This document shows, one piece after another, positions 1 through 27,113 of a stretch of DNA of 27,113 nt. This stretch comes from Polyangiaceae bacterium LLY-WYZ-15_(1-7) (lineage in GTDB: Bacteria; Myxococcota_A; Polyangia; Polyangiales; Houyiibacteriaceae). How positions within the stretch are numbered: position 1 is the stretch's first letter; each line of letters begins with the position of its first letter. The translations under genes were made by a program, and so were the position numbers. Below the pieces are notes generated by a model that saw only the letters and a program-made list of their open reading frames with translations, did not search any database and was not told the DNA's origin. Where the stretch lies: the NCBI GenBank assembly GCA_031800675.1, contig DAPKRU010000126.1, positions 1-27,113 of the forward strand, in the 5' to 3' direction.

Positions 1-397
1 CGCGTCTTCGGCTATCGACGAGGCGGCGAGGTGCCGAGGCCCGACGACGCGCGAACGAGACGGAGGTCGTCGGAGTCGCTGGCAAGGCGCGCGACCGAAA
101 GAGTAGCAGCGCTACTTCGAGGGAGCGCAACGCCGCCAGCGGCTTCGACGGGCCCGTGTCGTCGCGTGGCGTCGGGCCTCGGCACCTCTCTCGCCCCCAG
201 GCCACTCACTCACCGCGCCGGCCACGGGGACCACGGAGGGGGGAGGGGATGGGGCCCGCGGGACCATAGAAGTCGTCCAGGGCGGCGGCTTCAGCCGACG
301 TCCTGGGCGAGCTTCGGAGCGAAGGCGGAACACTCGGCACGAGCCGAGTGTGAGCCGGAGCGGGGTCCCGCGGGCCCCGTCCCCTCCCCCCGTGGCG

Positions 398-461
398 GAC
401 GAGCGGCTGGGGTAGACGAGCAGCAGGCAGACGAGTGACTGGGGTAGACGAGCAGTAGGCG
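398..461 (+). repeat. Two direct copies of a 22-bp motif CTGGGGTAGACGAGCAG(C/T)AGGC spaced 34 bp apart, upstream of the kinase gene
   Basis: Read directly: ctggggtagacgagcagcaggc at 406-427 and ctggggtagacgagcagtaggc at 440-461. Confidence 0.6.
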
Positions 462-505
462 AGCAGGCTGACGTGCTGGCACGCGGACACCTCGACGAGC
501 TGGGT

Positions 506-548
506 GACCTGCGGGCAGGGGCACGGGCAGGGGCACGGGCACGGGCTT
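506..548 (+). repeat. G-rich hexamer tract (CAGGGG/CACGGG)n, G-quadruplex-capable, upstream of kinase start
   Basis: gcaggggcacgggcaggggcacgggcacgggc. It is the reverse complement of the CCCGTG/CCCCTG tracts at 2007-2270. Confidence 0.7.
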
Positions 549-610
549 GGACGTCCGCCTCGTCTCCGCCCGCTCTCGATCCGGACCCGCTCCGTCGTCT
601 ATGCTGCCGG

Positions 611-1993
611 GCGATGCCGGAGCCCCTCGGACGTTACGAGCTCGCCCGGAAGATCGCGACGGGCGGCATGGGCGACGTCTACTTCGCCCACCAGTGGGGC
701 GACGGCGGTTTCGTGCGCCCGAGCGTCGTCAAGCGGCTCCACCCGCACCTCGCCGAGCGCGGCACGGCTCTCGACGACTTCCGCAACGAGGCGAAGCTCC
801 TCGCCCAGCTCACGCACCCGGGCATCCCGCACGTCTACGACTTCCGCTTCCTCGAGGGGCGCTGGTTCATCGCCATGGAGTTCGTGCGCGGCCCCACGCT
901 CGCGGAGGTCCGCCGGGCCGAGGCGAGCATCGGTCGCACCATGCCCTGGAAGGCCGCGCTCAGCGTCGTGCTCCAGCTCTGCGACGTCCTCGCCTACGTG
1001 CACGACCGGCGCGACGACGACTCGGACGAGCCCCTCGGCATCATCCACGGCGACCTCAGCCCGGCGAACGTGATCCTCGGCCGGGACGGCCAGGTGCGCC
1101 TGCTCGACTTCGGGATCGCCGGCAGCGTCGAGCATCGCCGCCAGCAGCGCGAGCGCGAGAAGGGCATCCGCGGGACGCTCGGCTACCTGGCGCCGGAGCA
1201 GATCCGCCACGAGCGCACACCGGACCGGCGCGCCGACGTCTTCGTCCTCGGCGTGCTGCTCTACGAGATGACGACCGGCCAGCGCCTCTTCCCCGGCGAC
1301 GGCCTGAACTTCATGAACGCCGTGCTCGAGCGCGACCCGCGGCCGCCGACCGAGTGGCGCGAGGACTACCCGCGGGAGCTCGAGCGCATCGTGCTCCACA
1401 CGCTGCAGCGCGAGCCCGAGCACCGGCCGGCCTCGACGCGCGAGCTCCAGCATGCGCTCGAGACCTTCGCGAAGGCGAACCAGGTGCCCGTCGGCGAGCG
1501 GGTGATCATCGACTACGCGGAGACCCTCTTCCCGGCGCGCGAGGACGCGCGCGTGACGCCGGGGGAGAAGCCGGGCGGGATGGAGACCGAGTCCATGCCC
1601 GCCGTGCCGATGCCCATGAGCGACGCGCCGCCCGAGGGGACGCTCACCGCCGAGGAGCGCGAGGAGGTGCTGCGCGATCTGCAGGACCTCTTCCCGAGCG
1701 AGGAGCGGGCGCTCGACGACGAGGAGCCCGCCTTCGCGTCCGAGCCGCCGGAGCCCCTGAGCCTCCCGCCGGAGGCGCTCCAGTCGGCGCCCCCGTCCGT
1801 GCAGCCGCCCCCGCCGCCCATCCCACCGACGCCGGTGCCGTCGGCCCCGCACGCGCCGACGCCGACGCCCCCGGCCCCCGAGCCCGAGCCGCCGTCGCAG
1901 ACCCAGACCCGCGCTCGGCGCCCCCCCGGCGAGTCCGAGACCGAGGGCACGCGCGACGCGGGGGTGTACATCTACGTCGCCGAAGACGACTGA
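611..1993 (+). CDS. Eukaryotic-like Ser/Thr protein kinase with an atypical catalytic loop and a Pro/Glu-rich C-terminal tail
   Basis: ORF 473..1993. The kinase core begins MPEPLGRYELARKIATGGMGDVYFA at the ATG at 611. It has VVKRL (VAIK-like), DFGIA and LAPEQ motifs. The catalytic loop reads IHGDLSPANV instead of HRDLKPxN. Confidence 0.8.
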   Translation, partial: AMPEPLGRYELARKIATGGMGDVYFAHQWGDGGFVRPSVVKRLHPHLAERGTALDDFRNEAKLLAQLTHPGIPHVYDFRFLEGRWFIAMEFVRGPTLAEVRRAEASIGRTMPWKAALSVVLQLCDVLAYVHDRRDDDSDEPLGIIHGDLSPANVILGRDGQVRLLDFGIAGSVEHRRQQREREKGIRGTLGYLAPEQIRHERTPDRRADVFVLGVLLYEMTTGQRLFPGDGLNFMNAVLERDPRPPTEWREDYPRELERIVLHTLQREPEHRPASTRELQHALETFAKANQVPVGERVIIDYAETLFPAREDARVTPGEKPGGMETESMPAVPMPMSDAPPEGTLTAEEREEVLRDLQDLFPSEERALDDEEPAFASEPPEPLSLPPEALQSAPPSVQPPPPPIPPTPVPSAPHAPTPTPPAPEPEPPSQTQTRARRPPGESETEGTRDAGVYIYVAEDD

Positions 1994-2320
1994 CCGAGCC
2001 CAAGAACCCGTGCCCGTGCCCGTGCCCCTGCCCCTGCCCGCAGGTCGAAGGGGAGAACGGGCAGTCCGGCTGGAAGCCTCGACCCGAAAAACCCGTGCCC
2101 CTGCCCCTGCCCGCAGGTCGAAGGGGAGAACGGGCAGTCTGGAAGCCTCGACCCGAAAAACCCGTGCCCGTGCCCGTGCCCCTGCCCGTGCCCGCAGGTC
2201 GAAGGGGAGAAAGGGCAGTCCGGCTGGAAGCCTCGACCCAAGAACCCGTGCCCGTGCCCGTGCCCCTGCCCGCAGGTCGAAGGACAGAAAGGGTCGTCCA
2301 GAAGGAAGCCTCGCGCCCAC
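1994..2320. repeat. Four tandem composite repeat units (about 60-90 bp each). Each has a variable (CCCGTG/CCCCTG)n hexamer tract plus a conserved roughly 50-bp core GCAGGTCGAAGGGGAGAACGGGCAGTCCGGCTGGAAGCCTCGACCCGAAAAA
   Basis: Read directly. Units are at about 2007-2090, 2091-2159, 2160-2243 and 2244-2320, with the last core degenerate. The region lies between convergent genes (kinase end 1993, GT2 end 2451). Confidence 0.8.
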
Positions 2321-2384
2321 CCCGTTCCGCCGGGTCCACCGGGGAGGGCGAGCACGATCGCGTCAGGCCCGTCCGGTTCTTCGC

Positions 2385-2420
2385 GGGCACGGGCAGGGGC
2401 ACGGGCAGGGGCACGGGTCG
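2385..2420 (+). repeat. Inverted copy (G-rich) of the hexamer tract: GGCACGGGCAGGGGCACGGGCAGGGGCACGGG
   Basis: Reverse complement of the tract in unit 3 (2160-2193). Potential long-range hairpin or G4. Flanked by short direct repeats cgcgtcagg (2357, 2430) and cgttccgcc (2322, 2419). Confidence 0.65.
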
Positions 2421-2450
2421 TTCCGCCGCGTCAGGCTCGTGCGCCTCTTC

Positions 2451-3509
2451 CTACTTGTAGCGATCCCCGTACATCCGCTCCTGCAAGTCCGTGTACCACC
2501 CCTCGAAGTCCTGGAACGGGAAGAACAGAAACACGGGGATCTGCGCGATCCCGTACGCATAGGCGCGTGCCGTCGGCAGACTGAGCCTCTTCTGCGCCGC
2601 GTCGATGGCCACGTACAGGCTCATGAACTTGGCGAAAGACGCCCCACAGCGCAGGGCCGATCGAACCCGGTTGGGGCTGTGGACCGCGTGGAGCGCCAGC
2701 AGGTTCCGCACCCGGATGGTGTTGACGCGAAAACGGCCGACCTTGCTGTCGTTCCCGTCGGCGTGGAAGAAACCCGCATCCGGAGCCACGAGCAACCGGC
2801 CGAGCTGGGACATGCGATAGGAGAAGTCGCTGTCCTCGTGGGTGGCGTAGTAGCGCAAGAGCTCCGTCCACCCCGACTCCTCGGCGAGCTCGCGACGGAA
2901 GGTCGTGCGCCCCCCGTTCACGAGCCGGCAGGGGAAGACGTTCAGGTGCTCCACGGACTCGGGCACGGGCCCCATGTCCACCGGGTCGTCGTAGGGCACG
3001 AAGTGGCTGCCGAGCGCGAGCTGCTTCTCGACCCACTTCCGCAGCTTGGTGCCCCGCAGCTTGGCGCCGGAGCCTCCCCTTCGAGCGGGCCGAGGACTCC
3101 GCTTTCGTTTCGCGTCGTAGGGGCCCGGCATGAACCGCCCCGTGACCATCGCGATCTCGCGGCGCGTGTCGGCCTCGTACACCTCCATCACGATCTCGGC
3201 GGCATCGGGATAGAGATAGATGTCGTCATCCAGCGAGAACACGACGTCCGAGGTCGCGAGGCGCAAGGCCTGGTTGCGCTGGAAGGTCAGGGACCGCACC
3301 TCGGCCGGCACGTAGACCAATCGGACCTCGTCCCAATGACGCTCGAACTCCGCCACCATGGCTTCGCGGGTGTCCTCCCAGTCGTCCGAGGCATCCACGA
3401 CGACCACCTCGGCGGGCGGGCGTGTCTGACCGAGCGCGTGGCGCAGCGTCTCGACCAGGAAGTGCGGCCGGTTGTAGGTGCAGATCGCGAGCGTCCAGTT
3501 CAACGTCAT
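2451..3509 (-). CDS. Family-2 glycosyltransferase
   Basis: ORF 2451..3563. The likely start is the internal Met (MTLNWTLAICTYNRP...), cat at 3507-3509. It has the typical GT2 N-terminus (CTYNRP, VVVVDASDD, the DDD region). Confidence 0.75.
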   Translation of the reverse strand: MTLNWTLAICTYNRPHFLVETLRHALGQTRPPAEVVVVDASDDWEDTREAMVAEFERHWDEVRLVYVPAEVRSLTFQRNQALRLATSDVVFSLDDDIYLYPDAAEIVMEVYEADTRREIAMVTGRFMPGPYDAKRKRSPRPARRGGSGAKLRGTKLRKWVEKQLALGSHFVPYDDPVDMGPVPESVEHLNVFPCRLVNGGRTTFRRELAEESGWTELLRYYATHEDSDFSYRMSQLGRLLVAPDAGFFHADGNDSKVGRFRVNTIRVRNLLALHAVHSPNRVRSALRCGASFAKFMSLYVAIDAAQKRLSLPTARAYAYGIAQIPVFLFFPFQDFEGWYTDLQERMYGDRYK

Positions 3510-3769
3510 GGGCTTCCCCACTGTCCATCGGAGCTGGAACACGCCCGGGGTGCCCGAACGCACCCGAAGGGGGGCTCCAGCGTGGGAGCTCTCCGCGAGA
3601 CGAGGGCGCCCACGCCGTCATCCAACCGATTCCCCCCACGCCGATGACCATGCCCGACCTTCGCGAGAACGTCGTCACCCGCCTTGGTGAGAAATAGCCG
3701 CACGCTCCAAACGGGAATCTCGTGGAAACCCGCGCCCGACTCGCGCGAGGGGGAGAGTAGGATTCACCC

Positions 3770-4366
3770 ATGCCGGCCAACGAACGCGAGCAGTACACGC
3801 CCCGCCTCGACGACGCCCTCCAGCTCGCCGCCGACGCCTTCCGCAAGCAGGTCCGCAAGGGGAGCGGCATCCCCTACCTCATGCACCTGCTCCAGGTGAT
3901 GGTCACCGTCGGCGAGCACGGCGGCGACGAAGACCAGATGATCGCCGCCGTCCTCCACGACTACCTCGAGGACGTGCCCGAGGCGACGGGGGAGGAGGTC
4001 GAGGCCCGCTTCGGCCCGCGCGTGCGCCGCCTGGTCGAGGCCCTCAGCGACACCGTCGAGACGCCCAAGCCGCCCTGGGAGCCGCGCAAGGTCGCCTACA
4101 TCGAGGCCCTCCGCGCGGAGCCGCCCGAGCTCAAGCTGATCAGCGCCGCCGACAAGCTCCACAACGCGCGCTCGATCCTCCGCGACCTCGGCGAGCTCGG
4201 CGACGCCCTCTGGGACCGCTTCACGGCGAGCAAGGAGCAGTCGCTCTGGTACTACCGGAGCGTCGTCGACGCGCTCGCCGAGGGCTGGAGCCACCCGCTC
4301 GTCGACGAGCTCCGCGCCGTCGTCGAGGCCATGCACCGCGAGGCGGGGGTGGCGCTCGAGCGTTGA
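3770..4366 (+). CDS. HD-domain protein resembling the RelA/SpoT hydrolase domain (small alarmone hydrolase-like)
   Basis: GSGIPYLMHLLQVMVTVGEHGGDEDQMIAAVLHDYLEDV matches the SpoT/Mesh1 HD pattern (PYxxHxLxVA...AALLHDxxEDT). A Shine-Dalgarno-like gggggagag lies upstream. Confidence 0.7.
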   Translation: MPANEREQYTPRLDDALQLAADAFRKQVRKGSGIPYLMHLLQVMVTVGEHGGDEDQMIAAVLHDYLEDVPEATGEEVEARFGPRVRRLVEALSDTVETPKPPWEPRKVAYIEALRAEPPELKLISAADKLHNARSILRDLGELGDALWDRFTASKEQSLWYYRSVVDALAEGWSHPLVDELRAVVEAMHREAGVALER

Positions 4367-4373
4367 ACGCCGA

Positions 4374-4853
4374 ATGCTGCGCGCCGTGCTTCGCCTCTTC
4401 TTCGCCACGATCCTCTCCCTCGCGCTCCTCGCCTGCGGGGACGACGACGCCCCCCTCGACGCCGGTGTCGACGCGGCGGCCGAGGACGGCGGCCCCGACG
4501 CGGGCCGCGACGCCGGTCCGGCGCGCTGCATCCGGGACGCCGACTGCGAAGACGACGTCTTCTGCAACGGCCGCGAGCGCTGTCTCCCGGACGACCTCGC
4601 CGCCGACGACCGCGGCTGCGTGGGGGCCGACGCGCCGGCCTGCGCCGAGGTCGAGACCTGCGACGAGGAGCTCGGCCGCTGCCTGAGCGAGTGCGACCTC
4701 GAGGGGGACGTGGACGACGACGGCGCCGTGTCCATCGCGTGCGGGGGCGCGGACTGCGACGACATGGACGACACCATCTTCCCCGGGGCCGACGAGGTCT
4801 GCGCGGACGAGGTCGATCAGGACTGCGACGATCGCCTCGACGAGGGCTGCTGA
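4374..4853 (+). CDS. Secreted Cys/Asp-rich lipoprotein carrying a Myxococcales-type putative metal-binding cysteine-rich motif
   Basis: Signal peptide with lipobox LALLAC. Acidic Cys-rich body ending GGADCDDMDDTIFPGADEVCADEVDQDCDDRLDEGC, the CxxD..PGA.E.CD..D.DCD..DEGC pattern. Confidence 0.7.
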   Translation: MLRAVLRLFFATILSLALLACGDDDAPLDAGVDAAAEDGGPDAGRDAGPARCIRDADCEDDVFCNGRERCLPDDLAADDRGCVGADAPACAEVETCDEELGRCLSECDLEGDVDDDGAVSIACGGADCDDMDDTIFPGADEVCADEVDQDCDDRLDEGC

Positions 4854-5203
4854 GCTCGAGGAGGTCGCGCGGGCCGGCGCTTCGCGGAGCGCCCCCGGGC
4901 GATTGTCGAGTGTTTTCGGCCCCGCGAGGCGGACGCCGGGCCGGGCCAGCGAGCTCCGCGGGCGCGGGGCGTGGGGCCCCCGTTGCCCACGTCACACCGG
5001 CCGAGTAGGGTCCCCCCTCGCCCGGCGCCCGACCCGCGCCGGGAGCGAAGAGCGGCAGCTGGGGCGCCGAGGCGCACCGCGAGGAAGACCCAGCCGTGGC
5101 TCGCCCGAGGCGGCCGCGAACGAGAGAAGACATCCACACGACGACCCCGCTGGGGGTCGGCCCCGGGCGAGGGGCGGTCATGCGGGGAAGCGAGTAGGAC
5201 GAG

Positions 5204-5731
5204 ATGGCGCGAGAAGGTCTCAACAAGGTGATCCTCATCGGCAACCTCGGGATGGATCCCGAGGTGCAGTACACCCAGAGCGGCATGGCGCGCATGCGCA
5301 TGCGCCTGGCGACGACCGAGTCCTTCGTGAAGCGCTCGGGCGAGCGCGACGAGAAGACGGAGTGGCACACGGTCATCGTCTGGGGGAAGCGCGCCGAGGC
5401 GCTCGGCAAGTTCCTCCAGAAGGGCCGGACGATCTGCGTCGAGGGCTCGATCGAGTACCGCCAGTGGGAGGATCGCGAGGGCAACAAGCGGAACTCCACG
5501 CAGATCCGCGCGCGCAACATCATCCTCCTCGGCGGCGGAGGCGGCGGCGGGCGCCGTGACGACTTCGGCGGCGGCGGCGGCGACTTCGGCGGCGGTGGCG
5601 GCTACGGCGGCGGCGGCGGTGGTGGCGGCGGCTACGGCGGCGGCGGCGGCGGTGGTGGTGGCGGCGGCGGCGGCGGCGGCTTCGACGACTTCCCTGCCGA
5701 CGACTTCGGCGACGACGACATCCCGTTCTGA
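5204..5731 (+). CDS. ssb: Single-stranded DNA-binding protein
   Basis: MAREGLNKVILIGNLGMDPEVQYT...WHTVIVWGKRAE is an OB fold. It has a long Gly-rich linker encoded by a (GGC/GGT)n tract and the canonical acidic tip DDIPF. Confidence 0.93.
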   Translation: MAREGLNKVILIGNLGMDPEVQYTQSGMARMRMRLATTESFVKRSGERDEKTEWHTVIVWGKRAEALGKFLQKGRTICVEGSIEYRQWEDREGNKRNSTQIRARNIILLGGGGGGGRRDDFGGGGGDFGGGGGYGGGGGGGGGYGGGGGGGGGGGGGGGFDDFPADDFGDDDIPF

Positions 5732-5747
5732 GCGGGGCAGCCCACCG

Positions 5748-6830
5748 ATGAGCGGACGCGCGCGAGCACGGTTCGAAGGCATGCGCCTCGATCCCGAGCT
5801 CGCGCGCGTTCTCGATTGGGGCGAGCCGGGCGTCCTCCTGAGCGGCGGCCCCGACCTCGACGGCTGGGAGACCCCCGCCTTCCGCGCCGTGCGCGTCTCC
5901 TGGACCGCCCTGCGCGTCGTTCGCTGGGGGCCGCGCCGCGTGAAGCTCACCTTCGTCGACCGGCGCATCCGCCAGAGCCGGGAGGTGAAGCCGCCCCGGA
6001 GCGCAGGCGCACGCTGGGCGTCTCACGCCCGGGCCTTCGCCGAGGCGGTCGCCGCTCGGACGGAGGCGGAGCTCTGGGAGGAGCAGGGCCGGGCCTTCGA
6101 GGGCGACTGGGAGGGAGGACCGCGCATCGCGTGGAGGGGCGACGTGCTGCGTCTCCCCGTCGAGCGGGAACGCCACTACCAGACCGTGGTGGGCGAGCTC
6201 CTCAGCGGCTCGGCCCCATGGCCGCATACCGACATCCATTGGCGCGAGGTCGAGCACGCCACGCCTGACGACCTCTGGCCGGTCGTCGCGCTGAGCTGGA
6301 GGGAGCGTGGCCATACGCGCGTCGCCTTTCTCGGCCGCGAGGACGACGCCGACTGGGGCGAGCAGATCGAGGCACTCGTCGCCGAGCTCGAGCAGCGCCG
6401 CCCGGGCTCGGTCCGCCGCATGGGCTGGCTCGCGCGGCCGGACCAGCGCTTCGTGCGCTCCGAGCGCTGGCCGACGGACGCCCGCCCCGAGGGGGGCTAC
6501 CGCACCTCGGCCCGCGCCGAGGAGATCGTCGCCCATCGGGAGCCGACGCGCTTCGGTCGCCTGGCGGACGCCATTCGCCGCTGGATCGCCTCCTCGTCGC
6601 TCCCCGAGCCGGGCCCCGAGCGCACCCGCCTCGCTCCGATCGAGGTCGTCCTCACGGCCACGGACCTCGTCGCCCGGGTCGCGGGCGGCGACGTCTTCCG
6701 CATCCCGCGCGCCGCGCTCGTCCGCCGCGAGGGCGAGCGCTGGCTCTTCGGTCGCCGCGCCTGGCTCTACCTCGACCCCCGCGAGGGCTGCCCGGTCGAG
6801 GCCGCCCTCGAAGCCCAGCTCGCCCGCTGA
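5748..6830 (+). CDS. Hypothetical protein (Trp/Arg-rich)
   Basis: Long ORF with plausible composition. The start was chosen at the first ATG after the ssb stop; the ATG at 5778 is an alternative. No recognisable domain. Confidence 0.5.
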   Translation: MSGRARARFEGMRLDPELARVLDWGEPGVLLSGGPDLDGWETPAFRAVRVSWTALRVVRWGPRRVKLTFVDRRIRQSREVKPPRSAGARWASHARAFAEAVAARTEAELWEEQGRAFEGDWEGGPRIAWRGDVLRLPVERERHYQTVVGELLSGSAPWPHTDIHWREVEHATPDDLWPVVALSWRERGHTRVAFLGREDDADWGEQIEALVAELEQRRPGSVRRMGWLARPDQRFVRSERWPTDARPEGGYRTSARAEEIVAHREPTRFGRLADAIRRWIASSSLPEPGPERTRLAPIEVVLTATDLVARVAGGDVFRIPRAALVRREGERWLFGRRAWLYLDPREGCPVEAALEAQLAR

Positions 6831-6864
6831 GCCCGTCGCGCGCCGAGCCCATCCAGGGGCGCCT

Positions 6865-7761
6865 TCACATGCCGTCGGGCAGCCGGATGCGGTTCAGCAG
6901 CAGCCGGGTCAGGAGCGCCGCCTGCGCGCCCGTCAGCGTGAGCTCGCCGAGGAGCGTGCTCTCTTCGCGCCGTAGGGTGATGCTCTCGAGCGCGCTCGCC
7001 AGCCCCGCGAGCGCGAGCACCGGCATCCGCGCGGCCGCCTCGATGCGCCGCTCGGCCATCGCCTTCGCCCGCTCCGCCTGCTCCGCGTCCGGATACGCAC
7101 CGCGAAAGGAGAGCGCCATGGCCGGCGGCGCCTCGCCCTGCGTCGGCGCCACCCGGAGCCGCGCCTCGAAGCGTTCCGGCATCAGGGAGCTCCGGGCGTA
7201 GCGCCGCCGGGAGGGCTCGGCGCGCAGGGCGGCGAGATCCTCGCCCGGTCGCCAGAAGGCCTCGAGCGTCGCGTCGGGGCGCAGCCAGGGGAGGGCGCCC
7301 GGCGCCACGCTCACGACCCGGTGCGGGTGGTCGGCCCGCGCCAGCGGCGGCTCCCGCCAGCCCGGCACCTCGCGCCAGCCGTCTCCCCGCGCGCCCAGGG
7401 GAGCCATCGCGTCGAGCCCCGGCCGCACGTCGTCGTCGTGCGTCGTCACCATCACCCAGTCCCAGCCGAAGGTGACGAGGGCCACGTAGATCGTCTCCGC
7501 CTCGAAGGGGTCGAGGCGCGGGTCGGCGAGGAGCGCCGCGATGTCCGGGCGCCGCTCGCGGTAGTAGCTCTCGGCCTGCGCGAGGGCCGGCGCGCAGGCC
7601 GGGCTCGCCTCGCAGGCGCTCACGTCGACCCAGAGCCGCGAGCCGAGCTCGGGGGGCGCGGGCCAGGTCTGGGGCAGCGGGGCCGGCGCTGGCGTGCGCA
7701 CGGCCACCGGCGCCACCGGCGGCGGCGCGCTCTCGGCGCTGCCGCCGCAGGCCGCCAGCAT
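6865..7761 (-). CDS. Hypothetical protein, possibly a lipoprotein (start unresolved)
   Basis: Minus ORF 6865..8232. Its upstream part is antisense to tlyA and unlikely to be coding. A signal-peptide-like RRAAALAALMLAACGG segment sits near 7740-7790, but no in-frame ATG or GTG is upstream of it. Confidence 0.35.
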   Translation of the reverse strand: MLAACGGSAESAPPPVAPVAVRTPAPAPLPQTWPAPPELGSRLWVDVSACEASPACAPALAQAESYYRERRPDIAALLADPRLDPFEAETIYVALVTFGWDWVMVTTHDDDVRPGLDAMAPLGARGDGWREVPGWREPPLARADHPHRVVSVAPGALPWLRPDATLEAFWRPGEDLAALRAEPSRRRYARSSLMPERFEARLRVAPTQGEAPPAMALSFRGAYPDAEQAERAKAMAERRIEAAARMPVLALAGLASALESITLRREESTLLGELTLTGAQAALLTRLLLNRIRLPDGM

Positions 7762-7820
7762 CAGCGCGGCGAGCGCCGCGGCCCGGCGACCGACGCGCGA
7801 GCTGCTACGCTCGCGCCGCC

Positions 7821-8565
7821 GATGGCGAAGAAGGTCCGGGCCGACGTCCTCCTGCACGAGCGCGGGCTCGCGCCGAGCCGTTCCCGCGCGCAGGCGCTGA
7901 TCCTCGCCGGCAAGGTCTACGTCGGCGAGCAGCGCGTGGAGAAGGCCGGCGAGCGCCTCGCGTCCGACGTCGAGCTCGTCGTGCGCGGCACCGACAACCC
8001 CTACGTCTCCCGCGGGGGCCTCAAGCTCCAGGGCGCCCTCGACGCCTTCGCCCTCGATCCGGCCGGCCTCGTCGCCGCCGACTTCGGCGCCTCCACCGGC
8101 GGCTTCACCGATTGCCTGCTCCAGCGCGGCGCGGCGAAGGTCTACGCGATCGACGTCGGGTACGGTCAGCTGCATCCGAAGCTCCGGAACGACGCACGCG
8201 TCGTCGTCATGGAGCGTACCAACGCGCGCCACCTGAAGGCCGGCGACCTGCCCGATCCCATCGATCTCGTCGTCATCGACGCCTCCTTCATCTCACTCCG
8301 GAAGCTCCTCCCCGCGGCCGTCGCGCTGCTGCGCCCGGGGGGCGAGGTCGTCGCGATGGTGAAGCCGCAGTTCGAGGTCGGCCGCCGCGAGGTCAGCAAG
8401 ACGAGCGGCGTCGTCCGGGACCCGGCGCTCCGCGCGAAGGCCATCGACGCCGTCGCCGCCGAGGCCGCCGCGCTCGGCCTCGAGGAGGTCGCCCGCGCCG
8501 ACGCGCCCATCAAGGGCCCGAAGGGCAACCACGAAGCCTTCCTGCGTCTCCGCGCACGCGCCTGA
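7821..8565 (+). CDS. tlyA: TlyA-family rRNA 2'-O-methyltransferase (hemolysin A family)
   Basis: MAKKVRADVLLHERGLAPSRSRAQALILAGKV is the S4 domain. FtsJ-like methyltransferase motifs (AADFGASTGGFTDCLLQRGA, VIDASFISL) follow. Confidence 0.85.
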
Positions 8566-8831
8566 CTCCGCCGCGCTTCGAAGGGGGCGACGCCGCGCCG
8601 ACTGCCCGCTCGTGGGGCGCGTGTCGATGGGCGGGCCGGGTGGGCGAGGTCCACCCCACGAAGCGGAGGGAGCCCCCGGCGAGAAGAGCTGGCGCCTGCC
8701 GTTCGCGGAGCGGGACGTCGAGCGGATCCCCGGAGCGGATCGCTGGAGGGACTCCGACCCGCGGCGCGGCGCCTCCCGTCCTCGACCGCCGGGGCGGCCT
8801 CACGCAGCCGGCTCGGCGCCGCGGCGATCGA

Positions 8832-8905
8832 GGTCGGGCGCTGGTTCCGGCGCGTGGATTCGAACCACGATTCGCGGATTCAAAGTCCGCTGTCCTGCCA
8901 TTAGA
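8832..8905 (-). tRNA. tRNA-Gln (anticodon TTG)
   Basis: Acceptor TCCGGCG/CGCCGGA pairs 7/7. T-arm CGTGG-TTCGAAT-CCACG. Anticodon arm GCGGA-CTTTGAA-TCCGC. CCA is encoded. Confidence 0.8.
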
Positions 8906-9043
8906 CGACGCCGGAGAGAGTGGCGCGGCCGGGCCGCGCTCGGATGTCGTGCACATACCACGGGCGCGGCGGCCGAGCCACGAAGGCCCCGCCGCCGGAT
9001 TGCCCCTTTCGCCGCCCGCGCCGCGCGGTATGCTCGGCGCCCC

Positions 9044-9742
9044 ATGGCCACCGCGCGAACGCTCGAGCTCACGGACCCGATCAAGCGCCGCCTGCTGCAC
9101 CTGCGCTACGTGAGCGGCACGAAGACCGACCCGACGCTCGACGCGGCCCTCGTCGAGGACGTCGAGAAGACCCTCGGCCTGAAGCTCGGCGACAACCTGC
9201 TCGCGCTCCTCGCGAACGGCGACGTCGCCCTCGAGGGCTTCGACGTGCGCCTGCAGAACGTCGTCTCGCTGACCAAGGAGCTCCACGCGAGCGGCGGCCC
9301 GCGCGGCATGGTCGGCCTCGGGCGCGACCCGGGCGGCGACGTGCTCGTGGCGGCGCCCCTCGGCGGGAAGGGTGTCGCCTTCTTCGACACGCGCGACCGC
9401 TCGATCGACGCCGTGCCTCTCGAGGCGTGGCTCGACGAGCTGGTGGGCACGCAGCTCGAGCAGCTCCGCGAGGACGAGTCGGACGACAAGGCGCGCGCGT
9501 TCAAGTCCGTGCACGACGAGGACCTCGGGGGCTTCCGGCCGGCGCTCGTCGTGGACGAGACGCCCGCCAAGCGGGTCTCGCACCCGAAGTTCGGCGGCGG
9601 CGCGATCCTGCGCGAGCTGGACGGCGGCGCGAAGCTCGAGGTGCGCTTCGACGACGGATCGAAGCGCACGCTGCTCGCGCGCTTCCTCACCCGCCAGGGC
9701 GGCGGGGAGGAACCTTCGGGGGACGCGGGCGCGGAGGCCTGA
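9044..9742 (+). CDS. Hypothetical protein with a C-terminal UvrD-C/DUF3553-like motif and a possible SMI1/KNR4 (SUKH)-like N-region
   Basis: The C-terminus HPKFGGGAILRELDGGAKLEVRFDDGSKRTLLARFL resembles the helicase C-terminal Tudor-like motif. The N-terminus has a VEKTLGLKLGDNLLALLANGD stretch reminiscent of SUKH immunity proteins. It is the only plus-strand gene inside the tRNA array. Confidence 0.5.
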   Translation: MATARTLELTDPIKRRLLHLRYVSGTKTDPTLDAALVEDVEKTLGLKLGDNLLALLANGDVALEGFDVRLQNVVSLTKELHASGGPRGMVGLGRDPGGDVLVAAPLGGKGVAFFDTRDRSIDAVPLEAWLDELVGTQLEQLREDESDDKARAFKSVHDEDLGGFRPALVVDETPAKRVSHPKFGGGAILRELDGGAKLEVRFDDGSKRTLLARFLTRQGGGEEPSGDAGAEA

Positions 9743-9912
9743 GGAGGCCGGCGAGGAAGCTCGAGCGTGGAGGCTCGGCGCCGCCTCGCCCCGGCGGACG
9801 TGCCGGCCGCCGCCCTGTTCGAGAGCGGGAGGGCCGGAGCAGGTCGACCGAGCGGGCAGCCCGAGCGTGTCTGCTCCATGAGGCGCGGCGAGCCCGGACG
9901 GTTCGCGCGGCG

Positions 9913-9986
9913 TGGTGCGAGAAGCGGGACTCGAACCCACATCTTCGGCGTGGCGCACCGGTGTCCTGCCGTTGGACGATTCTCGC
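9913..9986 (-). tRNA. tRNA-Gly-like (anticodon GCC), non-canonical anticodon loop
   Basis: Acceptor GCGAGAA/TTCTCGC 7/7. T-arm GTGGG-TTCGAGT-CCCGC. Anticodon loop GCGCCAC has C at position 33 and a 27:43 C-A mismatch. CCA is encoded. Confidence 0.5.
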
Positions 9987-10016
9987 GGAGGCGCGGCCCG
10001 GAGCGCGGGCCGCGGG

Positions 10017-10088
10017 AGCGACGAGCGGGAGTCGAACCCACATCTCCGACATGGCCAGCCGGTGTCTTGTCCATTGGACGATCGTCGC
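10017..10088 (-). tRNA. tRNA-Gly-like (anticodon GCC), non-canonical anticodon loop
   Basis: Acceptor GCGACGA/TCGTCGC 7/7. T-arm GTGGG-TTCGACT-CCCGC. Anticodon arm CCGGC-TGGCCAT-GTCGG with G at position 33. Confidence 0.5.
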
Positions 10089-10184
10089 AGACGCGCCTCC
10101 GAAGAGGCGCGGTGCCTCGCCTCCCCCCGCGGGTGCGAGGAGGGGCGCGGCGTGGCCGCTGGAGCAGCCGGGAGGAACGACGAG

Positions 10185-11015
10185 TCAGCGCTCGTCTTCC
10201 AGGAGCTCGAGGTCCTTCAGGCCGACCACGAAGCGCCCGCCGGAGCGGGCCATGGTCGCGAGGGTCTCGAGCTGGCGAAGCTTCAGCAGGGCCGGGTGCG
10301 CGGCGAGGGCCTCGGCCTGCTCGACCTCGGCCCGGAGCGCGACGCGCTGGCGTTCCAGCTCGGCCGCCGAGCGCTCCTTCTCCGCCTCGAGCTCGAGGTG
10401 GAGCCGCTCGCGCTCGGCCTCGAGGCGACGCCGCTGCGCCTCCTCGTCGGCCCGGGCGGCCAGCTTGCGGGCCTCGATGTCCTTGCGCTGCTGGATGAGC
10501 TTCGCCTCCGCGCGGCGCTCGGTCTCGAGGACCTGGTTCATGATCGTCTTGAGGTTCCCCGGGAAGACGAGATCCTTCACGTCCGCCCGGTGGATCTCGA
10601 CGCCGTAGCCCTGCGCCGCGTCCTTGACGGTCTCGCGGACCGCGTCCGAGATCTCGTTGCGGTCGCTGAGGATCGCGTCGAGGTCGCGGCTCGCGAGGAA
10701 GCGGCGCGCAGCGAGCTGCACGTCCTCGTAGATGCGCGCCTCGTAGTCGGCGACGTGGTGCTTGGCGGCGACCGGGTCGACGACCTCGAAGTAGACGAGG
10801 AGCGAGACGCGGATCGCGACCTTGTCGCGGGTCAGGATCTCCTGGCCCTTGATGACGAGGGAGCGCTCGCGGAGGTCGACGAGGTCGACGCGGCGGACCT
10901 TGCGGTCGAAGAGGCCGCCGCCCAGGGGATGGCGGCCGGGGGGGAGGGCGTCCTCGTAGACGCCGTCCACGTAGAGGAGCCCGACGTGGGCGTTCGGAAC
11001 GACGAAGTGCGACAT
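10185..11015 (-). CDS. SPFH/band-7 (stomatin/prohibitin-like) domain protein
   Basis: Start MSHFVVPNAHVGLLYVDGVY (cat at 11013-11015) is preceded by a GGAGGTG RBS. The SPFH core is ILTRDKVAIRVSLLVYFEVVDP. The C-terminus is a coiled coil rich in E/R/A. Confidence 0.8.
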   Translation of the reverse strand: MSHFVVPNAHVGLLYVDGVYEDALPPGRHPLGGGLFDRKVRRVDLVDLRERSLVIKGQEILTRDKVAIRVSLLVYFEVVDPVAAKHHVADYEARIYEDVQLAARRFLASRDLDAILSDRNEISDAVRETVKDAAQGYGVEIHRADVKDLVFPGNLKTIMNQVLETERRAEAKLIQQRKDIEARKLAARADEEAQRRRLEAERERLHLELEAEKERSAAELERQRVALRAEVEQAEALAAHPALLKLRQLETLATMARSGGRFVVGLKDLELLEDER

Positions 11016-11191
11016 GGTGCACCTCCTGGGGAAAGGGGTGGAAAGGGAGGCCGAGCGCCTACGCAGTGGCAAGACGTAGAACGGGGAGCTCCGGCGGGAC
11101 GCGCCGGAGGGGCCGGACCAGTACGAGTGGCCTGATCTCTTGGAAGGAGAGACTCGCTCCGGCCCCGCTACTTCCATGGGGCGCTCGGCGG

Positions 11192-11262
11192 TGCGGTGAG
11201 GGGGAATCGAACCCCCGTCTCCAGGATGGGACTCTGGTGTCGTGCCGTTGGACCATCACCGC
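11192..11262 (-). tRNA. tRNA-Gly (anticodon CCC)
   Basis: Acceptor GCGGTGA/TCACCGC 7/7. T-arm GGGGG-TTCGATT-CCCCC. Anticodon loop GTCCCAT with a 31:39 mismatch. Confidence 0.6.
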
Positions 11263-11351
11263 AGGCGGGGTGCCCCGGAGGCGGGTGCACCCCTCATCGC
11301 TCCTCCGCACGAGCTCCGGTGCCGCCCACCGAAGGAAACAGAGGACCGGGG

Positions 11352-11381
11352 TCGCGACGCCGTCGTCAGCAGAGGCGTCGC
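11352..11381 (-). terminator. GC-rich hairpin (9-bp stem CGCGACGCC/GGCGTCGCG) immediately 3' of tRNA-Ser(GCT); possible terminator or processing structure
   Basis: Read directly. On the minus strand it is followed by tcctctgtttcctt. Confidence 0.3.
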
Positions 11382-11385
11382 GCCG

Positions 11386-11471
11386 GCGGAGAACGGAGGT
11401 CTCGAACCCCACACCCACGCGGGTGCGCACGGTTTAGCAAACCGGCCTGGCCGCCCGGCCAGTTCGTTCTC
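11386..11471 (-). tRNA. tRNA-Ser (anticodon GCT), type II (long variable arm)
   Basis: Acceptor GGAGAAC/GTTCTCC 7/7. T-arm TGGGG-TTCGAGA-CCTCC. Anticodon loop TTGCTAA. Variable-arm helix CACCC-GCGT-GGGTG. Confidence 0.65.
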
Positions 11472-11514
11472 CAGAGGCCTCGAGGGAGGCCGAGGCGCGC
11501 CCGAAGGCGCACCG

Positions 11515-11606
11515 GCACGCCGGCCAGGAATCGAACCCGACTCACCGGATTTGGAATCCGAGCTGCTCCCAGAGCACCGACGTATGAGCTCCCGAGCGAC
11601 CCGGCG
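11515..11606 (-). tRNA. tRNA-Trp-like (anticodon CCA), atypically long (92 nt) with about 20 extra nt between the acceptor and anticodon arms
   Basis: Acceptor ACGCCGG/CCGGCGT 7/7. T-arm TCGGG-TTCGATT-CCTGG. Anticodon arm TCGGA-TTCCAAA-TCCGG. The D-region is 39 nt instead of about 19. Confidence 0.4.
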
Positions 11607-11755
11607 TCGTTCGACGGGGCCGTCGTGATCGTCTCGAGCGACGCGAGCGCCTGCGCCCGCGCCGGCCCTCGTGGACCGCCCCCACGCTCTCGTTCGAAGA
11701 GCGTGCGAGCGAAGCGAGGGCGAGGGGGAGAGCGGCCCCTCCATGAACGCGGCGG

Positions 11756-11842
11756 CGGAGAGCAGAGGACTCGCACCCCACGCCCGCGAAGGCGCGCACC
11801 GCTTTCGAGGCGGGCTCGGTGGCCTGCACCGATTTGCTCTCC
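11756..11842 (-). tRNA. tRNA-Ser-like (anticodon CGA), type II, with a non-canonical T-loop TGCGAGT
   Basis: Acceptor GGAGAGC/GCTCTCC 7/7. Anticodon arm CCGC-CTCGAAA-GCGG. The T-loop has G at position 55, so it may be a pseudogene. It shares architecture with the Ser(GCT) tRNA at 11386-11471. Confidence 0.45.
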
Positions 11843-11850
11843 AGGGTCGG

Positions 11851-11934
11851 CGGAAGCGAGAGGACTCGAACCCCACGCCCATGGGCGCGCATCCGCTTCC
11901 AACGGAGCCTGGTCCCCCGACCAGCTTCGCTTCC
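11851..11934 (-). tRNA. tRNA-Ser (anticodon GGA), type II
   Basis: Acceptor GGAAGCG/CGCTTCC 7/7. T-loop TTCGAGT. Anticodon loop TTGGAAG. Variable-arm helix CGCCC-AT-GGGCG. Confidence 0.65.
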
Positions 11935-11959
11935 ATCGATCGCGCTCCGCAGAGCGCGG

Positions 11960-12031
11960 TCGGGGTGGCAGGAGTCGAACCTGCACCTTCCCGGCCCCCA
12001 GCCGGGCGTCTTCCCCCAAGACTTCACCCCG
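11960..12031 (-). tRNA. tRNA-Pro (anticodon GGG)
   Basis: Acceptor CGGGGTG/CACCCCG 7/7. D-stem GTCT/AGAC. Anticodon arm CCCGG-CTGGGGG-CCGGG with G37. T-arm GCAGG-TTCGACT-CCTGC. Confidence 0.75.
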
Positions 12032-12185
12032 AGGGCTCCGCCGGCGCCGGCGGAGGGGCGTCACCCGCTGGGCGACGCGAAGAAAGGACCGGGAGGGAGG
12101 CGCGCGTTCCCGCGGCGTTCGTTGGCGCGCCCCCCTCCCGGAGGGCCCGCGCCGGGACCATTCCCGACGCGGAAGGCGCTCCCCA

Positions 12186-12704
12186 TCAGGCGAGCGCCGA
12201 GGTCCAGGACATCCACGTCCGCCAGTGCTGCGGGATGTGCGAGACGTCGAGGTGCAGCGTGCCCCCGGGCAGCCACTTCGGCCGACGCGGCGCCTTGCGG
12301 AGCGGCATCTTCGCCTGCTGCGGCGTCCGGTCCGCCTTCCGCTCGTTGCAGCGGCGGCACGCGGTCACGATGTTCTCCCACGTCGTGGTGCCGCCCTGGG
12401 CGCGCGGCAGGACGTGGTCGTACGTCAGGTCACGCATCGGCAGCTTCTCGCCGCAGTACTGGCAGCTGAAGCCGTCCCGCAGGAAGACGTTCAGGCGCGA
12501 GAACTTGATGCGGTGCTGGCGGAAGCGGTTCCCCTGGCGGAGGCGCACGACGGCGGGCATGCGCATCGCGAGGCTGACGGAACGGATGACGTCCTCGTAC
12601 TCCTCCACGACGTCGGCCTTGCCCACGTACAGGAGCGTGACGGCCTTCTGCCAGGGGACGATTTGGTGCGGTTGGTAGCCTTGGTCGAGAACGAGCGTGC
12701 GCAT
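12186..12704 (-). CDS. HNH endonuclease embedded in the tRNA array
   Basis: HNH motif: DHVLPRAQGGTTTWENIVTACRRCNERKADR with upstream Cys pair CQYCGEKL. Start MRTLVLDQGYQ (cat at 12702-12704) is preceded by an AGGAGAT RBS. Confidence 0.8.
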   Translation of the reverse strand: MRTLVLDQGYQPHQIVPWQKAVTLLYVGKADVVEEYEDVIRSVSLAMRMPAVVRLRQGNRFRQHRIKFSRLNVFLRDGFSCQYCGEKLPMRDLTYDHVLPRAQGGTTTWENIVTACRRCNERKADRTPQQAKMPLRKAPRRPKWLPGGTLHLDVSHIPQHWRTWMSWTSALA

Positions 12705-12796
12705 GGCGAGATCTCCTGCGTGCCTGCGGCACGCGGTGGTGGACGAGACGGGTCGCCCCCGCGAAGGGGGACCCGCTGGCCGACCATTCGGCCGAG

Positions 12797-12826
12797 CGAC
12801 GCGCGGCGATCTCGTGCGCGTCGCGG
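12797..12826 (-). terminator. Perfect 9-bp inverted repeat GCGACGCGC...GCGCGTCGC abutting the 3' end of tRNA-Glu(CTC) and upstream of the HNH gene
   Basis: Read directly. Function unknown (terminator, processing or regulatory). Confidence 0.3.
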
Positions 12827-12899
12827 CGACGGATACGGGACTCGAACCCGTGTTTCCTGGCTGAGAACCAAGCGTCCTGGGCCACTAGACGAATCCGTC
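12827..12899 (-). tRNA. tRNA-Glu (anticodon CTC)
   Basis: Acceptor GACGGAT/ATCCGTC 7/7. Anticodon arm CTTGG-TTCTCAG-CCAGG. T-arm ACGGG-TTCGAGT-CCCGT. Confidence 0.7.
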
Positions 12900-12921
12900 G
12901 GGAGGCGGCTCGCGCCGCCGG

Positions 12922-13004
12922 TACCAGGGACAGGAGTCGAACCTGCATGCCTCGAGGGGCCACACGACCTCAGCGTGCTGCGTTTACCGTTTCGCCACCC
13001 TGGC
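12922..13004 (-). tRNA. tRNA-Leu (anticodon GAG), type II
   Basis: Acceptor GCCAGGG/CCCTGGT (G1-U72). Anticodon arm GCACG-CTGAGGT-CGTGT. Long variable arm CCTC-GAGG. T-arm GCAGG-TTCGACT-CCTGT. Confidence 0.65.
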
Positions 13005-13063
13005 GTGGCACGCCCGGTCGGGGCGCGTGTTCGTTCGCGGCGCAGAGCGCGCCGCCGCGTCGG

Positions 13064-13136
13064 TACGGGATCAGGGGATCGAACCCTGCTCCTCCGCCTC
13101 GTCATGGCGGCGTCGTCCCCAGACGACTCATCCCGT
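13064..13136 (-). tRNA. tRNA-Val (anticodon GAC)
   Basis: Acceptor ACGGGAT/ATCCCGT 7/7. D-stem GTCG/CGAC. Anticodon arm CCGCC-ATGACGA-GGCGG. T-arm CAGGG-TTCGATC-CCCTG. Position 8 is G. Confidence 0.7.
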
Positions 13137-13284
13137 GTGATCCGCGCCGGAGCTCGCCTCCGACGGGGGAGGGGCGAAGCTCAGCCCCGAGCGAGCGGTC
13201 CGAGAGCGGGAAGAGGAGGGCGGCCCGGTGTCTGCGGGCGCGCCCGTGGCGAGCGATGGCGCCGTGTCGTGCGAAGCGACCGCG

Positions 13285-13438
13285 CCCGCATCTGCCCGCT
13301 CGGCCCGGCCTCGCAGGCCGCGCTCGCCCGGACTCGAAGAACGGGGAGGCGCGTGCGAGCGAAGCGAGCGCGAGGGAGGGGGACCCGGCGGAGCTCGCCT
13401 CCGACGGGGGAGGGGCGAAGCTCAGCCCCTCCCATCAA
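13285..13438. repeat. Roughly 150-bp segmental repeat, copy 1 (GCCCGCATCTGCCCGCTCGGCC...GAGCTCGCCTCCGACGGGGGAGGGGCGAAGCTCAGCCCCTCC)
   Basis: Near-identical copy at 13775-13928. The 40-bp 3' core hairpin element GGAGCTCGCCTCCGACGGGGGAGGGGCGAAGCTCAGCCCC also occurs at 13149-13189. Confidence 0.75.
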
Positions 13439-13444
13439 TACCGG

Positions 13445-13526
13445 TACCGGAGACAGGAGTCGAACCTGCATGCCTCGAGGGCCACGCGTTCTGAGCGCGC
13501 TACGTATACCGTTCCGCCACTCCGGT
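13445..13526 (-). tRNA. tRNA-Leu (anticodon CAG), type II
   Basis: Acceptor ACCGGAG/CTCCGGT 7/7. Anticodon arm GCGCG-CTCAGAA-CGCGT. Paralogous to Leu(GAG), sharing the same D and T arms. Confidence 0.7.
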
Positions 13527-13549
13527 GCATGGACGGCCGAAGCCGTCGG

Positions 13550-13621
13550 CGACGCGTACGGGAATCGAACCCGTCTCACCCCGGAGACAACGGGGCTGCA
13601 TACCCAGATGCACAACGCGCC
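13550..13621 (-). tRNA. tRNA-Asp (anticodon GTC)
   Basis: Acceptor GGCGCGT/ACGCGTC (one G-U). D-stem TGCA/TGCA. Anticodon arm CCCCG-TTGTCTC-CGGGG. T-arm ACGGG-TTCGATT-CCCGT. Confidence 0.75.
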
Positions 13622-13650
13622 ATGATCGATGAGCTCGCTCGCGCGAGCGG

Positions 13651-13730
13651 TGCTGGAGGCAGGAGTCGAACCTGCACGCCCGAGGGCCACGTGGTTTGAG
13701 CACGCTGCGTCTCCCGTTCCGCCACTCCAG
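13651..13730 (-). tRNA. tRNA-Leu (anticodon CAA), type II
   Basis: Acceptor GCTGGAG/CTCCAGC 7/7. Anticodon loop CTCAAAC. Long variable arm. T-arm GCAGG-TTCGACT-CCTGC. Confidence 0.7.
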
Positions 13731-13774
13731 CGCCGAGCCGCCGCGGACCGCGTCGTCGCCACCGGGGCTCGGGC

Positions 13775-13928
13775 GGCCGCCCCCGCATCTGCCCGCTCGG
13801 CCCGCCTCGCAGGCCGCGTTCGCCCGGACTCGAAGAACGGGGTGGTGCGTGCGAGCGAAGCGAGCGCGAGGGAGGGGGACCCGTCGGAGCTCGCCTCCGA
13901 CGGGGGAGGGGCGAAGCTCAGCCCCTCC
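13775..13928. repeat. Roughly 150-bp segmental repeat, copy 2
   Basis: Aligns with 13285-13438 with a few substitutions. Confidence 0.75.
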
Positions 13929-13938
13929 AAGAACGCCG

Positions 13939-13986
13939 CGCCACGTGGTTTGAGCACGCTGCGTCTCCCGTTCCGCCACTCCAGCG
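13939..13986 (-). pseudogene. Truncated tRNA-Leu(CAA) fragment: the 5' half (acceptor through anticodon arm and part of the variable arm) is duplicated without the T-arm or 3' acceptor
   Basis: ccacgtggtttgagcacgctgcgtctcccgttccgccactccagcgcc is identical to 13688-13733. Its downstream flank gccgagccgccgcggaccgcgtcgtcgccacc is also duplicated. Confidence 0.7.
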
Positions 13987-14089
13987 CCGAGCCGCCGCGG
14001 ACCGCGTCGTCGCCACCTGGGCTCGGGGGCTCCGGCTCGCAGACGGACCGGCTGCTTCCGCGAAGGTCGGCGCCTGGGCGTCGACCTCG

Positions 14090-14162
14090 GTACGGGGCCA
14101 GGGAATCGAACCCTGCTCGTCCGCCTCGTGACGGCGGCGTCGTCCCCAGACGACTCGCCCCG
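14090..14162 (-). tRNA. tRNA-Val (anticodon CAC)
   Basis: Acceptor GCGGGGC/GCCCCGT (G1-U72). Anticodon arm CCGCC-GTCACGA-GGCGG. Paralogous to Val(GAC). Confidence 0.7.
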
Positions 14163-14163
14163 C

Positions 14164-14233
14164 ATGGCTGCGGAGAGACTCGAACTCTCGCGGCCGCCCG
14201 TATGAGAGGCGTCGGCCGTCCTCGGCCCGCAGC
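14164..14233 (-). tRNA. tRNA-Met (anticodon CAT), short (70 nt) with a compact D-arm
   Basis: Acceptor GGCTGCG/CGCAGCC 7/7. Anticodon arm CGCCT-CTCATAC-GGGCG. T-arm GAGAG-TTCGAGT-CTCTC. Separated from the previous tRNA by 1 nt. Confidence 0.55.
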
Positions 14234-14269
14234 CGTTCGTGATGGCGGGTCGCCGCGAAGCGACCGCCG

Positions 14270-14342
14270 GCGCTTCCGCCAGGATTCGAACCTGGAACTC
14301 GGGTTTCGTAGACCCGCGTGATGATCCGTTTCACCACGGAAG
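14270..14342 (-). tRNA. tRNA-Arg (anticodon ACG)
   Basis: Acceptor GCTTCCG/CGGAAGC 7/7. D-stem GTGA/TCAC. Anticodon arm CGGGT-CTACGAA-ACCCG. T-arm CCAGG-TTCGAAT-CCTGG. Confidence 0.75.
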
Positions 14343-14435
14343 CAGGCGCCGCCCGCGGGCGGCACGAAGAGTGGGCGAGGGCGAGCGCACGGCACCGCGC
14401 GCCGAACGCGCGGGCGGTGATCGTCTCCTCGCCGG

Positions 14436-14503
14436 AGTGCCGAGTGGGAGTCGAACCCACCTTCGCCGGGTTGCAGCCGGCGGCGTTCCCAGAACACCGG
14501 CAC
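14436..14503 (-). tRNA. tRNA-Cys (anticodon GCA), compact (68 nt)
   Basis: Acceptor GTGCCGG/TCGGCAC (one G-U). Anticodon arm GCCGG-CTGCAAC-CCGGC. T-arm GTGGG-TTCGACT-CCCAC. Very short D-arm. Confidence 0.55.
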
Positions 14504-14510
14504 GCGATGG

Positions 14511-14582
14511 CGCTCCCCCCAGGGCTCGAACCTGGAACGCGGGCTCCGCACGCCCGAGTGATTCCGCTTTCACCAGAGAAGC
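14511..14582 (-). tRNA. tRNA-Arg (anticodon GCG)
   Basis: Acceptor GCTTCTC/GGGGAGC (two G-U). D-stem GTGA/TCAC. Anticodon arm CGGGC-GTGCGGA-GCCCG. T-arm CCAGG-TTCGAGC-CCTGG. Confidence 0.55.
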
Positions 14583-14644
14583 ATCGGCACCCTCGCTCCG
14601 ACTCGGCCGGATGGAGAGCGCACGCGAAGGCGCCGAAGCGCCGG

Positions 14645-14718
14645 TCCGTGTGGACGGATTCGAACCGCCGGCCTCCCCGACCCGAACGGGGCGCTCCTCC
14701 AGCCTGAGCTACACACGG
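14645..14718 (-). tRNA. tRNA-Pro (anticodon CGG)
   Basis: Acceptor CCGTGTG/CACACGG 7/7. D-stem GCTC/GAGC. Anticodon arm CCCCG-TTCGGGT-CGGGG. T-arm GGCGG-TTCGAAT-CCGTC. Confidence 0.75.
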
Positions 14719-14780
14719 AGGATCTCTCTCGAGCGCGGCGCCGAAGCTCCGCCATGAAGAAGCGGAGCCGAGCTCCGCGG

Positions 14781-14851
14781 CACTCCCGCCACGATTCGAA
14801 CGTGGACTTCAGGCTCCGGAAACCTGCGTGATTCCCTTTCACTACGGGAGC
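14781..14851 (-). tRNA. tRNA-Arg (anticodon CCG)
   Basis: Acceptor GCTCCCG/CGGGAGT (G1-U72). D-stem GTGA/TCAC. Anticodon arm CAGGT-TTCCGGA-GCCTG. T-arm CCACG-TTCGAAT-CGTGG. Confidence 0.7.
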
Positions 14852-14855
14852 GTGG

Positions 14856-14930
14856 TGACGCGTGGGGGATTCGAACCCCCGCCTCCCCGGCTGAAAACCG
14901 GGTGTCCTGGTGCCGCTAGACGAACGCGCC
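14856..14930 (-). tRNA. tRNA-Glu (anticodon TTC)
   Basis: Acceptor GGCGCGT/ACGCGTC. Anticodon arm CCCGG-TTTTCAG-CCGGG. T-arm GGGGG-TTCGAAT-CCCCC. Confidence 0.7.
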
Positions 14931-14942
14931 GGAATCGTCTGG

Positions 14943-15014
14943 AGCCCATGCCGGGACTCGCACCCGGCTCTCCGCCTTACGAGGGCGGCGCGTCGCTACC
15001 TACGCTTCGAGGGC
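14943..15014 (-). tRNA. tRNA-Thr-like (anticodon CGT), possible pseudogene
   Basis: Anticodon arm CCGCC-CTCGTAA-GGCGG. The T-loop is TGCGAGT (non-canonical). The acceptor GCCCTCG/CATGGGC has two adjacent mismatches. Paralog of the Thr(GGT) tRNA at 15138-15209. Confidence 0.4.
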
Positions 15015-15137
15015 AGGAGCGCGTCTTCCGACCCCGAAGCCCCCGCCGGAGCGGAGCCGCGGAGCCGGAAGGCGCGCTGGGAGAGGTCGGCGCCCCTCCC
15101 GCGGGAACGAACAACGAACGACAACTCGAGAGATGGA

Positions 15138-15209
15138 GCCCCCGCCGGGAATCGAACCCGGCTCTCCGCCTTACCGGGGCGGTGCGTCGCCGACTACGCA
15201 TCGTGGGCA
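15138..15209 (-). tRNA. tRNA-Thr (anticodon GGT), C at position 33
   Basis: Acceptor GCCCACG/CGGGGGC (one mismatch). D-stem GCGT/ACGC. Anticodon arm CCGCC-CCGGTAA-GGCGG. T-arm CCGGG-TTCGATT-CCCGG. Confidence 0.55.
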
Positions 15210-15236
15210 TGGCGCGGCGCCGGGCGCCGTCGCGGT

Positions 15237-15308
15237 GGAGATGGCGGGAATCGAACCCGCGGCCTCAGCCGTGCCATGGCTGCGCTCTCCCCCTGAGCTA
15301 CATCCCCT
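15237..15308 (-). tRNA. tRNA-Ala (anticodon GGC)
   Basis: Acceptor GGGGATG/CATCTCC with G3-U70 (Ala identity pair). D-stem GCTC/GAGC. Anticodon arm CAGCC-ATGGCAC-GGCTG. T-arm GCGGG-TTCGATT-CCCGC. Confidence 0.75.
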
Positions 15309-15336
15309 CTCGAACGCGCCCCGTTCGGCGCGCGGT

Positions 15337-15409
15337 GGAACCGGCGGGACTCGAACCCGCAGTCTCCGGCTTGCGACACCGGCGCCCTCCCCGTTGGGCC
15401 ACGATCCCT
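15337..15409 (-). tRNA. tRNA-Ala (anticodon CGC)
   Basis: Acceptor GGGATCG/CGGTTCC with G3-U70. D-stem GCCC/GGGC. Anticodon arm CCGGT-GTCGCAA-GCCGG. T-arm GCGGG-TTCGAGT-CCCGC. Confidence 0.7.
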
Positions 15410-15438
15410 CGCGAACGCTCCCCTCGCGGGGCGCGCGG

Positions 15439-15510
15439 TCCACTCGGGAAGAATCGAACTTCCGTTTCCCGCGTATCAGACGGGCGTCTTCACCATTGGA
15501 CGACGAGTGG
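15439..15510 (-). tRNA. tRNA-Ile (anticodon GAT)
   Basis: Acceptor CCACTCG/CGAGTGG 7/7. Anticodon arm CCCGT-CTGATAC-GCGGG. T-arm GGAAG-TTCGATT-CTTCC. Confidence 0.7.
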
Positions 15511-15514
15511 GTGG

Positions 15515-15586
15515 CGCCGCGTACGGGAATCGAACCCGTCTCACTCCGTAGACAGCGGAGCTGGTACGCCAGCTTCATCACGCGGC
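15515..15586 (-). tRNA. tRNA-Asp (anticodon GTC), second divergent copy
   Basis: Acceptor GCCGCGT/ACGCGGC 7/7. Anticodon arm CTCCG-CTGTCTA-CGGAG. T-arm ACGGG-TTCGATT-CCCGT. The D-region is unusual. Confidence 0.6.
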
Positions 15587-15633
15587 AGCGTCGGGCGGGC
15601 GGTGCGAGGCCTTCAGCCCCTCCGCCCACGCGG

Positions 15634-15706
15634 TGGCTCGAGCAGGGATCGAACCTGCACCTTCCGGGCTTCAACCGGACGCGCTCACCAGATGCGCTTT
15701 CGAGCC
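15634..15706 (-). tRNA. tRNA-Phe (anticodon GAA)
   Basis: Acceptor GGCTCGA/TCGAGCC 7/7. D-stem GCGC/GCGC. Anticodon arm TCCGG-TTGAAGC-CCGGA. T-arm GCAGG-TTCGATC-CCTGC. Confidence 0.75.
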
Positions 15707-15733
15707 GTCGCGGCGACCGGAGTCGCCGCCCGG

Positions 15734-15804
15734 CGGGGAGGTGCGGAGTCGAACCGCAACAACCCCGGTTAACGGCCGGGGCGCTCTCCCTGAGCTACCT
15801 CCCC
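15734..15804 (-). tRNA. tRNA-Asn (anticodon GTT), C at position 33
   Basis: Acceptor GGGGAGG/CCTCCCC 7/7. D-stem GCTC/GAGC. Anticodon arm CCCGG-CCGTTAA-CCGGG. T-arm TGCGG-TTCGACT-CCGCA. Confidence 0.6.
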
Positions 15805-15853
15805 ACGCACCGGGCTCCCGGTGCGCGCGCTCGCTCCGCGGAGCGAGCCGTGG

Positions 15854-15926
15854 GGTGACCGGGGGGAATCGAACCCCGACGCCGACTCGGGTCACGGCCG
15901 AGCGGACAGACCTCTGCGCGGTCACC
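15854..15926 (-). tRNA. tRNA-His (anticodon GTG) with encoded G-1 and C73; C at position 33
   Basis: Acceptor GTGACCG/CGGTCAC 7/7, plus an extra 5' G opposite discriminator C (His identity). Anticodon arm CTCGG-CCGTGAC-CCGAG. T-arm CGGGG-TTCGATT-CCCCC. Confidence 0.65.
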
Positions 15927-16082
15927 ACGTCGCAGGCCGCCGAGCCGAGCTCGAAGACCTGCTCTCCGGCGCCCCAGCTCGTCTGCGAGCCGAAGCGCCG
16001 GAGTGACGTGAGGCGGGCGCGACACCGCCCCACGTCCCCCGATTGTCAAAGACCTCCCGCCACCCCCGCTGGGGTGACGCGG

Positions 16083-16154
16083 TACCGGACCAGGGAGTCG
16101 AACCCCGACCTCGTGGTTCAGAGCCACGCGTCCTCGCCGTTGGACCAGTCCGGT
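16083..16154 (-). tRNA. tRNA-Gln (anticodon CTG)
   Basis: Acceptor ACCGGAC/GTCCGGT 7/7. Anticodon arm CGTGG-CTCTGAA-CCACG. T-arm CGGGG-TTCGACT-CCCTG. Confidence 0.75.
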
Positions 16155-16247
16155 GTGTTCTCGAAAGAGCGATGGGAGCCGGGGGCTCCCGGGAGCGGGC
16201 GCAGGGCGCACCTCTCCCGTCGCGTCGCGAGCGGGTCGCGGCGCCGG

Positions 16248-16318
16248 TAGGGCACCAGGGGGTCGAACCCTGATCGACCGGTTAAGAGCCGGCTGCTCTG
16301 CCGTTGAGCTAGTGCCCC
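16248..16318 (-). tRNA. tRNA-Lys (anticodon CTT)
   Basis: Acceptor GGGGCAC/GTGCCCT (G1-U72). D-stem GCTC/GAGC. Anticodon arm GCCGG-CTCTTAA-CCGGT. T-arm CAGGG-TTCGACC-CCCTG. Confidence 0.75.
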
Positions 16319-16409
16319 GTGCCGAGGCCGGGCCTCGGTCTCGTCGTTCGCTCGCGCTCCCCCCACTGGGTCGTCGGAGAACGGGGTCCTCGGAGGGAGC
16401 TCTCGCGGT

Positions 16410-16489
16410 CGGGCAGGAAGGAATCGAACCTCGTGGGCAGAGCCCCGGCGACTTTACAGGCCGCCTGCCGGCCACCGGCGCCTACCCGG
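16410..16489 (-). tRNA. tRNA-Tyr (anticodon GTA), type II
   Basis: Acceptor CGGGTAG/CTGCCCG (one G-U). Anticodon arm GCGGC-CTGTAAA-GTCGC. Long variable arm GGGC-TCT-GCCC. T-arm CGAGG-TTCGATT-CCTTC. Confidence 0.6.
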
Positions 16490-16524
16490 GCGGGGACGGA
16501 AACGAAGACGGGCCACCTGCGCTG

Positions 16525-16552
16525 ACGCAGGCGGCCCGTAAAAGGAGCACGA
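16525..16552 (-). terminator. 12-bp GC hairpin (one A-C mismatch) followed on the minus strand by TCTTCGTTTCC, just upstream of the first array tRNA (Tyr)
   Basis: gggccacctgcg-ctga-cgcaggcggccc read directly. Could be a weak terminator or a processing or insulator structure. Confidence 0.3.
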
Positions 16553-16994
16553 GAGCCTGGCGTCAGTCTGCTGGACACCCTCCACGAAGGGCCGGCGCAC
16601 CGGCCTCCTCGCGCTTCGCCTCTTCCCTCTGTTCCGCGGAGTCGTCCGCAGAATGGGCATCACGTTCGGCGAGAGTGAGCAAACTATGAGTGTTGTGATT
16701 CGATGAAAATAGAGATTGATTCAGCGCGTACGAGTCCCCTCGTCCGGCCCCCCATCGGGGGCTGGGCTGCCTCGAGCTCACCGCGCAGGCCCTCGTTCGA
16801 GGTCGTGCTCGGCCACCGAGGCGCTCGCTCGGGACGCCCGGGATCCGCCCGTCGCGTCTCGAGAGATGACCTCCCGCTGCGTCCATCTCGCTCTCGTTCC
16901 GGCCTCGGCCGGTCGTTCTCCTCTCCTCGTTCGTTCCTCGGGCCGGGGCTCTTCCCCGGCATGCTCTTCGCTTGGGTCGGCGGCCCGGGATCTC

Positions 16995-17050
16995 CAGCCC
17001 AGACTCTCGAGCCCAGACTCTCCAGCCCAGACTCTCCAGCCCAGACACGA
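16995..17050. repeat. Tandem 14-bp repeat (C/G)AGCCCAGACTCTC in 3.5 copies
   Basis: cagcccagactctc, gagcccagactctc, cagcccagactctc, cagcccagacacga read directly. It lies immediately downstream of the minus-strand terminator. Confidence 0.8.
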
Positions 17051-17080
17051 AAAAAGCCGCCGGCGAGGTCGCTGGCGGCT
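17049..17080 (-). terminator. Rho-independent terminator on the minus strand
   Basis: 11-bp stem GCCGCCGGCGA/TCGCTGGCGGC (one G-U) followed on the minus strand by TTTTTTCG (the plus strand shows A6 at 17050-17055). Confidence 0.7.
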
Positions 17081-17121
17081 TCATCCAAACCTACCGGCCA
17101 TGGGCCGGTGTGGTTCCACCG

Positions 17122-17478
17122 CTAGCTGGGGGGACCCTCCTCGAGACGCTCGGCGCTCAGTAGCATGGCGCCGAAATCACTGGCGATCTCGCCAGCCGCC
17201 GGGAGGGAGGCCCCGCCGATATCCTGCTGATTGTCGGTCGACGGACGACGAAAGCCGTCCTTCTTCTCCGCGCGATAGGCGAAGCACGTGGCCGCCGAGG
17301 CAGGAGCAGGCGCACAGGCCGACTCCGACCGTCCGAGCGAGACCGCCGTCCAGGCGCCCGACATGATCGGGCTCCCCGACGGATCCACGACCCGTACCTC
17401 GACCACGCCGCCGCGGGCATTCCGCGGGGCAGCCTGCCAGGAGCAGGTCGGCCGGTGGGTATGGGCTTGCCTCGTCAT
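17122..17478 (-). CDS. Small hypothetical protein (118 aa), apparently leaderless, in a self-contained unit of promoter, ORF and terminator
   Basis: ATG (cat at 17476-17478) lies 9 nt after a TAGCTA -10 box. GC3-rich codons. The stop is 32 nt before the terminator. No recognisable domain. Confidence 0.35.
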   Translation of the reverse strand: MTRQAHTHRPTCSWQAAPRNARGGVVEVRVVDPSGSPIMSGAWTAVSLGRSESACAPAPASAATCFAYRAEKKDGFRRPSTDNQQDIGGASLPAAGEIASDFGAMLLSAERLEEGPPS

Positions 17479-17487
17479 CGTGCTCTC

Positions 17488-17516
17488 TAGCTAACGCACC
17501 CCTCTGGGGGTGTCAA
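17488..17516 (-). promoter_or_regulatory. Sigma70-like promoter on the minus strand: TTGACA-17bp-TAGCTA
   Basis: Read as the reverse complement of 17488-17516 (tgtcaa at 17511-17516, tagcta at 17488-17493), within the only AT-richer patch of this intergenic region. Confidence 0.45.
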
Positions 17517-17587
17517 CGAAAAATCTTTTCCGAAATCAGTTTTTCTTCTCGCGGCTGCCCACGAGCATCAGTGCGTGCTCTTTCGGA

Positions 17588-18889
17588 TCACCCCGGGAAG
17601 CTATCGTGCATGTCTTCGATCGCATCCAGGAACACACGCGCTTTCAGCTCGGTCTCCGCGACCTCGCGCGCCGCCTCCGAGGCCCATACGAGCCCGCCCC
17701 CGGCGAAGTACTCGACCGCCCCGCCGCGCACGACGGCCGTCCGGATCGCCACCGCAAGGTGCGCCCCGCCGCGCCGATCCACGTGCCCCACGCAGCCGCA
17801 GTAGACGCCACGCGGGTGCGGCTCGAGCGCGTCGATGATCTCCAGCGCCCGCCGCTTCGGCGCCCCCGTCACGCTTCCCGGCGGGAAGGTCGCGCGCAGC
17901 ACGGCCCCGAGGTCCGTCCCCGGCCGCGTGCGCGCGCGCACCGTCGTCACGAGGTGATGCAGCTTCGCGTAGGGCTCCACGGTCAGCGGCGCGACCACCT
18001 CCACGCTCCCGATCTCCGCGACCCGGCCGAGGTCGTTGCGCATGAGATCCACGATCATCGCGTGCTCGGCTCGCTCCTTCGTATCCGCCCGGAGCGCCGC
18101 CGCCTCGGCGCCGTCGTCCCCCCGCCGCGCCTTCGTCCCCTTGATCGGCCGCGTCTCGATCCGCCCGACCCCGCGCACGTCCGGCGTCCAGTCGAGGAAG
18201 CGCTCCATGGTCCGCGCGAGCACCTGATGGTCCCCCGCGTCCACGTAGAGCCCATAGGGAACCGGGCTCGCCCGCCGCATCGCCTCCCAGAGCGTCAGCG
18301 CCGAACCCTCGAAGCTCCCCCGCCAGCGCCGCGCCAGGTTCACCTGGTAGATGTCCCCGGCCGCGATGTGCTCCCGCGCCGCCTCGACCGCGCGCGCATG
18401 CGCGTCCGCCGGCGTGACCTCGAGCGCGCCCACGTGCGCCGCCTCCCGCTGCCCGGCCCCCACCAGCCGCTCCCGAAGGCGCGCCGCCGCCGCCGCGTCG
18501 TCCGCGACGATCCGCCCGACCCCGCGCGCGTGGTCCACCTCGAGCACGGCGTCGTAGCGCCCCCACCAGAGCACCGGCCCGCCGTGGCTTCCGCGCGCGT
18601 GCCGTGACGCGCGCCCCGCCCACCAGGCGTCGTAGGCCACGTAGCCCACCCAGCGCGGCGCGTCCGAGTCGTCGCCGCATCCCTCGAGCCGCCCCGCCGC
18701 GCCCAACGGGTCCGCGTCACCGTGCTCCGCCCGCACCACCTCCACCGGCGCGCACGCGAGGTAGCTCCGCCGCCCGGCCCCCGCGCTCCCATCGCCGTCG
18801 AGCCACGCCAGCCCGCCGGCGCCCCGCAGCGCCCGCGCCGCGTCCTCCACCGCCTCCCCCGACCAGCGCCCCGCGTCCTCGACGTGCAC
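17588..18889 (-). CDS. Chorismate-utilising enzyme, aminodeoxychorismate synthase or anthranilate synthase component I (PabB/TrpE family)
   Basis: Conserved chorismate-binding C-terminus (IYQVNLARR, GSVTGAPKRRALEIIDALE, GVYCGCVGHVD, GGGLVWASEAAREVAETELKA) and N-region LAWLDGDGS...RRSYLACAP. The start is uncertain: a GTG at 18887-18889 is proposed because the ORF track start at 19450 overlaps the plus-strand lipoprotein gene. Confidence 0.65.
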   Translation of the reverse strand: MHVEDAGRWSGEAVEDAARALRGAGGLAWLDGDGSAGAGRRSYLACAPVEVVRAEHGDADPLGAAGRLEGCGDDSDAPRWVGYVAYDAWWAGRASRHARGSHGGPVLWWGRYDAVLEVDHARGVGRIVADDAAAAARLRERLVGAGQREAAHVGALEVTPADAHARAVEAAREHIAAGDIYQVNLARRWRGSFEGSALTLWEAMRRASPVPYGLYVDAGDHQVLARTMERFLDWTPDVRGVGRIETRPIKGTKARRGDDGAEAAALRADTKERAEHAMIVDLMRNDLGRVAEIGSVEVVAPLTVEPYAKLHHLVTTVRARTRPGTDLGAVLRATFPPGSVTGAPKRRALEIIDALEPHPRGVYCGCVGHVDRRGGAHLAVAIRTAVVRGGAVEYFAGGGLVWASEAAREVAETELKARVFLDAIEDMHDSFPG

Positions 18890-19019
18890 CGAGCGCGGAT
18901 ACCGGCCCGCCCGCGCCCCGGCAACCCGCCTCGCCGCCGGCCCGCCTCCGCGCTCCCCCTGCCGTCCGGGGGGCGACCCGCTCCTTGCCGCCCCCGCCCC
19001 GCTCTCCCACGCTGCGCCC

Positions 19020-20306
19020 GTGCGCCGGCTCCTGCCGCTCCTCTGTCTCGCCCCCGCGCTCCTCGGCTGCGAGGACGACCCCCCGCGCGCCGCGATCGAC
19101 GTCCGCATCGTCACCACCACCGGCGAGGACCCGCTCGAGGCGCCCGGCGTCGCGCGCTTCACCCTCGCGATGGAGCAGACGGGCCGGGCGCGCACGGAGC
19201 TCGAGGCCGACGCCGACGATCGGAGCGCCGCCATCGAGCTCGGCTCCCTCTCGGCCGACACCCGCCTCCGGGTCCGCCTCGAGAGCGCCGACGGCGCGGT
19301 CCTCCTCCACGGCGCCCCGCCGACCTTCGCGCCCATCTCTGCCGGCGGCCTCGTCCGCGTGCTCGTCGGCCCGCCCGGCGTCTGCGAGGTCGTCCCGGAG
19401 GCCGAGCTCGACCTCCCGCGCACCCTCCCGGCCGGCGCGCGCCTCGACACCTTCGCCCTGTTCCTCGCTGGCGAAGCCTCCGGCGCCCCCTCGTCGGCCG
19501 TGGAGTTCCTCGACCTCCTCCGCTTCTACCCGGGCGAGCTCGAGGACCTGAGCCTCGCCCAGGGCCCGGCTCGCGGCGCCGCCGTCGGGCTCAGCACCAT
19601 GCTCGCCGTCACGGGGGAGGGCGCCGTCCTCTACGACCTCGCCTCCGCCGACGAGCGCGAGACCTCCCTCGCGCTCCACGACGGCGCCGACGCCCAGAGC
19701 GCCACCGTCGCGCTCCCCGGCGGCGGCGCGCTCGTCGCCGGCGGGACCGCGAGCGCCGGCCTCACCTTCGTCGCCGCCGACGGGAGCACCAGCGCCGCCA
19801 CGCTCACCGCGCCCCGGGCCGCGCCGCTCCTCGTCCCCTTCGACGGAGGCCGCGTCCTGGTGGTCGACGCCGCCGAGGGCGCGGAGGTCGTCTCCGCCGC
19901 GGGCGCGCCGAGCCTCGTGGACCTCCCCGCCTTCGCGCCCGCCGCCGCCATCCGCGATGGAGACGCCGTCCTCCTGGTCGGCGAGGGCTCCGACGGCCCG
20001 GCGACCCTGGCCCTCGAGGGCTGCCCCGGCGCCTGCGTCGCGAGCGCCGGTCCCGCCTGGCCCATGGCCCGCGCGGGCGTCGTCTCCGCCGGCCCCTACC
20101 TCGTCGGCGGCGCCCTCGTCGAGCGCGCGACCCACGGCGAGGACGGCTGGCGCATCGAGCCCGCCTGGGAGCTCGCGCGCACCCACCGCGCCCCGCTCGC
20201 GCTCCTCTTCGAGTCTGGCGTGCTGGTCGTCGTCGCCGGCGAAGACGACGGCGGCCCCGTGCCCTTCGTCGAGCTCTGCTTCCCCGAGACCCTCACCGAG
20301 CTCTGA
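19020..20306 (+). CDS. Hypothetical lipoprotein
   Basis: Signal peptide with lipobox MRRLLPLLCLAPALLGC. Long Ala/Gly/Val-rich body of plausible composition. No recognised domain. Confidence 0.55.
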   Translation: MRRLLPLLCLAPALLGCEDDPPRAAIDVRIVTTTGEDPLEAPGVARFTLAMEQTGRARTELEADADDRSAAIELGSLSADTRLRVRLESADGAVLLHGAPPTFAPISAGGLVRVLVGPPGVCEVVPEAELDLPRTLPAGARLDTFALFLAGEASGAPSSAVEFLDLLRFYPGELEDLSLAQGPARGAAVGLSTMLAVTGEGAVLYDLASADERETSLALHDGADAQSATVALPGGGALVAGGTASAGLTFVAADGSTSAATLTAPRAAPLLVPFDGGRVLVVDAAEGAEVVSAAGAPSLVDLPAFAPAAAIRDGDAVLLVGEGSDGPATLALEGCPGACVASAGPAWPMARAGVVSAGPYLVGGALVERATHGEDGWRIEPAWELARTHRAPLALLFESGVLVVVAGEDDGGPVPFVELCFPETLTEL

Positions 20307-20482
20307 GGGCCGCCCGGCGCCCGCCCCCTCGCCGCCGCGTCAGCCCGTGTCGCGCTCGTCGGTGTCCCGCCCTTTGCCCGCCCTTCGCCGGAATTTCACC
20401 TTGCGGACCAATTCGGCCCCGGCGGATAGTCGCGCCGCCCCCTGCTCCGCGAGGGCCGCGCGCGGAGGACGGCGCCCCTGCG

Positions 20483-22288
20483 ATGCTGCGCAAGCTCGAG
20501 AAGTACGAGCTCCTCGAAGAGATCGGCCACGGTGGCATGGCGACCGTGTTCCGCGGCCGTGACGAGCGCCTCGACCGCCTCGTCGCCGTCAAGGTGCTCC
20601 ACCCGCACCTCCAGAAGGCCCCCGAGGCCCGGATCCGCTTCACCCGCGAGGCCCGCAGCGTCGCCAAGCTGAAGCACCCCAACATCCTCGAGGTCTACGA
20701 CTACAGCGGCGAGGACTCGCCCGAGTCCTACATCGCCGCCGAGCTCCTCACGGGCCCGACCCTCAAGCGCTTCGCCGAGGACCACGGCGCGCTCCCCCCG
20801 GAGATCGTCGCCGCCATCGGCATCCAGATCGCCCGCGCCCTCGCCACCGCCCACCAGCACGGCATCGTCCACCGCGACGTCAAGCCCGAGAACGTCCTCT
20901 TCCACGAGGCCCGCACGGTGAAGCTCACGGACTTCGGCATCGCCCAGATGGTCGACGCCCAGTCCTTCACCGCCACCGGCCAGATCCTCGGCTCCCCCGG
21001 CCACATGGCCCCCGAGCAGGTCGAGGGCGGCGACATCGGCGCCTGCTCCGACATCTTCTCCCTCGGCACGGTCCTCTACTTCCTCGCCGTCGGCCGCCTC
21101 CCCTTCACGGGCCGCAACCCGCACCAGGTGCTCAAGCGCATCATGGACGCCGAGTTCGCCGACCCGCTCCGCGTCCAGCCCGCCATCGGCGGCGAGCTCC
21201 GCCGCATCGTCCTCCGCGCCATGGCGCGCGAGCCGGGCGAGCGCCACGCCTCCGCCGAGGAGCTCGAGGCCGATCTCCTCGCCTTCCTCCAGGGCCTCGA
21301 GCTGGACGACCCGGACGCCCTCCTCGAGCGCTACCTCGCCGACCCCGAGGCCGTCGCCGCCGAGCTCCGCGACAACGCCATCGCCGTCCTCACCCGCCGC
21401 GGCCGCGAGGCCATGGAGCGCAAGGACCGCGCCGCCGCCCTCGAGTGCTTCAACCGCGTCCTCGCCCTCGACGAGGGCAACGAGGAGGTCCTCCGGCTCC
21501 TCGACAAGCTCGGCGACGACGGCCAGCGCACCCTCTGGCTCGGCGGCGCCGCCCTCTTCCTCGGCGCCGCCGCCCTCGCCGCCGTGCTCCTCTGGCCCGA
21601 GGACGGCGGCGGCTCCTCCGGCAGCCTCGACGCCGGCGCCCTCGTCACCGACGCCGGGGACGGCGTCCTCGGGGACGCCGGTGCCCTCGACGCCGCCCCG
21701 GCGGCCCCCGACGCAGGCCCCGCCGACGCGGGCGCCGCCGACGCCGGCCCGAGCGACGCCGGCTCCGCCTCGCCCCCGGACGGCGGCCCCCGCCTCCGCA
21801 TCCTCCGCCCGCCCGCCGGCAAGCGCACCGTCGTCTTCCGCCCCCGCCCGGCCAACGTCACCATCGCCGTCGACGACGCCCCCGCGCGCCCCTTCGGCCC
21901 CCCACCCGGCATCCGCTCCGTCGAGCTCGACCCGGGCCCGCACAGCTTCGCCATCGCCAGCCCGAGCGGCTGCTGCGTCGAGCTGGTCATCCGAAACCGG
22001 CGCATCCCCCCGGGCGCCGACCCCTACTTCCTCGACGCCCAGCTCCGCTTCCGCCCGGCGCGCCTCATGGTCCGCGGCCTCGTCGGCGACGTCGAGGTCG
22101 ACGGAGGCCCGGGCGCCGCCGCGCGCGGTCGGACCAACGCCCTGCTCCCCGTCCCCATGGAGGAGCTCCGCGAGCGACGGCGGATCCGAGTGACACGGGA
22201 CGGTCGCGAAGTCTATACAGGGCGAGTGGACCTCAGGGCTGGGGAGGTGACGGACTTGCGCGTCACTCCACCGCGGGACGAGGAATAG
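20483..22288 (+). CDS. Ser/Thr protein kinase with a TPR-like middle region, one TM segment and a PEGA-like C-terminal domain
   Basis: MLRKLEKYELLEEIGHGGMATVFRG, VAVKVL, HRDVKPENVL, DFGIAQ and GSPGHMAPEQ form a canonical Hanks kinase. The TM segment is LWLGGAALFLGAAALAAVLLW. The C-terminus NVTIAVDDAPARPFG...SFAIASPSGCC resembles PEGA. The upstream in-frame ORF extension (18722-20482) was rejected. Confidence 0.85.
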   Translation: MLRKLEKYELLEEIGHGGMATVFRGRDERLDRLVAVKVLHPHLQKAPEARIRFTREARSVAKLKHPNILEVYDYSGEDSPESYIAAELLTGPTLKRFAEDHGALPPEIVAAIGIQIARALATAHQHGIVHRDVKPENVLFHEARTVKLTDFGIAQMVDAQSFTATGQILGSPGHMAPEQVEGGDIGACSDIFSLGTVLYFLAVGRLPFTGRNPHQVLKRIMDAEFADPLRVQPAIGGELRRIVLRAMAREPGERHASAEELEADLLAFLQGLELDDPDALLERYLADPEAVAAELRDNAIAVLTRRGREAMERKDRAAALECFNRVLALDEGNEEVLRLLDKLGDDGQRTLWLGGAALFLGAAALAAVLLWPEDGGGSSGSLDAGALVTDAGDGVLGDAGALDAAPAAPDAGPADAGAADAGPSDAGSASPPDGGPRLRILRPPAGKRTVVFRPRPANVTIAVDDAPARPFGPPPGIRSVELDPGPHSFAIASPSGCCVELVIRNRRIPPGADPYFLDAQLRFRPARLMVRGLVGDVEVDGGPGAAARGRTNALLPVPMEELRERRRIRVTRDGREVYTGRVDLRAGEVTDLRVTPPRDEE

Positions 22289-22316
22289 GCTCTCCGCCCG
22301 CGCGCCCTCTCATCGC

Positions 22317-23237
22317 ATGGCACGCGGCTTCGGCATCACGGCGCTACTCCTGGCGGGGCTCTTCGCAGCCCCCGCGGGCGCGCGCGCGGACGAGCTCGCC
22401 GACTTCGAGGCCGCCCGCGAGGCCTACGACGAGCAGCGCTACGCCGACACCATCGCCCGCCTCGAGGCCATGGTCGGCGGCGAGGTCCCGGCCATCCAGA
22501 ACGAGGTCCTCGTCCTCGAGTCCCGCAAATACCTCGGCGCCGCCTACATCTGGGAGGGCCGCCGCGAGGAGGCCGAGACCCAGTTCCGCCTCCTCCTCCA
22601 GGACGACGAGACCTACCAGGTCGACCCGCTCGCCTTCCCCGCCGCCATCGTCGACGTCTTCCGCGAGGTCCGCCAACGCTACCTCCAGGAGCGCGCCGAC
22701 GCCGAGCGCGAGCGCCGCGAGCGCCTCGAGCGCCTGAATCGCGAACGAATTCAACGCATGTTGCGCCAGCAAGAGCGCATGAGCCGCCTCGAGGAGCTCG
22801 CCACCGAGCAGGTCGTGGAGGAGCGCAACAGCCGCGGCCTGGCCCTCGTCCCCTTCGGCGTCGGCCAATTCCGCAACGGAAACCGGCGCCTCGGCATCAC
22901 GCTCGCCATCGGTGAGGCCGCCCTCGTCGCCGGCAGCCTCGCGTTCTGGGGCTGGCACCGCTGGCTCCGTGGCCAGGTCGACGAGGTGACCCCCGCCGAG
23001 CGCGACCGCTTCGAGCGCCTCGAGCGCTCTGCCCGCATCGGCAACCAGCTCTTCACGGCCCTCTTCGCGACCGTCACCCTCGCCGGCATCCTCGAGGCCC
23101 AGATCAACTACGTCCCCGTGCGCACCGAGACCCGCGAGCGCCCCCTCCCCGACGACCTCCCCGAAGTGGAGCCCCCCGAGCTCGAGCTCGAGGTGGGCGT
23201 CGGCCCCGGCTCCGCCGAGCTCCGGCTCCGCTTCTGA
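22317..23237 (+). CDS. Hypothetical secreted or membrane protein with a TPR-like N-region, a coiled coil and two hydrophobic segments; likely co-transcribed with the kinase
   Basis: N-terminal signal peptide [26 protein letters not shown]-rich coiled coil. Hydrophobic [22 protein letters not shown]. Starts 29 bp after the kinase stop. Confidence 0.55.
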
Positions 23238-23343
23238 GCTCCCCGCCCCCTCGCGGCCACCCCCACGCGCCGCCCAACGGGCCGTCATCACACGTGATCC
23301 GCCGCCCCGCCCCGGAAACACCGCAGAAAAGGCCGAAACCGCC

Positions 23344-23371
23344 TTGACAGCCCCGGGCTCGCCGGTATCTT
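23344..23371 (+). promoter_or_regulatory. Candidate sigma70 promoter for the str operon: TTGACA-16bp-TATCTT
   Basis: ttgacagccccgggctcgccggtatctt read directly, about 170 bp upstream of rpsL. Confidence 0.4.
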
Positions 23372-23387
23372 TCGCCTCCCCGAAACG

Positions 23388-23415
23388 CCGGGTCTCGAAT
23401 TCCCGGTGTTTTTTC
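23388..23415 (+). terminator. Hairpin CCGGG-tctcgaatt-CCCGG followed by TGTTTTTTCG: terminator of the upstream operon or a leader attenuator of rpsL
   Basis: Read directly. The T6 run follows immediately after the stem. Confidence 0.4.
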
Positions 23416-23538
23416 GTGGCTCATGGGAGGGCCGCGCGGGCCGCGAGAGCGGACGCCCCCTCCCTCACGACGGGGTCAGCGAGACTTCGGGCGCTCCGGC
23501 TACCGCCGGGCCCCACCCAGGACAGGCCGACCGAAACG

Positions 23539-23937
23539 ATGCCGACCATCAACCAGCTCGTGCGCAAGGGGCGCAAGAAGGTCCGGAAGAAGACCGACTC
23601 CCCCGCGCTCCAGAAGTGCCCGCAGAAGCGTGGCGTCTGCGTCCGCGTCTACACGACGACCCCGAAGAAGCCGAACTCGGCCCTCCGGAAGGTCGCGCGT
23701 GTGCGTCTCTCCAACGGGATCGAGGCCACGACCTACATCCCGGGCGAGGGCCACAACCTGCAGGAGCACTCGGTCGTCCTCATCCGTGGCGGTCGTGTGA
23801 AGGACCTGCCCGGTGTCCGCTACCACGTGGTCCGCGGCACGCTCGACGCCACCGGCGCCGGCGGCCCGTCGAACACGAACAAGGCCAACCGCACCCAGCG
23901 CCGCTCCAAGTACGGCGTGAAGAAGCCGAAGAGCTGA
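23539..23937 (+). CDS. rpsL: 30S ribosomal protein S12
   Basis: [57 protein letters not shown]... is highly conserved. Confidence 0.95.
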
Positions 23938-23941
23938 AGCC

Positions 23942-24412
23942 ATGAGTCGCCGTCGCACTGCGCAGAAGCGTTCGATCACGCCCGACGCCAAGTACAAGGA
24001 CAAGATGGTGGCGAAGTTCGCCAACATCCTGATGAAGGGCGGCAAGAAGAGCACCGCGGAGGGCATCCTCTACGGCGCCTTCGACATCATCGAAGAGCGG
24101 CACAAGCAGCCGCCCCTCGAGGTCTTCCGCAAGGCCCTCGACACCGTGAAGCCGCGCGTCGAGGTCAAGAGCCGCCGCGTCGGCGGTGCCACCTACCAGG
24201 TCCCCGTGGAGGTCCGCCAGGACCGCCGCATGAGCCTCGCCATGCGCTGGCTCGTCAACTACTCCCGCCAGCGCGGTGAGAAGTCGATGGTCGAGCGGCT
24301 CGCCGCCGAGCTCGTGGAGGCCTCGCAGGGCCGCGGCAACGCGGTCAAGAAGCGCGAGGACACCCACAAGATGGCCGACGCCAACAAGGCCTTCGCCCAC
24401 TACCGCTGGTGA
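23942..24412 (+). CDS. rpsG: 30S ribosomal protein S7
   Basis: [50 protein letters not shown]... is conserved. Confidence 0.95.
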
Positions 24413-24767
24413 TCGCCGCCTGAACCTCTCGCACCACCATCCCGACAGGTCCCGCCTCCGAGCCAACGCGCCGCGAGCGGGAAACCCCCGGGAGACATGG
24501 AGCCCACCCCGCTAGATGACGAACCGCCCATAGACGAGAGCTGCCAGGAAGACCGCCGGGTCCGCGCGCTCACCGAGCCCGCCCGCGACTGAGCACTCTC
24601 GAAGCCCCTTCCGAAACGTTCCCCAGGGAACAGGCCAGACCCGAGGTGGGTCGGCCCGGCTCGGAGGGGCTTTCGTGCGTCTTCCGCCCTCTCTCGTCTC
24701 CGGCTTCGACTCCTGGCTCTACGCCCCTTCCTTCGGCTGCACCCGACCCGACGAATCGGAGATCATC

Positions 24768-26882
<2,115 letters not shown>

Positions 26883-26940
26883 GCCCGCCGCCGCGCTCCC
26901 CGCAACGAGAAGATCCCGCTCCTTCAGGAGGCAAAGACAA

Positions 26941-27113
26941 TGGCCAAGGAAGAGTTCGTCCGCGACAAGCCCCACATCAACGTCGGCACCATCGGTCACA
27001 TCGACCACGGTAAGACGACGACGACCGCCGCGATCATGAAGGTCATGGCGGAGAAGCACGGTGGCGAGGTCAAGAGCTACCACGACATCGCGAAGGGCGG
27101 GACGGTCCGTGAC
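26941..27113 (+). CDS. tuf: Elongation factor Tu (5' partial, runs off the window)
   Basis: [32 protein letters not shown]... A GGAGG RBS lies upstream. Confidence 0.92.

Follow-up and report, generated by a model that had tools for sequence, protein, structure and literature searches.

The window analysed here, a stretch of 27,113 nucleotides, contains a dense cluster of tRNA genes, which raises the question of whether it is an ordinary housekeeping set, the cargo of a mobile element or an accessory array resident in the chromosome. The sequence-only reading had placed 35 tRNA or tRNA-like genes and one half-tRNA remnant on a single strand at 8832-16489. ARAGORN at default settings found 32 tRNA genes between 8842 and 16488, every one on the minus strand and with exactly the anticodon listed before; the other three (Ser-GCT, Ser-CGA and His-GTG) were recovered at relaxed thresholds, of which -ps90 also yields false positives within coding regions. 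The array holds from 9913 to 16488, but tRNA-Gln(TTG) (8842-8915, minus strand) proved to be a separate, canonical housekeeping gene: it scores 64 bits with RF00005, encodes its CCA and is 91-93% identical at the same relative position in the related genomes L009, L010 and L011. Because Gln-TTG behaves in this way and is set apart by a gene on the opposite strand (9044-9742), the array proper starts at 9913. The separating gene, recognized by its GC3 frame signal and also called on same-species contigs, encodes 232 amino acids with no known domain (no match in Pfam, NCBIfam or PHROG). The array proper (9913-16488, minus strand) comprises 34 tRNA or tRNA-like genes, 31 of them at the default threshold, plus a remnant and, set among them, two protein genes; over its 6.58 kb it averages 5.2 tRNA genes per kb, and three spacers measure a single nucleotide (14163/14165, 14851/14853 and 15510/15512).

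Covariance models bore out most of these genes. In a whole-window Rfam scan, 21 of the 32 ARAGORN genes reached the RF00005 gathering score of at least 29 bits, and Asn-GTT was gained in a more permissive scan of 8000-17500, giving a total of 22 that includes Ala-GGC, entered by the permissive scan under the tmRNA model. The remaining ARAGORN genes were weaker, being sub-threshold on RF00005 or matched solely by the related tRNA-Sec model, and Met-CAT had no covariance-model match in the permissive scan (8000-17500).

Read along the minus strand, with RF00005 scores unless the tRNA-Sec model is named and default ARAGORN calls unless stated otherwise, the array opens with a divergent tRNA-Tyr(GTA) (16407-16488; tRNA-Sec, 38.4 bits), followed by Lys(CTT) (16246-16318; 61.9 bits), Gln(CTG) (16081-16154; 61.2 bits), a marginal His(GTG)-like gene (15851-15925), Asn(GTT) (15732-15804; 52.2 bits), Phe(GAA) (15632-15706; 64.2 bits), a second Asp(GTC) (15512-15586; tRNA-Sec, 28.9 bits; 80% identical to the first, family D14), Ile(GAT) (15437-15510; 59.5 bits), and Ala(CGC) (15334-15408; 60.3 bits) and Ala(GGC) (15234-15307; 66.7 bits), both of which retain G3:U70. 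The His-GTG gene was called at -ps95 and matched the tRNA-Sec model at 28 bits (E 0.034); on reading its sequence, no encoded G-1 was seen. Next come Thr(GGT) (15134-15208; 46.5 bits), a divergent copy that carries C33 and A8, Thr(CGT) (14940-15014; 41.7 bits; T-loop TGCGAGT), Glu(TTC) (14853-14930; 54.3 bits), the sole U34 tRNA of the array, Arg(CCG) (14779-14851; 55.2 bits), Pro(CGG) (14643-14718; 54.9 bits), Arg(GCG) (14508-14582), an 80% identical paralogue (family D2) of Arg(ACG) (14269-14343; 61.8 bits), the 70-nt Cys(GCA) with U73 retained (14434-14503; tRNA-Sec, 31.9 bits), the 70-nt Met(CAT) (14165-14234), whose G1-C72 pair indicates that it is not initiator-like, and Val(CAC) (14089-14163; tRNA-Sec, 33.5 bits). 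To our knowledge, the Arg-GCG anticodon is unusual in bacteria; it also occurs in the arrays of L008, L009, L010, L011 and L094.

Further along lie Leu(CAA) (13649-13731; 50 bits), the first Asp(GTC) (13548-13621; tRNA-Sec, just 24.3 bits), Leu(CAG) (13443-13526; 50.5 bits), Val(GAC) (13062-13136; 26.4 bits; 89% identical to Val-CAC, family D5), Leu(GAG) (12920-13004; 51.1 bits), the 3' part of which is 95% identical to Leu-CAG (family D12), and Glu(CTC) (12825-12899; 56.5 bits). Beyond an embedded HNH nuclease gene (12186-12704, minus strand, 172 amino acids) we found Pro(GGG) (11958-12031; 54.7 bits), Ser(GGA) (11849-11934; tRNA-Sec, 33.1 bits), a marginal Ser(CGA)-like gene (11754-11842), a divergent 70-nt Trp(CCA) with A1-U72 and G73 retained (11514-11583; 28.8 bits, just sub-threshold), a marginal Ser(GCT)-like gene (11385-11472) and Gly(CCC) (11190-11262; 54.4 bits). 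The Ser-CGA gene, called solely at -ps90, has the non-standard T-loop TGCGAGT and matched the tRNA-Sec model at 36 bits (E 1.9e-5, local search); Ser-GCT, called solely at -ps95, was without a covariance-model match, and its 3' part is paralogous to both other Ser genes (family D11). Towards the array's 3' end, an SPFH/Band-7 gene (10185-11015, minus strand, 276 amino acids; Pfam PF01145, E 9.6e-28), 72% identical to its positional counterpart in L011 and 59% to that in L010, precedes two paralogous Gly(GCC) genes (10015-10088, 46.4 bits; 9913-9986, 50.7 bits; 80% identity over 55 nt, family D3).

All 20 amino acids are encoded, as proposed, but only when the marginal His gene is included. The count of G or C at position 34 in 32 of the 35 genes was reproduced, the exceptions being TTG, TTC and ACG, and the suggested tuning to G- and C-ending codons held: such codons make up 95.4% of the 5,424 local codons, and the 34 array tRNAs are able to read 98.9% of all of them, the unread ones being exclusively NNA. 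Across seven arrays, the share of U34 tended to drop with rising GC of the locus, a trend that was not significant (rho -0.64, p 0.12). The anticodon set would seem remodelled towards G34 and C34, and the array alone could read nearly every codon of a 95%-GC3 genome.

Whether such a set is the housekeeping one depends on canonical copies elsewhere. The same population, a Tara Oceans population labelled Sandaracinus sp. at NCBI, has a locus with the order Thr(TGT)-Tyr(GTA)-Gly(TCC)-Thr(GGT)-tuf-rpmG-Trp(CCA)-secE-nusG. Its tuf gene is 99.66% identical in nucleotide sequence to the tuf of the str operon, which lies downstream of the window, and a single Tara contig bridges both loci across tuf, with 99.98% and 99.86% identity to each. 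With RF00005, the canonical Tyr, Thr-GGT and Trp genes score 54.5, 71.2 and 61.8 bits, against 46.5 bits for Thr-GGT and 28.8 bits for Trp in the array (25-33 bits lower); no array Tyr copy stood among the RF00005 matches listed. Identity between canonical and array copies is 65-70% (Tyr 65%, Thr-GGT 68%, Trp 70%). Since canonical genes exist at this second tuf locus of the same population, the array Tyr, Thr-GGT and Trp are redundant copies, which agrees with the earlier proposal of an accessory rather than a housekeeping set. This evidence covers three of the 31 distinct anticodons, and some array genes could be the sole genomic copy of theirs.

Some of the array tRNAs may also be poor or inactive in translation: U8 is missing in 10 of the 31 default-threshold genes, position 33 of Thr-GGT is C, the T-loop is TGCGAGT in two cases and roughly one gene in three stays under the Rfam threshold. 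Against L011, array orthologues are 65-91% identical (median 0.79), compared with 91% for the flanking Gln-TTG and 88-95% for the canonical tuf-locus tRNAs. Given an ARAGORN cloverleaf call in both species, 150 of 459 stem pairs differ between the window and L011; both sides changed with pairing kept in 100, one side changed with pairing kept in 32, and in 18 one of the two genes has a non-pair. Comparison with four further arrays gave the same pattern. Selection acts on the cloverleaves, since changes in the stems from one species to another are for the most part compensatory. The T-loop is TTCGANN in 31 of 32 genes, and the discriminator bases, compared by eye with the standard identity rules (mostly those of E. 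coli), agree for the Trp, Cys, Asp, Ala, Tyr, Leu, Asn and Ser genes and for one of the three Gly genes. The array tRNA genes therefore appear to be fast-evolving yet structurally intact; cloverleaves and main synthetase identity elements are predicted to be preserved in sequences far from the canonical copies.

The comparison with relatives bears on where the array came from. Arrays of 16-38 tRNAs around an HNH gene are present in L008-L011 and L093, flanked by a chorismate-binding-enzyme gene in L008, L009, L010 and L093 and by tlyA in L011 and L093. The presence of the array at this one locus, between the chorismate-binding-enzyme gene and tlyA, in several related genomes indicates an old, vertically inherited resident of the clade. 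Nothing points to the array being carried by a mobile element today: its GC content equals that of its flanks, and no integrase or phage genes were found within the 27 kb. Nor is the HNH gene of the usual selfish homing type; forming the conserved core of the module, it is better conserved than its neighbours, and in Alphaproteobacteria members of its family also commonly occur as lone genes with no tRNAs nearby.

HNH-containing tRNA arrays form a recognized class, the long tRNA arrays (L-arrays, or tRNA array units; PMC8421152, PMC4758250, PMC5966550), and that of the window is a chromosomal L-array of this known kind. We found no report of such an array in Myxococcota, in line with the earlier remark that none was known to have been described in a myxobacterial-type chromosome. 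The likeness to phage and mobile-element arrays was also substantiated. In Anabaena/Nostoc PCC 7120, the HNH protein encoded beside its array is a full-length homologue of that of the window, its gene on pCC7120delta lying directly upstream of 24 tRNA genes. Within 8 kb, at least five tRNAs are found on 25 of the 80 IMG/VR contigs whose HNH genes are the nearest relatives, and every one of the 11 nearest belongs to this group. These contigs share with the window the order Lys-Gln(CTG)-Asn ... Leu block, HNH, Pro-Ser(GGA)-Ser(CGA) ... Gln(TTG). Their viral status depends on the database call, ORFan flanks and the similarity of a Ro60 gene to that of Myxococcus phage Mx1 (46% identity, on one array-bearing contig). 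Mx1 itself has tRNA genes alongside its own HNH gene (45.6% identical). The median tRNA identity is 0.61-0.68 to viral arrays and 0.57 to the unrelated Nostoc array, values too low for tRNA sequences to prove common descent with the viral arrays. The HNH-centred architecture, matching that of large phage-like contigs, makes ancient exchange with myxophages likely, beside vertical inheritance at one chromosomal locus within the clade.

Within the array, genes would have been duplicated locally in tandem, have switched anticodons inside their isoacceptor families or have been lost. A 254-bp tandem duplication (13773-14027, minus strand; families D6, 96%, and D7, 99%), missing from the same-species contigs L002-L005, contains a second spacer module and the half-tRNA remnant (13940-13987). 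The remnant is genuine: 13940-14027 repeats, at 99% identity, the segment 13686-13773, which holds the 5' half of Leu-CAA and its upstream spacer (family D7). The other spacer module (13145-13432, minus strand; families D6, D8, D15 and D16) bears a double-hairpin repeat, present in three exact copies with 0 expected, whose 41-nt core lies at 13148-13188 and 13389-13429. Pro-CGG is tandemly duplicated in the same-species contigs L003 and L005. For both Val-GAC and Val-CAC the nearest gene in relatives is Val-TAC, and for Ala-CGC it is Ala-TGC.

Upstream of tRNA-Tyr, a 14-bp GC-rich hairpin followed by CTTCGTTTCC (16498-16539, minus strand) ends about 10 nt before the gene, and in L011, L009 and L093 the first tRNA is preceded at the corresponding position by a hairpin with a T-run; the element of the window possibly serves the array leader as an attenuator or a terminator. 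An AT-rich stretch with AATCA(ATC) motifs (16670-16730, minus strand), comparable to a AATCAATC-rich stretch upstream of the L011 array, is a candidate promoter or operator, as judged from its sequence. Transcription would probably proceed in a few polycistronic units starting upstream of tRNA-Tyr, although the terminator-like hairpin directly before the first gene and the lack of a promoter match in a sigma-70 consensus scan upstream of the array count against this.

Overall, we consider it likely that the locus is a chromosomal L-array of a marine Sandaracinus-like myxobacterium, a second, redundant tRNA set around a conserved HNH gene. Its leader hairpin may restrict read-through, and RNase P together with 3'-processing enzymes would cleave the precursors. 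The Anabaena array has been demonstrated by experiment to supply tRNAs under translational stress; by analogy, the products of this array would supplement the tRNA pool for translation or form a reserve of it.

At default settings ARAGORN called 32 tRNA genes between 8842 and 16488, all on the minus strand and with the anticodons listed in the sequence-only reading, which had counted about 35 one-strand tRNA or tRNA-like genes. The other three are marginal, Ser-GCT and His-GTG being called at -ps95 and Ser-CGA at -ps90, the last with a tRNA-Sec-model match of 36 bits (E 1.9e-5). Covariance models supported the calls with uneven strength: 21 genes reached the gathering score of RF00005 and Asn-GTT was added by a more permissive scan, giving 22 in all. 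The remaining genes were sub-threshold or matched the tRNA-Sec model only (Trp 28.8 bits, Val-GAC 26.4 bits; Tyr, Ser-GGA, Val-CAC, Cys and both Asp genes, 24-38 bits), and Met-CAT had no covariance-model match in the Rfam scans. Over the array and its leader, these scans (gathering and permissive) returned only members of the tRNA clan, matches to Guanidine-III, Mg-II and Xoo2 (E 3-6) having been set aside as chance. The half-tRNA remnant suspected earlier duplicates, at 99% identity, the 5' half of Leu-CAA and its upstream spacer. The dense block first placed at 8832-16489 was recovered, but not its lower boundary: Gln-TTG (8842-8915), a 64-bit match with an encoded CCA, shows 91-93% identity in relatives and is separated from the other tRNA genes by a gene on the opposite strand. 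It is a normal neighbouring gene, and the array proper extends from 9913 to 16488, with 34 genes in 6.58 kb.

A tRNA array unit is defined by at least 20 tRNA genes per region and at least two per kb (Tran et al. 2016, PMC4758250). The region 9913-16488 holds 31 default calls, or 34 genes with the marginal ones, at densities of 4.7 and 5.2 per kb, respectively. Like L-arrays, which are long runs of co-oriented, closely spaced genes, potentially operons and rarely periodic, it has all its genes on one strand, many spacers of 1-60 nt and a non-periodic isotype order. No GC3 frame signal is present in the region; on the same-species contigs L001-L007, spurious ORFs of 226-274 aa have been called across it. 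A 41-nt double-hairpin element occurs in three exact copies in the array spacers (13148-13188, 13389-13429 and 13885-13925) and, among the sequences fetched, is confined to the array of this species. Near Gln-TTG, gene coordinates are offset by 18 bp between the window and L001 across 8566-9043, which implies an 18-bp indel between near-identical assemblies.

By GC3 framing and Pfam, the neighbourhood is that of an ordinary chromosome. Upstream of the array lie genes for two Ser/Thr kinases, a glycosyltransferase, an HD-domain protein and SSB, together with tlyA; downstream lie a chorismate-binding enzyme, a kinase and rpsL-rpsG-fusA, followed on longer contigs by tuf and the S10-spc operons, so that the array sits 7 kb upstream of rpsL-rpsG-fusA-tuf-S10-spc. 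Only two protein genes interrupt the tRNA genes, one encoding an SPFH/Band-7 protein (10185-11015) and one a 172-aa HNH nuclease (12186-12704). No integrase, transposase, phage structural gene or direct-repeat boundary was found within the 27 kb, and a check of local GC showed no deviation, the array (0.70-0.74) being equal to its flanks. The hallmarks of a prophage or integrative-element island (integrase or phage genes, att-type boundaries, odd composition) are thus absent. The sequence matches the Tara Oceans scaffold TARA_SAMEA2623264_METAG-scaffold_451 and lies on the MAGs GCA_002699025.1 and GCA_002720945.1; the EF-Tu of this genome is labelled 'Sandaracinus sp.' by NCBI, and the exact HNH protein recurs in 140 blocks of the collection, pointing to a widespread marine population. 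Further along the ribosomal operons, the gene called after rpsJ (S10) is rplD (L4), 8 nt downstream, both in this species (L090, 13464-14403) and in the genome of a relative with a complete chromosome, L011 (L099, 9209-10154). No rplC (L3) was found between rpsJ and rplD in either, a departure from the usual gene order of the S10 operon.

Searching with the EF-Tu of the population led to a second tuf locus with the order Thr(TGT)-Tyr(GTA)-Gly(TCC)-Thr(GGT)-tuf-rpmG-Trp(CCA)-secE-nusG. Three results link it to the population of the window. Its tuf is 99.66% identical in nucleotide sequence to that of the str operon, with one amino-acid difference. The Tara contig L095 (ERR868355 k127_1538410) bridges both loci across tuf, with 99.98% identity on the str-S10-spc side and 99.86% on the side of the tRNA genes and tuf; this contig is probably a chimeric join across the near-identical paralogues. 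In a relative, both loci are found on a complete chromosome of 9.07 Mb (OZ245758.1). Scores of the canonical genes are 54.5 bits for Tyr, 71.2 for Thr-GGT and 61.8 for Trp, and these genes are 88-95% identical between the two species. The array copies of Thr-GGT (46.5 bits) and Trp (28.8 bits) score 25-33 bits below their canonical counterparts, the array Tyr is not listed under RF00005, and array and canonical versions of the three share only 65-70% identity. At least three array genes (Tyr-GTA, Thr-GGT and Trp-CCA) are therefore redundant, divergent isodecoders, supernumerary as in L-arrays, by a check that covers these three of the 31 distinct anticodons of the array. In addition, the array has a single CAT gene, no initiator-type Met and no reader of NNA codons, so that other tRNA genes must exist. 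For the three isoacceptors checked, it is thus not a housekeeping operon holding the sole or canonical copies, and the proposal that it is accessory is supported by the refutation test attached to it.

The cloverleaves are intact, with 19-23 pairs (25 in Tyr), nearly all Watson-Crick, and 31 of the 32 T-loops read TTCGANN. We compared the acceptor, anticodon and T stems of the window genes with those of the same-anticodon genes of L011 (459 pairs), a count conditioned on a tRNA call in both partners, and found 150 pairs that differ: 100 have changed on both sides and 32 on one side with pairing kept, and 18 are a non-pair in one gene. Four further arrays show a similar pattern, which is the signature of selection on RNA structure. 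Judged by the textbook identity rules, which are mostly those of E. coli, the array keeps G3:U70 in both Ala genes, A1-U72 and G73 in Trp, U73 in Cys and G73 in Asp. Non-standard features are the absence of U8 from 10 of 31 genes, C33 in Thr-GGT and TGCGAGT in two T-loops. Identity to the L011 orthologues is 65-91% (median 0.79), against 91% for the neighbouring Gln-TTG. Every array gene has a templated CC after the discriminator base, followed by G in most and by A in the others, so that a CCA-adding or repair step would be needed.

The anticodon set had been described as tuned to G- and C-ending codons, and the codons of 17 window genes agree: 95.4% of 5,424 end in G or C, and the 34 array tRNAs can read 98.9% of them by standard wobble, the 57 unread codons all being A-ending. 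The share of U34 is 17-25% in arrays at 60-66% GC and 3-13% in those at 72-74% GC, a relation that is suggestive but, across seven arrays, not significant (rho -0.64, p 0.12). Val-GAC and Val-CAC are 89% alike and both closest to the Val-TAC of relatives, Leu-GAG and Leu-CAG have a 95%-identical 3' part in common, Arg-ACG, Arg-GCG and Arg-CCG form one paralogue family, and Ala-CGC is closest to the Ala-TGC of L008, another relative. Such paralogy and cross-species best matches point to local duplication and anticodon change as the origin of the G/C34 set. Turnover continues: same-species contigs differ by a 254-bp duplication and a tandem copy of Pro-CGG. Bacteria normally read the CGN box through inosine-34, and an Arg tRNA with G34 is unusual; tRNA-Arg(GCG) (14508-14582) accompanies Arg(ACG) in almost all related arrays (also in L008, L009, L010, L011 and L094). 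Other unusual anticodons are Ile(TAT) in L016 (9780-9852), Leu(AAG) in L009 (10560-10635) and Ile(AAT) in Myxococcus phage Mx1 (L089, 3013-3087).

To place the array among relatives, species-representative genomes were scanned with the HNH protein and tRNA genes were counted within 10 kb. On the HNH strand there are 24 in L008 (HNH 80% identical to that of the window), 38 in L011 (79%), 34 in L009 (69%), 17 in L010 (65%) and 20 in the more distant L016 (49%). Context look-ups added 16 tRNA genes in a Sandaracinaceae MAG (L093) and seven, at a different locus, in a 'Myxococcales' MAG (L094); a Myxococcota contig (L092) has no tRNAs around its HNH gene, and only 0-2 are found nearby in the Polyangiaceae MAGs L012-L015 and in about 70 mainly alphaproteobacterial genomes. 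The gene for the chorismate-binding enzyme flanks the array in L008, L009, L010 and L093, tlyA flanks it in L011 and L093, and an SPFH gene stands at the array end in L011 (72% identical) and L010 (59%). Gene order is largely collinear, from Tyr, Lys, Gln-CTG and Asn through the Leu block, HNH and Pro/Ser/Trp/Gly to Gln-TTG. The array thus appears to be vertically inherited at one locus within the clade, with gains and losses, rather than recently inserted. L-arrays have a scattered phylogenetic distribution, indicating spread by horizontal transfer (PMC8421152); here the distribution is syntenic and apparently vertical across L008-L011 and L093, with no array around the HNH gene in L012-L015 and L092, another locus in L094 and a similar architecture in viral contigs. 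The L011 array also encodes, directly after its HNH gene (10760-11440), an RF1-like protein of 226 aa that is truncated at the N terminus and keeps its GGQ motif intact; neither the window nor the other loci have such a gene.

The HNH family is large (4,750 matches), its domain is of the Cas9/IscB type, and the N-terminal 60 residues had no clear match in a fold search. The gene is present in every related array examined, in line with the conserved adjoining HNH of L-arrays, and within the clade its product is 79-80% conserved, compared with 56% for the chorismate-binding enzyme and 72% for both TlyA and the SPFH protein, a degree of conservation that, on these identities, is unlike that of a decaying selfish homing gene. 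A full-length homologue (35% identity over 164 residues) is encoded on the Nostoc PCC 7120 plasmid pCC7120delta, directly upstream of 24 tRNA genes on the same strand, and by its position we take it to be all8564. The HNH gene linked to this L-array is reported to be shared by cyanobacterial arrays in general and to be induced together with the array when translation is under stress (PMC8421152), and HNH genes are the most widespread coding genes of mycobacterial arrays (PMC5966550).

The sequence-only reading had likened the array to those of phages and mobile elements, and as history this resemblance gained substance. Scanning IMG/VR with the HNH alignment gave 80 contigs, 25 of which have at least five tRNAs within 8 kb. 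Arrays are present on each of the 11 closest contigs (HNH 48-57% identity, 10-448 kb), and the largest array comprises 45 tRNAs. Their order, with (Tyr)-Lys-Lys-Gln(CTG)-Asn first, an Arg/Cys/Met/Val block, a Leu block directly before HNH, then Pro-Ser(GGA)-Ser(CGA) and Gln(TTG) at the array end, echoes that of the window. The HNH protein of phage Mx1 is 45.6% identical to that of the window, and its gene is flanked by tRNA-Leu genes. A present-day mobile reading found no support, the 27 kb holding no mobility genes. Common descent with viral or cyanobacterial arrays could not be established by tRNA sequence identity, the genes being too diverged; old exchange between myxophages and this clade, in either direction, is the simplest reading, the contigs being viral by IMG/VR assignment. 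On the 252-kb contig L183, the array adjoins a Ro60/TROVE gene (13276-14943) whose product is 46% identical to the Ro60 of Mx1. Ro60/TROVE genes also stand next to HNH-tRNA arrays in Mx1 itself (L089, 1-1519) and in the chromosomal L009 (11861-12883), which hints at a theme of RNA quality control or repair. Ten ORFs flanking the array in the IMG/VR contig L105 had no Pfam or PHROG match.

Taken together, these features place the array in the already known class of L-arrays and tRNA array units. With the L-array of Anabaena/Nostoc PCC 7120 (the trn operon of pCC7120delta) it shares a long, non-periodic, co-oriented run with spacers of a few to tens of bases, redundant isodecoders added to a dispersed canonical set, a homologous same-strand HNH gene and frequent duplications and deletions (PMC8421152). 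It differs in being chromosomal and syntenic across its clade, whereas the Nostoc array is plasmid-borne and cyanobacterial L-arrays are of scattered distribution; in having the HNH gene inside rather than upstream of the array; in having almost no U34, which is plentiful in Nostoc; and in its tRNA sequences, which show no specific similarity (median 0.57). The Anabaena array is silent in normal growth and induced when translation is impaired (PMC8421152). Mycobacterial tRNA array units, found on chromosomes, plasmids and mycobacteriophages, likewise belong to high-GC hosts, comprise 20-40 tRNA genes and have HNH as the commonest embedded gene; some include RF-1-domain, translation-rescue genes, as the L011 array includes its RF1-like gene (PMC5966550). 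Array types are common to mycobacterial phages and chromosomes, and these arrays are read as horizontally transferred, often near prophage traces, of which none is seen here (PMC5966550). Our sole comparison with them is through HNH matches in five Mycobacterium and four Mycolicibacterium plasmids. Among the tRNA clusters of large phages (T4, T5, cluster C/M mycobacteriophages, Synechococcus phage S-CBWM1, Mx1), those of S-CBWM1 and Mx1 have an HNH homologue amid the tRNA genes, and in IMG/VR contigs of 55-448 kb as many as 45 tRNAs surround an HNH with 48-57% identity to ours, the gene order being the same. As a rule, arrays of phages complement the codon usage of the host or stand in for host tRNAs cleaved during infection; in contrast, the array studied here is resident and host-adapted, on a bacterial chromosome (Ser/Thr kinases, SSB, tlyA, str operon) with no phage genes. 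The rrn-linked tRNA arrays of Firmicutes and the accretive arrays ('A-arrays') share its apparently vertical inheritance and growth by local duplication, but they consist of housekeeping genes, in many cases with a periodic order and next to rRNA operons. Redundancy, a non-periodic order and the lack of nearby rRNA set the present array apart.

A small ORF (17122-17478) whose body is poorly conserved lies upstream of the array; taken as an ORF or transcript with its signals, the element covers 17122-17530 and 17040-17080 in the window and 3340-3700 in L011. Its putative promoter, TTGACA-N17-TAnnnA, is common to the window and L011, with a similar TTGACAC stretch in L009, and its terminator (GAAGCCGCC...GGCGGCTTTTTT) is kept in sequence upstream of all six arrays compared, including that of L016. 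We considered and dismissed the ORF as a structured RNA, only the 3' end and terminator being conserved, with no family match. Four tandem 14-nt repeats (GAGTCTGGGCTGGA; 16990-17048) stand just after the terminator; in Anabaena, regulation of the array works by way of direct repeats in the promoter. After the 14-nt repeats come a stretch rich in AT and a hairpin of 14 bp, whose T-rich tail ends about 10 nt before Tyr, and a hairpin with a T-run occupies the same position in L011, L009 and L093. This terminator-like hairpin, the one hint here of a silent but inducible array as in Anabaena, may keep expression low or conditional. A consensus scan of 8500-17700 found no sigma-70 promoter. In the mechanism we propose, transcription would proceed in a few units from upstream of Tyr, the hairpin would hold expression low or conditional, CCA would be added or repaired after transcription onto the templated CC, and the products would form a supplementary or reserve tRNA pool for G/C-ending codons.

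Other explanations have to be weighed. That the cell's main or only tRNA genes are gathered here near ribosomal-protein operons, as in Firmicutes, would fit the synteny in relatives, the position 7 kb upstream of rpsL-rpsG-fusA-tuf-S10-spc, the match to codon usage and the selection on stems. Such a housekeeping cluster is nevertheless highly improbable: the same population has, at another locus, Tyr-GTA, Thr-GGT and Trp-CCA genes that score better and are far more conserved, the array has one CAT gene, no initiator-type Met and no NNA reader, and the divergence of its genes is two to three times as fast as that of Gln-TTG and the tRNAs of the tuf locus. A late arrival on a prophage, integrative element or other mobile DNA is very unlikely too, even with an embedded HNH gene, related HNH-centred arrays in IMG/VR contigs, an HNH gene near the tRNAs of Mx1 and a seven-tRNA HNH cluster at a different locus in L094; the 27 kb lack integrase, transposase, phage structural gene and direct-repeat boundary, GC is like that of the flanks (0.70-0.74), the same flanks recur in several species-level relatives with HNH 62-80% identical, no close relative was seen to have an empty site with a clean junction between the chorismate-binding-enzyme gene and tlyA, and the anticodon set is adapted to host GC3.

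The array might instead be a silent set of tRNA pseudogenes persisting by chance, with no present function. About one third of the genes fall below the Rfam threshold, ten lack U8, there are a truncated Leu-CAA remnant and three marginal genes, and a terminator-like hairpin precedes the first gene. We consider such decay unlikely, because, among the 150 stem pairs differing from L011, 132 still pair, 100 of them changed on both sides, T-loops, the G3:U70 of Ala and discriminator bases have been retained, codon usage is mirrored in the anticodon set, and the array persists across genomes whose EF-Tu is only 88% identical. A role outside decoding, as decoys or spares against tRNA-cleaving toxins, substrates of aminoacyl-tRNA-dependent biosynthesis or Ro60-type RNA quality-control partners, could account for divergent sequences without some core nucleotides, for the Ro60/TROVE genes beside related arrays (L183, Mx1, L009), and for the truncated RF1-like gene with its GGQ motif in the L011 array, which recalls the RF-1-domain and peptidyl-tRNA-hydrolase genes of mycobacterial arrays (PMC5966550). 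We find it hardly probable, given that coverage of all 20 amino acids, retained identity elements and codon-matched anticodons are what selection by translation is expected to leave, and that the window holds no Ro60, RtcB or biosynthetic partner gene.

Returning to a reserve pool used in decoding, we put forward a broader scenario as speculation with a small though real chance of being right. A clade of Sandaracinus-like Myxococcota would have domesticated a giant-myxophage module (HNH and about 35 tRNAs) and long kept it behind an attenuator as a second, deliberately divergent reserve set, used when canonical tRNAs are damaged or depleted, for example by phage anticodon nucleases or the tRNase toxins of competitors, with the unusually conserved HNH protein benefiting the host. 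If so, HNH would maintain, diversify or regulate the array and not act as a selfish homing gene.

No published report of such arrays in Myxococcota was found in the searchable literature, and the sequence-only reading was likewise aware of none from a myxobacterial-type chromosome. This, together with apparently vertical inheritance at a fixed locus and an anticodon set co-adapted to an extreme-GC genome, is what makes the case notable. Long tRNA arrays have so far been seen as sporadic, horizontally moving and mostly cryptic, and the present one extends them to a phylum for which we found no report. For genome annotation, the array copies are expected to inflate the tRNA counts of these genomes, and spurious ORFs are called across the array. 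Several species-level genomes with the array at the same locus, at 60-74% GC, and their phage-borne counterparts form a natural comparative series, in which one can follow the remodelling of anticodons, the divergence of isodecoders whose structure is constrained, and an HNH gene that surpasses its neighbours in conservation. The series makes it possible to test whether such arrays are functional reserve pools, how a tRNA repertoire relates to genome composition, and what role the array-linked HNH plays.

Follow-up and report, generated by a model that had tools for sequence, protein, structure and literature searches.

A chromosomal long tRNA array of a marine Myxococcota with recurrent, probably compensated replacements at near-universal tRNA positions

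Gene content of the locus

The window analysed here is a whole stretch of 27,113 nucleotides from a marine Myxococcota MAG with 72% GC. Between positions 9913 and 16488 it holds 33 tRNA or tRNA-like genes within 6.6 kb on the minus strand, namely 31 called by ARAGORN and two weaker ones. Their anticodons cover all 20 amino acids, nearly always with G34 or C34, and their spacing is not periodic. The array is chromosomal, at approximately 7 kb from rpsL-rpsG-fusA, and its synteny is kept in three related Myxococcota contigs. The main features are:

8842..8915, minus strand: canonical tRNA-Gln(TTG) (U8, U33, CCA; Rfam 64 bits), adjoining FtsJ/TlyA also in contigs L009, L010 and L013
9913..16488, minus strand: long tRNA array (L-array) with two embedded protein genes (ARAGORN, Rfam, lowered-threshold ARAGORN)
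10185..11177, minus strand: slipin/SPFH (Band 7) gene inside the array, syntenic in L009, L011 and L013 (Pfam)
12186..12704, minus strand: gene for an HNH endonuclease (HNH_5), the partner conserved in L-arrays (Pfam)

The tRNA-Gln(TTG) gene flanks the array and probably serves housekeeping. A canonical Trp gene also lies outside, and array and housekeeping genes are redundant with each other. Trp is the only isoacceptor that can be compared here (the housekeeping set consists of two tRNAs): the array copy scores 28.8 bits with Rfam against 61.8 for the housekeeping copy, and their anticodon loops are identical. In total 12 of 34 genes do not reach the Rfam tRNA gathering score. Most array genes encode CCG rather than CCA at the 3' end, with G in place of A76 in 23 of 32.

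The HNH protein shows 79-80% identity to its counterparts in L009, L011 and L013 and is homologous to the HNH adjoining the Anabaena trn operon (35% identity, E 8e-24). Further homologs occur within tRNA arrays of metagenomes, IMG/VR contigs, plasmids and phages, including the tRNA clusters of the isolated phages Myxococcus phage Mx1, Tunturi_5 and PA5oct. Judged by homology and gene content, the block belongs to the known long tRNA arrays linked to HNH genes (L-arrays; Anabaena trn operon), as a member that resides in a chromosome.

The closest system is the L-array type example, the trn operon on pCC7120delta of Anabaena sp. PCC 7120 (Santamaria-Gomez et al. 2021, PMC8421152). Shared characteristics are dozens of non-periodic tRNA genes on one strand that are redundant with housekeeping genes, a linked homologous HNH gene, translation and RNA-repair genes nearby, and a patchy distribution over phyla, plasmids and phages. 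The Anabaena array likewise has members without U8 and one A18/G55 tRNA. Differences are that the array studied here is chromosomal, lies beside the str operon in synteny across related Myxococcota, contains the HNH gene and mostly encodes CCG; also, unlike that of Anabaena, its anticodon set is reduced to G34/C34, which fits the 72% GC of the host. Arrays of Mycobacterium (Morgado & Vicente 2018, PMC5966550; giant linear plasmids of M. avium, PMC12803027) are alike by description, with a single conserved HNH gene embedded among some 30 or more tRNA genes and with anticodons redundant with chromosomal tRNAs, but they reside on plasmids or phages rather than at a conserved chromosomal site. We found no report of C33 or A18-G55 in the literature on the Mycobacterium arrays.

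Replacements at positions 33, 55 and 8

The initial annotation described C33 in four genes and G33 in a second Gly gene. All five replacements are found in the ARAGORN loops, that of the His-like gene in a weak call:

9913..9986, minus strand: tRNA-Gly(GCC), loop GC-GCC-AC with G32 and C33, CCA encoded (ARAGORN; Rfam 50.7 bits)
10015..10088, minus strand: paralogous tRNA-Gly(GCC), loop TG-GCC-AT with G33, all stems paired (ARAGORN; Rfam 46.4 bits)
15134..15208, minus strand: tRNA-Thr(GGT), loop CC-GGT-AA with C33, and A8 (ARAGORN; Rfam 46.5 bits)
15732..15804, minus strand: tRNA-Asn(GTT), loop CC-GTT-AA with C33, G73, all stems paired (ARAGORN; Rfam 52.2 bits)
15851..15926 (15851-15925 plus G-1 at 15926), minus strand: His(GTG)-like tRNA, loop CC-GTG-AC with C33 (lowered-threshold ARAGORN only; Rfam 28 bits)

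Infernal/Rfam alignments, which are independent of ARAGORN, place a C in the U33 column of Asn and Thr(GGT) with high posterior probability. For both Gly genes, Thr(GGT) and Asn, whose anticodon stems measure 4-5 bp, no alternative register restores U33 with a 7-nt loop. The His-like gene encodes G-1:C73 and CCA; its D-arm is weak, and MFE folding gives a cloverleaf whose acceptor has 8 bp. Conservation among relatives varies. The Gly loop GCGCCAC is kept in L009 (twice), L013 and L015 with compensatory stem changes, and C33 of Asn is common to L015, with U33 in L009 and L011. For Thr(GGT), the nearest relative, L009, has U33, and G33 of the second Gly gene was not seen in relatives.

Other deviant genes are listed below:

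11757..11842, minus strand: Ser(CGA)-like tRNA, T-loop TGCGAGT (G55), A8 (sequence read directly; Rfam tRNA-Sec model 36 bits)
11849-11934, minus strand: tRNA-Ser(GGA), A8 (ARAGORN)
11958-12031, minus strand: tRNA-Pro(GGG), A8 and U14 (ARAGORN)
13062-13136, minus strand: tRNA-Val(GAC), G8 (ARAGORN)
13548..13621, minus strand: tRNA-Asp(GTC), U37 (a pyrimidine), as in the Asp genes of L009 and L011 (ARAGORN)
14089-14163, minus strand: tRNA-Val(CAC), G8 (ARAGORN)
14165-14234, minus strand: tRNA-Met(CAT), G8 (ARAGORN)
14940..15014, minus strand: tRNA-Thr(CGT), T-loop TGCGAGT (G55), D-loop AGGTAGCG (A18-G19), A8 (ARAGORN; Rfam 41.7 bits)
15512-15586, minus strand: second tRNA-Asp(GTC), U37 and G8 (ARAGORN)
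15632-15706, minus strand: tRNA-Phe(GAA), A8 (ARAGORN)
16407-16488, minus strand: tRNA-Tyr(GTA), G8 (ARAGORN)

The T-loop TGCGAGT, reported before for Thr(CGT) and the Ser(CGA)-like gene, is indeed present in both (by ARAGORN and by direct reading). The "many" members said to lack U8 amount to 12 of 34: A or G in 10 of the 32 ARAGORN genes, C in the His-like and A in the Ser(CGA)-like gene. In L009 the ortholog of Thr(CGT) shares G55/A18, while four changes in its stems are compensated. The Ser(CGA)-like gene is a paralog of Ser(GGA) with AG in place of GG in its D-loop; it has no ARAGORN call, and its MFE fold is not a cloverleaf. Overall, the array loops deviate at positions 32, 33, 37 and 38, with seven purine-32 and two U37 genes in the window. 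By comparison, 39 non-array tRNAs of related contigs all have U33 and U55, and 38 have U8. Against this small and phylogenetically non-independent control, differences are seen at positions 33 (Fisher, p = 0.019) and 8 (p = 0.0004).

Conservation, compensation and decoding

Homologous arrays were compared in a set of 28 (27 related blocks and our own) with 709 unique tRNAs. Position 33 is U in 648, C in 57 (8%), G in three and A in one; C33 recurs by isoacceptor (Val-GAC in 13/15 arrays, Thr-GGT in 7/16, Glu-CTC in 6/20, Gly-GCC in 5/22) and is also seen in Leu-GAG of three unique arrays (five ARAGORN calls). A plasmid array of Acidiphilium multivorum JZ-6 carries C33 in Val-GAC and Phe-GAA. 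At position 55 all but two tRNAs, which have C, show U or G. Arrays that range from 51-72% GC and come from differing hosts conserve the same variants.

If the deviant genes were dead copies gathering mutations in a silent array, one could point to the low Rfam scores, the poorly folding Ser(CGA)-like gene, the G33 not shared with relatives, the loss of A76 in most genes and the pseudogenes among the Anabaena array genes (3/26; PMC8421152). Stem pairing nonetheless equals that of canonical members: in the acceptor, anticodon and T stems it is 98.0% for 42 non-U33 tRNAs and 98.0% for 423 U33 tRNAs. Compensatory double changes are abundant (13 of 21 pairs among seven C33 Val-GAC genes, 10 of 22 in the Gly-GCC family), and deviations are confined to C at position 33 and G at 55. 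The D-loop GG is absent in 10 of 13 G55 tRNAs, two more of which read AGGTAGCG, against 6 of 771 with U55 (Fisher, 1e-16). G55 co-varies with A18, and the pair is, as read from this covariation, a compensated elbow.

Strict conservation extends to the identity elements. G3:U70 is present in 53 of 54 Ala tRNAs against 4 of 698 others, and G-1:C73 of His, U73 of Cys, G73 of Asn, Asp and Trp, and C1:G72 with A73 of Pro are all found. The array anticodons pair with the top codons by Watson-Crick rules and match the host preference for C- and G-ending codons; of 5494 codons, 97% can be read by them. Given the paired stems, compensatory changes, A18-G55 covariation, identity elements and codon match, decay is therefore rejected for most genes and is very improbable as a general explanation, in support of the preference for function expressed in the initial annotation. 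The replacements at "universal" positions appear to be inherited, compensated and compatible with working tRNAs.

Array tRNAs might also act as bait for stress-induced RNases or tRNA-binding factors, in which case the deviant nucleotides would tune substrates rather than decoders. The redundancy with housekeeping genes would suit such a sponge, which the Anabaena authors proposed after seeing cleavage of array tRNAs only (PMC8421152). A decoy, however, would need neither a complete codon-matched anticodon set nor strictly kept synthetase identity elements, and under stress 23 of the 26 tRNAs of the Anabaena array carry amino acids and sit on polysomes (PMC8421152). We consider this role quite unlikely.

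Even less credible is that C33 is edited post-transcriptionally to U (or Psi), so that mature tRNAs are canonical. In its favour, nearly all position-33 deviations are C (57/61), and in bacteria C is edited to Psi by TrcP at position 32 of Vibrio tRNA-Tyr. Nonetheless, we know of no bacterial editing at position 33, no deaminase gene was found within the window and none was noticed in those array neighbourhoods that were examined, and yeast C33 tRNA-Leu works unedited (PMC13492127).

Tolerated variants or selected evasion

A more serious, though still doubtful, alternative extends the escape from anticodon nucleases that the initial annotation raised: C33, purine-32, U37, non-U8 and A18-G55 would be selected because array tRNAs thereby become poor substrates of host modification enzymes or of toxins directed at tRNAs (anticodon nucleases, ADP-ribosyltransferases, HEPN RNases), and protein synthesis could go on during an attack on the housekeeping pool. 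The HNH and tRNA module of isolated phages and IMG/VR contigs adjoins RtcB ligase, a CCA-adding enzyme, Ro60/TROVE and peptidyl-tRNA hydrolase (Pth), a typical counter-tRNase repertoire, whereas no tRNase or defence gene was found within the window and the array has a stable place in a chromosome rather than in a phage. The loop deviations fit evasion in part: purine-32 abolishes gamma-toxin cleavage, but U33C leaves it unchanged (PMC2275089). Large phage tRNA sets with anticodon-loop differences, such as those of mycobacteriophage C1 cluster and T5, have been proposed or shown to evade tRNA-targeting defences in other systems (PMC10264068, PMC11555353). The HNH family of the bacterial chromosomal array studied here is also present in tRNA clusters of isolated phages; U33 is not among the positions discussed in the cited evasion paper (PMC10264068 / PMC11555353). 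For the mycobacterial arrays, structural differences from housekeeping tRNAs were noted and a putative antidefence role was suggested (PMC12803027). In stressed Anabaena, by contrast, only array tRNAs were seen cleaved and not housekeeping ones, in the one L-array that has been studied (PMC8421152), and the array and housekeeping copies of Trp share their anticodon loop here.

The frequency of C33 bears on both sides. Arrays richer in GC have a larger non-U33 fraction (Spearman 0.49, p = 0.008), which speaks against evasion. The low-GC Anabaena array (0/24) and two isolated phages lack C33, which fits GC pressure but lineage-specific selection as well. On the other hand, G34 is more common with non-U33 (28/42 against 130/423; p = 9e-6 with kinship ignored), and this excess, together with the long conservation of C33 in specific isoacceptors, suggests something beyond near-neutral drift.

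At a probability of roughly 60%, we favour the reading that the supernumerary tRNAs of the array do work and that their variants are tolerated or compensated, with fine-tuning relaxed and GC pressure acting on them. Natural elongators without U33 provide a precedent. C33 of S. cerevisiae tRNA-Leu(GAG) is nearly neutral for function and also adjoins G34 in a dispensable, Watson-Crick-matching isoacceptor, although the yeast and Candida cases (PMC13492127) are single eukaryotic genes whereas here a single bacterial gene family has C33 in many of its isoacceptors. Against working decoders stand the low Rfam scores of many array genes, the array Trp among them. Moreover, G33 of Candida tRNA-Ser(CAG) lowers decoding, as cited at second hand in PMC13492127, and G32 and C38 of the first Gly(GCC) gene can pair, the MFE fold closing them into a 5-nt loop that looks poor for decoding.

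For the favoured working set, we propose that an HNH-linked supernumerary tRNA set spreads horizontally and was kept at one locus in this marine Myxococcota lineage. After transcription from the minus strand its tRNAs would be processed, and the CCA-adding enzyme would complete the 3' ends because most genes encode CCG. Host synthetases would charge them, and C- and G-ending host codons would be served, probably mainly during translational stress as in Anabaena. C33 would retain a pyrimidine at the anticodon-loop turn, A18 would compensate G55 by substituting for the G18-Psi55 elbow contact, and non-U8 would be the deviation under the weakest constraint. Such variants may persist because purifying selection acts on fold, identity and decoding, whereas the demand for finely optimised kinetics is relaxed and mutation pressure towards GC drives U to C. 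As a by-product, s4U8, Psi55 and Gm18 could presumably not be placed on the variant tRNAs. Bacterial TGT requires U33-G34-U35, so the Asn and His tRNAs would not receive queuosine either.

The tRNA array and its assignment to the L-arrays

By ARAGORN the window carries 32 tRNA genes, which fall between 8842 and 16488 and all belong to the minus strand. Two weaker, tRNA-like genes (11757-11842 and 15854-15926) come from an Rfam scan with permissive settings. The GC content of the window is 72%. The protein genes in the window (rpsL, rpsG, fusA, tuf and others) identify it as part of a bacterial chromosome:

10185-11177: slipin gene, embedded in the array
12186-12704: HNH endonuclease gene, embedded in the array
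23.5-27.1 kb: rpsL, rpsG, fusA and the start of tuf
Around the array: two Ser/Thr kinases, a chorismate-binding enzyme, SSB, an HD_4 hydrolase and a TlyA methyltransferase

L-arrays are defined by at least 20 tRNA genes at a density of at least 2 per kb, in one orientation and with short intergenic gaps. As described with the Anabaena trn operon as type example, they are long tRNA sets that lack periodicity, spread horizontally and come on top of the housekeeping complement; they have a conserved HNH gene, and translation or RNA-repair genes lie close by (PMC8421152). In the window, 33 tRNA(-like) genes lie within 9913-16488 on a single (minus) strand at about 5 per kb, interrupted by two protein genes. 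The array has no tandem repeat, as tandem accretion would leave, and carries 29 distinct anticodons. The product of the HNH gene aligns to the HNH protein encoded upstream of the trn operon on plasmid pCC7120delta (tblastn, 35% identity, 92% coverage, E = 8e-24), and homologous modules of HNH gene and array are scattered over metagenomes, plasmids and phages, a patchy distribution that points to horizontal transfer. A canonical Gln(TTG) flanks the array and a canonical tRNA-Trp lies near secE on L004, a contig of the same MAG; the latter shows that some housekeeping genes, at least, exist beside the array. Based on the HNH homology, the additional Trp gene and the non-periodicity, we place the array among the L-arrays as a new, chromosomal member. 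Mycobacterial array units also contain one conserved embedded HNH gene (PMC5966550, PMC12803027).

Two of the surrounding genes, a stand-alone RelA/SpoT-type HD_4 hydrolase resembling small alarmone hydrolases (3770-4366) and a TlyA rRNA 2'-O-methyltransferase (7822-8565), are located at most 6 kb from the array, which fits the translation-related neighbourhood reported for L-arrays. At 16508-16539 (minus strand), a 14-bp GC-rich hairpin followed by CTTCGTTTCC precedes the first array gene (Tyr) by 20 nt; this terminator-like element would insulate the array from an upstream 88-aa ORF. A promoter scan gave no sigma-70-like site. The Tyr gene itself (16407-16488) has C1:G72 and a long variable arm; the bacterial G1:C72 is present in 14 of 16 array Tyr genes.

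Non-canonical positions in the array tRNAs

Textbooks treat U33, U8 and the G18-Psi55 contact as invariant in tRNA, and position 37 is normally a purine. The initial annotation had listed departures from several of these positions, and all of them are confirmed by ARAGORN, Infernal with the Rfam tRNA model and direct reading once the minus strand is used. C33 is found in the Gly-like gene at 9913-9986 (loop GC-GCC-AC), Thr-GGT at 15134-15208 (CC-GGT-AA) and Asn-GTT at 15732-15804 (CC-GTT-AA), and G33 in the second Gly gene at 10015-10088 (TG-GCC-AT). In the Infernal alignments of Asn and Thr-GGT, this C falls into the U33 column at high posterior probability. The His gene, called only at a lowered threshold, also has C33 (CC-GTG-AC) and encodes G-1:C73 and CCA. 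The T-loop TGCGAGT occurs in Thr-CGT (14940-15014) and in the Ser-CGA-like gene (11757-11842), a paralog of the adjoining Ser-GGA. Position 8 is other than U in 12 of 34 genes. Alternative loop registers that would restore U33 were ruled out by eye and with Infernal.

Beyond this list, seven loops have a purine at position 32 and both Asp genes have U37. The U37 of tRNA-Asp(GTC) is kept in three related arrays (window 13548-13621 and 15512-15586; 6346-6418 on L009 and 3628-3703 on L011, two related Myxococcota contigs).

Non-array tRNAs on related contigs (n = 39) show invariant U33 and U55 and have U8 in 38 cases; Fisher tests of the window against this set give p = 0.019 for position 33 and p = 0.0004 for position 8. 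Rfam tRNA scores are 42-52 bits for deviant genes, and 12 of the 34 genes stay below 29 bits. The flanking Gln reaches 64 bits and other non-array tRNAs 58-63 bits; for Trp, the array copy scores 28.8 bits against 62 bits for the housekeeping gene.

C33 is a family trait of these arrays. Among 709 unique tRNAs from 28 arrays, position 33 is U in 648, C in 57, G in three and A in one, and C33 is seen in Val-GAC (13 of 15 arrays, including that of an Acidiphilium plasmid), Thr-GGT (7/16), Glu-CTC (6/20), Gly-GCC (5/22) and Val-TAC (4/17). The window and three compared loci (L009, with two copies, L013 and L015) share the Gly loop GCGCCAC without change, while their acceptor stems have diverged in a compensated manner. 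The nearest relatives (L009 and L011), on the other hand, lack the C33 that the window has in Thr-GGT and Asn-GTT, and the G33 of the second Gly gene is unique to the window. This suggests that the deviations are partly old and partly recent. The fraction of non-U33 genes increases with the GC content of the array (Spearman 0.49, p = 0.008), and such genes are absent from the low-GC Anabaena array and from two isolated phages. That C33 is edited is a speculative reading to which we give hardly any weight. We also do not rely on an association between C33 and G34: a few long-lived families drive the excess, and by C33 isoacceptor family there is no strong G34 bias.

GC pressure is displayed by the 3' ends as well. 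N73-C-C is encoded in 31 of 32 tRNA genes, with G as the next base (CCG) in 23 and A (CCA) in just seven. CCG ends are also common in related arrays (L009, L011, L015, L076 and L104), with CCC and CCT being rare. Formation of a mature 3' end from such genes would require trimming and addition of A76.

In array tRNAs, position 55 is U or G except for two cases of C, and G55 accompanies A18-G19 in place of the universal G18-G19. A D-loop lacking GG is found in 10 of 13 G55 tRNAs against 6 of 771 U55 tRNAs (Fisher 1e-16); two further G55 tRNAs carry AGGTAGCG, in which the aligned positions 18-19 read AG. The combination recurs in Thr, Val, Pro, Arg, Leu and Glu genes, including the Anabaena Glu-CTC. 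It looks like a compensated elbow pair, and the substitution of A18-G55 for G18-Psi55 is a tertiary covariation. For positions 8 and 14, A8-U14 is enriched (12/96 against 16/547), with the reservation that D-arm numbering is unreliable.

Sites of G55 with A18-G19 in the window and in compared loci
Window: 14940-15014 and 11757-11842
L009: 3779-3852
L016: 5083-5155 and 8264-8337
L035: 5799-5871 and 9619-9693
L075: 9543-9737
L094: 3332-3409

Maintenance of the deviant genes and possible explanations

The initial annotation had preferred function over decay, which holds for most of the genes: stem pairing, compensatory changes, the non-random choice of deviant bases (with the A18-G55 pair), identity elements and codon match are five lines of evidence suggesting that most deviant genes are alive. 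Across 20 arrays with 465 unique tRNAs, pairing in the acceptor, anticodon and T stems reaches 98.0% in non-U33 genes, the same value as in U33 genes, and 96.8% in non-U8 genes. From the C33 Val-GAC genes (n = 7), RNAalifold recovers a cloverleaf in which 13 of 21 pairs have undergone compensatory double changes; in the Gly-GCC family, 10 of 22 pairs have. Between the Thr-CGT orthologs of the window and L009, four stem changes are compensated and G55 is kept. G3:U70 is present in 53 of 54 Ala genes against 4 of 698 others, and further identity elements are retained for His (G-1:C73), Cys (U73), Asn, Asp and Trp (G73) and Pro (C1:G72 with A73). The anticodon set suits the host: the C- or G-ending codons that dominate for each amino acid, one or two in number, have Watson-Crick cognates in the array, and as a set the anticodons are able to read 97% of the 5494 codons in window genes, the main gaps being AGC and AGG.

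Broken helices, lost identity elements and an unconserved deviant state, the marks of tRNA pseudogenes, do not characterize the array, and decay as a general explanation is therefore very unlikely. It may still apply to single genes, possibly the Ser-CGA-like gene (11757-11842) and perhaps the G33 copy of Gly-GCC. Two genes in related arrays may likewise be pseudogenes, or else unusual decoders: one on L011 (7033-7105, ARAGORN) with the ochre-suppressor-like anticodon TTA, C33 and six unpaired stem positions, and one on L009 (2741-2810) with a 6-nt anticodon loop and G55. Contigs of the same population (L001-L006) are 99.9-100% identical to the window and show no tRNA polymorphism; this near-identity makes them uninformative on selection.

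We consider it most likely, at a probability of roughly 60%, that the array serves as a working reserve of tRNAs. Purifying selection would hold fold, identity and anticodon, with fine optimisation relaxed, such that mild substitutions, chiefly U to C with GC pressure, could become fixed and stronger ones could persist if compensated (A18-G55). Array tRNAs with deviant positions would then lose s4U8, Psi55 and Gm18. As bacterial TGT requires U33-G34-U35, the C33 Asn and His tRNAs would lose queuosine too. There are precedents: a natural C33 in yeast tRNA-Leu(GAG) has minimal effect (PMC13492127), and in Anabaena, the one case where stress induction and charging are known for an L-array, translational stress induces the array and 23 of 26 of its tRNAs are aminoacylated and found on polysomes (PMC8421152). 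Three observations are at odds with a purely neutral view: C33 has long been retained in certain isoacceptors, it is in excess with G34 (not tree-corrected and weak at family level), and in the conserved Gly loop G32 and C38 can pair to leave a 5-nt loop.

The array tRNAs might instead serve to escape tRNA-targeting nucleases. The unusual positions 32, 37 and 38 would agree with this, as would the occurrence of the module in phages beside RtcB, CCA-adding enzyme, Ro60/TROVE and Pth. Nonetheless we regard escape as unlikely. Gamma-toxin is indifferent to U33C, though blocked by purine-32 (PMC2275089), and in Anabaena it is the array tRNAs that are cleaved and not the housekeeping ones (PMC8421152). 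Array loops are unusual at positions 32, 33, 37 and 38 in absolute terms; the comparison with host isoacceptors concerns Trp alone, where both anticodon loops are identical. Moreover, Pfam and PADLOC reveal no tRNA-targeting nuclease or defence system among the window genes, the PADLOC matches being generic (a kinase domain and an HNH motif). A decoy role, as proposed in the literature, fits poorly with the retained identity elements and codon match, and seems no more probable to us than general decay.

A broader and decidedly doubtful possibility, which we rate below simple escape, is that HNH-linked L-arrays constitute a deliberately re-wired, modification-independent tRNA set (C33, A18-G55, non-U8 and CCG ends). 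Such a set would escape enzymes and toxins keyed to universal nucleotides, and would travel with a dedicated HNH nuclease to swap or protect the tRNA pool of a cell or phage during tRNA-directed attack. If true, these tRNAs would be invisible to TGT, ThiI, TruB, TrmH and U33-dependent anticodon nucleases.

The pattern as such, in which particular isoacceptors repeatedly show an inherited C33, A18-G55 stands in for the usual elbow contact, position 8 is often not U and 3' ends read CCG, seems to be undescribed: a literature search of incomplete coverage yielded no paper on conserved C33 in array Val-GAC, Thr-GGT, Gly-GCC or Glu-CTC, or on the A18-G55 swap. To a tRNA specialist it would be moderately surprising that invariants are repeatedly replaced in well-formed, identity-keeping tRNAs on plasmids, phages and chromosomes. 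These tRNAs are natural test cases for the need of U33, U8 and G18-Psi55, and the variants offer a concrete route to the role of long tRNA arrays, be it reserve decoding, resistance to toxins or a decoy function. In annotation, a low covariance-model score in such arrays should not be taken to mean pseudogene.

The HNH family and related loci

Further Myxococcota contigs, one of them a genome of 9.07 Mb (ERZ25074506), encode homologs of the slipin protein (72% identity) in the same context as in the window: chorismate-binding gene, a Tyr-Lys-Gln... tRNA array, HNH, Trp/Ser/Gly tRNAs, slipin, Gln(TTG) and FtsJ/TlyA. Between these window-like loci, HNH proteins share 79-80% identity. Scans with the HNH protein retrieved 14 metagenome contigs (14-41 tRNAs per array), eight IMG/VR contigs (30-46 tRNAs), an Acidiphilium multivorum plasmid with 37 tRNAs and the gene adjoining the trn operon on plasmid delta of Nostoc/Anabaena PCC 7120. 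In A. multivorum JZ-6, the genes with C33 in the plasmid array are Val-GAC and Phe-GAA. Metagenome contigs with the module span 51-72% GC, and isolated phages are hosts in addition to the IMG/VR contigs and the Acidiphilium and Nostoc plasmids. Array DNA matched phage and plasmid records only in single tRNA or HNH fragments. The window HNH protein had only generic HNH/IscB/Cas9 matches in PDB and NCBIfam, and a single scan of the slipin protein against genome contigs gave one, irrelevant archaeal match.

HNH homologs outside arrays (L030, L031, L034, L037, L038, L040, L047 and others; 53-56% identity) have a canonical tRNA-Arg(CCT) at a distance of some hundred bases, and in many cases a tRNA-Pro(GGG) follows within several kb. 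The family seems to be tRNA-linked throughout. In phage and IMG/VR copies, the modules of HNH gene and tRNAs adjoin Ro60/TROVE, peptidyl-tRNA hydrolase, CCA-adding enzyme and RtcB-type ligase genes, which jointly form an RNA repair and quality-control set.

Loci of the RNA-repair neighbours
L098: 13270-14937
L099: 12297-14036
L109 (Myxococcus phage Mx1): 3870-5519 and 6314-6574
L110 (Tunturi_5): 2964-4412 and 13591-14772

Extra translation genes are present within related arrays: an EF-G paralog on L011 (7205-9298) and a 148-aa RF-1-domain protein on L009 (8069-8515) that resembles ribosome-rescue hydrolases.

Exact protein matches to the window come from two marine MAGs, catalogued as Polyangiaceae bacterium (phylum Myxococcota), and from Tara Oceans assemblies. 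The population is structurally polymorphic. A spacer duplication of about 160 bp in the window (13778-13939) is absent from the otherwise equal contig PABA01000203.1, and other population contigs have a duplicated tRNA-Pro(CGG) with one base different (L002 6596-6789; L003 584-777). Finally, the MAG contigs L004 and L005 are identical up to tuf and then diverge (12999-14189), into rpmG-tRNA-Trp-secE-nusG and rpsJ-rplD, respectively, which likely reflects an assembly join at duplicated tuf genes.

Follow-up and report, generated by a model that had tools for sequence, protein, structure and literature searches.

The window, which is the whole stretch of 27,113 nucleotides analysed here (G+C 72%), belongs to a marine, Polyangiales-like myxobacterium and contains a long array of tRNA genes within which a slipin (SPFH) gene and an HNH endonuclease gene are also located; the other non-tRNA genes of the window specify a Ser/Thr kinase, a glycosyltransferase, an HD protein, SSB, TlyA and an EF-G paralog. 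The same locus is carried by the MAGs GCA_002699025.1 and GCA_002720945.1. The features that concern the tRNA-Trp gene of the array and its surroundings are as follows.

8842..16488, minus strand for all genes: tRNA array, 32 tRNA genes by ARAGORN at default and 36 at a relaxed threshold
11494..11513, minus strand: GC-rich hairpin with a TTCG loop, GGTGCGCC-TTCG-GGCGCGCC, directly after C75
11514..11515, minus strand: C74 and C75, both encoded; A76 is not, since the base that follows (11513) is G
11516..11583, minus strand: tRNA-Trp(CCA), 68 nt from A1 to discriminator G73, identified by ARAGORN, Rfam RF00005, orthologs and covariation
11524..11540, minus strand: T-arm TCGGG-TTCGATT-CCTGG, with a canonical T-loop and two G.U pairs in the T-stem
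11545..11561, minus strand: anticodon arm TCGGA-TTCCAAA-TCCGG, anticodon CCA at 11554-11552
11565..11575, minus strand: small D-arm, in which a GCTC and a GAGC strand form a covarying stem around a TGG loop
11584..11607, minus strand: upstream 24 nt, ACGCCGGGTCGCTCGGGAGCTCAT, a leader that holds the alternative acceptor strand of a 92-nt model
11608..11753, minus strand: expanded Ser(CGA)-Trp spacer, which holds an array-specific spacer repeat with its core CTCGCTTCGCTCGCACGC at 11701-11718
11754..11842, minus strand: tRNA-Ser(CGA), the 5'-side neighbour of tRNA-Trp, found by ARAGORN at the relaxed threshold and missed at default
12186..12704, minus strand: HNH endonuclease gene inside the tRNA array (Pfam HNH_5 at 5.5e-17)
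13940..13985, minus strand: 46-nt 5' fragment of tRNA-Leu(CAA), with the same sequence as the beginning of the complete gene (13731-13649)

The 32 genes found at default lie within 7.65 kb, a density of 4.2 genes per kb. Relaxing the ARAGORN threshold adds Gly(TCC), Ser(GCT), Ser(CGA) and His(GTG), and all 20 amino acids are then covered by the tRNAs of the array. Nearly all of the anticodons are of the G34 or C34 type and most U34 anticodons are absent, so that further tRNA genes must lie elsewhere in the genome. A final A is not encoded in 24 of the 32 genes, most of which end in N73-CC-G. Rfam gathering thresholds are passed by only 21 of the 32 ARAGORN genes, which marks the array as generally atypical and means that standard cut-offs overlook one third of the genes in arrays of this kind.

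Besides the tRNA-Trp gene, ARAGORN finds no other Trp gene in the array, and the first-pass annotation had likewise called it the sole Trp decoder there. The gene has two candidate 5' acceptor strands for a single 3' strand, CCGGCGT (11523-11517). The proximal strand, ACGTCGG (11583-11577), forms six Watson-Crick pairs and one G.U pair with the 3' strand, and the distal strand, ACGCCGG (11607-11601), forms seven Watson-Crick pairs, the perfect 7-bp complement with which the first-pass annotation had begun a 92-nt tRNA-Trp gene. The sequence features described for that longer gene are all present, but the 92-nt model corresponds to 11607..11516 on the minus strand, one base off the placement given at the time. 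Thus the anticodon arm with its CCA lies at 11561-11545 as described, 39 nt do separate the distal acceptor strand from the anticodon stem (11600-11562), and both copies of the repeated motif, GGGAGCTC (11593-11586) and GGGAGCAGCTC (11570-11560), are there; the T-arm, which had been called canonical, is so in its loop, TTCGATT, whereas two of the pairs in its stem, TCGGG/CCTGG, are G.U. Read along the minus strand from 11607 to 11516, and with the parts set apart by spaces, the sequence is

ACGCCGG GT CGCTCGGGAGCTCAT ACGTCGG T GCTC TGG GAGC AGC TCGGA TTCCAAA TCCGG TGAG TCGGG TTCGATT CCTGG CCGGCGT G

followed by CC and then G. The layout of the 68-nt tRNA-Trp is a 7-bp acceptor, a 1-nt connector, a D-arm of 4-3-4, a 3-nt linker, an anticodon arm of 5-7-5, a 4-nt variable loop and a T-arm of 5-7-5.

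The boundaries of the gene follow from two programs and from comparison with its relatives. ARAGORN calls tRNA-Trp(CCA) at 11514-11583, a span of 70 nt that comprises the 68 nt plus CC, and the call is unchanged with introns allowed, with relaxed thresholds and in mitochondrial mode. The Rfam model RF00005 aligns 11516-11583 over model positions 1-71 with 28.8 bits (E = 6.3e-4), narrowly missing the gathering cut-off of 29 bits. For the 92-nt span neither RF00005 nor ARAGORN, including ARAGORN with introns allowed, reports anything, and an Rfam E-value scan of 11250-11860 gives, besides tRNA, weak matches to other RNA families only (E at least 1.1). The gene begins at 11583 in both programs, and the same base is the start in all eight orthologs, so that the 92-nt gene is not upheld. 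An alignment with other boundaries, an outcome that the first-pass annotation had itself envisaged, is largely what was found, though the alignment that starts at 11583 is not a canonical one.

From 11583 onward the tRNA is complete. Its acceptor is of 7 bp, and its anticodon and T-stems are of 5 bp each; the 7-nt anticodon loop carries U33 and has a purine at position 37, and the T-loop is of the TTCRANY type. The acceptor and T-stem are in the 7/5 configuration rather than 8/5, 9/4, 8/4 or 9/3; an eight-bp acceptor (8/4) is possible in the window gene and in L014, but was rejected on inspection because the pair T8.G65 is not conserved in L003, L005 and L019. In bacteria the identity set of tryptophanyl-tRNA synthetase consists of the anticodon CCA, discriminator G73 and the A1-U72 pair, and all of these are found in the window gene: A 11583 pairs with T 11517, G73 is at 11516 and CCA at 11554-11552. 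The three elements are invariant in the eight orthologs.

The eight aligned Trp tRNAs come from L003, L005, L007, L048, L014, L019, L023 and L034. L003 is a 9.07-Mb Polyangiales chromosome (OZ245758.1), and L003, L005, L007 and L048 carry syntenic arrays of 29-38 tRNAs in the order HNH, tRNAs, slipin, TlyA, with slipin 72% identical. The HNH gene keeps its position in the arrays of L003, L005 and L007, and the Ser(CGA)-Trp gene order is found also in L005. The array is absent beside a 67%-identical slipin in L012. The other four sequences were found by a pattern scan for the T-loop together with the 3' acceptor strand; L014 is a Kofleriaceae MAG, and L019, L023 and L034 are stand-alone genes in metagenome contigs. 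In all eight orthologs the start ACG(T/C)CG(G/A) aligns to window base 11583 and is preceded by T at position -1, and the T-loop is invariant. A U at -1 is the nucleotide preferred by bacterial RNase P; the distal site in the window is preceded by A.

The D-arm was compared with a canonical one having U8 and N9 as connectors, a stem of 3-4 bp and a loop of 7-11 nt with G18 and G19. In the window gene a single connector nucleotide precedes a stem of 4 bp, the loop is reduced to the 3 nt UGG, in which the GG is kept, and the whole D-region between the acceptor and anticodon stems is 15 nt. The D-region is thus abnormal, as had been noted, but it is not too long at 39 nt: the real peculiarity of the Trp gene is a D-arm that is too small, not too large. 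Covariation was measured by counting the pairs of the 68-nt cloverleaf on the eight-sequence alignment, where 98.8% of the cells are paired as against 36-46% when the 3' partners are slid. On the same alignment nine of the 21 pairs change on both sides, a number that was reached by none of 500 shuffles. All four D-stem pairs are among those changed on both sides (GCTC/GAGC, CGTC/GACG, GCGC/GCGC, GCTT/AAGC), the D-stem being CGTC/GACG in L014 and GCGC/GCGC in L019 and L034. A 4-bp stem closed by UGG is common to the window gene, L014 and L019, with 0-1 nt before the stem and three after it. In the Trp tRNAs of L003, L005, L007 and L048 the D-loops are of 5-6 nt, and compared with L003, L005 and L007 the Trp gene of the window species has lost 2 nt in the D-loop and 2 nt ahead of the T-stem.

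The reduced D-arm extends to other tRNAs. The tRNA-Cys of the window, L003 and L005 follows the same plan, with a T, GTTC-TGG-GAAC and a 3-nt linker, and D-regions of 16-18 nt occur also in Met, His, Asn and Tyr tRNAs. Against the Rfam cut-off of 29, the Trp gene of L005 scores 29.7 bits and those of the other relatives fall below it. Since the orthologs are equally marginal in Rfam, the low score is a trait of this tRNA lineage and not decay specific to the window species.

The 24 nt that precede the gene are outside it, whatever their origin, and none of the eight orthologs carries a copy of them. They occupy a spacer that is ~170 nt between Ser(CGA) and Trp in the window species as against 2-9 nt in L003 and L005; the core of the spacer repeat found there occurs in three copies (0.04 expected by chance). 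Six other assemblies of the same species have an identical Trp region including the 24 nt, but these are >99.9% identical over the array and are thus uninformative as to selection on the segment. The junction sequence of the 24 nt is found in same-species contigs only. The segment aligns with the first ~20 nt of the tRNA itself through ACG.CGG, GCTC and GGGAGC. When the upstream 40 nt are aligned locally with the first 30 nt of the tRNA, 34 of 5000 shuffles (p ~0.006) and ~1% of genomic 40-mers reach the observed score; it is the best among the 32 tRNAs, tied with Tyr, and corrected for 32 tests becomes p ~0.2. ACGCCGG occurs 20 times in the window on both strands and GGAGCTC 36 times, one of the latter at 13149-13155, within 35 nt upstream of tRNA-Val(GAC), and these frequent occurrences weaken the repeated motif as evidence of duplication. 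A partial duplication is made plausible by L007, where two complete Trp genes stand in tandem at a distance of 92 nt, by an extra Pro(CGG) unit in L002 and L009, and by the 46-nt tRNA-Leu(CAA) fragment, which is present in the window strain only and missing from the six other assemblies of the species. The chances that the 24 nt are a decayed partial 5' duplicate of the Trp gene or a product of coincidence appear about even.

Three origins for the supposed D-region excess had been offered by the first-pass annotation. A mobile or inserted element was rejected: there is no second copy of the 24 nt in the window at up to 3 mismatches, they are absent from all relatives, ARAGORN in intron mode does not call them, and a complete tRNA runs from 11583 onward, with which the 5' ends of the orthologs coincide. 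An extended D-arm is possible as a fold and finds no comparative support. The third, a fused or permuted pseudogene, comes closest in so far as it allows for a fused partial 5' copy, but the intact gene is not pseudogene-like. Extra nucleotides can interrupt the D-region in archaeal tRNAs with non-canonical introns and in split or permuted tRNAs, all of which need a bulge-helix-bulge motif and a splicing endonuclease, and to our knowledge bacteria lack such an enzyme. Unlike those interrupted tRNAs, the window tRNA-Trp is complete without anything being removed.

Folding and alignment were the checks suggested for the locus; the Rfam alignment picks 11516-11583, and the 92-mer by itself folds into an extended cloverleaf. 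For the isolated 92 nt the extended cloverleaf has -39.0 kcal/mol as against -33.6, and the distal helix dominates: its pair probabilities are 0.6-0.99, those of the proximal helix 0. With 141 nt the minimum-energy fold contains neither of the acceptor helices, and when a helix is forced the values are -54.4 for the proximal and -51.1 kcal/mol for the distal one. With 201 nt the fold of lowest energy is the 68-nt cloverleaf, in which the proximal helix has a probability of ~0.7 and the distal 0.04, and the upstream copy is paired into a leader hairpin. Because the preferred fold flips with the length of the context, thermodynamics cannot decide the boundary and was not used as an arbiter; such modeling suggests that a fraction of the precursors could be misfolded. 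The GC-rich hairpin at 11494..11513 also forms in the 201-nt fold and is probably a 3' processing or stability element.

It thus appears likely that the locus is a 68-nt tRNA-Trp(CCA), at 11583..11516 on the minus strand, with a small D-arm, and that the 24 nt are a leader which offers a second acceptor strand. Points that weigh against this reading are an Rfam score of 28.8 where 29 is required, the better pairing of the distal strand and the preference of the 92-mer for the extended fold; a 3-nt D-loop together with a single-nucleotide 8/9 connector is also outside the canonical bacterial range. We infer the following path to a charged tRNA. The array would be transcribed as a precursor in which tRNA-Trp is co-transcribed with the neighbouring tRNAs, and RNase P would cleave this precursor at 11584/11583, separating A1 from the conserved U(-1). 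Trimming at the other end would leave G73-C-C, to which the CCA-adding enzyme would attach the final A76, as is suggested by the 24 of 32 array genes that encode CC without A, most of them followed by G. Tryptophanyl-tRNA synthetase would then recognise A1-U72, G73 and the CCA anticodon, and the charged tRNA would decode UGG. The 24 nt (11584-11607) would be left in the leader, in a spacer that has apparently grown in the window species; they look as if the 5' acceptor and D-stem strands of the tRNA had been copied there and had then decayed, and since this leader contains an ACGCCGG that pairs with the 3' acceptor strand, a 92-nt alternative cloverleaf would arise.

An unlikely alternative, but the one that survives best, is that the gene is a decaying, non-functional supernumerary copy that has partly lost its D-loop and variable region and is disabled further by the competing upstream strand. 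The Rfam score below the cut-off and the 2-nt deletions relative to L003, L005 and L007 are what such decay might leave, the spacers of the species are expanded and contain tRNA fragments, and long arrays have been found to be poorly expressed in the few cases studied (PMC8421152). However, the 4-3-4 UGG D-arm recurs in two other lineages, where its stem shows compensatory changes, tRNA-Cys keeps the same design across three arrays, and no damage is seen in the T-loop, the anticodon loop, A1-U72 or G73 of what is the sole Trp gene of an array in which all 20 amino acids are otherwise represented.

It is highly improbable that the real product is the 92-nt form. The upstream ACGCCGG would provide the acceptor strand and the upstream GCUC the D-stem with GAGC, leaving the proximal copy as a hairpin insert of ~28 nt in the D-loop, and we know of no bacterial tRNA with such an insert. 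The perfect 7-bp acceptor, the fold of the isolated 92-mer at -39.0 kcal/mol and the fixation of the segment in seven assemblies of the species speak for this product, but the last carries no weight given that the assemblies are near-clonal, and the proximal helix wins in the 201-nt context. None of the eight orthologs supports the longer form, neither program reports it, and the A before the distal site stands against the invariant T(-1) of the proximal one. Just as improbable is a switch in which distal or proximal pairing gates the maturation of tRNA-Trp from the array transcript, as might be suggested by folds that differ by only 3-5 kcal/mol and a preference that changes with flanking length, since the distal strand is conserved in one near-clonal species only, it resembles the tRNA little more than chance would predict, and no ligand or protein site is evident.

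The 68-nt tRNA-Trp is a variant of the canonical bacterial tRNA-Trp(CCA) of RF00005 with its D-arm at the lower size limit. It is like the canonical form in the acceptor, anticodon arm, T-arm, A1-U72, G73 and U33/A37, and Trp tRNAs of canonical length from marine metagenome contigs (L033, L035, L037, L038) have a nearly identical anticodon arm and acceptor, ACGTCGG/CCGGCGT. It differs in having a D-region of 15 nt instead of at least 19, a D-loop of 3 nt, one connector nucleotide in place of U8 and N9, and three nucleotides in place of position 26. In tRNA-Pyl the D-loop is of 5 nt and there is one connector base. Reduced D-arms are also found in mitochondrial tRNAs, and tRNA-Sec has a 6-bp D-stem with a 4-nt loop (PMC7609411). 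With all three the window tRNA-Trp shares a small D-loop and a shortened connector in an otherwise retained cloverleaf; unlike them it combines a canonical T-loop, the GG of the D-loop, a 7/5 configuration and an ordinary sense anticodon in a bacterial chromosomal setting. A brief literature search found no report of the same small-D-arm design in ordinary bacterial elongator tRNAs.

The nucleotides that depart from the canonical form also lie where decoding can be affected. Variants of tRNA-Trp(CCA) that read UGA include the Hirsh G24A mutant, A9C, forms with a 4-bp anticodon stem and 27:43 changes (PMC13092985), i.e. changes in the same hinge of positions 9-12, 23-26 and 27:43. In the window tRNA-Trp position 9 is absent, the linker at 26 is 3 nt and 27:43 is U.G, and in the L019-type relative 27:43 is an A.A mismatch. 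By analogy this altered hinge might change decoding, although the resemblance is a lead only and UGA read-through is not indicated by the data here. A broader and quite speculative proposal, which we think has little chance of being correct as a whole, is that the small-D-arm tRNAs of the array form a functional conserved class, that the hinge of tRNA-Trp changes decoding by UGA read-through, and that the upstream strand limits maturation. Such a class may consist of Trp and Cys, with their 4-bp stem and UGG loop, together with Met, His and Tyr, in which the D-regions are similarly reduced.

The 92-nt reading is mostly a boundary artefact, and it illustrates how a chance or decayed acceptor copy in a GC-rich spacer can mimic an expanded tRNA. 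The interest that remains is modest: a tRNA-Trp and a tRNA-Cys with a 4-bp D-stem and a 3-nt UGG loop, in an array that is conserved in marine Polyangiales-like Myxococcota. Being natural tRNAs of bacteria with D-arms at the lower size limit, they would be useful in tRNA engineering and in studies of how tRNAs fold and are recognised by RNase P and by synthetases.

The array itself is a further case of the known tRNA arrays, in a phylum that is not listed in the two surveys (PMC4758250, PMC8421152). A tRNA array unit has been defined by at least 20 tRNA genes at a density of at least 2 genes per kb (PMC4758250), and the window array has 32 at 4.2 per kb. L-arrays are recognized by genes on one strand and a neighbouring homing endonuclease (PMC8421152), and here all the genes are on the minus strand and the HNH gene lies at 12186-12704. 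Further traits ascribed to L-arrays are that they are supernumerary to a housekeeping tRNA set and spread by horizontal transfer. The likeness to the array units and L-arrays of Tran et al. (2016, PMC4758250) and Santamaria-Gomez et al. (2021, PMC8421152) thus consists in at least 20 genes, a single strand, a homing-type HNH and the prevalence of G34 and C34 anticodons, which calls for other tRNA genes elsewhere, and duplications, insertions and deletions between strains are seen in known arrays as in that of the window. The window array differs in that its host is a marine myxobacterium, in that several of its members have very small D-arms, and in that it is syntenic across several related genomes, which suggests inheritance within the group and not a recent acquisition. 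A phage or plasmid origin of the array was rejected: megablast of the array region (8000-17500) found no match among phages and the TlyA gene as the sole match among plasmids, and two pattern scans of viral contigs, for Trp and Cys, found no relatives of the array. One L019-type Trp gene is carried by a predicted viral contig that was met with in the pattern scan of viral contigs.

Among the other tRNAs of the array, the small D-arm plan of the tRNA-Trp(CCA) recurs in tRNA-Cys(GCA), whose D-region consists of a single connector T, the arm GTTC-TGG-GAAC and a 3-nt linker, and this plan is kept in three arrays, those of the window and of the relatives L003 (the 9.07-Mb Polyangiales chromosome OZ245758.1) and L005. 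The D-regions of tRNA-Met, tRNA-His and tRNA-Asn, at 16-17 nt, are short as well, and the D-stem of tRNA-Met covaries among arrays (GCCG/CGGC, GTCG/CGAC and GCCC/GGGC).

Window 14434-14503 (-); L003 5076-5146; L005 5342-5412: tRNA-Cys(GCA), D-arm plan as in tRNA-Trp
Window 14165-14234 (-): tRNA-Met, short D-region
Window 15851-15925 (-): tRNA-His, short D-region
Window 15732-15804 (-): tRNA-Asn, short D-region

The relative L007 carries two tandem Trp genes spaced 92 nt apart, and at position 33 the upstream copy has A, not U, giving the loop CACCAAA; ARAGORN makes no call for this copy. Stand-alone small-D-arm tRNA-Trp genes occur on the metagenome contigs L019, L023 and L034 and in L044; in these an A.A mismatch atop the anticodon stem leaves a stem of 4 bp. 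The setting of the L019-type gene is chromosomal, with 66-73% G+C and adjoining methyltransferase, RNase H and MoeA genes, and such a gene is also found on a predicted viral contig.

L007 1401-1473 and 1492-1566: tandem Trp genes
L019 235-305; also L023, L034 and L044: stand-alone small-D-arm tRNA-Trp

As drawn by ARAGORN, the tRNA-Tyr(GTA) of the window has an acceptor of 8 bp, a T-stem of 4 bp, an anticodon stem of 6 bp and a tiny TGG D-loop. The ortholog in L003 scores 52.6 bits with the Rfam tRNA-Sec model, above its cut-off of 47, and the tRNA-Tyr may be of non-7/5 configuration. In the related arrays, an L005 tRNA (Rfam tRNA score 48.6 bits) has the anticodon TTA, which would read the UAA stop codon, and an L003 tRNA has an irregular anticodon loop.

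Window 16407-16488 (-); ortholog L003 1132-1213: tRNA-Tyr(GTA)
L005 7033-7105: tRNA with anticodon TTA
L003 2741-2810: tRNA with irregular anticodon loop, 52.4 bits

Full CCA is encoded by only 8 of the 32 array tRNAs (window 8842-16488, -), the remaining 24 ending in discriminator-CC without an encoded A, mostly with G next. Four further array genes were called by ARAGORN at the relaxed threshold only; once they are counted, no amino acid of the 20 lacks a tRNA in the array.

Window 11103-11176 (-): Gly(TCC)
Window 11385-11472 (-): Ser(GCT)
Window 11754-11842 (-): Ser(CGA)
Window 15851-15925 (-): His(GTG)

Relative to the five same-species assemblies that span the site (L001, L002, L008-L010), the window strain has a 254-nt insertion with two components, a 46-nt fragment from the 5' end of tRNA-Leu(CAA) and, after it, one copy of a spacer repeat. 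The core of this repeat, CTCGCTTCGCTCGCACGC, is present three times in the array vs 0.04 copies expected by chance. Some strains (L002, L009) have an additional tandem copy of tRNA-Pro(CGG), the unit being 118 nt.

Window 13732-13985 (-): 254-nt insertion
Window 11701-11718, 13351-13368 and 13847-13864 (-): spacer-repeat core
L002 6596-6789; also L009: extra tandem tRNA-Pro(CGG)

The arrays of the window, L003, L005 and the further relative L048 are accompanied by translation-factor genes, and a TlyA gene adjoins the array in every case.

L003 8069-8515; L048 594-1133: short ORFs with RF-1/PCRF domains
L005 7205-9298: EF-G paralog within the array
Window 24675-26882: EF-G paralog ~8 kb from the array

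Follow-up and report, generated by a model that had tools for sequence, protein, structure and literature searches.

The window analyzed here is a 27,113-nt stretch of a Polyangiaceae genome in which a nuclease gene lies in the middle of a long array of tRNA genes, and it raises the question of what such a gene does there. The sequence-only reading took it for a free-standing homing endonuclease in a phage-like context and saw in it support for a mobile or phage-derived origin of the array. The alternative is that the gene is a functional part of a resident chromosomal array. The features on which the argument rests are as follows.

8842..16488, minus strand: long tRNA array with 32 genes, all on one strand, that cover 19 amino acids (none for His) (ARAGORN)
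12825..12899, minus strand: tRNA-Glu(CTC), upstream neighbor of the nuclease gene, 121 nt from its ATG (ARAGORN; Rfam tRNA, 56.5 bits)
12186..12704, minus strand: gene for a 172-aa nuclease, IshB-type (PLMP+HNH) by architecture (ORF, Pfam, homologues, invariant residues, dN/dS)
12534..12704, minus strand: N-terminal domain, PLMP-like with predicted beta-beta-alpha-beta-beta topology, residues 1-57
12303..12473, minus strand: HNH nuclease domain of the beta-beta-alpha-metal type, residues 78-134, with zinc ligands in two CxxC pairs
11958..12031, minus strand: tRNA-Pro(GGG), downstream neighbor (ARAGORN; Rfam tRNA, 54.7 bits)
10185..11177, minus strand: Band_7/SPFH gene, second protein gene within the array (Pfam Band_7, 9.6e-28)

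The ORF starts with ATG and stops with TGA, and its composition by codon position (GC3 of 0.88, GC2 of 0.55) is typical of coding DNA. Pfam analyses of the product revealed matches to HNH_5 (5.5e-17) and HNH (1.2e-15), with HNH models only, and the protein carries the motifs C81xxC84, D96-H97-V-L-P and W109ENIVTAC116RRC119NERK, in agreement with the initial description of the gene. More than 4,700 homologues of the protein were found, and the catalytic and zinc-binding residues C81, C84, D96, H97, N111, C116, C119 and N120 are invariant in the family alignment. An identical protein is encoded by contigs in 140 blocks of the public collection, two marine MAGs among them. The ORF is a real and intact HNH nuclease gene, and its product is predicted to combine two domains, a PLMP-like N-terminal domain and an IscB/Cas9-type HNH domain. 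Its reported location on the tRNA strand between tRNA-Glu(CTC) and tRNA-Pro(GGG) was also correct, and the surrounding genes form a long, non-periodic, single-strand array of the kind called an L-array.

The HNH domain is nearest to those of IscB and Cas9d, which places it in the IscB/Cas9 lineage. The nearest solved stand-alone HNH protein is the Gme HNH nicking endonuclease of Geobacter metallireducens (PDB 4H9D; E = 4.7e-13, 38% identity over about 60 residues), named a Mn-dependent nicking endonuclease by its depositors. However, this 112-aa protein consists of the HNH alone and has neither a PLMP-like N-terminus nor a tRNA-array context. The N-terminal domain of the window protein is predicted to adopt the PLMP fold of IscB/IsrB (an antiparallel sheet of four strands with a single helix, akin to the IF3 N-terminal domain), an assignment that holds for the predicted fold only, and the six top Foldseek matches to the predicted domain were all IscB/IsrB. 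The corresponding sequence signal is weak: TbaIscB aligned in register with the domain at a score attained by 4 of 2000 shuffles, hhalign against the PLMP sequence of DtIsrB was null, and a PDB profile search with the N-terminal alignment returned no IscB and nothing relevant. Only family members were found among the 150 matches listed in a whole-library profile search with this domain, which therefore demonstrates no link to IscB.

A PLMP-like N-terminus followed by an HNH domain is the layout reported for IshB, proteins of about 180 aa that lack RuvC (PMC10734217, PMC11610941, PMC13284715). The 172-aa protein is equally small and without RuvC, its ORF being confined between tRNA genes at distances of 121 nt and 154 nt, and from its architecture we infer that it matches the published IshB set. 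It differs in that its PLMP motif is degenerate (YQPH, versus YLPL in the cyanobacterial homologue All8564) and in that its neighbors are tRNA genes, with no IS200/IS605 context, TnpA gene or recognizable omega-RNA. We also considered a decayed IscB and rejected it, since tRNA genes bound the ORF, no RuvC remnants are present and the family is uniformly about 170-180 aa long. IshB, a small relative of the Cas9 ancestor IscB, is known from genome mining alone, and an IshB-like architecture in a reproducible genomic association offers a concrete handle on the role of IshB in the origins of Cas9 and IscB.

HNH genes in or beside long tRNA arrays have already been published for Mycobacterium and cyanobacteria (PMC5966550, PMC8421152, PMC12803027). 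The product of all8564 from Anabaena sp. PCC 7120 is a full-length homologue of the window protein (178 aa versus 172 aa; 35% identity, E = 3e-33, both domains aligned), and its gene is likewise linked to a long single-strand array, of 24 tRNAs. This gene, conserved beside cyanobacterial L-arrays, is induced together with the trn operon, and it has been suggested to act in the manner of SegB (Santamaria-Gomez et al. 2021, PMC8421152). However, all8564 lies upstream of its array, under its own TrcR-controlled promoter and on a plasmid, whereas the window gene lies mid-array, apparently without a promoter of its own, at a syntenic chromosomal locus; the tRNA order of the two arrays differs, and the surroundings of the window array showed no TrcR or XRE-type regulator. 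The mycobacterial array HNH proteins share 36-38% identity with the window protein over 81% of its length. On plasmids of M. intracellulare and Mycolicibacterium the gene is embedded on the tRNA strand (...Val-Met-[HNH]-Asn-Tyr...), with flanking tRNAs and an array order that differ from those of the window. Mycobacterial arrays reside on plasmids, in phages or in mobile regions and are clearly supernumerary, whereas the Myxococcota array lies on the chromosome, with synteny across genera. No CDS of mycobacterial arrays is more widespread than HNH (Morgado and Vicente 2018, PMC5966550), which is kept in four of four M. avium array types, on linear plasmids (PMC12803027). By homology, the window protein belongs to this array-HNH family of cyanobacteria (all8564) and mycobacteria.

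How tightly is this family tied to tRNA genes? Among loci from species-representative genomes, a tRNA gene lies within 250 bp of the HNH gene in 43 of 80, and at least 5 tRNA genes lie within 3 kb in 26 of the same 80. Where a tRNA gene is found within 300 nt upstream (69 non-redundant loci), it is on the HNH strand in 63 cases and is a tRNA-Leu in 35. The array order that recurs in relatives of the window array is (Arg)-Met-(Pro)-Val-Leu(n)-[HNH]-(Pro)-Ser. The likeness to phage tRNA regions proposed from the sequence was supported: the nearest phage relatives, for example those of Mx1, Rctr197k and Tunturi_5 (46-51% identity), lie within such regions, as do HNH relatives on about two dozen IMG/VR contigs, and nearly all of the closest phage and IMG/VR relatives occupy arrays of 15-41 tRNAs in the arrangement Leu(n)-[HNH]-Pro/Ser. 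In Myxococcota and related phages the HNH slot is conserved, typically after a tRNA-Leu block and before tRNA-Pro/Ser, and the association is new for arrays across Myxococcota and for the nearest phage and IMG/VR relatives. We are highly confident of the identity of the gene as an array-family HNH nuclease in a conserved array slot. Long tRNA arrays have been discussed as translational-stress and anti-defense modules, and a nuclease gene traveling with them has been noted repeatedly; here one protein family accompanies arrays on Myxococcota chromosomes, in phages, on cyanobacterial plasmids and on mycobacterial plasmids. Cultivable carriers include Myxococcus sp. Y35 (NZ_CP143624.1), Archangium minus (NZ_CP043494.1) and Anabaena.

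Members of the family also occur away from arrays. Stand-alone paralogues sit in stable tRNA-free contexts, for example beside a FeoB-like gene in Kofleriaceae, and among more distant phage members, PA5oct, S-TIM and RHph lie away from tRNAs; an array is therefore not an obligate setting for the family, a point that counts against the best explanation given below. The contexts of the non-array paralogues comprise a FeoB-like gene with an LMW phosphatase gene, a YhhQ-like gene and a HIT-family gene, and as a clue to function these neighborhoods proved stable within a clade and unrelated between clades.

Many homologues are labeled 'McrA' by JGI, and PADLOC gave weak HNH-domain matches to PtuB, Cas9 and restriction-enzyme models, as might be expected of a generic McrA-like restriction or defense HNH that hitch-hikes at tRNA integration hot spots. 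Yet the tRNA association recurs in four phyla and in phages with strong position and strand specificity, no integrase gene flanks the locus and no partner defense gene accompanies the nuclease. PADLOC gave no system-level match beyond the HNH motif, and the N-terminus is PLMP-like and not 5mC-reading, so that the modified-DNA reader domain of McrA-type (type IV) enzymes is missing. We therefore rejected an identity as McrA or another restriction-defense protein, and we regard such hitch-hiking as highly improbable. The best homologues are chromosomal, but the context conserved around them is a tRNA array and not that of a restriction system or a colicin.

Seven syntenic chromosomal arrays, ranging from 4 to 38 tRNAs, all retain the HNH gene in one position, with the locus order chorismate-binding enzyme gene, array, Band_7, orf376 and TlyA; in L011 and L012 the synteny is partial, the chorismate-binding enzyme gene alone being matched. 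The array is also present in MAG contigs, and its core tRNA order is common to relatives. Compared with its closest relatives, the HNH gene has a dN/dS of about 0.2-0.3, and this purifying selection identifies it as a stable resident rather than a recent invader. Here the gene is a long-fixed, vertically kept component of the array under purifying selection, not a recent insertion, at odds with the homing-gene behavior first ascribed to it. We also rejected a prophage or island origin of this array, as neither the window nor the MAG contigs contain integrase or phage genes flanking it, its GC content is uniform and its chromosomal flanks are syntenic. Related arrays do occur in phages and IMG/VR contigs, while the window array is a syntenic chromosomal locus.

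No HNH-less junction was recovered, and the gene is present in 7 of 7 syntenic arrays, a count biased toward presence because the sampled loci were fetched via the HNH gene itself. A metagenome scan with the upstream chorismate-binding enzyme yielded 4 relatives without any array, and as these share no downstream synteny, they define no target site. A viral scan with the conserved tRNA-Ser segment returned only two contigs, both already in the sample.

We propose that the protein most likely nicks or cleaves tRNA-array DNA in a site- or structure-specific manner. Breaks in the array would lead to recombination or gene conversion, by which arrays could be maintained, spread and reshuffled. By analogy, this role would be homing-like, as has been suggested for all8564 and demonstrated for T4 SegB, which cuts within tRNA genes and promotes inheritance of the tRNA region (cited in PMC8421152). 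The window gene resembles T4 SegB and the T5 tRNA-region endonucleases in that a nuclease gene is interspersed with tRNA genes. The two are not kin, however: T4 SegB belongs to the GIY-YIG enzymes and differs in both sequence and fold, whereas the PLMP+HNH protein of the window matches HNH families only; a homing gene of the SegB type is moreover sporadic, whereas the window gene is fixed and under purifying selection. A homing endonuclease role for the window HNH may be proposed by analogy, and in the chromosomal lineage the gene would now be a stably inherited, selected part of the array, not an active invader. Against the homing-like model, no cleavage site, target or HNH-less allele was found. 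Furthermore, a fixed homing gene would be expected to decay, and since the HNH gene is under purifying selection, a function beneficial to the host or to the array fits at least equally well. The fixed array slot together with purifying selection within one large clade points to a genuine array-linked function rather than to a passing parasite.

Internal duplications of the array are found at 13145-14030. They had been attributed to recombination stimulated by the nuclease, to which their link is spatial only.

The DNA on either side of the ORF contains several elements that could govern its expression.

12796..12824, 12778..12793 and 12749..12775 (together 12749..12824), minus strand: three hairpins in the spacer between tRNA-Glu and the HNH gene
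12718..12734, minus strand: 5'-UTR hairpin GCGTGCC-GCA-GGCACGC, a perfect 7-bp inverted repeat abutting the Shine-Dalgarno sequence
12713..12717, minus strand: Shine-Dalgarno sequence AGGAG, 8 nt before the ATG (read directly)
12078..12141, minus strand: terminator-like element 3' of the HNH stop codon, with a GC-rich hairpin of 17 bp at 12089-12141 and then the U-rich tail UCCUUUCUUCG

The AGGAG bears out the ribosome-binding site initially attributed to the gene. The perfect inverted repeats described upstream of it do exist, but only one of the two is perfect, with 9-bp arms at 12796-12804 and 12816-12824; the 10-nt arms at 12749-12758 and 12766-12775 are 90% complementary, and the hairpin at 12778-12793 has 6 bp. 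None of these three hairpins is conserved in relatives. The fold of the 132-nt region upstream of the ATG beats 200 of 200 dinucleotide shuffles (z = -2.9). Across 2.38 Mb of sampled loci the motif GCGTGC-N2-7-GCACGC has 11 copies, 6 of which lie 28-56 nt upstream of an HNH start codon, one per member of the window subclade, in which the hairpin GCGTGC-loop-GCACGC is kept although the spacers around it are otherwise unalignable.

No sigma-70-like promoter was found within the array, and the HNH gene would be co-transcribed with the upstream tRNAs. In many relatives the 3' end of the tRNA is separated from the start codon by 20-40 nt, just a ribosome-binding site, so that the 5' end of the mRNA would come from tRNA processing. 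In a Polyangiales subgroup of relatives, the gene carries a promoter of its own, at about 25 nt from the ATG. Downstream, the fold of 12032-12190 has a z of -3.3, and long hairpins of a similar kind, some of them (several) ending in a U-rich tail, are found 3' of the HNH stop codon in five relatives (L021, L039, L015, L017 and L013); transcription probably stops or is attenuated at the U-tailed hairpin.

The PLMP-like domain probably binds a nucleic-acid hairpin, and its target may include the 5'-UTR hairpin and Shine-Dalgarno sequence of its own gene, which would result in autoregulation. In IsrB, the PLMP domain touches the hairpin at the end of the omega-RNA as well as the Shine-Dalgarno sequence immediately 5' of the ORF (PMC9581776). 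The hairpin at the ribosome-binding site and the placement of the gene straight after a tRNA yield testable predictions on expression control and on an RNA partner. Our best explanation as a whole, which adds co-transcription, a homing-like mechanism and hairpin binding by the PLMP-like domain to the identity of the gene, is a tentative one that falls a little short of probable.

The same elements bear on a model in which an upstream transcript (a tRNA, a trailer or the 5'-UTR hairpin) would load onto an OMEGA-like IshB nickase and steer it toward a complementary or cognate nucleic acid, in the manner of the omega-RNA upstream of iscB/isrB. The PLMP+HNH layout with an HNH nearest to IscB and Cas9d, the same-strand tRNA immediately 5' of the ORF in 63 of the 69 tRNA-adjacent loci and the conserved Shine-Dalgarno hairpin, an element of the kind contacted by the IsrB PLMP (PMC9581776), are all consistent with it. 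However, an Rfam scan of 8500-17000 gave tRNA-type matches only and no omega-RNA-like family, tRNAs aside no large structured RNA is conserved, and with the Polyangiales promoter only about 25 nt from the ATG there is no space for a guide upstream. IshB also lacks the scaffold of RuvC, TI and bridge helix that holds the guide in IscB/IsrB, and there is no IS200/IS605 TnpA gene or transposon end nearby, no gene called in the 10 kb to each side matching a TnpA-type Pfam family. We consider this model improbable. The broader proposition that long tRNA arrays are a main habitat of IshB-type nucleases, and that the protein works with an upstream RNA (a tRNA, most often tRNA-Leu, a trailer or a hairpin) as scaffold, guide or autoregulatory ligand, strikes us as just as doubtful; if it were true, tRNA arrays would provide a tractable system for the function of IshB and for the origin of the PLMP-HNH module of IscB.

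Compared with our array-cleaving nuclease, a partner in translational stress would not be selfish: its PLMP, IF3-N-like, would bind tRNA or structured RNA, and the protein would act on RNA or on RNA-DNA hybrids, such as R-loops at the strongly transcribed array, or regulate expression or processing of the array transcript. Long vertical retention at one chromosomal locus under purifying selection speaks for such a role, as do the conserved stand-alone paralogues in housekeeping contexts and the conserved hairpin abutting the Shine-Dalgarno sequence. The PLMP of IsrB binds RNA hairpins and resembles the N-terminal domain of IF3 (PMC9581776), and IshB as an RNA-compatible state has been the subject of speculation (PMC13284715). 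Yet the nearest HNH domains (IscB, Cas9, the Gme HNH nickase and McrA) are those of DNases, RNase activity is not known for the array-HNH family and no consistent theme of RNA metabolism surrounds the non-array paralogues. We hold this role to be rather unlikely. Among the points in its favor, the TrcR regulon, which responds to translational stress, includes all8564, the trn operon, rtcB and a slipin gene (PMC10272220, PMC8421152), and a Band_7/slipin-type gene is also embedded in Myxococcota arrays. L010, L013, L016 and L017 retain this Band_7 gene within the array or at its end, and it is conserved more distantly in L015 and L021.

Pfam and ARAGORN analyses, together with an AGGAG ribosome-binding site located 8 nt 5′ of the ATG, confirmed the sequence-only reading that an HNH nuclease gene lies between tRNA-Glu(CTC) (121 nt upstream) and tRNA-Pro(GGG) (154 nt downstream), on the strand of both.

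The tRNA array and its embedded gene
8842 to 16488, all (−): tRNA array, 32 tRNA genes (ARAGORN)
12186-12704, (−): HNH nuclease ORF, 172 aa (Pfam HNH_5, 5.5e-17; HNH, 1.2e-15)

Codon-position GC of the ORF is of the coding type, in a window with 66-79% G+C throughout. The spacer 5′ of the gene is more structured than its own shuffles (z = −2.9), and the inverted repeats announced there exist, although the second falls short of perfect complementarity (90%).

This is a genuine gene and a member of the HNH family of long tRNA arrays (L-arrays). HNH endonuclease genes are the most widely distributed coding sequences in Mycobacterium tRNA array units (Morgado and Vicente, PMC5966550), and one embedded HNH gene is conserved across all four array types of M. 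avium (2026, PMC12803027). The Anabaena sp. PCC 7120 gene all8564 represents an HNH gene conserved upstream of cyanobacterial L-arrays; it is co-induced with the trn operon, and a SegB-like homing role was proposed for it (Santamaria-Gomez et al., PMC8421152). It also belongs to the regulon of the TrcR repressor (PMC10272220). The window protein shares 35% identity with the all8564 product over its full length (E = 3e-33) and 36-38% with the HNH proteins of the M. intracellulare and Mycolicibacterium plasmid arrays, placing them in the same family. The mycobacterial arrays place the gene between tRNA-Met and tRNA-Asn (Val-Met-[HNH]-Asn-Tyr); the Nostoc CENA543 homologue is immediately upstream of a 20-tRNA array. 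The association of HNH genes with arrays is thus already published for mycobacteria and cyanobacteria; new here are the phylum, no mention of tRNA arrays in Myxococcota having been found in the literature searched, and the chromosomal, vertically inherited setting. RNB-domain ribonuclease genes occur on the flanks of both mycobacterial arrays, and a TnpB-family RNA-guided endonuclease gene (2888-4105 of the Mycolicibacterium sp. TY66 plasmid, L095) precedes the first tRNA of the HNH-carrying plasmid array by ~0.9 kb.

A family scan using one genome per species yielded 80 loci, almost all from Myxococcota, in which tRNAs were called by ARAGORN. A tRNA gene lies at most 250 bp from the HNH gene in 43 of the 80 loci, and 26 contain at least five tRNAs inside 3 kb, with arrays reaching 38 tRNAs. 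At 69 non-redundant loci a tRNA lies no more than 300 nt upstream of the HNH gene; it is on the HNH strand in 63 of them and is a tRNA-Leu in 35. The recurrent core order is (Arg)-Met-(Pro)-Val-Leu(n)-[HNH]-(Pro)-Ser. The phage-like context that had been suggested for the gene is borne out by its closest phage homologues, which sit in tRNA runs: that of Mx1 is flanked by two tRNA-Leu genes, that of Rctr197k directly follows five tRNA-Leu genes, that of Tunturi_5 has tRNA-Thr genes on both sides, and that of S-CBWM1 lies within a 28-tRNA region. Nearly all of the ~24 closest IMG/VR relatives (46-59% identity) occupy arrays of 15-41 tRNAs with Leu preceding and Pro or Ser following the HNH gene, a setting not seen in a more distant low-GC group. 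Likewise, tRNA genes are not adjacent to the more distant members from PA5oct, S-TIM54, Rhizobium phages and alphaproteobacterial replicons. Bacterial tRNA-Leu typically has a long variable arm. In Myxococcaceae, phage and IMG/VR arrays, the tRNA-Leu adjoining the HNH gene is often only 73-77 nt and lacks this arm (73-77-nt upstream tRNA at L021, L039, L075, L080, L090, L100, L111, L112, L114 and L118); the tRNA-Leu genes of the window itself measure 83-85 nt.

Many marine metagenome contigs encode an identical protein, as do two MAGs, GCA_002699025.1 and GCA_002720945.1, whose array and flanks are the same as in the window. The flanks comprise genes for a protein kinase and a chorismate-binding enzyme on one side, and a Band_7/SPFH gene, a conserved Pfam-less ORF, tRNA-Gln(TTG) and a TlyA-like methyltransferase gene on the other; no integrase, phage or plasmid genes were found among them in the window or the MAG contigs. 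The closest named relatives of the protein are Polyangiales and Myxococcota MAGs. Synteny (chorismate-binding enzyme gene upstream; Band_7, the flank gene orf376 and TlyA downstream) extends to seven chromosomal arrays encoding HNH proteins with 61-81% identity to the window's (L010, L011, L012, L013, L016, L017 and L020), with flank genes incomplete at some loci (chorismate-binding enzyme gene only in L011 and L012, downstream genes only in L010 and L016). The HNH gene is retained in all of these arrays, whose size varies from 4 to 38 tRNAs, while its tRNA neighbours change: tRNA-Glu now stands between the Leu block and the gene in the window, and the tRNA 3′ of the gene is tRNA-Trp in L010 and L016 and tRNA-Ser in L011. 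An empty site could not be defined from four chorismate-binding enzyme relatives (56-68% identity), which have neither a downstream array nor shared downstream synteny. Position, strand and synteny are conserved, and in the window lineage the gene behaves like a settled component of the locus rather than an invader. Vertical inheritance over so long a time speaks against homing of a purely selfish kind, and leaves room for a functional partnership of the nuclease with the array, which may involve RNA or R-loop binding, or regulation.

The Band_7/SPFH (slipin-type) gene (10185-11177, (−)) is inside the array, between tRNA-Gly(CCC) and tRNA-Gly(GCC), and is kept within or at the end of the arrays of L010, L013, L016 and L017 and, more distantly, of L015 and L021; viral arrays have no conserved copy. 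The Anabaena slipin gene alr0740 is 42-fold derepressed within the TrcR regulon shared with the trn operon and all8564 (PMC10272220). The ORF at 8612-9742 (+), between Band_7 and tRNA-Gln(TTG)/TlyA, is on the strand opposite to the array, has no Pfam match and has homologues at 43-50% identity in six loci (L010, L013, L016, L017, L020 and the near-identical L004).

The HNH gene is under purifying selection, with a dN/dS of 0.20-0.28 against its closest relatives (Nei-Gojobori), a value that is probably too high, since dS is compressed by GC3 bias. Both CxxC pairs, D96-H97, N111 and N120 are invariant in a 33-sequence alignment. In a neighbour-joining tree, array-embedded genes fall in several Myxococcota clades with tRNA-less paralogue clades nested beside them, and phages Mx1 and Rctr197k adjoin the Myxococcaceae array clade. 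Certain MAGs carry one array-embedded and one stand-alone copy, and the neighbourhoods of stand-alone copies are stable within each clade and unrelated across clades. One family member, P0179 (538 aa), contains an intein (Hint + LAGLIDADG) between its PLMP-like and HNH domains.

AlphaFold confidently predicted two domains (mean pLDDT 84): a beta-beta-alpha-beta-beta unit (residues 1-57) and an HNH beta-beta-alpha-metal fold (residues ~78-134), the latter closest to IscB, Cas9, the Gme HNH nickase and McrA. Modelled by itself (pLDDT 84), the N-terminal domain retrieved six IscB/IsrB entries as the first Foldseek hits (probability 0.80-0.99), pointing to a predicted PLMP+HNH architecture. The PLMP domain of IsrB is an IF3-N-like four-stranded antiparallel sheet with one helix, and touches the Shine-Dalgarno sequence immediately 5′ of the ORF as well as the terminal hairpin of the omega-RNA (PMC9581776). 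At the sequence level the PLMP assignment is weak: the TbaIscB segment aligns in register (V.D....P.......KA..LL..GKA.V, a score reached by 4 of 2000 shuffles), the DtIsrB PLMP did not align with the window domain, and a profile search of PDB sequences found no IscB. Secondary sources describe IshB as an uncharacterised PLMP+HNH lineage of ~180 aa without RuvC (PMC10734217, PMC11610941, PMC13284715), and by these descriptions the window protein would computationally classify as IshB-type. No link of IshB or PLMP with tRNA arrays was found in the literature searched. An RNA-partnered, OMEGA-like mode, also in keeping with the long vertical retention, is less likely; no IS200/IS605 context surrounds the gene in the window, and Rfam detected no omega-RNA there. 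The protein would nick or cleave DNA and act on array DNA in a homing-like way, promoting recombination.

No sigma-70-like promoter was found anywhere in the window's array. Just 5′ of tRNA-Tyr, with which the array begins, a strong terminator-like hairpin (16508-16539, (−); 14 bp, 11 GC pairs, T-rich tail) probably shields the array from the same-strand genes upstream, namely the chorismate-binding enzyme gene and two small Pfam-less ORFs. Only 20-40 nt separate the upstream tRNA 3′ end from the HNH start codon in the arrays of Myxococcaceae and phages and in many from IMG/VR, leaving space for a ribosome-binding site only; the gene would therefore be co-transcribed with the array tRNAs, its 5′ end made by tRNA processing. 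Its stop codon is followed by a 17-bp GC-rich hairpin (12089-12141) and then UCCUUUCUUCG (z = −3.3), and several relatives have an analogous hairpin of different sequence, suggesting termination or attenuation that divides the array into two units. A 5′-UTR hairpin is conserved in the window subclade: GCGTGC-loop-GCACGC, ~30 nt 5′ of the ATG, its 3′ arm abutting the ribosome-binding site. It occurs 11 times in the 2.38 Mb of fetched DNA, 6 of them at the pre-ATG position, in six loci with spacers that are otherwise unalignable. Since the stem is invariant (loop 2 to 5 nt), there is no covariation; positional conservation is strong. The added value of this case lies in the IshB-type classification and these conserved cis-elements, both computational. 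In a Polyangiales subgroup (L018-L032 and L078), a conserved promoter-like sequence, GGTTCAC-N17-GCTATAC, serves the HNH gene alone. About 100 bp away is a solitary tRNA-Arg(CCT), which, along with a promoter of its own, points one way in some genomes and the other way in others, at constant distance.

The array also contains a segmental repeat of roughly 500 bp (13145-14030) with a partial tRNA-Leu copy, polymorphic between contigs. Its link to the HNH nuclease, which the sequence-only reading put forward as a possible cause of the duplications, is one of position only.

Repeats in the array
13305-13432 and 13801-13928: duplication, 128 nt, 96% identity
13686-13773 and 13940-14027: duplication, 88 nt, 99% identity, with a partial tRNA-Leu(CAA) copy
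within 13145-14030: 44-nt repeat unit, three copies

The Val(CAC)-Leu(CAA) spacer of MAG contig L005 is ~254 bp shorter than the window's, and the duplication is therefore a population polymorphism. tRNA-Val(GAC) and tRNA-Val(CAC) are 89% identical. Three further tRNA-like sequences are not called by ARAGORN (11757-11842, 15854-15926 and 11384-11426). They include sub-threshold matches to the Rfam tRNA-Sec model (36 and 28 bits) and a T-arm-like repeat family (D9) shared with tRNA-Ser, and are probably tRNA pseudogenes or remnants. Atypical tRNAs lie at 11514-11583, 13062-13136, 14165-14234, 14508-14582 and 13548-13621. Trp (28.8 bits) and Val(GAC) (26.4 bits) score below the Rfam tRNA threshold, and Met, Arg(GCG) and one Asp were not reported by Rfam at E ≤ 0.1. 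The Trp, Met and Cys tRNAs are only 70 nt, and CCA is present at or just past the 3′ end in ~8 of 33 tRNAs (near-identical contig L004). tRNA-Arg(GCG), rare in bacteria, recurs in related arrays.
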